In this document: positions 1 to 20,000 of the stretch, piece by piece
Layout: each line of letters starts with the position of its first letter
Numbering within the stretch: the stretch's first letter is position 1
Source: an uncultured virus (IMG/VR IMGVR_UViG_3300020403_000008)
Lineage: Duplodnaviria > Heunggongvirae > Uroviricota > Caudoviricetes > Crassvirales
Strand: one strand, 5' to 3'
Length of the DNA: 20,000 nt
IMG/VR virus record: IMGVR_UViG_3300020403_000008
The notes under the pieces: generated by a model
Told to the model about the DNA's origin: nothing
Database searches by the model: none
What the model saw: the letters and a program-made list of their open reading frames with translations, nothing else
Program-made: the position numbers and the translations under genes

Positions 1-174
1 AAACAAATTGCTTACTCTATATTATCCACTAAGTTCGGGGTTCAAGAATACATTGTCAGAAGATTTCAAAAAGAAGCGTTTGCTGCATTAAAAAACGCAA
101 GAATAAGATTGAACGATGTCAACCCTGTTGACCTTGTAAAAGCAATGAAAGGTCGAAACAAGTGGATTAAATAA
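1..174 (+). CDS. 3' end of a phage structural protein (probable tail tubular A/adaptor-ring protein), partial
   Basis: Frame 1 is open from base 1: KQIAYSILSTKFGVQEYIVRRFQKEAFAALKNARIRLNDVNPVDLVKAMKGRNKWIK*. Its TAA (172-174) overlaps the next ATG (TAATG). Identity is inferred from position directly upstream of the stabilization-type gene. Confidence 0.6.
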   Translation, partial: KQIAYSILSTKFGVQEYIVRRFQKEAFAALKNARIRLNDVNPVDLVKAMKGRNKWIK

Positions 175-3100
175 TGAGATTAAGAAATACTTTTATTGGC
201 GGCAAAATGAACAAAGACGTAGACGAGCGTCTTGTTCCAGATGGTGAGTACAGAGATGCTGAAAACATCAAAGTTGCTATGTCTAATAGTTCTGACGTAG
301 GTGCTCTAGAAAATGTGCTGTCTAATAAACAAAAATCTTTTTTAGATACAGGTAATAATGCTGAGACCATAGGTAGCGCAGCTGTTGAATATACTAATTG
401 TGTTTATTGGTTTGTAAAATCTGATACTTCAAGTGCTGTTTATGAATACAACATCACTACTGATTTACAAAGAATAATATTATTAGACACTAGAACGGGC
501 TCAGACAATGTATTAAATTTTAGCAAAGAAAATAGAATAAACAATGTTGACACTGTAGTTGATACTGACAATGGTAAAATATTTATATTCTGGACAGACG
601 GATTAAATCCTCCTAGAAAAATAGAAATAGATAGGGCTGCTGAATACGGAGAAAATAATTTTACAGATGAAGACATTAGTGTTATAGTAAAACCTCCTCT
701 ACATAGACCTACGTTTACATTATCAGCTACAAACACAGCTGACGAAAATTATATTAAAGATAAGTTTCTACAGTTTTCATATAGATATAAATATGTAGAC
801 AACCAATATTCAGCTATATCTCCTTTTAGCAATCCCGCTTTTGAACCGTATCCTTTTAAATACAACTACGGATTAAATAGTAACGAGTCTTTTGTTAACA
901 GATACAATGTTGTAAACCTAACAGTAAACTCAGGAAGTCATCTAGTAAAAGAGGTTGAGGTTTTATATAAAGAAGCTGGCAAACAAAATCTGTATGTTGT
1001 AGAATCCTACAACAAAGAGAAAAAAACATGGGATGATAATACTGAATATGTAGTTACATTTCAAAACAAAAAAATAAGCAAGATACTGCCAGAGAGTCAA
1101 ATTAAAAGAATATTTGATGCTGTACCAAGAAAAGCTTTTGCACAAACATTTATTGGAAACAGATTGCTTTACGCTAACTACACGGAGAACTGGAATCTGA
1201 TTGACGAGTTGGGGGGTGAAATAAAACCTGATTTTACTGCTTCTGTTCTTACAAATGAATTTGCTACCGCTCCATACACAACCATGAAGGCTGGTAGAGA
1301 CTACGAAGTTGGTATAGTTTATTTAGATGAATATGGCAGAACTACGACAGTTCTTACATCTGATGGAAACAGTGTTTTTGTACCAAACGAAAATGCATTA
1401 TATCAGTCTAAACTACAAGTTGAGATAAGAAGCAAAGCTCCTGTATGGGCAAAGTATTTTAGATTTTTTATCAAAGAAAGTAAAATGCCATACGACATAG
1501 TTATTCCTACAAGATTTTATGTTGATGGAGCTTATGTATGGATAGAGCTGACTGGTAGTGACGTTAACAAAATAGAAAAAGGAACACGCTTAGTCGTCAA
1601 GGCAGATACCTCTGGACCTGTAAAAGGATACGTAGAAACAGAAGTGTTAGACCTACAAACGCAAACTGTAAACTTTTTAGAGCCTGACCCAACAGTAGCA
1701 GAACTAGAGCAAAAAGCAGGATTATATTATAAAATAAGACCAAAAGGGTTTACTTTCAATAATAATGCAGTAGAATTATATGAGTTCGAATCAAATCACA
1801 GCACAAGGGATAGAAGGGAAAATATGATAGATAGGGGTGATAAGCTCCAATATTTTGGCGAACCAATCCCTTATTTATCAGAATCAACTTCACTTGCTGG
1901 AAACTCACTATCTAGGTCAGGAACTAATATAGCCCCAAGAGATATTAGATATAAAATAATAATAGATGCTGTAGGGGATGGTATTACAACCTACGATGAG
2001 TTTAGAGTTGAATATACTGACAACGGGGTTGCTTATGCTCAACCAGCCGTAACAATTACAGGGAGTAGTCAAACTATAACCAACGGGCTTAGTGTAAGCT
2101 TTAGCTCTCGTTCTGGTCATACTGTAGGTGATTATTGGGTGGTTAGTGGTTACGGTAAAGAACCTTTAAACTTTGGAAATCGTGACAGGTCTCATGCTTT
2201 ATTTAGAGGAGAACCTGGCAATGAAGTTATTGAGGCAGGCTCAATAGTAGAAATAGAATATATTGAATCACAAAAAGCTGGTGACGGATATAGCAACAGT
2301 TTTACAGAATCATACACTTCAAGTAGCAGATATGCAAATTTAGAAGAATGGTATTACGGAGAAAACCTTTCTGGATTTGGTCCAGGAGTTACAGATGCAC
2401 AAGTATTTTTTAGACATGTTAACTTGACTGACGACCATGGAGGTGAAGGAAAAACCGCCTTCAAAGTACAAGTACAGCAAAACGGTACCATGTGTATGAT
2501 AATCCAAAGTAAACAAAGACAATGGAATGAAAGAAATGCAAATGCAAGAGTTTACACAACAGGATTATTAGAAATAAAATCATCAGACAGCCTGCCTATA
2601 TTTGAAACTAAAGCAATAGAAAAAGATTCAGATATATTTTATGAAGTAGGAGACACTTATGAGTTATCAGACGATAACACTTTCCACATTGGTAAAGCTG
2701 GTGACGTCCCTCAGTCTTTTACTTCTCCTGCTACAATTACAATAGACGCCCACAATGCATGGGCTTGGGGGAATGGATATGAGTCAATAAAGATAAAAGA
2801 CCTATTTAATAATCCAACATTTGTTTTTGACACAAGACCAAGCACCTTTATAGAAAGTTATAGAGAAAATAACAGAGTAGCTTCTTTAACATATTCTGGA
2901 GTTTATGAGCAAAGCACAAATTTCAATGCCTTAAATGAATTTAATTTATCTACGGCAAACTTTAAAGATATAGATGACGCTTTAGGCAGCATACAAAAAA
3001 TAGTATCAAGAGATAATGATATTGTAGTATTCCAAGAAAACAAAATATCTAAACTCTTGTTTAATAAAAACATCATATTTAACACTGACGGCTCAGGAAA

Positions 3101-4082
3101 TATATCACAAACTAAAAATGTATTAGGAACTATAACTCCTTATACAGGTGAGTTTGGTGTTGGATTGAACCCTGAAAGTGTTTGTAAATATGGAAACGTA
3201 ATATATTTTGCAGACACAAGTAGAGGTTTTGTGTTCAGACTGTCTAACGATGGACTGACTCAAATATCACAGTATGGTATGGCAAACTTCTTTAGAAGTG
3301 AATTACCAGTGCGTGATTTAAATAAAACTTTAGGTGGATACAATCCTAGAGACGGAGAGTATATTTTATCTTTACAAGGAGGAACAGAATCTACAGACAC
3401 TTTGTTGTGGGTTGGAGATGAATATTTCTGTGAACAAACATTTGTTGATGATGTAGTAGAATGGAGAGGTACAGAAGCTGTATGTCTTGTTTCTTGTTAT
3501 GGAGATTGGAAACCTTCTGACATAGTAAGCGATGGTCAAGATTGGAGAATTGACGAGTATTATTGTGAGCAAGAAGAGCAAAGACCAACACCAATACCAA
3601 TTCCTACACCATCACCAGTGCCTACACCAGTACCCGTGGCTGTGCCGTCTCCATCTCCAGTGCCAGTACCTGTACCAGTGCCAGTTGTTGCTCCTAACCC
3701 AACGCCTGCACCAGCACCTACACCAGCGCCTGTAGCGGATTTACCACCAGTACCAGCACCAACACCTACCCCGTCACCAACACCTGCCCCAGTACCAGCG
3801 CCAACACCTGCGCCTACACCTACTCCTACGCCAGCGCCTGCACCAACGCCTGTACCAACTCCAGCTCCAGCAGCGCCAACAGCGATGAGACTAAACCCAT
3901 GTAACCCATTTGGTGTTTACAACAAAGTAATACCTTATGACTCTAATCTGTCAGTTGGAACCGTGGTTACAATAGAAGACGGAAACTGTTATGCAGTTAG
4001 TGCTGCTATCACTGATACAGCGAACTCTACAGTGTCACAAGTTTTCTTAAATTGTTATAATTGTACTAATGGAATATTTTAA
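174..4082 (+). CDS. Tail tubular protein B / 'stabilization protein'-like, N-terminal part, with an appended Pro-rich stalk and Cys-containing terminal module
   Basis: 1302 aa. The N-terminus F..GKMNKDVDERLVPDGEYRDAENI and internal motifs WTDGLNPPRKI, FSYRYKYVDNQYSAISPFS, GNRLLYANY, YEVGIVYLDEYGR and GEFGVGLNPES are ones I recognise from Bacteroidota-phage stabilization proteins. The conserved part ends near LGGYNPRDGEYILSL (~3330-3374). W-x6-C repeats, about 100 aa of (X-P)n and a C...C...CxxC module follow. Confidence 0.75.
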   Translation: MRLRNTFIGGKMNKDVDERLVPDGEYRDAENIKVAMSNSSDVGALENVLSNKQKSFLDTGNNAETIGSAAVEYTNCVYWFVKSDTSSAVYEYNITTDLQRIILLDTRTGSDNVLNFSKENRINNVDTVVDTDNGKIFIFWTDGLNPPRKIEIDRAAEYGENNFTDEDISVIVKPPLHRPTFTLSATNTADENYIKDKFLQFSYRYKYVDNQYSAISPFSNPAFEPYPFKYNYGLNSNESFVNRYNVVNLTVNSGSHLVKEVEVLYKEAGKQNLYVVESYNKEKKTWDDNTEYVVTFQNKKISKILPESQIKRIFDAVPRKAFAQTFIGNRLLYANYTENWNLIDELGGEIKPDFTASVLTNEFATAPYTTMKAGRDYEVGIVYLDEYGRTTTVLTSDGNSVFVPNENALYQSKLQVEIRSKAPVWAKYFRFFIKESKMPYDIVIPTRFYVDGAYVWIELTGSDVNKIEKGTRLVVKADTSGPVKGYVETEVLDLQTQTVNFLEPDPTVAELEQKAGLYYKIRPKGFTFNNNAVELYEFESNHSTRDRRENMIDRGDKLQYFGEPIPYLSESTSLAGNSLSRSGTNIAPRDIRYKIIIDAVGDGITTYDEFRVEYTDNGVAYAQPAVTITGSSQTITNGLSVSFSSRSGHTVGDYWVVSGYGKEPLNFGNRDRSHALFRGEPGNEVIEAGSIVEIEYIESQKAGDGYSNSFTESYTSSSRYANLEEWYYGENLSGFGPGVTDAQVFFRHVNLTDDHGGEGKTAFKVQVQQNGTMCMIIQSKQRQWNERNANARVYTTGLLEIKSSDSLPIFETKAIEKDSDIFYEVGDTYELSDDNTFHIGKAGDVPQSFTSPATITIDAHNAWAWGNGYESIKIKDLFNNPTFVFDTRPSTFIESYRENNRVASLTYSGVYEQSTNFNALNEFNLSTANFKDIDDALGSIQKIVSRDNDIVVFQENKISKLLFNKNIIFNTDGSGNISQTKNVLGTITPYTGEFGVGLNPESVCKYGNVIYFADTSRGFVFRLSNDGLTQISQYGMANFFRSELPVRDLNKTLGGYNPRDGEYILSLQGGTESTDTLLWVGDEYFCEQTFVDDVVEWRGTEAVCLVSCYGDWKPSDIVSDGQDWRIDEYYCEQEEQRPTPIPIPTPSPVPTPVPVAVPSPSPVPVPVPVPVVAPNPTPAPAPTPAPVADLPPVPAPTPTPSPTPAPVPAPTPAPTPTPTPAPAPTPVPTPAPAAPTAMRLNPCNPFGVYNKVIPYDSNLSVGTVVTIEDGNCYAVSAAITDTANSTVSQVFLNCYNCTNGIF

Positions 4083-5867
4083 ATGAGCAATACAGGGAAA
4101 AAAATAGTAACAAGGTTAAGACTGTTCAAGGACGGTTTAGCAACTAGCAAGACAAAACCAAATGTCGAGGGAGATAAATATTATGTTGCTCCATTCGAAG
4201 ATTTGGTAGATTGCAACCCTCTTGGACCACCAGCTCCTATACCTACTCCTACACCTGCGCCAGTTGCTGTGCCAGCTACACCACCTGTGCCTACACCTAT
4301 TCCTGTAGCGGTGCCTACGCCTTCGCCTACGCCTACGCCTAGCCCATCGCCTATTCCTGCACCTGTGCCTAATCCTTCACCAAGTCCAACGCCAGCTCCA
4401 GTAGTTGTGCCTGTACCTGTGCCTAATCCTATTCCAACCCCTGCACCTGTACCAAGCCCTGTACCTACCCCTGCACCTGCTGTAGCACCAACCCCTGCAC
4501 CAGTAATGCCTACACCTGCTCCTGTACCTGCTGCACCAACACCTGTACCAACTCCAGCTCCTTCTCCAGTAAGCTCTACTTATCATGTTTGGTCAGCAAA
4601 TGCAATAAGTATTAGTCAAGGAATTTATAGTGGAGATGTTTCCATAAGTGATGCGGAGCAAACAATATTTGGTCCTATAGGTAGCGGATATGATTCAACG
4701 TTAGCTTTATATTTAAGTGACGATAATGGAAGCTTAGATTCAGTACAAGCTCTTATCGCTTCAGCTGATGCTGGCGGAACTATAACTGCGTACTTAAGCT
4801 TTAACGAGATTCTTCCAATACAAGTAAATCAGTCAGCTCCTTACTTTGCTATAAACGAAGTAGGCGCAGGCACACAAGCGAACATAAGAAGCGCACAGCT
4901 TGTAATTAAAATAGGTACAGACAGCACTTTACAAGTTATAAACGGTTCTGATATATATTATGAAGTAGACCCTCTTAACCCTGTACCTTCTCCAGTTGCA
5001 GCTCCAGTAGCATCAGATGTATGTTTGACTAATCCTGCTGCTGTAACAATACAAAGCATTGGAGGTGGCAATAAATATGTATTTGGAGGCACATACGGAA
5101 ATTATAAAACATCAGTTGGAACTTATGTCTTAACAGGCGTTCCTTCAAGTCATCCTATTGCAATACTTAATGACGGAAAACAAGCCTTCATAAGTTATAC
5201 AGGAACTGTAATGGCAGGTTCAAAAGGCATAAATAATGTTTATCACGACTACTATTATGGCGATATAACGATAACTGTAAACGGAGATTATGGAACAGTA
5301 AGTTATGATTGCTTGAATCATGGATACATGGGAGGACAAGATAACTTAACATACGATAATGTTACATGTTCAGCTCCTTCTCCAGTGCCAGTTGCACCTA
5401 CGCCAATCCCTGTAGGAGCACCTATAGCAGCTCCAGTAGTAGCACCAACACCAGCACCTACTCCTGCTCCAACACCAGCTCCAGCACCTGTTCCTGCTCC
5501 AGCTAGCCAAACTTATAGTTTACCACAAGGCTCAACTATTAATGTTCAAGGCATGTTTATGAACGGAACGCTTTGGTATTATTTTGGAACTTATGGTAGC
5601 GATAGCTATACGTTTACCGCAACCTCAGGAACATATACATTCAACGTTCCTCAATCACACCCTATTGCTTTCTATACAGCGGGAACAACAAACAGCTACA
5701 GTGGAGGTACGGTGCAAGGAACTAAGAACGGACAAGACGGAAATAGCTATGATTATAGATATGGAACAGTAACATTAACAATAAATGATACAAGCGCAAC
5801 ACCAGTGACTTATGAGTGTTATTTCCATGGTTACATGGGAGGATTAAACAATCTCATATTGGTATAA
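4083..5867 (+). CDS. Pro-rich modular putative virion appendage protein with two cupredoxin-like (HP...CxxHGYMGG) repeats
   Basis: 594 aa, starting immediately after the upstream TAA. It has the shared N-terminal NTGxK..LR..KPN..Y..P..D...C module, (X-P)n tracts, and two similar domains each containing SHPIA and YxCxxHGYMGG. Confidence 0.7.
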   Translation: MSNTGKKIVTRLRLFKDGLATSKTKPNVEGDKYYVAPFEDLVDCNPLGPPAPIPTPTPAPVAVPATPPVPTPIPVAVPTPSPTPTPSPSPIPAPVPNPSPSPTPAPVVVPVPVPNPIPTPAPVPSPVPTPAPAVAPTPAPVMPTPAPVPAAPTPVPTPAPSPVSSTYHVWSANAISISQGIYSGDVSISDAEQTIFGPIGSGYDSTLALYLSDDNGSLDSVQALIASADAGGTITAYLSFNEILPIQVNQSAPYFAINEVGAGTQANIRSAQLVIKIGTDSTLQVINGSDIYYEVDPLNPVPSPVAAPVASDVCLTNPAAVTIQSIGGGNKYVFGGTYGNYKTSVGTYVLTGVPSSHPIAILNDGKQAFISYTGTVMAGSKGINNVYHDYYYGDITITVNGDYGTVSYDCLNHGYMGGQDNLTYDNVTCSAPSPVPVAPTPIPVGAPIAAPVVAPTPAPTPAPTPAPAPVPAPASQTYSLPQGSTINVQGMFMNGTLWYYFGTYGSDSYTFTATSGTYTFNVPQSHPIAFYTAGTTNSYSGGTVQGTKNGQDGNSYDYRYGTVTLTINDTSATPVTYECYFHGYMGGLNNLILV

Positions 5868-5871
5868 CAAC

Positions 5872-5887
5872 TATCTTTGTATGATAT
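5872..5887 (+). promoter_or_regulatory. Putative Bacteroidota-type -7 promoter element (TATCTTTG) followed by TATGATAT
   Basis: TATCTTTG at 5872-5879 matches TAnnTTTG and lies in the gap before the ATG at 5891. No clear -33 TTTG was seen. Confidence 0.45.
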
Positions 5888-5890
5888 AAT

Positions 5891-6880
5891 ATGGCAAATA
5901 CAGGAAGAAAAATATTCACAACGATACGTCAATATGTAAATGGCGTTTGGAATGGTAACGAGAAGTTCAATAGCACTGACGACCCCGATTACCAATACCC
6001 TGTTTATGATGAAGCTGAGTGCCCACTACCAGCTCCTCCTGTACCTAGCCCTATACCAACCCCTAGCCCAATACCAACACCTAGTCCAGTGCCTGTTCCA
6101 GTGCCAGCAGTAGTGGAAGTAGCCCCTAATCCAGTGCCAAATCCAGCGCCAACTCCAACTCCTGCGCCTGTGCCTGTTGTTATTCCTACACCTGCACCAG
6201 TTCCGAATCCAACACCAGCGCCACAACCAGCGCCGACACCCGCTCCTGCCCCAGTACCAGCGCCTGTTCCTGCTCCTACTTCAAACCAGTATGTGGTTCT
6301 AGGACATGGAAACACTCCAGAATCTGCATGTAACGATACTTTAAATGATTTATTTTATATTGATGGAGGACAATTAGCTACATCAACAAATGTATATTAC
6401 GATGAATGGGGTAATACAAAATCGCAACCACAATATTTTGCTCAAGCTGGAGTTGTAAGATATTGGAATGGACAACAGTTTACATCTTACGCAAGTTGTA
6501 ACCAACCAACACCAGCACCGAATGCACCTACGCCAATACCAGTAGCAGCACCAACAGCTAATTGCGGAAGCAATACATATTACCTAAGCGAAGGTAAATT
6601 CTATGGTTCTTATTTCTGCCAATCACCTTTTGGAGGAATGGTTGGAGGAGGAGCGGCAACGACTTACCCAATAACTATGGCGGTTACATCGAACTATCCT
6701 GGAAGCGTAAATGCTCAACTAGGAGCTCAACTATGTTACAATGGACAACCTTTTTCTGGAAACGGCTTCCATTATTTAATGAGTACCTTCCCTAGTAGTT
6801 TTAATGGAACAGGAAGTCATTCGATGGTAGTAATTAATGATGACGGTATAGTTACCTCAGTTAAATATATGACTTGTTAA
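5891..6880 (+). CDS. Pro-rich modular putative virion appendage protein
   Basis: 329 aa: shared N-module, (X-P)n stalk, a [17 protein letters not shown] domain shared with 7808-9598, and a C-terminal YLS..LGAQ..INDDGI..C domain shared with 6882-7616. Confidence 0.7.
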   Translation: MANTGRKIFTTIRQYVNGVWNGNEKFNSTDDPDYQYPVYDEAECPLPAPPVPSPIPTPSPIPTPSPVPVPVPAVVEVAPNPVPNPAPTPTPAPVPVVIPTPAPVPNPTPAPQPAPTPAPAPVPAPVPAPTSNQYVVLGHGNTPESACNDTLNDLFYIDGGQLATSTNVYYDEWGNTKSQPQYFAQAGVVRYWNGQQFTSYASCNQPTPAPNAPTPIPVAAPTANCGSNTYYLSEGKFYGSYFCQSPFGGMVGGGAATTYPITMAVTSNYPGSVNAQLGAQLCYNGQPFSGNGFHYLMSTFPSSFNGTGSHSMVVINDDGIVTSVKYMTC

Positions 6881-6881
6881 T

Positions 6882-7616
6882 ATGGCAAATACAGGAAGTA
6901 AAATATATAGAACACTAAGGCTCATAAAAAATGGAGTTAGGACTGTGCACGTAAAACCAAACGTGCCAGAAGACCCTGACTTTATTCCTCCTTTTACAGA
7001 CTTAGCAGATTGCTATACTAATGCTCCTGCACCTGCGCCTGTTCCTGTTCCTACTCCTGCTCCAGTACCTAACCCCGTGCCAACTCCAGGACCTGCACCT
7101 TCGCCAGTTCCTGCTCCAAGTGCAATACCTCCAACCCCAGCACCAACTCCTGCGCCAGTCGCAGATGTTGTACCAACTCCTTCACCGACACCTGCGCCAG
7201 TAGTAAAAGTTCCTTCGCCAGTTGGAGGAGGTTCTACTTTCTACTTGAGTGCACCAAGACAAACATCTGGAGAGCTTTGTACAGCTGCATTCTCAATAGT
7301 TATGAGTGTACAAGTTACAGCTGCTACGGTTGCAACATCGTTAGGAGCACAAGTAACTAAAGGTGGAGCTAAGTTCCGTGGTAATAACAAATATTACGCA
7401 ATGGACAATTCAAATAATTATACAACACACTCAGGAACAACATGGTTGGCTGTGTTAATTAATAATGATGGTATTATACAAGATATAGTTTACGTAAAAT
7501 GTGGAGATTATGATGTAATGGATGGCACAGGATGGGATGCCCCAGACCCTTATAGCACGACACCACAAGATGACGGTGAGCTTGTTTATTATTATAAAGA
7601 TACAATGAATTTATAG
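6882..7616 (+). CDS. Pro-rich modular putative virion appendage protein
   Basis: 244 aa: shared N-module, (X-P)n stalk, a domain paralogous to the C-terminus of 5891-6880, and an acidic tail. Confidence 0.7.
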   Translation: MANTGSKIYRTLRLIKNGVRTVHVKPNVPEDPDFIPPFTDLADCYTNAPAPAPVPVPTPAPVPNPVPTPGPAPSPVPAPSAIPPTPAPTPAPVADVVPTPSPTPAPVVKVPSPVGGGSTFYLSAPRQTSGELCTAAFSIVMSVQVTAATVATSLGAQVTKGGAKFRGNNKYYAMDNSNNYTTHSGTTWLAVLINNDGIIQDIVYVKCGDYDVMDGTGWDAPDPYSTTPQDDGELVYYYKDTMNL

Positions 7617-7618
7617 AT

Positions 7619-7801
7619 ATGAATTTTACAGGGAAAAAATATTATACAAAATTAAGAAAGTTCGTAAATGGAAAACCAACACAAGATGTGAAGGAAAACA
7701 TAATTACGGACCCAGATTATATAAAACCTTATGATGATATAAATGGATGCCCAAAAGGCACGTCTTCGCCTGCACCAGTTGCAGCGCCAACGACATATTA
7801 A
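7619..7801 (+). CDS. Small protein consisting almost solely of the shared N-terminal module
   Basis: 60 aa MNFTGKKYYTKLRKFVNG...KENIITDPDYIKPYDDINGCP plus SSPAPVAAPTTY. It fits exactly between its neighbours. Confidence 0.7.
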   Translation: MNFTGKKYYTKLRKFVNGKPTQDVKENIITDPDYIKPYDDINGCPKGTSSPAPVAAPTTY

Positions 7802-7807
7802 TTAATT

Positions 7808-9598
7808 ATGGGAGAGAAGTACAGTAAAATAAGAAAATATGTAAATGGCTTTCCAAGAAAAGATGAAGCCGTCAATAGCCCTAACGAGCCTGGGTACATT
7901 CCACCTGTATATGATGCAGGTCCATGTACTACATGTGAGCCAGAGGAAGATGGTGACATTATTGAATGGAGAGGTCATTCTTTTTACTGTGAGCAAGAAG
8001 ATGCTCCCACGCCCACTCCTAGCCCAACTCCTAGTCCTACGCCTAGTCCGACACCTAGTCCTACGCCTACGCCAACACCTACCCCTACACCGACTCCAAC
8101 ACCTAGTCCTAGTCCAGTCCCTGTACCAGCACCTAGTCCAATACCTGCCCCAGCGCCAATACCAGCTCCTTCTGTAGGATATGTATATTATACTGTTAAC
8201 GATTGTGCAAACACTTTTAATGATATTGTAAGAAGCACTTTTTCTCTTTCAACAGGAACTGTTGTAAAAGCCACAGGATTAAGTGGTTGTTTAGAAATAG
8301 GAAATTTAACACAGCCATCAGGCACAAACACTGTATATGAGGAATATACTGATTGTACTGATTGTGGCGCAACAACTCCTACTCCAACACCTAGCCCAAC
8401 ACCTACACCAACACCAGCGCCAGCTCCAATTCCAACGCCAGCGCCTGTGCCTAACCCAACCCCTGCGCCTACACCAGCACCTACTGTTACACCTGTAGTG
8501 CCTACTCCTGTACCTCAACCAACTCCAACGCCTGCGCCTACGCCAGCTCCAACACCTGCGCCAATACCAACGCCAGCACCTACACCAATTCCTAATCCGT
8601 CTCCAACTCCTGCTCCAGCAGCAACACCTTGCTATGAGTTTACTATTGGAAATGATGGAGACCCATTAGAAGACGATTCGTTCACATACAGATTATGTGG
8701 CGGAGGAAATTCATCAGGTTCAATACCATTTGGAGACCAAATCACTGTTTGTGCCGAGTCTTTCTCTCACATAGGAACTTCTCTAACTGTAACAAACACA
8801 TTAGTCCCTTGTTCTGGAAGCCCTGTACCTAGTCCAGTAGCACCTAATCCTGTGCCAACACCAGCACCCACACCAGCACCAGCTGCTACACTTTACTATG
8901 TTGCTTTAGGTAACGGAAACAGCGCTTCATCTGCTTGTAACGATACCTTAAACGACTACTTCTACATAGATAGTGGACAATTAGCTACTGCTAGCGGAAT
9001 ATATTATGATGCTGCGGGTCAGAACCCTGCGCAAGACACGCACTATACGGATGGAAATGGATTCTATGTTGTTTGGAATGGTTCGTCTATCACAAACCTA
9101 CAGTCTTGTCCTTCAGGACCTGCTCCAACAGCTCCTAATCCAGTATATACACCACCTACACCTAACCCTGTATATACACCACCTTCTCCATCACCTGTAG
9201 CGCCTACACCTAATCCTGTAGCACCTACGCCTAATCCTGTAGCACCTACACCTAATCCTGTAGCGCCAACACCTAACCCTGTAGCGCCAACACCTAATCC
9301 TGTGGCTCCCACGCCTACACCAGCGCCAGCACCAACTCCTACACCTGCACCGCAGCCAGTAGCTCCGCAGCCTGTACCGACACCAGCACCATCTTCTACG
9401 CCTGCATACAGAGTTGAAGTTCAAAAGCAAAGTGGAGTCACTTACATGATATTCACATATACTGATTCGTACGGAAACTCTCAGTACAAAAACAGTATGA
9501 ACTCTTATGAATATGTTTGTGCTCAAAACGGTAATATTCAACCTCAGTCAGGAGTACAAGGGTACCAGAACCTATACACAAGTTGTGTTGGTTCGTAA
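7808..9598 (+). CDS. Pro-rich multi-module putative virion appendage protein
   Basis: 596 aa: divergent N-module, a [11 protein letters not shown] motif, and four (X-P)n tracts separating four small Cys-containing domains. Confidence 0.7.
8018..8065 (+). repeat. 12-bp coding tandem repeat (PSPT x4)
   Basis: cctagcccaact cctagtcctacg cctagtccgaca cctagtcctacg. Confidence 0.8.
9134..9319 (+). repeat. Coding tandem repeats: 27-bp x2 (PNPVYTPP[T/S]) then 21-bp x~6 (PVAPTPN)
   Basis: 27-mers at 9134 and 9161. 21-mers cctgtagcNccWacRcctaaY at 9194, 9215, 9236, 9257 and 9278, with a degenerate copy at 9299. Confidence 0.85.
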
Positions 9599-9607
9599 AA
9601 AAATTAT

Positions 9608-9623
9608 TAACTTAGTATGATAT
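9608..9623 (+). promoter_or_regulatory. Putative promoter element upstream of the enzyme block (TAACTTAG-TATGATAT)
   Basis: One mismatch to TAnnTTTG. It is followed by the same TATGATAT as the 5872 site and lies in the largest intergenic gap (9599-9642). Confidence 0.35.
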
Positions 9624-9642
9624 TAAAATATAATACAATCAA

Positions 9643-10908
9643 ATGTTCTCAGAAATACCAAATTTTCTCACTCATGATGAGTGCGATTTATTTATACAAT
9701 TAATAGAAAAACAAAACACCCGTTCACAAGTTGCTGGAAGCGGAAGTGATAATTCAAAAATAGAAGATAGTAGGACTTCTTACACTTCTAATTTTGGCGA
9801 AGAAATGTTACTTCCAAAAGCTCTAAAAGAAAGAATTGCAGCTCATTTAGACTTAGATGTTGTAAGAGGTGAAACCTTGCAAGGTCAAAAATACGAAGTA
9901 GGTCAATATTTTAGACCACATCTAGATTGGTTTCAAGGTGATGCATATAACAACCATTGTTTGCATTCTGGAAACAGAACTCACACTTTCATGTTATATC
10001 TAAATGATGATTTTGAAGGTGGAGGTACTGATTTTCCAAACTTAGGTAAAACTGTAAAGCCAGAGAAAGGAAAAGCTGTATTCTGGCGTAACATGGATGA
10101 TAACGGAAACGGTATATCTGATGTTATGCATGAAGGTATGGATGTGACGAAAGGAACTAAATATATAGTTACAAGTTGGTGGAGAGAAAAAGAATTTAAT
10201 GGCGCTGAGAACACAAGGCTTGCAAATGAATTTCATGAAGCACAAAGAAAAGAAAAAGAGTCTAAGGTTGTAAATATTAATTCAGGCACACAAACATTTA
10301 AAACTGTAGATGAGATACCTAGATTTACAGAAAATGGATTTATGAAGGCTAAGGTTCCTCAAGATGTGTGGGGCTTAATTCAGGACTCATACCACTTATT
10401 AAAAGATAAGGAGGTTGCAGAAAAATTTTCAGGAAAAGAAGGCATTATAGATACAATAGTTACTGATGCCGAAAGCAGCACTATTTTAAGTTTTGAGCAT
10501 ATACCAAACATTAGAACTCAAATACATAAAATGTTAATGCCACTACATGAGGAGTGGGCAAAAACAAGGCTAGAACCATCTTTTGTGTATGGTATAAGGT
10601 CTTATCAAAGAGGAGCTACGTTAGCGAAACACGTTGACAGGATAGCGACTCATCACATATCTACTATTATTATTGTAGACAAAGATTTAAAGTGTGGTTG
10701 TCAAACAAAAGAGTTTGGTGATGATTGGGCTTTAGATATACAGGGTCATGACGGAGAGTGGTATGAAGTTTTTGCAGAACCAGGAGAAATGATTTTATAT
10801 GAATCTGCTGTCTGTGAACATGGTAGAAGTAAACCTTTTCAAGGAACAAGCTTCAAGAACTTTTATACACACTACAAGTTAGTTGATTACCAGTATGCGG
10901 GACAATAA
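9643..10908 (+). CDS. Tandem 2OG-Fe(II) dioxygenase: prolyl 4-hydroxylase-like domain plus a second dioxygenase domain
   Basis: Domain 1 has IPNFLTHDEC, RTS, ETLQGQKYEVGQYFRPHLDWF (H93-x-D95), NRTHTFMLYLND..EGGGTDFP, VKPEKGKAVFW, H163 and GTKY (K173), the canonical P4Hc layout. Domain 2 has YGIRSYQRGATLAKHVD (H330-x-D332) and PGEMILYES..CEHGR (H393). Confidence 0.88.
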   Translation: MFSEIPNFLTHDECDLFIQLIEKQNTRSQVAGSGSDNSKIEDSRTSYTSNFGEEMLLPKALKERIAAHLDLDVVRGETLQGQKYEVGQYFRPHLDWFQGDAYNNHCLHSGNRTHTFMLYLNDDFEGGGTDFPNLGKTVKPEKGKAVFWRNMDDNGNGISDVMHEGMDVTKGTKYIVTSWWREKEFNGAENTRLANEFHEAQRKEKESKVVNINSGTQTFKTVDEIPRFTENGFMKAKVPQDVWGLIQDSYHLLKDKEVAEKFSGKEGIIDTIVTDAESSTILSFEHIPNIRTQIHKMLMPLHEEWAKTRLEPSFVYGIRSYQRGATLAKHVDRIATHHISTIIIVDKDLKCGCQTKEFGDDWALDIQGHDGEWYEVFAEPGEMILYESAVCEHGRSKPFQGTSFKNFYTHYKLVDYQYAGQ

Positions 10909-13465
10909 ATATATTTCTTTTGACCCGTGGTGGGGTGGTTTCTCTAACATAAGAATGACGTATGAATTAGTAGGAGCTTTATCTGTTATAACTGGTAGAA
11001 CAATAATTTTACCTCACAGAATATATTGTTTGTTTTTATCAGAATGGCAAGATAAAAAAACATGGTTTGACATGTTTGATGCTTTAGATAAAAAAAAATT
11101 CAGAAAGCATTTTGATTGTATAGAATATTATGACATTCCAGAATATGAAAATCTTGAAAACGATGCGCAATATTTCGAAAATGTTTCGTCTATTGCGAAA
11201 GTTATTACTTTTGGCGACAAAGACGGAAAACTAGGTCCTATGAAAGGTCCTGATAATGATTATGTCTTAACATGTGGCATAGAGGACCAAAGCGAGTTTG
11301 ATGTTTTTAAAGGCGACAGACAAGTTATAGACTTAGAGTGTGATGATAAATTTATACACTTCCCTAGAAACTTGTTTGGTCATTTTTATTACCATGTTTA
11401 TGGTAAAACACCTATTATTAGAAACAGGATTAAAGAAAAAGTAAACTTAGGTATACAATACAAACCTGATATTTTTGATAAAGCCAAACAAATAACAGAC
11501 AAATTAGGAACATTTAATGCTATTCATGTTAGAAGAAATGATTTTCTGCAAGTAAGAAAAGATATTGCAGAAGCTCAAACTAATAATCTTTTAGATGACA
11601 TTTCTGACAGAGTGCCTAACGACAAACCACTATTTATAGCAACAGACGAAAAAGACAAGTCTGTGTTTTTGCCATTAAAAAAAAGATACAATGTATTATA
11701 CCTTACTGATTTTCCACAATCAGGAGTAAATGATACAGATGATTTGCTTTTAGACCAAGTTGTATGCTCTCAAGCAGATATATTTTTAGGCAGTCATTTA
11801 TCTACTTTTTCTGACTATGTAAACATTATTAGAGGTCAGCAAAACAAAAAAGATTTTCATAGAGAAGGCACTAATTTTAACAGACCCAAGTTATCATATA
11901 ATAGGTTTCCATGGGAAGTGGAAGAATATGGATGGGATAAAACCTGGAGCTTTCACTGGGAATATGAGCAATCATACTTTAACATAGCCGTATATGGGTC
12001 TCACAACGCTTCTGTTGCATTATCTTATAAAGCTGATGTTCTTGAGGTGGTAGAGCTAGAAAGGTTTGTAAACAAAAAAAATGCAGCGTTTTATTTCCAT
12101 TTTCCAGAAGAAAATCCAGATGAATTAACCCTACAGATACATAATTATTTTGTAAAAAAATATGGTAGCTACGTGTATGATAATTGCTTATATAATAGCT
12201 GTGTAACTAACATAAATGTTTTGCCTGCTAAAAACTTTGAGTGGGTAGGTCATCACCTTGCTCATGTCAATAATGTTATATTTCAATCTCCAGCAACAAA
12301 AAGCTTGAATATATCTTTTGATGGGGGTTCTGATGAAGGACATTTTAATATATATAGGACTGAATCAGATAAGTTGCCGCAAAAAATATTTTCTACAAAA
12401 CAAGATATATGCGTTCCTTATGCTGCCGTAGCGCACTACCTATCTCCAATAAAACAAGAAGAAAACTGGTGGTGGGGCAACTTAGTGTACGCAGGAAAAC
12501 TTATGGGGTTATCTGCCTACGGTACAGTTAATCAGGATGATTACGACAAAATGTATCGTTATTTTAAGATGCAACAAACAGACAACGTAAACACAGCACA
12601 TGAAAACTTTCAAAGAGTATTTAATGTAACTCCTGAAAAAAGATTTAACGAAAAAGAATCTTATGATTTAGCTGCTGCTACACAAAAAGTTTTTGAAGAT
12701 ATATTTAAAGAAATTGTAGAGCCTTTTGTAGAAACACATAAAGATTATGAATTACAATTTAGTGGAGGTGGCGCTCTAAACGTAATAAACAATGCTAAGT
12801 GGGATGCTTTTGTTAGTCCTAATCCTGATGACAGGGGACTGTCTGTTGGCATGTTGTTCCATAAAATAAAACCTGGTCACGTTGTTGACACAAAGTATTT
12901 AGGTTCAGATATGTTTGGCTTATATACTCAATATAAACCTTACAGTATTGATGAAATGTGTGAGGATTTAGTAGAAGGTAAAATTATTGGTTTGTGCCAA
13001 GGACGTGGAGAGCACGGAGCAAGAGCGTTATGTAACAGAAGTATTTTATGTTTACCTAAAGAGGGTTTCAAAGAAAAACTTAATGACCAAGTAAAACATA
13101 GAGAGGCTTTCAGACCTTTCGCACCTGTATGTCGAAAGGAGGACGCTAACACGTGGTTTGATTTTGGAAAGTACACCGAATATATGAGTCACAACGCTAT
13201 AGTTAAAAATGTAAATAAAAGTATACAATCTATAATTCACAAAGATTATACCGCTAGGCTGCAAACAGTCACCTCGTCATCAAATCCTTTTATTTATTTA
13301 CTCTTGACTAGAATGAAGGAATTAGGTCATGACCCAATACTAATTAATACATCATTTAATGTAATGGGAAAACCTATAATAAACCAGTGGGAAGAAGCTA
13401 TAAGTATGCTAAATGACACTGGATTAGATGTATTAACGGACGGTAAAAACAAAATATATGGATAG
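10895..13465 (+). CDS. Fusion: O-fucosyltransferase-like GT-B domain + NodU/CmcH/TobZ-family O-carbamoyltransferase
   Basis: The N-domain has GGFSNIRM...GRTIILP, AIHVRRNDF, LFIATDE and DQVVCSQADIFLGSHLSTFS (POFUT/O-FucT motifs). From ~11978 come SHNAS, ELERF, HHLAH, SFDGG, GKLMGLSAYG, SGGGALN, GARALCNRSIL, KHREAFRPFAP, TARLQTV and NTSFN. ATG 10895 is preferred over the TTG at 10883 used in the ORF track. Confidence 0.88.
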   Translation: MRDNKYISFDPWWGGFSNIRMTYELVGALSVITGRTIILPHRIYCLFLSEWQDKKTWFDMFDALDKKKFRKHFDCIEYYDIPEYENLENDAQYFENVSSIAKVITFGDKDGKLGPMKGPDNDYVLTCGIEDQSEFDVFKGDRQVIDLECDDKFIHFPRNLFGHFYYHVYGKTPIIRNRIKEKVNLGIQYKPDIFDKAKQITDKLGTFNAIHVRRNDFLQVRKDIAEAQTNNLLDDISDRVPNDKPLFIATDEKDKSVFLPLKKRYNVLYLTDFPQSGVNDTDDLLLDQVVCSQADIFLGSHLSTFSDYVNIIRGQQNKKDFHREGTNFNRPKLSYNRFPWEVEEYGWDKTWSFHWEYEQSYFNIAVYGSHNASVALSYKADVLEVVELERFVNKKNAAFYFHFPEENPDELTLQIHNYFVKKYGSYVYDNCLYNSCVTNINVLPAKNFEWVGHHLAHVNNVIFQSPATKSLNISFDGGSDEGHFNIYRTESDKLPQKIFSTKQDICVPYAAVAHYLSPIKQEENWWWGNLVYAGKLMGLSAYGTVNQDDYDKMYRYFKMQQTDNVNTAHENFQRVFNVTPEKRFNEKESYDLAAATQKVFEDIFKEIVEPFVETHKDYELQFSGGGALNVINNAKWDAFVSPNPDDRGLSVGMLFHKIKPGHVVDTKYLGSDMFGLYTQYKPYSIDEMCEDLVEGKIIGLCQGRGEHGARALCNRSILCLPKEGFKEKLNDQVKHREAFRPFAPVCRKEDANTWFDFGKYTEYMSHNAIVKNVNKSIQSIIHKDYTARLQTVTSSSNPFIYLLLTRMKELGHDPILINTSFNVMGKPIINQWEEAISMLNDTGLDVLTDGKNKIYG

Positions 13466-14312
13466 AATATTTTTAAGCATAGCATCATACAGAGACCCAG
13501 ACTTAATAAACACAATAAAAGACGCACACAAAAGAGCTGACAACCCTGACAGAGTAACATTTGGAATATTGTTTCAAGGCACTAAAGAAGAGATTAACAA
13601 TTTTCTTTCACAAGCTGTAGGAAAAATCAACATTAAGTTTGTACATCATAAAGAAACAAAAGGAACGGGGTGGGCAAGAAACATTCTTACAAGAGATATG
13701 TTGCAAGATGAAGAGTATTGGTTACAAATAGATTCACACACAAGATTTATAAATGGATGGGACACGAAGCTTATCGACTTCTACAACAAGATAGGAGAAG
13801 ATTGTTTGGTTTCAGCATATCCCCCACACTTTGGAATGAATGAGTCTTATGATGTATACACAACTAAAACAGTGAATAACAGAGCATTAGTAGAGGGATT
13901 TACTGATGTCTTTAGCTTTGAAAACACAGTAGGAAAAGTTCCTGTAGAAGAATATGAAGATTCAATAACAGCCGCTGGAGCTTTTCAATTTGCAAAAAGA
14001 CATGTAGCTAAGGCGCTGACATTTGATGCGTACTTTAATCCTTGGATGGACCAAGAAATATCTTCTTGCCTAGCGTGGATGAATGGATATAATATTTATG
14101 CGCCTAGAGATGCTGTTTTGTGGCACTGCTATGAAGATAATCATATAGGCTCTGATGAAAAATGGAGAGGTTTAGTTGCTGACGAAGTAAAAGTAACTGG
14201 TTATGAAGACAAGCCATTTGACATTATAAAGCACTGGCACACAAAAAGGAATTGGAACCAATGGAAGGATAGGGTTCTTGTAGATATTAATGATTTAAAA
14301 AACGAACAATGA
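13458..14312 (+). CDS. GT60 / Gnt1-like polypeptide (hydroxyproline or Thr/Ser) GlcNAc-transferase
   Basis: IFLSIASYRDP, KGTGWARN, EEYWLQIDSHTRF..GWD..LI (DSH motif), SAYPP and GYNIYAP...LWHCY match the Skp1-HyPro GlcNAc-transferase family pattern. There is no signal anchor. Confidence 0.82.
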   Translation: MDRIFLSIASYRDPDLINTIKDAHKRADNPDRVTFGILFQGTKEEINNFLSQAVGKINIKFVHHKETKGTGWARNILTRDMLQDEEYWLQIDSHTRFINGWDTKLIDFYNKIGEDCLVSAYPPHFGMNESYDVYTTKTVNNRALVEGFTDVFSFENTVGKVPVEEYEDSITAAGAFQFAKRHVAKALTFDAYFNPWMDQEISSCLAWMNGYNIYAPRDAVLWHCYEDNHIGSDEKWRGLVADEVKVTGYEDKPFDIIKHWHTKRNWNQWKDRVLVDINDLKNEQ

Positions 14313-15292
14313 AGACAGCTTTAGTTTTAGGTGGTGGAGGTTTTATAGGCTCACACCTTGTTAAAAGATTAAAAGAAGAAGGCTACTATGTTAGAGCAGT
14401 AGACTTAAAAAAACCTGAATTTTGGAAAACAGCAGCAGACGACTTTATTATAGGAGATTTGAGGTGGAGTCATATATGCTCTGCCGCATTTAGACCTTTA
14501 GAAGACAAAAGAAGGTTTGATGAAGTTTATCAGCTTGCTGCTGATATGGGTGGCGCTGGTTATCTGTTTACTGGTGATAGTGATGCAGATATTATGCACA
14601 ACTCTGCCTTAATAAACCTGAATGTGTTAAGAGAGTGTGTTCTTGAAGAGCATGCTCCTAAAAAAATATTCTATGCAAGTAGCGCCTGTGTGTATCCAGA
14701 GTACAATCAACTGGACCCAGAAAGCCCAAAATGTACAGAAGACAGTGTATATCCTGCTGAACCTGACTCTGAATATGGATGGGAAAAATTGTTTAGTGAG
14801 AGAATGTATATGGCTTTTGCAAGAAATAAAAACTTAAATGTAAGGATAGGGAGATTTCATGGAATCTTTGGACCATACGGAACATGGAATGACGGAAAAG
14901 AAAAAGCCCCTGCTGCAATATGCAGAAAGGTTGCGGAGTCAAACGATAGCATAGATATATGGGGAGACGGAGAGCAAACAAGGTCTTTTATGTATATAGA
15001 CGATGCTATTGACACAGTGCGTAAATTTATGATGAATGAAGGATTTCAAGGACCAATGAATATAGGTTCTGAAGAAATGGTGTCTATAAATAACTATGCA
15101 CGCATAGTAATGGAAGTTGCAAAAAAAGATTTGGATATTGTGCACATAGAAGGTCCTCAAGGTGTGAGAGGAAGAAACTCAGACAACACATTAATGGAGC
15201 AAGAATTGAACTGGACTCCAGGGGGTAGTCTTAGAGATGGTGTACAAAAAACGTACAAGTGGATTGAAGAGCAGGTGCAAAAACTGTCTTAG
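14309..15292 (+). CDS. GDP-mannose 3,5-epimerase-like NAD-dependent epimerase (extended SDR)
   Basis: GGGGFIG, QLAADMGGAG, YASSACVYP, YGWEK (YxxxK), EKAPAAICRK, WGDGEQTRSF and GPQGVRGRNSDN. ATGA overlap with the upstream gene. Confidence 0.88.
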   Translation: MKTALVLGGGGFIGSHLVKRLKEEGYYVRAVDLKKPEFWKTAADDFIIGDLRWSHICSAAFRPLEDKRRFDEVYQLAADMGGAGYLFTGDSDADIMHNSALINLNVLRECVLEEHAPKKIFYASSACVYPEYNQLDPESPKCTEDSVYPAEPDSEYGWEKLFSERMYMAFARNKNLNVRIGRFHGIFGPYGTWNDGKEKAPAAICRKVAESNDSIDIWGDGEQTRSFMYIDDAIDTVRKFMMNEGFQGPMNIGSEEMVSINNYARIVMEVAKKDLDIVHIEGPQGVRGRNSDNTLMEQELNWTPGGSLRDGVQKTYKWIEEQVQKLS

Positions 15293-15301
15293 ATAAATTA
15301 G

Positions 15302-15310
15302 TAAATTTGT
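15302..15310 (+). promoter_or_regulatory. Putative Bacteroidota-type -7 promoter element (TAAATTTG)
   Basis: Exact TAnnTTTG at 15302-15309, ending 4 nt before ATG 15314, where the structural backbone resumes. Confidence 0.45.
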
Positions 15311-15313
15311 GCT

Positions 15314-16054
15314 ATGGCAAACTACGAGAACAAGACAGTTGGGTTTAGTGAAATAAATAAAGGCTGGACGTCATTTTATTCTTACATTCCTGAAGATATG
15401 GTCTACATGAAGTCAGACTTTTATACTTTTAAGGGCGGTAATATATACAAACACAACATTGATGAGAGTTCTCGTAACAAATTTTACGATAAATTTTATC
15501 CTAGTAAGGTTGAAACCATCATAAACGATGACCCAGAAGCTGTCAAAAATTTTAGAACTCTCAACATGGAAGGCTCTTCTGCTTTCTGGAGAGTAGAAAT
15601 AAACACAGACTTAGATAAAGGCGGAGCGACTTATGATGATTTTGAAGAAAGAGAGCGATTGTTTAAGGCTCACATAAGAACCGACAGAGACGACAATCTT
15701 AACTTGGAAAGACTTACCGTGCAAGGATTAGGTACATTAATATCTACAAACGGCACGTCAATGTATTTTAGATTTATAGATAACGCCATTGAGTATGGTG
15801 ACTTCGTTTATAAAATATATGGTAACTCGTATACGTATTTAGGTAAAATTATTGCTGTATTTGAAGATTATATTATGTTAGACTCTATAGCGGACCCAGT
15901 AGAACTTGGTCAATTTTGCTTTGCAACAAAAGACCCAGTGATAGAAAGCTATGGACTAAAAGGATATTTTGGTAGCTTTACGTGTACAAGTTATGAATCA
16001 ACTCCAATAGAATTGTTTGCAGTTGGTACAGAAGTAACGCAAAGCAGTAAATAA
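15314..16054 (+). CDS. Separately encoded C-terminal part of the tail tubular B / stabilization protein
   Basis: 246 aa beginning KTVGFSEINKGWTSFYSYIPE..FYTFKGGNIYKHN...RNKFY...KNFRTLNMEG and ending ESYGLKGYF...ELFAVGTEV..SS. I recognise these as the usual C-terminal motifs of this protein family. Confidence 0.7.
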   Translation: MANYENKTVGFSEINKGWTSFYSYIPEDMVYMKSDFYTFKGGNIYKHNIDESSRNKFYDKFYPSKVETIINDDPEAVKNFRTLNMEGSSAFWRVEINTDLDKGGATYDDFEERERLFKAHIRTDRDDNLNLERLTVQGLGTLISTNGTSMYFRFIDNAIEYGDFVYKIYGNSYTYLGKIIAVFEDYIMLDSIADPVELGQFCFATKDPVIESYGLKGYFGSFTCTSYESTPIELFAVGTEVTQSSK

Positions 16055-16058
16055 TTTA

Positions 16059-16478
16059 ATGAAATTTAAATTAAGAAGGCTAGTAGAATCAGATTACGAT
16101 ACTCTAGTAAAATGGTGGAAAGATTGGAAGTGGGAACCTGCTCCAAGAGATTTTCTGCCTGAAAATGGAACAGGTGGCTTTATGGTCACCAAAGATAAAA
16201 AAGAGATATGTGCAGGTTTTATATACCTGACTAACTCTAAAGTTGCTTGGATTGAATTTGTAATATCAAACAAGCAATATAAAGAAAAGGATAGAAAAGA
16301 TGCTATCCAATTTTTAATAAACAGCTTATCTGCTGTAGCTCAAGAAACAGGAGCAAAATATGGATACGCTGTATTAAAACATAAGGGACTGAAGTTTTAT
16401 TATGAAAACTCAGGTTTTTTTGAAAGTGATAAGAACATAACAGAAATGATAACAGTATGGCAGCAGCAACAACAGTAG
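16059..16478 (+). CDS. GNAT-fold acetyltransferase-like phage protein
   Basis: 139 aa with LRRLVESDY, ICAGFIY, AWIEFVISNKQY and FYYENSGF. Its position between tail tube and ejection genes is usual for podoviruses. Confidence 0.65.
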   Translation: MKFKLRRLVESDYDTLVKWWKDWKWEPAPRDFLPENGTGGFMVTKDKKEICAGFIYLTNSKVAWIEFVISNKQYKEKDRKDAIQFLINSLSAVAQETGAKYGYAVLKHKGLKFYYENSGFFESDKNITEMITVWQQQQQ

Positions 16479-17026
16479 CAATAGTCGGAGCATCAGTAGC
16501 AGCCGCAGCGGGTGGTGCACAAGCTATTAGCGGTGCAGTACGAGCTAAAAGAGCTAAAAGGGATTTAGAAAATTACGAAAGGCAAGAGGTTACAGACTTA
16601 GCTAATGAGATGAGAGTATCAGACATCGGCGAGCAAAGGAACGTGGAAAACATAATGCAAAGCGAAGCTAACCAAACAGAAGCGGCACAAATGGGTGGTG
16701 CTAGAGCAGTAATAGGAGCTACATCAGGTATTCAAGCTAATACTGCAAATGCTTTAGCGGCATCTGCTGTTAGAACTGATGAAAAGCTTGCTGCACTTCA
16801 AAACGCAAAATATCAAGAGAAAGTTCGTAGGTTTAATACCGTAGAAGCTAGACAAAACCAAGATATAGCTGGAATGGCTGCTGAGATGCAAGCTGGAAGA
16901 CAAGCTGTACAGCAAGGGCTAGGCACTATAGCTGGAGGTGTAGCTTCAGGAGCTACAGCTTACGCAACAGCTGCGGGAGCGCCTGGAGCAGCAATACCAT
17001 TTTCGGGAGGAAAACCACTAACATAA
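16457..17026 (+). CDS. Putative small internal virion/ejection protein
   Basis: Ala/Gly-rich hydrophobic N-terminus followed by RAKRAKR, a helical Q/E/A-rich middle and a Gly/Ala-rich C-terminus. Supported by synteny. Confidence 0.55.
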   Translation: MAAATTVAIVGASVAAAAGGAQAISGAVRAKRAKRDLENYERQEVTDLANEMRVSDIGEQRNVENIMQSEANQTEAAQMGGARAVIGATSGIQANTANALAASAVRTDEKLAALQNAKYQEKVRRFNTVEARQNQDIAGMAAEMQAGRQAVQQGLGTIAGGVASGATAYATAAGAPGAAIPFSGGKPLT

Positions 17027-17032
17027 AACATC

Positions 17033-18469
17033 ATGAGTAAGGGAGCATATTACGCAGGAATGGCAACGGCACCACAGGTAAAGCCAGCAGACTTTTTAAC
17101 ACCCTTCGCAAACATGGCGGAAAGGATTAGTCAGCAAGCAATAGAACAAAGAAAGCAAGAGCAAGCTGAACAAGCGGCTAACGAAAAGTTTGCTTTAAGC
17201 AGACAAGATAAACTACAAGACACCATAAACTCTTCAGGTTACAAAGGGATTGGTATAAACAATCTTGATATGGCTGTCAATGAATATATGACATACCTAC
17301 AATCTGACTTTGAAAAAGCTAACGAAGAATTTAATATTACAAAAGATAAAAAAGCCTTAAGTGCAAAAACATCTGCCTTACAGTATAGCGCCAAACAAGT
17401 GCAAAACTTAGGAAACAGAATAGCTAACTTTGTAAAGAATGATAGCACTTTAGAAGCAAACGGAAAAGCTTCCATGTATAATGACGTTGTTATGGCTATG
17501 ATACAGGATTTAGGTGAAAACATAGGTTTTGAAACAGAGTCTAGCGGGGTGCAAAGAATATATACAGTAGGAGAAGATGGTAACAGGAAAACAATAAACG
17601 CAAAAACTTGGGACACTTTGTTTACTGCAAAACAATCTACTGATTTAAATGGTGTGCTGGAAGATATTGTAGAGATGACACAGCCAAGACAAATAAAAGG
17701 TAAAAACAATACTTTTACACGCTATTTAGATTACACCAAAGACCCTAACGGAACGCTAACACAATCTCAAGCAGACATATTAACTAGAAGATTACAAAAC
17801 TTTGAACCGCATGAAGTTTATGATGCTGCTGTTAGAGCTGGTATTGTGGGTGATGGAGAAAATCAAATTCCTCTAAGAACAGATTTTAGTGACGAAGGAA
17901 TAATTGCTAACATAGACCAGATGAGAGAAGCTCTGGCTATGAAATCTATTGGCGACCTGCAAAACATGTACAGAAATAAGGAAGGAAGTAAGCCTAACAC
18001 TGGAGGCTCAAGGACTTCATCAAGCAGCTTTATAAATTATGACCCTGAAACATTATTATATTCTTATAAAAAAGGCTCTGCTACTTCAGTATTAATGAGA
18101 GCTACTTTTACAGGCAAAGATATGATAGGAGATGCTCCTGCTGGTAAATCAGAAACTGTTCCTTCGGGCGCTTATATTTCTGACGTAAGATTAACTCCTT
18201 ATGGTCTAGAAGTTTTTGGCACTATGGCTGTTAATGAAAAGACTGGAGATATTATGGACATAATGAATTTTAATTCTATGTCCGATGTAGAGGTTAAAAA
18301 CAAAGGTTTAAAAAGAGTCAATTTTAGAAAAGTAGTTGACCCAGGAACAAATCAAATGGCTCTTCGACAATTACAATCTGTGTTTGGATTTGATATAGAT
18401 GAATACAATAACATATTAAAATTAAACAACTCAACAGAAAATCAAGGACCAGATTATAGCAATAAATAA
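17033..18469 (+). CDS. Putative internal virion/ejection protein
   Basis: 478 aa with an N-terminal coiled-coil (QQAIEQRKQEQAEQAANE). The call rests on synteny only. Confidence 0.45.
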   Translation: MSKGAYYAGMATAPQVKPADFLTPFANMAERISQQAIEQRKQEQAEQAANEKFALSRQDKLQDTINSSGYKGIGINNLDMAVNEYMTYLQSDFEKANEEFNITKDKKALSAKTSALQYSAKQVQNLGNRIANFVKNDSTLEANGKASMYNDVVMAMIQDLGENIGFETESSGVQRIYTVGEDGNRKTINAKTWDTLFTAKQSTDLNGVLEDIVEMTQPRQIKGKNNTFTRYLDYTKDPNGTLTQSQADILTRRLQNFEPHEVYDAAVRAGIVGDGENQIPLRTDFSDEGIIANIDQMREALAMKSIGDLQNMYRNKEGSKPNTGGSRTSSSSFINYDPETLLYSYKKGSATSVLMRATFTGKDMIGDAPAGKSETVPSGAYISDVRLTPYGLEVFGTMAVNEKTGDIMDIMNFNSMSDVEVKNKGLKRVNFRKVVDPGTNQMALRQLQSVFGFDIDEYNNILKLNNSTENQGPDYSNK

Positions 18470-18470
18470 T

Positions 18471-20000
18471 ATGGACAAGGAAGTATTAGAAGATTTATAT
18501 AAGAGAGCTGTATCTAAAGGGTACACTAAGACGTTAGAAGATTTTACGTTGCTGATAAATTCTGATGAAGAAGTTTTATTGGACAATTATAATTACGTCA
18601 AAGAAAAAGGATATGGAAAACCGATAGAAGATTTTCAAGCTCTTCTCACTGAAAAAAAAAATCCAGAAGTCTCTTCAATCAAGCCGACAGAAAACATTCC
18701 AATCGCTTTTTCGGAATCAAATTTTACATTGGACGATACCAAGTTGTCTTCGGATTTATTCGAACCAGAAAAAGCCGATGAATACAGAACTTTTTTTAAG
18801 TACAATGGATTCGGTGTACCTACCATAGGTGTAGAAAAAGACACAGACGGTCAGTATTTAAAAGGAGGGTTTGGTGATTTTATTAATCAGTTGCCGTTTG
18901 GAGAGTTTATAGACGACCAAGCTAGAGCATGGGCTAGCGGAAAAGAAGATGCAGATGCAGCTGAAGCTGCTGCCGAATTAATGAATGAAATAGGCACATT
19001 TTCAAAAGGCAACCCTACGGTAGAGCAAGCAAACACAATGCTTAAAGAAATGTTTGAATCACAGACAACTCCTATGTCTGATGAGATGAAACAGTTTCAA
19101 AAAGATTTACAAGAAAACGGTAACGATGCTTACGCAGCTGTAAAAGCCGCAGCTAACAACCCTAGTGCTGCTACAGAATACGTTATGAGAAGCATGCGTT
19201 CTATGTTTAATGATGACGCTATAGCTACAGGACTCGCCACGCTAGCAACAAATACCTCAATAGGGTTTGCTGCTGGAGGACCTCTTGGCGCTTTAGGTGG
19301 TTTTATGAGAGGTATTCCTGCTGCAATGACAGCCATGGGAGCTCAAACTGACATGGCACTATCTTTCGGAGAGTTTTTTGTAGAAGAGTTAGGTGATGGT
19401 TTTACAAGACAAGATGTAGCAAACCTTTTACAAGACCCTGAAAAACTACAAGAAGTACAGAATAGAGCTTTAGCTAGAGGTGTTTCTATTGCTGCTGTTA
19501 ATGCGTTTACTGCTGGACTAGGAATTAGAGTAGCGTCAAACGTATTTAGGGCAGGAAGAAAAGGTTTGAGAGCAGGATTAGAGTCGTTTGCTAAAGTTAC
19601 GCCTTTAGATATGGCTGGAGGTTCTCTTGGTGAATTTGCAGCGCAAGCAACATCAGGACAAGAGTTTAACACAGCTGAAATGGCTTTAGAAGGTCTTCTT
19701 GACCCTATGTCTAGTATTGCAACAACAGTAGGAGGTACTGTTATTGATGCAGGAAGCGCTCCTTCGTATAAAATTAACGGAGGTAAAACTACTAAAGCAG
19801 ATTTTATAAGACGTTTAGGCGCAATGTCTGACGAACAATTAGAGCAAACAAATTTCACCGTAAATAATGACGATGAAACTTGGCGTCAGGTTGATGATAG
19901 GCTTAAAGATATTCAGTTTGGAAAAGAAATAAAAGAGATTTATGGAGACATAGATGATGAGCAAACAAGAAGATTAACTGATTTAGAAAAAGAAAAAAGA
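18471..20000 (+). CDS. Large putative internal virion/ejection protein, 5' part (runs off the window; absent from the ORF track)
   Basis: ATG at 18471, open for 510 codons to the window end: MDKEVLEDLYKRAVSKGYTKTLEDF... with Gly/Ala-rich hydrophobic segments (IATGLATLATNTSIGFAAGGPLGALGGFMRG). Confidence 0.6.
   Translation, partial: MDKEVLEDLYKRAVSKGYTKTLEDFTLLINSDEEVLLDNYNYVKEKGYGKPIEDFQALLTEKKNPEVSSIKPTENIPIAFSESNFTLDDTKLSSDLFEPEKADEYRTFFKYNGFGVPTIGVEKDTDGQYLKGGFGDFINQLPFGEFIDDQARAWASGKEDADAAEAAAELMNEIGTFSKGNPTVEQANTMLKEMFESQTTPMSDEMKQFQKDLQENGNDAYAAVKAAANNPSAATEYVMRSMRSMFNDDAIATGLATLATNTSIGFAAGGPLGALGGFMRGIPAAMTAMGAQTDMALSFGEFFVEELGDGFTRQDVANLLQDPEKLQEVQNRALARGVSIAAVNAFTAGLGIRVASNVFRAGRKGLRAGLESFAKVTPLDMAGGSLGEFAAQATSGQEFNTAEMALEGLLDPMSSIATTVGGTVIDAGSAPSYKINGGKTTKADFIRRLGAMSDEQLEQTNFTVNNDDETWRQVDDRLKDIQFGKEIKEIYGDIDDEQTRRLTDLEKEKR

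Follow-up and report, generated by a model that had tools for sequence, protein, structure and literature searches.

Gene organisation of the locus

The stretch of DNA analysed here (the window, 20,000 nucleotides) comes from an uncultured marine podophage and represents its tail (muzzle) module. The phage is related to Pachyviridae, a family whose cultured members infect Flavobacteriia. The muzzle gene of this Pachyviridae-like phage is split by an 11.2-kb island, which contains five fibre-like proteins and one truncated copy, followed by four overlapping enzyme genes (Table 1). The two muzzle ORFs, 11.2 kb apart, score 68.6 bits on the Pfam crAss_MUZ profile and 46.5 bits on crAss_MUZ_C, against a cut-off of 27. 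Since they flank the block of proline-rich (XP) proteins and enzymes, this block lies inside the tail module. An earlier note on this DNA had placed four overlapping enzyme genes directly after the XP ORFs in the tail module, and both the coordinates and the muzzle matches agree with it.

In relatives, the C-terminal part of the muzzle is encoded directly behind the N-terminal part or is fused with it. In Cellulophaga phage phi18:3, gp115 (the C-terminal part) adjoins gp114, a homologue of the N-terminal part that is annotated in its record as a virion structural protein (MS/MS proteomics); in Elemovirus, the crAss_MUZ_C match is found at the C-terminal end of gp22. Neither an island nor Pro-rich tracts were found in phi18:3 and Elemovirus.

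All XP ORFs are on the same strand, and the enzyme genes follow directly downstream in the same orientation, with successive overlaps of 14-26, 8 and 4 nt. The second enzyme ORF starts with TTG; the ATG of its relatives corresponds to position 10895. The XP proteins and the enzymes are apparently co-expressed from a single string of co-oriented, overlapping late genes.

Table 1. Features of the muzzle module and its island (positions in the window)
Feature	Position	Strand	Basis or content
Muzzle protein, N-terminal part, 1302 aa	174..4082	+	crAss_MUZ 4.3e-19 (Pfam); phrog_14478 1e-257
XP-stalk protein 1, 594 aa	4083..5867	+	ORF call, tract scan
XP-stalk protein 2, 329 aa	5891..6880	+	Common N-terminal motif; tracts of 98 and 16 aa
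XP-stalk protein 3, 244 aa	6882..7616	+	Common N-terminal motif, 78-aa tract, C-terminal globular domain
Truncated paralogue, 60 aa	7619..7801	+	N-terminal motif, first tract residues, then stop
XP-stalk protein 4, 596 aa, 134 Pro	7808..9598	+	Four tracts: 55, 84, 25 and 98 aa
Two-domain 2OG/Fe(II) oxygenase, 421 aa	9643..10908	+	Pfam 2OG-FeII_Oxy_3 2.3e-17; PDB matches; structure model
POFUT-like glycosyltransferase (aa 10-314) fused to O-carbamoyltransferase (aa ~370-855)	10883..13465	+	Pfam, PDB, PHROG
PF11397 (GT60-type) GT-A glycosyltransferase, 284 aa	13458..14312	+	Pfam GlcNAc 2.5e-33
GDP-mannose 3,5-epimerase (GME), 327 aa	14309..15292	+	PDB GME entries 2.9e-88 to 5.3e-87
Muzzle protein, C-terminal part, 246 aa	15314..16054	+	Pfam crAss_MUZ_C 5e-12

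The proline-rich tracts

The five large ORFs, the N-terminal part of the muzzle included, were scanned for tracts in 20-aa windows with a threshold of 30% Pro or more. The tracts comprise 738 residues, with A (14%), T (13%), V (11.5%) and S (5%) beside the Pro residues (44%). The earlier note had described six consecutive XP-tract proteins with hundreds of prolines in total. The first count is right if the 60-aa truncated paralogue is added to the five large proteins, and the second is borne out by 324 Pro in the tracts and 405 over the whole length of the five large ORFs. The tracts consist of degenerate tandem repeats, with period lengths between 6 and 54 nt, the most regular being a repeat of 21 nt in 5.9 copies at 9194-9317, in XP-stalk protein 4. 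This tandem-repeat character is far beyond chance.

The paralogous XP-stalk proteins have in common an N-terminal motif of about 45 aa. In XP-stalk protein 1, this is followed by two tracts, of 126 and 50 aa, each with a globular repeat behind it; the protein matched no Pfam or PHROG family, and a weak GLEYA match (0.0028) is under the cut-off. In XP-stalk protein 4, the tracts alternate with small Cys-flanked domains. The N-terminal muzzle protein itself carries a 108-aa (X-Pro)n tract near its C terminus (nt 3585-3908), followed by a final 57-aa domain that contains Cys. Judged by their position only, the XP proteins are putative virion parts.

The two-domain oxygenase

The oxygenase has two domains: residues 1-195 (the N domain) form a collagen/algal-type prolyl 4-hydroxylase (P4H), and residues 226-421 (the C domain) a PhyH-like oxygenase, which has an HxD...H triad of its own. 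The P4H family had been recognised in the earlier note, which missed the fusion to a second oxygenase domain. The protein scores 64.2 bits on the PF13640 profile (cut-off 27), and all nine of its PDB sequence matches are prolyl 4-hydroxylases (best 3.3e-23). In the structure model (pLDDT 89), the fold of the N domain is nearest to Cr-P4H-1 (Z 22.8, rmsd 1.6 over 169 aa), with scores of 21.3 for chlorovirus PBCV-1 vCPH (5c5t) and 20.1 for C-P4H-II. PHD2 (Z 16.0), a Dictyostelium PHD (6t8m, 15.8) and NgTET1 (11.8) score lower. As modelled, the N domain is thus closer to the C-P4H-type than to the PHD/PhyA-type fold. For the C domain, HalB scores Z 14.7.

Residues H93, D95, H163 and K173 of the N domain and H330, D332 and H393 of the C domain are invariant in 12 sequences, and the iron triad and the 2OG-binding Lys line up with the HYD, H and K positions of the Bacillus anthracis P4H. 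Both Cr-P4H-1 and vCPH act on (X-Pro)n peptides. IMG/VR contains at least 364 relatives of the oxygenase; the fused two-domain form was found in none of 50,697 cultured-phage records.

Glycosyltransferases, carbamoyltransferase and epimerase

The second enzyme matches the Pfam families O-FucT (PF10250; 2e-18, 67.6-71.3 bits against a cut-off of 31.5), Carbam_trans_N (1.3e-16, 61.4 bits) and Carbam_trans_C (2.9e-50, 170.6 bits), as well as phrog_1601 (3e-94). In the PDB, its glycosyltransferase (GT) domain matches POFUT2 (3.4e-5), and its carbamoyltransferase matches NovN (1e-31), TobZ (5e-25) and also GdmN. Assignment of the carbamoyltransferase as a NodU equivalog was rejected (110 bits, cut-off 1000); it is a member of the NodU/CmcH/TobZ family but not NodU itself.

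The third enzyme scores 116.4 bits (cut-off 21) on PF11397, which we take to correspond to GT60/Gnt1. Its DxH motif (D92-S93-H94) is invariant in 17 sequences. When its model (pLDDT 88) was compared with solved structures, the best 29 VIA rows were all polypeptide GalNAc-transferases (Z 18.1-20.8), with about 250-260 of the 284 aa aligned at a sequence identity of only 9-15%. COLGALT1 is among the top Foldseek matches, and no solved GT60 chain was matched in the sequence and profile searches.

The last enzyme aligns with GME over its full length (residues 6-325), while the next family, UXS, appears at 1e-22. It is encoded beside a GT of the GDP-fucose family and is the likely source of GDP-L-galactose. 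GME and L-galactose are typically plant or algal. Thus, the family calls of the earlier note are upheld, by HMM searches for all four enzymes and by the PDB and structural matches. A profile search found no HPAT-like (hydroxyproline O-arabinosyltransferase) domain in the window.

Association of oxygenase and tracts in related phages

The sequence features, family memberships and intact catalytic motifs at this locus are established, and so is the gene-neighbourhood association across phages. In a set of 100 distinct muzzle sequences, all 38 muzzle-type phages with the oxygenase have Pro-rich tract ORFs, compared to one of the 44 that lack it. Where 1.5 kb or more of upstream sequence is available, every muzzle-type locus (42 of 42) has a tract ORF ending no more than 3 kb upstream of the oxygenase, mostly 12-60 nt from it; the same is true of five of six other loci without a GT. 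The co-occurrence of enzymes and XP-rich ORFs, suggested as a check when the locus was first described, is therefore strongly positive in the muzzle phage family. In one complete relative (69,291 bp), 850 of 885 tract residues are located in five ORFs directly upstream of the enzymes. In phages with the oxygenase, the core muzzle ORFs (N and C) contain tracts as well.

The number of events behind this pattern is small. The muzzle tree has only three changes of oxygenase state, giving two to three independent pairs (sign test p 0.5), so that co-transfer of one island of fibres and enzymes could yield the split. A different picture is seen in myovirus-type cassettes, which have an HPAT-like domain and sit among replication genes. 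Upstream tract ORFs at a distance of up to 3 kb were found in only 2 of these 12, and L022 and L033 have none. An enzyme block away from Pro-rich ORFs, which the earlier note had named as an observation against its proposal, does therefore occur. Five of the myovirus-type contigs were checked and are 13-31% complete, so the missing upstream ORFs do not decide the matter.

The glycosyltransferases vary among the relatives. Among the 67 distinct oxygenase loci with 1.5 kb or more of downstream sequence, 63 have at least one GT. GTs of the HPAT family replace or supplement the window-type enzymes, and a profile built from them matches 37 ORFs. In five loci, the GT directly after the oxygenase is above the cut-off (23.9 bits) of the Pfam HPAT family PF23452, with 43.4 bits in L073 and 24.8-33.3 bits in L242, L197, L249 and L225. 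Plant HPAT enzymes glycosylate hydroxyproline (Hyp), and the family is known to act only on Hyp. In eight distinct loci (e.g., L184 and L234), the oxygenase is accompanied by a FucT-like GT alone. Fusions of the FucT-GT60-HPAT and FucT-carbamoyltransferase type also occur and tie these enzymes into one pathway.

In seven loci of a single lineage (L044, L045, L053, L067, L080, L081 and L088), a GT60-type gene is found beside TP tracts rich in Thr, and no P4H lies within 10 kb. Thus, the GT60-type enzyme need not use Hyp. Together with the loci where the FucT-like GT is alone, this means that either GT could be the protein-linking one. The earlier proposal that GT60 acts first on Hyp, followed by an L-sugar, gains no support from these comparisons. 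Its broader idea of Hyp glycosylation gained from the HPAT-family GTs right after the hydroxylase.

Proposed modification of the tail stalks

Hydroxylation and O-glycosylation of the XP stalks is the best reading of these sequences, and we regard it as probable. Because the hydroxylase and the sugar-adding enzymes adjoin the XP fibre genes, the phage probably puts a plant-like sugar coat on its own tail proteins. Within this reading we infer every chemical step, the acceptor residues, the identities and order of the sugars, and the virion location of the XP proteins. Modification would take place in the cytoplasm, before virion assembly. The N domain of the oxygenase would hydroxylate prolines of the XP tracts, that of the muzzle included, and the POFUT-like GT, the GT60/ppGalNAcT-like GT or both would attach sugars to the tracts. 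Thr and Ser are possible acceptors. The sugars would probably include L-galactose, taken from the GDP-L-Gal that the phage's own epimerase would provide. The fused carbamoyltransferase may then O-carbamoylate a sugar hydroxyl, and the PhyH-like domain may perform a further oxidation. The predicted products are stiff, protease-resistant, extensin/AGP-like glycoprotein stalks on the virion. The further suggestion in the earlier note, a glycan mimicry recognised by Bacteroidota glycan-uptake systems, is speculative.

Polypeptide GalNAc-transferases and Thr-specific GT60 enzymes glycosylate Thr and Ser directly, and the phage GTs might do the same in a mucin-type manner; Hyp would then only stiffen a polyproline-II stalk, or the P4H would act elsewhere. 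We consider this unlikely, although the fold of the GT60-type enzyme is closest to the mucin ppGalNAc-Ts, the FucT-like domain resembles POFUT2, a Ser/Thr O-fucosyltransferase, and the GT60-type gene adjoins Thr-rich tracts in the seven loci without P4H. The window tracts do have 137 Thr and Ser residues, but these make up only 18.6% of the total, and there are long runs without either (e.g., PVPVPVPVPV). Moreover, 48 of 53 oxygenase loci have a ratio of Thr plus Ser to Pro of less than 0.8, in contrast to 0.95-1.38 in all seven GT60 loci without P4H, and HPAT-family GTs are found directly behind the oxygenase in many relatives.

It is less probable still that the XP tracts are plain tail-fibre linkers, that the enzymes remodel host surface polysaccharide or LPS, a host protein or a small molecule, and that the two share one variable island by co-travel. 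This would fit the 10 of 12 myovirus-type cassettes without a nearby tract ORF, the two to three events in muzzle phages, and the glycan or antibiotic pathways that NodU/TobZ-type carbamoyltransferases and GME normally serve. It would also fit a passage in a chlorovirus review, which cites unpublished amino-acid analysis that reportedly detected no Hyp in PBCV-1 particles despite their encoded P4H. On the other hand, the P4H and GT families and folds have characterised members that act on polypeptides, a tract ORF ends 12-60 nt before the oxygenase in most of the 42 muzzle-type loci, tracts are found in core muzzle ORFs of phages with the oxygenase, 43 of 44 muzzle-type phages without the oxygenase also lack tracts, and HPAT-family GTs are present in the relatives' cassettes.

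DNA hypermodification, by base hydroxylation followed by glycosylation and carbamoylation, has a precedent in phages that combine TET/JBP-type 2OG oxygenases with GTs on DNA and a sub-threshold TAGT (TET-associated GT) match in one relative's GT fusion (1.7e-4; 22 bits against a cut-off of 27.5), but is very improbable given the collagen-type N domain (Z 22.8, against 11.8 for NgTET1), the lack of any TET/JBP family match to Pfam in the window, the polypeptide-GT type of GT fold and the position of the genes within a late structural string.

Comparison with known glycosylation systems

In the hydroxylation and O-glycosylation reading, the closest known system is that of plant and green-algal hydroxyproline-rich glycoproteins (HRGPs), where a P4H is followed by HPAT/GT95 and further GTs on extensin or AGP motifs. 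Similar to these, the phage has a collagen/algal-type P4H, with Cr-P4H-1 as its best structural match, and Pro-rich glycomodule-like tracts beside it. These are of the non-contiguous X-Pro type, where X is A, T, S or V, as in AGP-type glycomodules. Phage relatives also have HPAT-family GTs after the oxygenase. The settings differ, since HRGPs are made in the ER and Golgi, whereas the phage system would operate in the cytoplasm of an infected bacterium. In addition, the window has no HPAT (GT95, PF23452), its P4H is fused to a second oxygenase, and a carbamoyltransferase is present.

The earlier note had pointed to the Skp1 pathway of Dictyostelium and Toxoplasma, where the P4H PhyA is followed by the GT60 enzyme Gnt1 and further GTs. 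The likeness lies in the cytoplasmic logic without signal peptides, in the P4H gene beside a PF11397/GT60-type GT, and in a PF03407 GT in one phage relative, a family that presumably includes GT77 enzymes such as AgtA. However, the phage P4H is not PhyA/PHD-like (6t8m Z 15.8, compared to 22.8 for Cr-P4H-1), and its putative targets are hundreds of repeat prolines rather than one residue. No Skp1-like ORF was found in the window among the listed ORFs or by Pfam. Given a collagen/algal-type P4H, the HRGP pathway is the closer analogue.

Other systems have single features in common with the phage. Chlorovirus PBCV-1 encodes a collagen-type P4H, vCPH (A085R; 5c5t Z 21.3, sequence match 1.2e-15), which is reportedly active on (X-Pro)-type viral repeats, but PBCV-1 has a eukaryotic host and its P4H is not in an operon with GTs. 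Mucin-type O-glycosylation (GT27) offers the best structural match for the window GT60-type enzyme, a DxH motif and Pro/Thr-rich tandem-repeat acceptors, yet the phage enzyme is only 9-15% identical, has no lectin domain and belongs to PF11397. Mycobacteriophage GTs are reported to glycosylate the phages' own virion proteins, likewise in the cytoplasm, but on C-terminal extensions of the capsid and tail tube and with no hydroxylase. The hydroxylase-then-GT logic on repeats recalls collagen hydroxylysine glycosylation (LH3/PLOD, COLGALT1) and the mimivirus lysyl hydroxylase. Further links are the COLGALT1 match, a PLOD GT domain in a related cassette (L026, 3.8e-21) and the score of the mimivirus enzyme (6ax6, Z 13.5). 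Only 1 of the 738 tract residues is Lys; therefore, Lys is not the target in this phage.

Taken across the relatives, it is plausible, with slightly less than even confidence, that phages make plant-like hydroxyproline-rich glycoproteins by means of a two-headed, phage-restricted oxygenase and interchangeable GT sets acting on Hyp, here with carbamoylated L-galactose. The sets would be HPAT-like, GT60, POFUT-like and GT32-like, each with its own nucleotide-sugar enzymes.

Implications

Hyp O-glycosylation is regarded as a eukaryotic trait (plants, algae and some protists), and we know of no bacterial virus for which a plant-like sugar coat on its own tail proteins has been shown. Literature searches found no description of a phage Hyp-glycosylation system. 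If the proposed reading is true, Hyp O-glycosylation would be seen for the first time outside eukaryotes and their giant viruses, and phages of marine Flavobacteriia would extend the chemistry of phage virions by a new post-translational modification. The abundant 2OG/'P4H' genes of marine phages, usually classed as auxiliary metabolic genes, would also gain a concrete substrate. Finally, a single oxygenase, together with one or two soluble GTs and a sugar epimerase, would be a small set of cytoplasmic tools for producing Hyp-glycosylated polyproline rods in bacteria.

Gene Organisation within the Muzzle Region

The enzyme block of the window does lie next to proteins with (X-Pro)n stretches (XP tracts). 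A 44-nt gap separates the tract ORFs from four enzyme genes, each of which overlaps the next, so the run of tract proteins followed by overlapping enzyme genes that the earlier note described stands as written. All large ORFs are on the plus strand, and the block is flanked by the two parts of a muzzle protein. In phi18:3, gp114 and gp115, the homologues of the two muzzle parts, lie side by side, and its record lists both as structural (MS/MS proteomics); in Elemovirus, the 246-aa ORF matches the C-terminal end of a single ORF, gp22. Therefore, 4083-15292 represents an 11.2-kb island within the muzzle gene region. The site between the muzzle N and C parts looks like a cargo hot spot across this phage family. 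A 139-aa ORF (16059-16478, phrog_17252) is kept right after the C part in relatives with and without the island.

Among cultured phages, protein comparison brings the window closest to Cellulophaga phages of the Pachyviridae (the 246-aa ORF is about 32% identical) and to Flavobacterium Elemovirus phages; no near DNA match to the window was found among 50,697 cultured-phage records. A promoter and terminator scan of the window gave counts at shuffle level and is therefore uninformative.

Features of the muzzle region and its island in the window
Feature	Coordinates (nt)	Strand	Remarks
Muzzle N part	174-4082	+	Pfam crAss_MUZ, phrog_14478
XP tract of muzzle ORF	3585-3908	+	108 aa, at ORF end
Four more tract ORFs	4083-5867, 5891-6880, 6882-7616, 7808-9598	+	nine tracts together
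Truncated copy	7619-7801	+	60 aa, same N-terminal motif as the four tract ORFs
Two-domain oxygenase	9643-10908	+	
O-FucT (PF10250) fused to O-carbamoyltransferase	10883-13465	+	NodU/TobZ/NovN-type
GT60-type glycosyltransferase (GT)	13458-14312	+	PF11397, 116 bits, invariant DxH
GDP-mannose 3,5-epimerase (GME)	14309-15292	+	2.9e-88 to 5.3e-87, full length; next family 1e-22
Muzzle C part	15314-16054	+	crAss_MUZ_C, 246 aa

The XP-Tract Proteins

The tracts of the window comprise 738 residues, of which 324 are proline, with A at 14%, T at 13%, V at 11.5%, S at 5%, and a single lysine. They are encoded by degenerate repeats with periods of 6-54 nt, and a search of the nearest record with the XP-tract pattern returned only the window's own tracts. 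Over the tract-rich ORFs at 8001-9000, GC content reaches 0.48 and GC skew drops to -0.33, while the enzyme genes have a GC content of 0.31-0.36; the shift is due to CCN codons and is by itself no sign of foreign origin.

A motif of about 45 aa at the N-terminus is common to the four tract ORFs beyond the muzzle N part. Their globular domains match no Pfam family (only a sub-threshold GLEYA), and a PDB search with them gave nothing below E 0.3. The one Atlas lead was Copper-bind (score 0.88, 17% of a cluster). ORF 4083-5867 has two repeats (aa about 300-431 and 482-594), each with a conserved S-H-P-I-A ... C-x2-H-G-Y-M-G-G motif, which is also present in a related locus (L017:11424-13298). Judged by this H...C-x2-H-x2-M pattern, one idea is that the repeats may recall a type-1 copper (cupredoxin) site.

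The Two-Domain Oxygenase

The earlier note called this gene a prolyl 4-hydroxylase (P4H), and structural comparison agrees. With residues 1-195, all nine matches in a PDB sequence search were P4Hs (best 3.3e-23). In the model (pLDDT 89), this domain is nearest to Chlamydomonas P4H-1 (Z 22.8, rmsd 1.6 over 169 aa), followed by chlorovirus vCPH (21.3), P4H-TM, human C-P4H-II and B. anthracis P4H, with PHD/PhyA-type enzymes scoring about 16. Twelve homologues keep the HxD...H triad and the 2OG-binding lysine without exception.

A second domain, residues 226-421, also has the double-stranded beta-helix fold of 2OG oxygenases and carries a separate, likewise invariant, H330-x-D332...H393. Its nearest neighbours are PhyH-like enzymes: HalB (Z 14.7), then AviO1, EvdO2, HygX, CurA halogenase and EctD. 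Pfam assigned no family to this domain alone, and the PHROG label 'ferrochelatase' was dropped given the 2OG-oxygenase fold.

Some cassettes end in a 182-183-aa ORF (L017:10819-11370, L022:9689-10237, L215:16538-17086, L249:10819-11370) that the window lacks. Its sub-threshold PhyH matches (0.002 in L017, 0.00084 in L215) hint at a third oxygenase, a small one.

Sugar Enzymes and Glycosyltransferase Sets

The remaining enzyme assignments of the earlier note, namely a FucT-carbamoyltransferase, a GT60 enzyme and a GDP-sugar epimerase, are all confirmed by domain and family matches (see the table), the last more precisely as GME. The likeness of the O-FucT domain to POFUT2 is weak. GME would fit well as a source of GDP-L-galactose next to a GT of the GDP-L-fucose family, because L-galactose is 6-hydroxy-L-fucose. 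Sequence and profile searches of the PDB with the GT60-type protein found nothing significant (best a ppGalNAc-T, E 0.18). By fold (model pLDDT 88; VIA search), the best 29 rows are all polypeptide GalNAc-transferases (Z 18.1-20.8), with generic GT-A enzymes at 17 or below, and Foldseek also places the collagen galactosyltransferase COLGALT1 near the top. Gnt1 is absent among the matches listed, which proves nothing.

At least one GT accompanies the oxygenase in 63 of 67 distinct loci with at least 1.5 kb of downstream sequence, in varying combinations.

Glycosyltransferase sets in distinct oxygenase loci (67 in all)
Set	Loci
FucT + GT60 (the window's type)	15
HPAT-like only	14
FucT + GT60 + HPAT-like	12
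GT32-like only	12
FucT only	8
GT60 only	1
GT32-like + GT60	1
No GT (three MAG contigs and L218)	4

Assignment to the hydroxyproline O-arabinosyltransferases (HPATs) is based on Pfam PF23452 above cut-off in five separate proteins; the window has no HPAT domain. To our knowledge, PF23452 is known only as a family of plant HPATs. Each cassette has its own sugar-nucleotide enzymes, e.g., GME, a GDP-mannose-dehydratase-like SDR, DegT with GNAT, or UDP-galactopyranose mutase. The HPAT-FucT-GT60 and FucT-carbamoyltransferase gene fusions link the enzymes as one pathway. The earlier note had GT60 acting first on hydroxyproline (Hyp); since there are cassettes with FucT only (e.g., L184 and L234) and one without GT60 (L187), this order is not supported, and the protein-linking GT may be either FucT or GT60.

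An expanded cassette is found beside RNR and DNA-polymerase genes in large myovirus-type phages (L026:6869-16713, L029, L047, L070, L073, L084-L086). The L026-type cassette encodes the oxygenase, an HPAT-FucT-GT60 triple fusion, a second GT60, DUF5672, a methyltransferase, a PLOD-type GT, GT17-like or PF03407 GTs, up to two carbamoyltransferases, GME and UDP-Galp mutase. In one muzzle-type phage, a radical SAM/SPASM protein (L229:11146-12054) lies between the oxygenase and the GT60-type gene, which suggests further modification of the same tracts.

Co-occurrence of Tracts and Enzymes

One relative, complete at 69,291 bp and with terminal repeats, has a GT that is 90% identical; of its 885 tract residues, 850 fall in the five ORFs that immediately precede the enzymes. 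For a wider comparison, loci were collected around three anchors (the muzzle protein, the GT and the oxygenase) and combined. Among 100 distinct muzzle sequences, 38 had the oxygenase, 44 with both muzzle halves seen did not, and 18 were undecidable. Tract ORFs, counted as present from 40 tract residues upwards, occurred in 38/38 muzzle-type phages with the oxygenase versus 1/44 without; in an earlier count, the lone oxygenase-free exception came from an unrelated giant ORF with a stretch of 64 residues. In phages with the oxygenase, the core muzzle ORFs, N and C, contain tracts as well. The oxygenase state changes only three times on a muzzle tree built with FastTree, a method that easily joins long branches; this leaves two to three independent pairs, all in the same direction (sign test p 0.5).

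The oxygenase loci number 105, with 74 distinct sequences. Where at least 1.5 kb of upstream sequence was present, a tract ORF ended within 3 kb upstream of the oxygenase in 42/42 muzzle-type loci, mostly 12-60 nt away, and in 5/6 loci of another type without the window-type GT, but in only 2/12 myovirus-type loci and 0/2 others. As they stand, the myovirus-type loci present the case that the earlier note had named as refuting, enzymes without proline-rich ORFs. An XP-tract pattern search of five myovirus-type records covered contigs each only 13-31% complete, so absence there is uninformative and tract substrates may be located elsewhere.

Hydroxyproline or Threonine as the Possible Acceptor

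GT60-type enzymes do not need Hyp, as seven loci of a separate phage lineage (L044, L045, L053, L067, L080, L081, L088) have a GT60-type gene and UDP-Galf mutase just behind tail-fibre ORFs whose TP tracts are rich in Thr, while P4H is absent within 10 kb. Six of them (L080 apart) encode, around position 10001, a 417-aa GT60-type protein and further GT-like ORFs, and look like a candidate mucin-type virion glycosylation system. The (T+S)/P ratio is 0.95-1.38 in the seven loci; it is below 0.8 in 48/53 oxygenase-bearing loci (median 0.53, window 0.42). These ratios would fit a change of acceptor, Thr being replaced by Hyp in the presence of P4H, but with so few lineages they are only suggestive.

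Distribution and Relation to Known Pathways

Relatives in IMG/VR number at least 364 for the oxygenase and at least 587 for the GT. Among cultured-phage records, 10 match the oxygenase, none over 80% of it, so the fused form is absent there; the GT has only four matches, all partial and in jumbo phages. In bacteria (one genome per species, 185,579 species), only four loci were found, all on short MAG contigs. In two Bacteroidota/Saprospiraceae MAG contigs (L174:328-1512, L176:1-792), the two-domain oxygenase follows, after 141-214 nt, the gene of a protein that has a Pro/Thr/Ser-rich tract, a hydrophobic segment at the N-terminus and, at the C-terminus, a domain resembling a type-9 secretion sorting domain. 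These contigs may represent a cellular (or binned phage) form of the system, one that has no GT in the vicinity.

A full-text literature search, whose coverage excludes most subscription journals, found no description of phage Hyp glycosylation. In the portions of the literature it returned, phage P4H-like genes appear only as EGLN3 structural look-alikes or as AMGs 'for overcoming oxidative stress'. A chlorovirus review lists a 1999 paper on the viral P4H as well as an unpublished analysis in which PBCV-1 particles contained no Hyp; the latter calls for caution.

Hydroxylation and glycosylation of the XP stalks, the central idea of the earlier note, is the best-supported reading, and we consider it moderately probable. 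Judging by the fold of the P4H domain, the plant and algal hydroxyproline-rich glycoprotein pathway is a closer analogue of the phage system than the Skp1 pathway; the phage system would be a member of neither.

Follow-up and report, generated by a model that had tools for sequence, protein, structure and literature searches.

How does a phage come to encode one core tail protein in two distant genes, and what are the genes that lie between them? The window, a stretch of 20,000 nucleotides from an uncultured virus (IMGVR_UViG_3300020403_000008), raises both questions, as nine ORFs, all on the + strand, separate ORF 174-4082 from ORF 15314-16054 (Table 1).

Table 1. Positions of the muzzle halves, cassette genes, and associated features in the window
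Feature	Position	Strand	Evidence
N-part of the muzzle (tail nozzle), ORF 174-4082 aa 1-1067	174..3374	+	PF25731, phrog_14478, gp97, gp44 profile
Three W-x6-C strands, candidate docking strands	3408-3431, 3462-3485, 3543-3566	+	Sequence; module co-occurrence
N-part extension: (X-Pro)n stalk, then Cys-containing end module (stop codon 4080-4082)	3582..4082	+	Sequence
Appendage protein of 594 aa with 48-aa module, Pro stalks, and two domains that end in C-x2-H-x2-M	4083..5867	+	Module HMM E 6e-23
Appendage protein of 329 aa with module, Pro stalk, and two small Cys domains	5891..6880	+	
Appendage protein of 244 aa with module, Pro stalk, and a single end domain	6882..7616	+	
60-aa protein: nearly the module alone	7619..7801	+	93-95% identical in two other contigs
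Appendage protein of 596 aa with module, W-x6-C strand, long Pro stalks, and small Cys domains	7808..9598	+	
Prolyl 4-hydroxylase-type 2OG-Fe(II) oxygenase with second oxygenase-like domain	9643..10908	+	PF13640; phrog_2954 (second domain)
O-fucosyltransferase-like GT fused to NodU-type carbamoyltransferase	10883..13465	+	PF10250, PF02543, PF16861 above cut-off
GT60-type polypeptide/hydroxyproline GlcNAc transferase homologue	13458..14312	+	PF11397, 116 bits (cut-off 21)
GDP-mannose 3',5'-epimerase homologue	14309..15292	+	PDB matches
TAAATTTG box, possible promoter element	15302..15309	+	Weak
Muzzle C-part, 246 aa	15314..16054	+	PF25729, phrog_18548, gp97 1079-1321, gp44 profile

Two ends of one muzzle chain

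The family-like part of ORF 174-4082 (1302 aa) ends at LGGYNPRDGEYILSL (aa 1067, nt 3374). Beyond it lie three W-x6-C motifs (at W1079, W1097, and W1124), then an (X-Pro)n stalk, and lastly an end module that contains Cys and matches no Pfam family. In ORF 15314-16054, TVGFSEINKGWTSFYSY begins at aa 8. These positions agree with those of a first-pass annotation, which had read the locus as a core tail gene split in two. The two ORFs lie in different frames with 11.2 kb between them, rather than in the one polypeptide that defines a crAss-type muzzle. Their profile scores (N-part, PF25731, 68.6 bits; C-part, PF25729, 46.5 bits) both exceed the curated cut-off of 27, and the two parts match phrog_14478 and phrog_18548 (a 241-position family), respectively. 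When the window's own genome was searched with the single-chain gp97 of phi38:1, gp97 aa 1-1076 mapped to the N-part (40%, E 0) and aa 1079-1321 to the C-part (28.5%, E 1e-16); neither half occurs a second time in that genome. The family profiles of the N-part (E 2.9e-21 over 1049-1285) and C-part (E 2.4e-11 over 1200-1282) both matched crAss001 gp44 (7qok), on which the junction of the two halves falls at ~1199/1200, where the residues are contiguous; single-sequence PDB searches with the halves gave no gp44 match. The alignment of aa 1-1067 plus ORF 15314 with full-length homologues, which had been proposed as a check, is thus end to end across both ORFs on gp97 and gp44. Purifying selection is strong on both halves (dN/dS 0.043 for the N-part and 0.055 for the C-part). 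These alignments support the reading of the two ORFs as the ends of one ancestral muzzle chain.

The source phage is marine and of the Flavobacteriia podophage type. Its putative capsid protein, examined as a marker for placement relative to the order Crassvirales, matches 85 records, all from Flavobacteriia phages or one unassigned record, and is 55% identical to that of Manatee Spring, 52% to Elemovirus, 38% to Callevirus, and 26% to Baltivirus.

An old break and the genes in its gap

The closest 150 C-part clusters include 86 stand-alone proteins (2 with doubtful starts) and 50 fused ones, in 47 of which the linker is <=22 aa. Because fused homologues exist, the prospect that relatives of ORF 15314 are always stand-alone genes, raised earlier as an objection to the split, falls away. 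In 48 of the 49 distinct split loci, the chain breaks at column 219-221 of the 223-column HMM; 15 of the 49 have a gap without any gene, and the window has the largest gap. Stand-alone C-parts start with their own Met, and the N-part extensions are unrelated and 19-1395 aa long. A single origin of the split is rejected by the tree: on several occasions the two-chain state has arisen or disappeared, at the one loop. The muzzle split is common in the family and is not special to this genome, and the data support the break site as an insertion hotspot. As the break is old and common (15/49 gap-free), the cassette genes gathered in a pre-existing intergenic slot. Hence, the earlier idea of a loop that became an insertion hotspot stands, while its growth into nine genes as a singular event does not; four of the nine, moreover, are enzymes of unrelated origin.

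The same break occurs in the cultured Baltivirus phages phi19:3 and phi13:2 (Pachyviridae; KC821608, NC_021803), where gp120 and gp121, both annotated as structural proteins, include a stand-alone 241-aa C-part. Unlike in the window, these halves are adjacent, and the phi19:3 extension (498 aa) lacks a W-x6-C strand or stalk; phi19:3 has no module, P4H, or HPAT-like gene. We found no paper that notes the split in these phages.

A split nozzle as such is already known, having been solved for gp42 and gp39 of the Pseudomonas podophage A1002 (Pang et al. 2026, PMC13730344). As described there, that nozzle is divided into an N-part and a second part, which has two incomplete blades and a platform-C, and the whole is completed by beta-strand complementation; through strand augmentation, fibre proteins attach one after another to an extension. 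By their numbering, the A1002 fibre genes gp40/gp41 lie between the nozzle genes, like the window's cassette. A1002 nevertheless has another nozzle family and another host, carries its docking rope on the C-part, whereas the W-x6-C strands are on the N-part, and has no modifying enzymes in the published description consulted. PDB sequence searches with the two halves and their family profiles gave no A1002 gp39/gp42 chain, from a PDB copy that may predate those entries. By contrast, crAss001 gp44 (PDB 7QOK/7QOL/8CKB; Pfam PF25731, PF25729; Bayfield et al. 2023, PMC10172136) is homologous on either side of the break and occupies the same place in the tail module but is one 1371-aa chain; that paper describes insertions in two of its domains, crass and IG2, and its main text never uses the word "split". 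By analogy with A1002, noncovalent reassembly of the two window chains is the best inference and very probable, and the mapping on gp44 suggests that the second chain would supply the missing blades and platform.

Appendage proteins and a candidate docking module

Overlooked in the first-pass annotation was the nature of the cassette, which joins module-sharing appendage proteins to a matching set of predicted protein-modification enzymes. Five cassette proteins have a common 48-aa N-terminal module, and all five, as well as the N-part extension, are Pro-rich. The 594-aa protein (dN/dS 0.21) contains 89 Pro, 67 inside (XP)>=3 runs, and the 596-aa protein 134, with 105 inside such runs; the latter also carries the fourth W-x6-C strand of the window (7967-7990). 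No family in Pfam, PHROGs, or Atlas matched the 60-aa protein.

The distribution of the module suggests, at somewhat below even chances, that these proteins dock on the W-x6-C strands of the N-part extension. In the 49 split loci, the module and the muzzle W-x6-C occur together in 24, the module only in 1, and neither in 24; L266 has the module with no counted strand. The pairing on the muzzles is largely one inherited event, since 2 changes on the tree suffice to explain the module. Alternatively, module proteins could bind another tail protein or one another, with W-x6-C being a self-folding repeat. We consider this a possible, if minority, reading, in keeping with unequal strand and module counts (5 versus 1 in L101; 4 versus 5 in the window), with module genes in loci where no W-x6-C was found nearby (many of them short contigs), and with the weak similarity of in-chain strands to the muzzle strands (equalled in score by 4-20% of the 74 null motifs; profile comparison E 0.35, not significant). 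It sits poorly with the lack of any strand without a module (0/24 split loci) and with the recurrence of the pairing in fused-muzzle phages and other phage groups. In P0179 and P0271-P0273, a single chain has a W-x6-C followed by the module; in L021, L135, L266, L291, L295, and P0003, the C-part carries the module fused at its N-terminus. In other phage groups (L111, L131, L132, L147, L148), a gene with a high-scoring W-x6-C strand adjoins a module gene.

Cassette enzymes and stalk chemistry

All 9 PDB matches of the oxygenase at 9643 are prolyl 4-hydroxylases (best E 3e-23), and it retains an HxD...H iron triad (H93, D95, H163) and the 2OG-binding Lys K173. It has the sequence features of a collagen/plant-type prolyl 4-hydroxylase (P4H), an activity that is predicted. 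The fused transferase, whose start is likely the ATG at 10895, matches POFUT2 (E 1e-5) and NodU (E 1e-31, below the NodU cut-off). The GT60-type protein has a DSH motif at aa 92 and no PDB match, and the five best PDB matches of the epimerase homologue have E ~1e-87 to 1e-88 (next family, 1e-22). Enzyme dN/dS ranges from 0.045 to 0.08. Together, P4H and GT60 (PF11397) form the Skp1-pathway gene pair; a scan of 15 window ORFs found no Skp1 family, and the repeat stalks are the candidate substrates.

The enzymes probably modify the Pro-rich stalks, as suggested by gene content in relatives. In 75 distinct loci (both/first only/second only/neither), the counts were 5/1/0/69 for Pro stalk and P4H, 5/0/0/70 for P4H and O-FucT, 23/1/3/48 for Thr stalk and HPAT-like GT, and 28/0/2/45 for any stalk and any GT, with positives enriched, as many were retrieved by module or GT queries. 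Among whole records, P4H was present in 8/8 with Pro stalks and 0/37 others, and an HPAT-like GT in 18/18 with Thr stalks, 3/8 with Pro stalks, and 0/19 stalk-less ones. On the tree, Pro stalk and P4H change twice each, together. Kinship-corrected comparisons were not significant: 5 pairs with, 0 against, and 3 without difference for Thr stalk and GT (p 0.06) and only 2 pairs for Pro stalk and P4H (p 0.5). GT60 may act on Thr, because L244 pairs it with a mainly Thr stalk and no P4H; it occurs in only 2 of the 5 P4H loci.

A second possibility, which we judge unlikely, accepts the split muzzle and virion appendages and has the enzymes act elsewhere, on a host surface glycan, host protein, or metabolite, from a tolerated slot of a late operon. 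GDP-sugar epimerases, NodU-type carbamoyltransferases, and 2OG oxygenases are indeed auxiliary metabolic genes in PHROGs, phylogenetically independent support for the Pro/P4H pairing comes from 2 pairs, and hydroxyproline was not detected in PBCV-1 virions in the cited account (PMC7019647). Against this, across 45 whole records the type of enzyme goes with the chemistry of the stalk, the hydroxylase and the two transferases are of protein-modifying families, and these enzymes are absent from stalk-less relatives. Very unlikely is a DNA hypermodification system, with oxygenase, carbamoyltransferase, and glycosyltransferases acting on bases. Phage PF02543/PF16861 carbamoyltransferases do modify 5-hydroxymethylcytosine, but they are described as going with a thymidylate-synthase homologue (PMC8670742), which is missing here: a search for the thymidylate-synthase-like hydroxymethylase gave 0 matches in the 95%-complete record, while the control matched 10/14 genomes. 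A TET/JBP oxygenase search gave 0 matches, as did its control. Further, the oxygenase is P4H-like, the carbamoyltransferase occurs in only 2 of the 5 P4H loci, and the block sits among tail genes.

A proposed model of the muzzle and its stalks

Stalk modification remains the reading we favor, and the whole, a two-chain muzzle displaying hydroxyproline-glycosylated stalks, is probable. First, ORF 15314 would, very probably, complete the propeller with its missing last strands and add the ring-joining end, through strand complementation rather than splicing. Two new protein ends result from the cut, as does an intergenic slot, filled with 0-9 genes in relatives. Second, the new end of the N-part carries W-x6-C strands, and the 48-aa module that begins each of the five small proteins could well complete a small disulfide-closed domain on such a strand, so that docked modules would suspend Pro-rich stalks and their end domains from the tail tip. 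Third, the four enzymes would probably modify the stalks in the cytoplasm, the hydroxylase making hydroxyproline in (X-Pro)n runs, the epimerase providing a GDP-L-sugar for the O-fucosyltransferase-like domain, GT60 adding HexNAc to Hyp or Thr, and the carbamoyltransferase capping a sugar; the sequence in which the sugars are added, and their acceptors, are guessed. The outcome would be stiff, protease-resistant, extensin-like stalks presenting binding domains. More tentatively, and against our own leaning, a clade of marine Flavobacteriia podophages might use the cut in its essential muzzle as a plug-in rail, with tandem W-x6-C peptides capturing separately encoded stalk proteins by completion of a split disulfide-locked domain, and with an O-glycosylation pathway of its own for the stalks. 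That pathway would have switched at least twice, from a Thr type with one enzyme to a hydroxyproline type resembling those of plants and protists, as stalks went from poly-Thr to (X-Pro)n.

The nearest parallels are described as Skp1 Hyp glycosylation and GT60 mucin-type initiation in protists and extensin Hyp glycosylation in plants (PMC8724618). As there, the window combines P4H, PF11397/GT60, and further GTs, and its stalks resemble Hyp-rich glycoproteins. Those systems, however, are eukaryotic, with one site in Skp1, whereas the phage has (X-Pro)n repeats nearly without Pro-Pro and adds an epimerase and a carbamoyltransferase, with activity predicted. Among viruses, mycobacteriophage glycosyltransferases glycosylate virions (Freeman et al. 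2023, cited in PMC12619734), at capsid and tail-tube C-termini; these are different phages, and that citing text mentions no hydroxylase step. The chlorovirus PBCV-1 likewise has a P4H, active on Pro-containing peptides, but is a eukaryotic virus (PMC7019647).

Annotation is corrected by these results, as many of the 240-260-aa "structural proteins" that stand alone (phrog_18548) form the second chain of the muzzle. If the enzyme reading is true, phage prolyl 4-hydroxylases gain a concrete substrate, and hydroxyproline-linked glycosylation would occur in a bacterial virus, of which we found no description in the literature. Were a 48-aa module to capture an 8-residue strand, the two would make up a natural tag-and-catcher pair of small size.

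Integrity of the locus

The C-half has its own ATG, as had been noted earlier, and the promoter-like TAAATTTG box ascribed to it is present, possibly a Bacteroidota-type promoter element. The box is nonetheless a weak feature, because TAnnTTTG is no more frequent in the window than chance predicts (23 found versus 25 expected) and lies upstream of 10/54 distinct C-part genes.

Covalent rejoining of the halves, whether by splicing of RNA or of protein or because the cassette excises like a mobile element, is extremely improbable, even though crassviruses are described as rich in introns and inteins (PMC7886860). The earlier report of no integrase, intron, or intein signature holds: no Hint/intein or integrase family was found among the 15 ORFs of the window, Rfam gave no match at E<=1, and no flanking repeat pair surrounds the cassette. 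No joint from 3374 to 153xx was listed in one DNA run and three RNA runs; three RNA-library contigs read through 3374, from libraries that may contain DNA. The own Met of split C-parts and the unrelated N-part extensions also speak against rejoining.

An assembly chimera or a dead, disrupted gene, which the repetitive Pro-rich genes might invite, is refuted by two other IMG/VR contigs (96-97% aa identity) with both halves and the same nine genes, by the same layout in pieces of relatives at 66-75%, by flat cover in an independent DNA run from another study (30/30 bins, ~8-13x outside repeat-rich bins; no single contig piece spans the whole stretch, with one crossing the break, 1-3727, and another the C-part start, 14778-16500), and by purifying selection on all 12 segments tested.

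Two halves of one muzzle

The muzzle (tail nozzle) gene of this virus occurs as two separate ORFs, and the first-pass annotation's core tail gene in two pieces is confirmed. Specifically, ORF 174-4082 (the N-part) matches PF25731 and ORF 15314-16054 (the C-part) matches PF25729, each above cut-off; the single-chain muzzle gp97 of phi38:1 aligns to both, mapping to the genome as two pieces (aa 1-1076 and 1079-1321) with no third site; and the whole layout is repeated in two other contigs. A profile built from 44 fused homologues matches gp44, the single-chain muzzle of crAss001, continuously across the junction, and a profile from 71 stand-alone C-parts begins at gp44 residue 1200. Because the IG2/crass insertions of gp44 end at 1021 in the domain description available from PMC10172136, the junction lies in its C-terminal propeller part. 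Single-sequence searches of the PDB with either half returned no nozzle.

Further, one DNA run from a separate study covers all 30 bins of the window. Among the contigs listed from RNA libraries, which attest presence only and may derive from DNA, three pass through 3374 and none joins this position to the C-part. Measured against one of the two contigs of the same layout, dN/dS came to 0.043 in the N-core and 0.055 in the C-part, with values of 0.045-0.08 in the four enzymes of the cassette between the halves and 0.19-0.32 in the stalk-bearing segments. Scans for sigma-70 promoters and terminators showed no excess over chance (61 vs 60 and 13 vs 13, respectively). Stop-codon read-through linking the genes was rejected, as later ORFs shift frame and two related loci, L017 and L019, have 10-nt gaps.

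Coordinates of features in the window and of related arrangements elsewhere
Location	Feature	Detail
Window 3374	Break at end of N-part core	aa 1067 of ORF 174
Window 4080-4085	TAA of ORF 174 abutting in-frame ATG of ORF 4083	Arrangement absent from L017 and L019
Window 5310-5330	C-x2-H-x2-M with upstream His-Pro, ending first of two related domains of ORF 4083	aa 410
Window 5817-5837	The same, ending second domain	aa 579
Window 10270-10908	Second oxygenase-like domain of 9643	phrog_2954; HxD at aa 330
Window 15750 region	Putative second insertion hotspot, inside C-part	~aa 146 of ORF 15314
L005:12001-15914	Muzzle of Panino	Broken further upstream
L010:693-1202; L011:1008-1517; L012:1419-1928	Extra methyltransferase-like gene just ahead of hydroxylase	169 aa; 60-85% identity
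L022:7349-8398	Radical SAM/SPASM gene and putative mannosyltransferase	Muzzle gap of a Thr-stalk relative
L147:7509-10906; L148:7438-10906	Module gene, W-x6-C/Thr-stalk gene and HPAT-like transferase	Directly behind fused muzzle
G000 C1:17277-18866; 20022-20279	Putative GroEL-like and GroES-like ORFs	529 aa; 85 aa

The split as a family trait

The split of the muzzle gene is a trait of the family. Relatives of the C-part formed 2487 clusters, and the best 150 of these comprised 86 stand-alone proteins (two with doubtful starts), 50 fused to an N-part and 14 that were fragmentary or had other sequence added at the N-terminus; homologues of the C-part are thus not always stand-alone. Named phage records matched in 87 cases, and of the seven examined, four were continuous at the break site (phi38:1, elemoC_13-1C, Gundel_1 and Panino, whose muzzle has a more upstream break) and three were split there (phi19:3, phi13:2 and MW202828). 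For the Cellulophaga phages, the label "structural protein" reportedly rests on virion mass spectrometry in a proteomics study.

The 150 loci carrying both halves reduced to 75 distinct ones at 90%, 49 split and 26 fused. For 48 of the 49 split loci, the end of the N-part fell at column 219-221 of the 223-column model; the halves lay 0-11.2 kb and 0-9 genes apart, as counted in flanks of up to 10 kb, beyond which larger gaps would escape. No gene occupied the gap in 15 of the 49, and the nine genes of the window were the most in any. Since the split is shared across the family, gene-free gaps included, the cassette filled an already existing slot. The first-pass interpretation is therefore partly supported: the halves do align on fused homologues and the break is an insertion hotspot, as it proposed; growth of a loop into nine genes as a single event is not supported.

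A quick maximum-likelihood tree covered 67 rows, with Panino, short rows and near-duplicates excluded; on it, the split state required five changes, at least three of them forced by starred branches and none assigned a direction of gain or loss; one single split clade was rejected (p-AU 2e-67). Besides Panino, the muzzle is broken further upstream in L069, L073, L080, L082 and L086, loci with short "fused" ORFs of 400-540 aa, and additional break points therefore exist. Ten stand-alone C-parts of 323-688 aa match only to about aa 146 (e.g., P0024, P0036, P0045, P0058, P0060 and P0076), pointing to a possible second hotspot within the C-part.

A module shared by the appendage genes

All five Pro-rich appendage genes of the cassette (4083, 5891, 6882, 7619 and 7808) begin with a 48-aa module with invariant Gly, Asn and Cys; neither it nor the end domains matched a family in Atlas, Pfam, PHROGs or NCBIfam. 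In longer proteins the module occurred in 184 clusters, and in the 120 listed it was N-terminal, followed by a Thr-rich tract in 52 and a Pro-rich tract in 26 at the thresholds used.

The module tracks the W-x6-C strands that follow the break on the N-part: with Tyr allowed in place of Trp, the 49 split loci had both in 24, the strand only in none, the module only in one and neither in 24. The module is joined to the C-part itself in five loci and in protein P0003, and four unrelated proteins carry W-x6-C immediately ahead of it in the same chain. Co-occurrence and fusions suggest that strand and module may be one small domain divided between chains. This reading is weakened because the module changed only twice on the tree, strand and module counts are unequal in some loci, and likeness between in-chain and muzzle strands is weak, with no significant match by profile comparison. 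Longer proteins joining strand and module in one chain were sought among 43 candidates and none was seen, which is weak evidence.

Phages of other groups have the module too, located behind a propeller-like gene with a W-x6-C strand (L111, L131, L132, L134, L126 and L138); in L134 module and propeller share one chain. As the kit is present behind a fused muzzle in L147 and L148, the split is unnecessary for it.

Stalks and enzymes

The six stalk-bearing proteins contain 412 Pro, of which 285 fall within (X-Pro)≥3 runs (X being Thr for 87 of these); Pro-Pro pairs number only 11. The C-x2-H-x2-M motif of ORF 4083, with its upstream His-Pro, resembles a blue-copper site; its domains gave only a sub-threshold GLEYA match in Pfam.

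By homology, 9643 is a prolyl 4-hydroxylase (P4H) type oxygenase with intact metal triad, and no similarity could be detected between its second domain and its first. 10895 is a fusion of an O-fucosyltransferase-like domain and a carbamoyltransferase, 13458 belongs to PF11397 (GT60 type), and 14309 is homologous to GDP-mannose 3',5'-epimerases. GT60 has the Skp1 hydroxyproline transferase as a member. Its others include Thr/Ser mucin-type initiators, according to the available part of PMC8724618. Together the four enzymes are probably a hydroxyproline-glycosylation set for the stalks. That the block, carbamoyltransferase included, acts instead in DNA modification is unlikely, because DNA-acting carbamoyltransferases are tied to a thymidylate-synthase homologue in the accessible text of PMC8670742 and the window's record has none.

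Stalks were called from 20-aa windows holding 8 Pro or 10 Thr and moved in steps of 10; the Pro stalk of locus L121, missed at step 20, was entered by hand for the independent-pair and tree analyses. Across the 75 distinct loci, Pro stalk and P4H occurred together in five, stalk only in one, P4H only in none and neither in 69; the corresponding counts for Thr stalk and HPAT-like transferase were 23, 1, 3 and 48. In 45 hand-picked records (27-100% complete), P4H was present in 8/8 with Pro stalks and 0/37 others, and the HPAT-like gene in 18/18 with Thr stalks (seven fetched with that gene), 3/8 with Pro stalks and 0/19 without stalks; it is absent from the window's genome. Independent pairs gave five with, none against and three uninformative for Thr and transferase (p 0.06), and two with and none against for Pro and P4H. 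The pattern is consistent, yet non-significant once kinship is counted. The HPAT-like label derives from a single Atlas search, with a score of 0.97 against a cluster with 10% PF23452 carriers, and found no confirmation in Pfam or PDB.

Known systems and setting

A1002 is a known case of strands docked in tandem on a split nozzle (PMC13730344, as far as available). Like A1002, the window encodes its nozzle as two chains; unlike it, the nozzle is of a different family. Virion glycosylation is known in mycobacteriophages, through literature citing it (PMC12619734, in part), and PBCV-1 has an active P4H, yet no hydroxyproline detected in its virions, in the portion available of PMC7019647. Searches of mainly open-access literature, supplements aside, returned no description of a split crAss-type muzzle or of bacteriophage hydroxyproline glycosylation; fragmented muzzle genes may be noted in the supplements to the crAss001 and Yutin papers. 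Overall, the window is best read as holding an A1002-like two-chain nozzle from another family; its cassette exceeds all others seen and includes a probable hydroxyproline-glycosylation set for the stalks.

The record of this virus, a crAss-related phage, is 65,956 bp long and 95% complete, and the window is its final 20 kb. The putative capsid protein of the virus is nearest those of Flavobacteriia podophages (Elemovirus 52%, Callevirus 38%, Baltivirus 26%), and the sequencing runs containing it are marine.

Follow-up and report, generated by a model that had tools for sequence, protein, structure and literature searches.

A split-domain plug and socket as a probable connector on the muzzle of a crAss-like phage

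The muzzle gene and its 11-kb cassette

The window, the whole stretch of 20,000 nucleotides that we analysed, is the structural region of a crAss-like phage. Its muzzle is matched by two separate ORFs, 174-4082 and 15314-16054 (Table 1), with Pfam bit scores of 68.6 for PF25731 and 46.5 for PF25729 (cut-off 27), and no single chain runs from the N-terminal part to the C-terminal domain in the window. When compared with the intact muzzle of locus L043, ORF 174 matched up to about residue 1140 and ORF 15314 from residue 1138 on. Since one match ends where the other begins, the muzzle gene is split here by an 11-kb cassette, and the break point that the initial annotation had placed in the tail protein is exact. 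The cassette contains W motifs, five ORFs that begin with a common N-terminal module and four modifying enzymes, which probably act on the Pro-rich stalks of the module-bearing proteins. Many muzzles from loci selected by the muzzle alone are split or extended at the same spot although the module is absent, so the muzzle split is independent of the module.

Table 1. Features of the window. Plug scores come from a matrix trained on cis copies only.
Feature	Position	Strand	Basis or remark
crAss-like muzzle (tail-tip) protein, N-terminal part	174..4082	+	PF25731 crAss_MUZ, E 4e-19; phrog_14478
Plug 1, W-x6-C-E-Q	3408..3437	+	score 17.0
Plug 2, W-x6-C with extra Cys (C-x3-C)	3462..3497	+	score 24.0
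Cys-less W unit WKPSDIVS, W-[KQ]-P-S-[DE]-I	3507..3530	+	12 residues upstream of plug 3
Plug 3, W-x6-C-E-Q	3543..3572	+	score 16.1
Socket protein 1, Pro-rich stalks and cargo domains	4083..5867	+	socket 4083-4214
Socket protein 2, stalk and two small Cys-bracketed domains	5891..6880	+	socket 5891-6022
Socket protein 3, stalk and one cargo domain	6882..7616	+	socket 6882-7013
Socket-only mini protein, 60 aa	7619..7801	+	N-module alignment
Atypical socket, then own plug, stalks, cargo	7808..9598	+	socket 7808-7936, no NTG, C-x2-C end
Plug 4, W-x6-C-E-Q, in ORF 7808	7967..7996	+	score 20.2
2OG-Fe(II) oxygenase, O-fucosyltransferase/carbamoyltransferase, GlcNAc transferase, epimerase	9643..15292	+	PF13640, PF10250, PF16861/PF02543, PF11397, PF01370
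Muzzle C-terminal part, closes the 11-kb insertion	15314..16054	+	PF25729, E 5e-12

All five W motifs that had been listed earlier, four in ORF 174-4082 and one in ORF 7808-9598, were found in frame. On ORF 174 they form a docking region of about 55 residues of short motifs, which is followed by a Pro-rich stalk and a small Cys domain. W-x6-C, hereafter the plug, is present in four copies in the 15 main ORFs vs 0.86 in shuffles (p about 0.01), and W-x6-CEQ was observed three times vs 0.003 expected, for a motif that was picked post hoc. The Cys-less unit is conserved in the clade and is possibly a degenerate plug; its W half scores -4.4, which does not single it out as plug-like, and the spacing of 12 residues is a common one from plug to plug (8/28). 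Plug 2 is followed by an extra Cys (muzzle residue 1108), which is retained in L187, L194, L199 and L007. Identical DNA at the W sites had also been read as support for a common origin. Both matches exist, but shared residues and codon bias account for them: given the shared amino acids and the codon usage of the window, the same codons have a probability of 0.12 and 0.16, and the 12-base match is absent in the relatives L195 and L199, so we do not take the DNA identity as evidence.

The five N-modules, hereafter the sockets, can be aligned with nine invariant columns, one of which is a Cys. The alignment agrees with the five modules originally counted, whereas their description as single-Cys is wrong for ORF 7808, where the module ends in C-x2-C. 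The window thus holds four Cys plugs vs five sockets. This layout is constant in the window's clade: the three plugs, the extra Cys and the W-[KQ]-P-S-[DE]-I unit are retained, and the order of the five socket types does not change. The mini protein ORF 7619 is probably a cap for a spare plug; short sockets are found elsewhere too, and 12 of the 104 distinct socket starts in complete ORFs of the loci belong to ORFs of at most 70 aa.

Plug and socket as parts of one domain

A tblastn match in Chryseobacterium phage MA9V-3, which is described as a myovirus (PMC13120357), revealed a cis form. Its protein XQU63071 has an N-module and then a W-x6-C-E that runs straight into a second NTG module. The gene preceding the cluster in MA9V-3 ends with three W...C units, and three genes begin with the module. 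True matches among the 16 GenBank phage records were limited to MA9V-3 and Sphingomonas phage PAU.

We then used a profile of 16 modules against 1.84 billion representatives, which gave 398 proteins at E <=0.001, a few of them false. Among the 150 of 398 matches listed, 137 of 180 module copies are N-terminal and 43 are internal. A W-x5-8-C lies just upstream of 27 of these 43 internal copies, compared with 862 of 14,350 windows (6.0%) in the same listed proteins; the other 16 include false matches, longer starts and copies split by an insert. The idea that W-x6-C and the N-module are one domain split in two had been tied to finding such cis fusions, and these 27 copies bear it out. Tandem arrays of the whole domain were found as well (e.g. 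P0053, P0013 and P0006). P0001 and P0002, with lectin and Ig repeats, were discarded as false profile matches. The plug comprises about 12 residues (W...C) and the socket about 45, and the consensus of the domain reads W-x6/8-C, a turn, and NTG..L..Y....TG..K.N...DPDY..P..D...CP.

In the AlphaFold model of P0006, the pLDDT per block is 86-97 across residues 11-190, and the plug forms two strands leading into the NTG strand. The NTG strand spans 7 residues in both plug-preceded modules vs 2 in the first, plug-less module. A single cis domain was predicted with a pLDDT of 97.6 and a pTM of 0.78. According to the strand order of the model and the comparison of cis and split forms, the split form is a domain lacking one strand, with the same strand present as a separate segment, as in donor-strand systems. 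Plug and socket would pair by a strand, and their Cys residues would come close to each other.

No Pfam, NCBIfam or PHROG match was obtained with the module, and the best hit of a PDB sequence search (E 0.035) was unrelated; a PDB search with the muzzle halves returned a Pro-rich artefact or nothing. A fold search of BFVD and PDB gave no match at E 0.001. In a wide fold search with the single domain, Z >=2 was reached by 5 of 48,161 chains and Z >=5 by none, which in itself does not prove a new fold, while the top row for P0006 (Z 2.8) was located on its low-confidence end. The ESM Atlas returned unnamed clusters under 0.9 only, or no usable match. We found no description of the module in open-licence PMC papers and bioRxiv main texts. 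Taken from sequences and models, this is an elongated beta domain of about 65 residues that is apparently undescribed.

Co-occurrence, counts and cysteines across phages

The locus set consisted of 77 viral loci, 34 loci from bacterial genomes and L001-L010, grouped into 39 clusters. The titles of the bacterial-genome loci carry Bacteroidota genera or no name in 33 of 34 cases, and one is labelled Pelagibacteraceae. Single chains in which plug and socket are 146-418 residues apart have the insert at the same junction (8 cases shown). Judging from these sequences, the domain splits at the plug/socket junction, either by a long insertion or by a gene boundary.

Taken by itself, the plug motif is weak: aligned as a profile with the cis domain, it reached E 0.015 and a probability of 3%. 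Another profile comparison, which had window rows on both sides, was set aside as circular. Plugs were scored with a matrix trained on 42 cis plugs only, with a cut-off of 11 that was chosen after the map was seen; the window plugs score 16-24. Among the 21 clusters in which an N-terminal socket is flanked by at least 2.5 kb on either side, 17 have a plug no more than three genes upstream of their first free socket; the figure for control genes is 1 of 163. In the 31 clusters that have a free socket and sufficient flank, plug and free-socket counts correlate (rho 0.62, p 2e-4), and they are equal in 20 of these (16.4 expected, p 0.017). The ratio is 3:3 in L009, L035, L098, L100 and L091 and 2:2 in L008, L156 and L204-207. 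Among the 11 unequal clusters, L044, L051 and L061 are Cys-less cis pairs and invisible to the matrix, L070 has Tyr instead of Trp in the second plug, L086 becomes 2:2 with more flank (L156), and L082 has a score at the cut-off. L052, L060, L022, L046 and the window are still unequal. L010, which is outside the 31 clusters, has two plug-like matches and zero free sockets.

As a reverse control, loci were chosen by the muzzle alone (the best 80 of 488 and 6 close ones, 85 of which were scored). In this sample, 46 loci have a complete muzzle ORF followed by 5 kb of sequence; of these, 42 lack plug and socket alike, 4 carry both and none has one part alone. The four loci with both parts are the window's clade, which makes it one cluster vs 18. 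L266, which is just below the flank limit, has a plug-like score of 17 and no socket; this match appears to be a W...C that occurs by chance within a cargo domain.

Charges of plug and socket are complementary in cis (rho -0.41, p 0.007). The correlation in trans was not significant (rho -0.21, p 0.30) and is confounded by lineage, with the pair L068 mis-assigned. When socket 5891 and the muzzle plug region were predicted as a complex, the score was 0.13 vs a mark of 0.32; this prediction, run without controls, counts neither way.

The cysteines behave as a pair. In cis-type copies, both Cys are kept in 26 and both are lost in 3, with one discordant copy (Fisher p 0.001) that is due to a wrong W pick; the three Cys-less pairs seem to belong to a single lineage. 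The last Cys was kept in 210 of 210 distinct free N-terminal sockets, found with a profile that favours Cys. Their joint loss in one lineage speaks for a disulfide, and the simplest reading is that the plug Cys probably pairs with the last Cys of the socket.

The scaffolds that carry plugs differ between phages. Plugs are at the muzzle split in the window, L008, L062 and L077, at the C-terminus of the intact muzzle in L043, on the gene following a baseplate J or wedge gene in L009 and L098, and in prophage tail regions in L101, L031 and L096. The cargo behind the sockets includes fibronectin III, PKD, BACON, vWA and DUF5977 domains, the last of which has been listed among adhesin stalk domains (10.1101/2020.12.07.414375). 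The module itself is not DUF5977 (PF19404), which adjoins the module and does not lie on it (e.g. residues 52-116 in L089, after the socket).

The proposed connector and its alternatives

The initial annotation had inferred that the W strand completes the N-module, that the Cys residues pair and that the tail protein is the scaffold. Cis fusions, co-occurrence, counts and joint Cys loss all support this core. We consider it likely that the split domain of about 65 residues is a connector, with the plug borne by a structural protein of the virion and the socket by the N-terminus of the proteins encoded downstream. The comparative support for such a connector as a real and apparently undescribed device is strong.

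The socket proteins would be made without their edge strand and would bind, by strand complementation, to a plug on the tail while it assembles. A disulfide from the plug Cys to the last socket Cys would then lock the pair upon oxidation. Oxidation would probably take place at lysis; no hydrophobic leader was seen. Each muzzle subunit would offer three plugs, perhaps four, and a hexameric muzzle at the tail tip, if it is as in crAss001, would have 18 to 24 sites. One plug would be capped by ORF 7619 and one further plug supplied by ORF 7808. Adhesin-like cargo would be shown around the tail tip on long Pro-rich stalks, which are probably glycosylated. We infer that these proteins are present in the virion, that the cargo binds the host and that the neighbouring enzymes glycosylate the stalks.

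The role of ORF 7808 can be read in two ways. We lean towards a branch adaptor, in which case counting the Cys-less unit as a plug makes the ratio 5:5. The other reading, which we regard as possible but doubtful, is that its own plug folds back into its own socket by circular permutation, leaving the connector mechanism unchanged. The counts would then be 4:4, with three muzzle plugs and the Cys-less unit for four sockets, and ORF 7808 would be attached in another way, e.g. via its extra Cys and muzzle Cys 1108. Self-closure is made possible by the linker between socket Cys and plug W, which at 13 residues is the longest of 42 (others 4-11). It also fits with the atypical socket, which lacks NTG and has the C-x2-C end in 5/5 aligned members, and with the lack of a further socket gene downstream of ORF 7808 in the window. 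However, a plug behind a socket elsewhere serves a later socket, in cis or past an insert, and in every clade locus that spans the 7808-type gene, that gene is directly preceded by the socket-only gene, which needs a plug. Plug 2 and ORF 7808 each have an extra Cys, and these two could make a second bond specific to the pair; plug-socket pairing may be coded, e.g. via this Cys pair.

It is unlikely that plug and socket are held by a shared metal ion or bind with no covalent lock. Proteins are made in the reducing cytoplasm, one lineage dispenses with both Cys residues, and C-x2-C in ORF 7808 and C-x3-C in plug 2 could be seen in this light. The family consensus, however, has one conserved Cys per half and no other conserved His/Cys ligand. 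Moreover, inter-protein disulfides are known from the crAss001 tail, where the muzzle is described as a hexamer (PMC10172136).

Plugs and sockets might also be fission relics of one long repeat protein, adjacent by descent and without interaction, with sockets that fold alone and attach otherwise. Plug genes are indeed mostly directly upstream of socket genes, some end right behind the plug (L043, L009), and the plug-less socket is still predicted at high confidence. We find this improbable in view of the several mid-protein plugs, 12-18 residues apart, whose matching socket genes are likewise several and lie as far as kilobases away. Trp and Cys are also retained on unrelated scaffolds, and the Cys kept in all the free sockets would otherwise be unpaired. 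Still less credible is recoding, in which readthrough, frameshift or hopping would rejoin plug and socket in one chain so that the domain is never split as a protein: the upstream gene does end with a plug a few bases before the socket gene in L043, L009 and L096, but in the window 170 residues and a stop codon lie between the last muzzle plug and the first socket, three consecutive plugs cannot each fuse to a different downstream gene, and every window socket starts with its own ATG at the same position.

In donor-strand complementation of chaperone-usher and type V pili, a strand from a partner chain completes an incomplete beta domain, and subunits with both parts extend the chain. The connector resembles this in its incomplete beta domain and the presumed strand from another chain, and judging from the genes a subunit with both parts may extend the chain here too. 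It differs in that no chaperone, usher or leader was seen and no pilin family was matched in Pfam, NCBIfam or PHROG. The fold-search rows, with a best Z of 2.6, contain no Ig-like pilin fold. Its plugs are also arranged in series on one scaffold, with a probable disulfide lock, and the whole domain exists as a cis repeat as well. Cohesin and dockerin are two whole domains, in a system whose scaffold has a countable array of docking sites; SpyTag/SpyCatcher is an engineered pair in which a peptide completes a split domain and forms an isopeptide bond. The connector shares the countable docking array with the former and, as far as we infer here, the peptide-completed split domain and covalent lock with the latter; no Pfam match to cohesin or dockerin was found in window ORFs or 94 related proteins, and no sequence match to SpyTag/SpyCatcher in window ORFs or related proteins. 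The top fold-search rows were thrombospondin type 1 (8oxr) and the Aap B-repeat/SasG G5-E (8deo, 5dbl), at a Z of only 2.3-2.6. Thrombospondin type 1 and G5 repeats are elongated, three-stranded and used head-to-tail in stalks; with Z 2.6 and 2.3, rmsd 4.8 and 4.7, 53 aligned residues and no Pfam match, this hints at a resemblance of shape, not kinship.

In Klebsiella phage KP32, a T4 gp10-like branching domain and a conserved N-terminal peptide are described to dock receptor-binding proteins (PMC13352976). The likeness lies in additional host-binding proteins docked via a short conserved N-terminal module, with swappable cargo. The arrangement described for KP32, with a folded domain on the scaffold and a peptide on the cargo, is the reverse of the one proposed here, where the parts are halves of one split domain, used on muzzles and on baseplate-region and tail-region proteins alike. 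No gp10-like branching domain was matched by Pfam or PHROG on ORF 174 or the socket ORFs. ORF 174 and ORF 15314 together are a homologue of the crAss001 muzzle gp44, which is described as one chain, with no plug array or socket genes in that description; crAss001 fibres are docked by a short N-terminal segment on separate hubs, gp38/gp39 (PMC10172136). The connector works like donor-strand complementation for a purpose like that of Klebsiella docking, and is a member of neither family.

The connector family suggests a purpose for some of the split crAss-like muzzles. In tailed phages, the attachment of several different host-binding proteins is known for few systems, each bound to one tail type. 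Here we think it rather probable that Bacteroidota phages have a portable covalent peptide-tag system, in which arrays of the 12-residue plug are pasted on any virion protein (podophage muzzle, myophage baseplate, prophage tail) and the 45-residue socket before any cargo, with caps and double-ended adaptors building branched, disulfide-locked and glycan-coated appendages. It lends itself to direct tests, using a synthetic peptide with a 5-kDa protein or the cultured phage MA9V-3, which has 3 plugs and 3 free sockets. The lock, if real, would be a very small natural protein-coupling pair. The rule can be read and counted in genomes, the number of attached proteins being predicted by the number of plugs, and it would give hundreds of hypothetical Bacteroidota phage genes a role.

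Variation at the muzzle insertion site and in plug/socket pairs

The site at which the muzzle, the crAss-like tail-tip protein, is split or extended is a general hotspot. Many crAss-like phages carry long extensions without plugs at the same spot (L214, L217, L230, L235, L237, L251, L262, L266 and L272), and in L266 the muzzle is split there, with the C-terminal part encoded as a separate gene. In many Flavobacterium genomes (L089-L120), plug and socket form a pair of two genes that also encodes DUF5977 domains and is positioned 3' of tail-fibre genes; these pairs may belong to prophages or to tailocin-like elements. In L014 (14500-14982) and its relatives, a 160-residue protein encoded roughly 5 kb 3' of the gene for the socket protein contains a W-x6-C-[VE] motif with a score of 10-15, which is probably a chance match.

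Cargo and Cys domains

The motifs in the cargo domains of ORF 4083 are reminiscent of type-1 copper (cupredoxin) sites, and the Pfam search of the window ORFs gave no match for these domains. Three module-bearing proteins from the profile search (P0022, P0032 and P0083) end in a domain similar to the Cys-bracketed cargo of ORFs 5891 and 7808. The socket protein P0105 has fn3 and BACON domains and a weak C-terminal intein-like (Hint) match (E 5e-4). A domain resembling the C-terminal Cys domain of the muzzle was also observed in L266 (ORF 10839).

Features of the window
Feature	Position	Remarks
C-terminal Cys domain of muzzle	3890-4082	similar to ORF 7808 domain at 8190-8370
Two mutually related cargo domains, ORF 4083	5040-5360; 5520-5860	H-P ... 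C-x2-H-x-Y-M motifs
Small Cys-bracketed cargo domain, ORFs 5891 and 7808	6290-6500; 8890-9110	common to both
Modifying-enzyme genes	9643-15292	inside muzzle insertion
Start of large protein	18471-20000	weak similarity to phrog_2206 (crAss-like virion RNA polymerase; E 0.003)

Modifying enzymes beside the stalks

A similar enzyme set is also present in L008. The loci with Thr-rich stalks (L009, 10396; L266, 13478) have another, small enzyme-like gene instead, and phrog_4417 matches comparable neighbour genes in L098 and L065. The group in the window comprises a prolyl-hydroxylase-like 2OG-Fe(II) oxygenase, a GlcNAc transferase of PF11397, a fusion of an O-fucosyltransferase with a carbamoyltransferase, and an epimerase. 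These genes adjoin the Pro-rich stalks and together make up a likely hydroxyproline glycosylation pathway.
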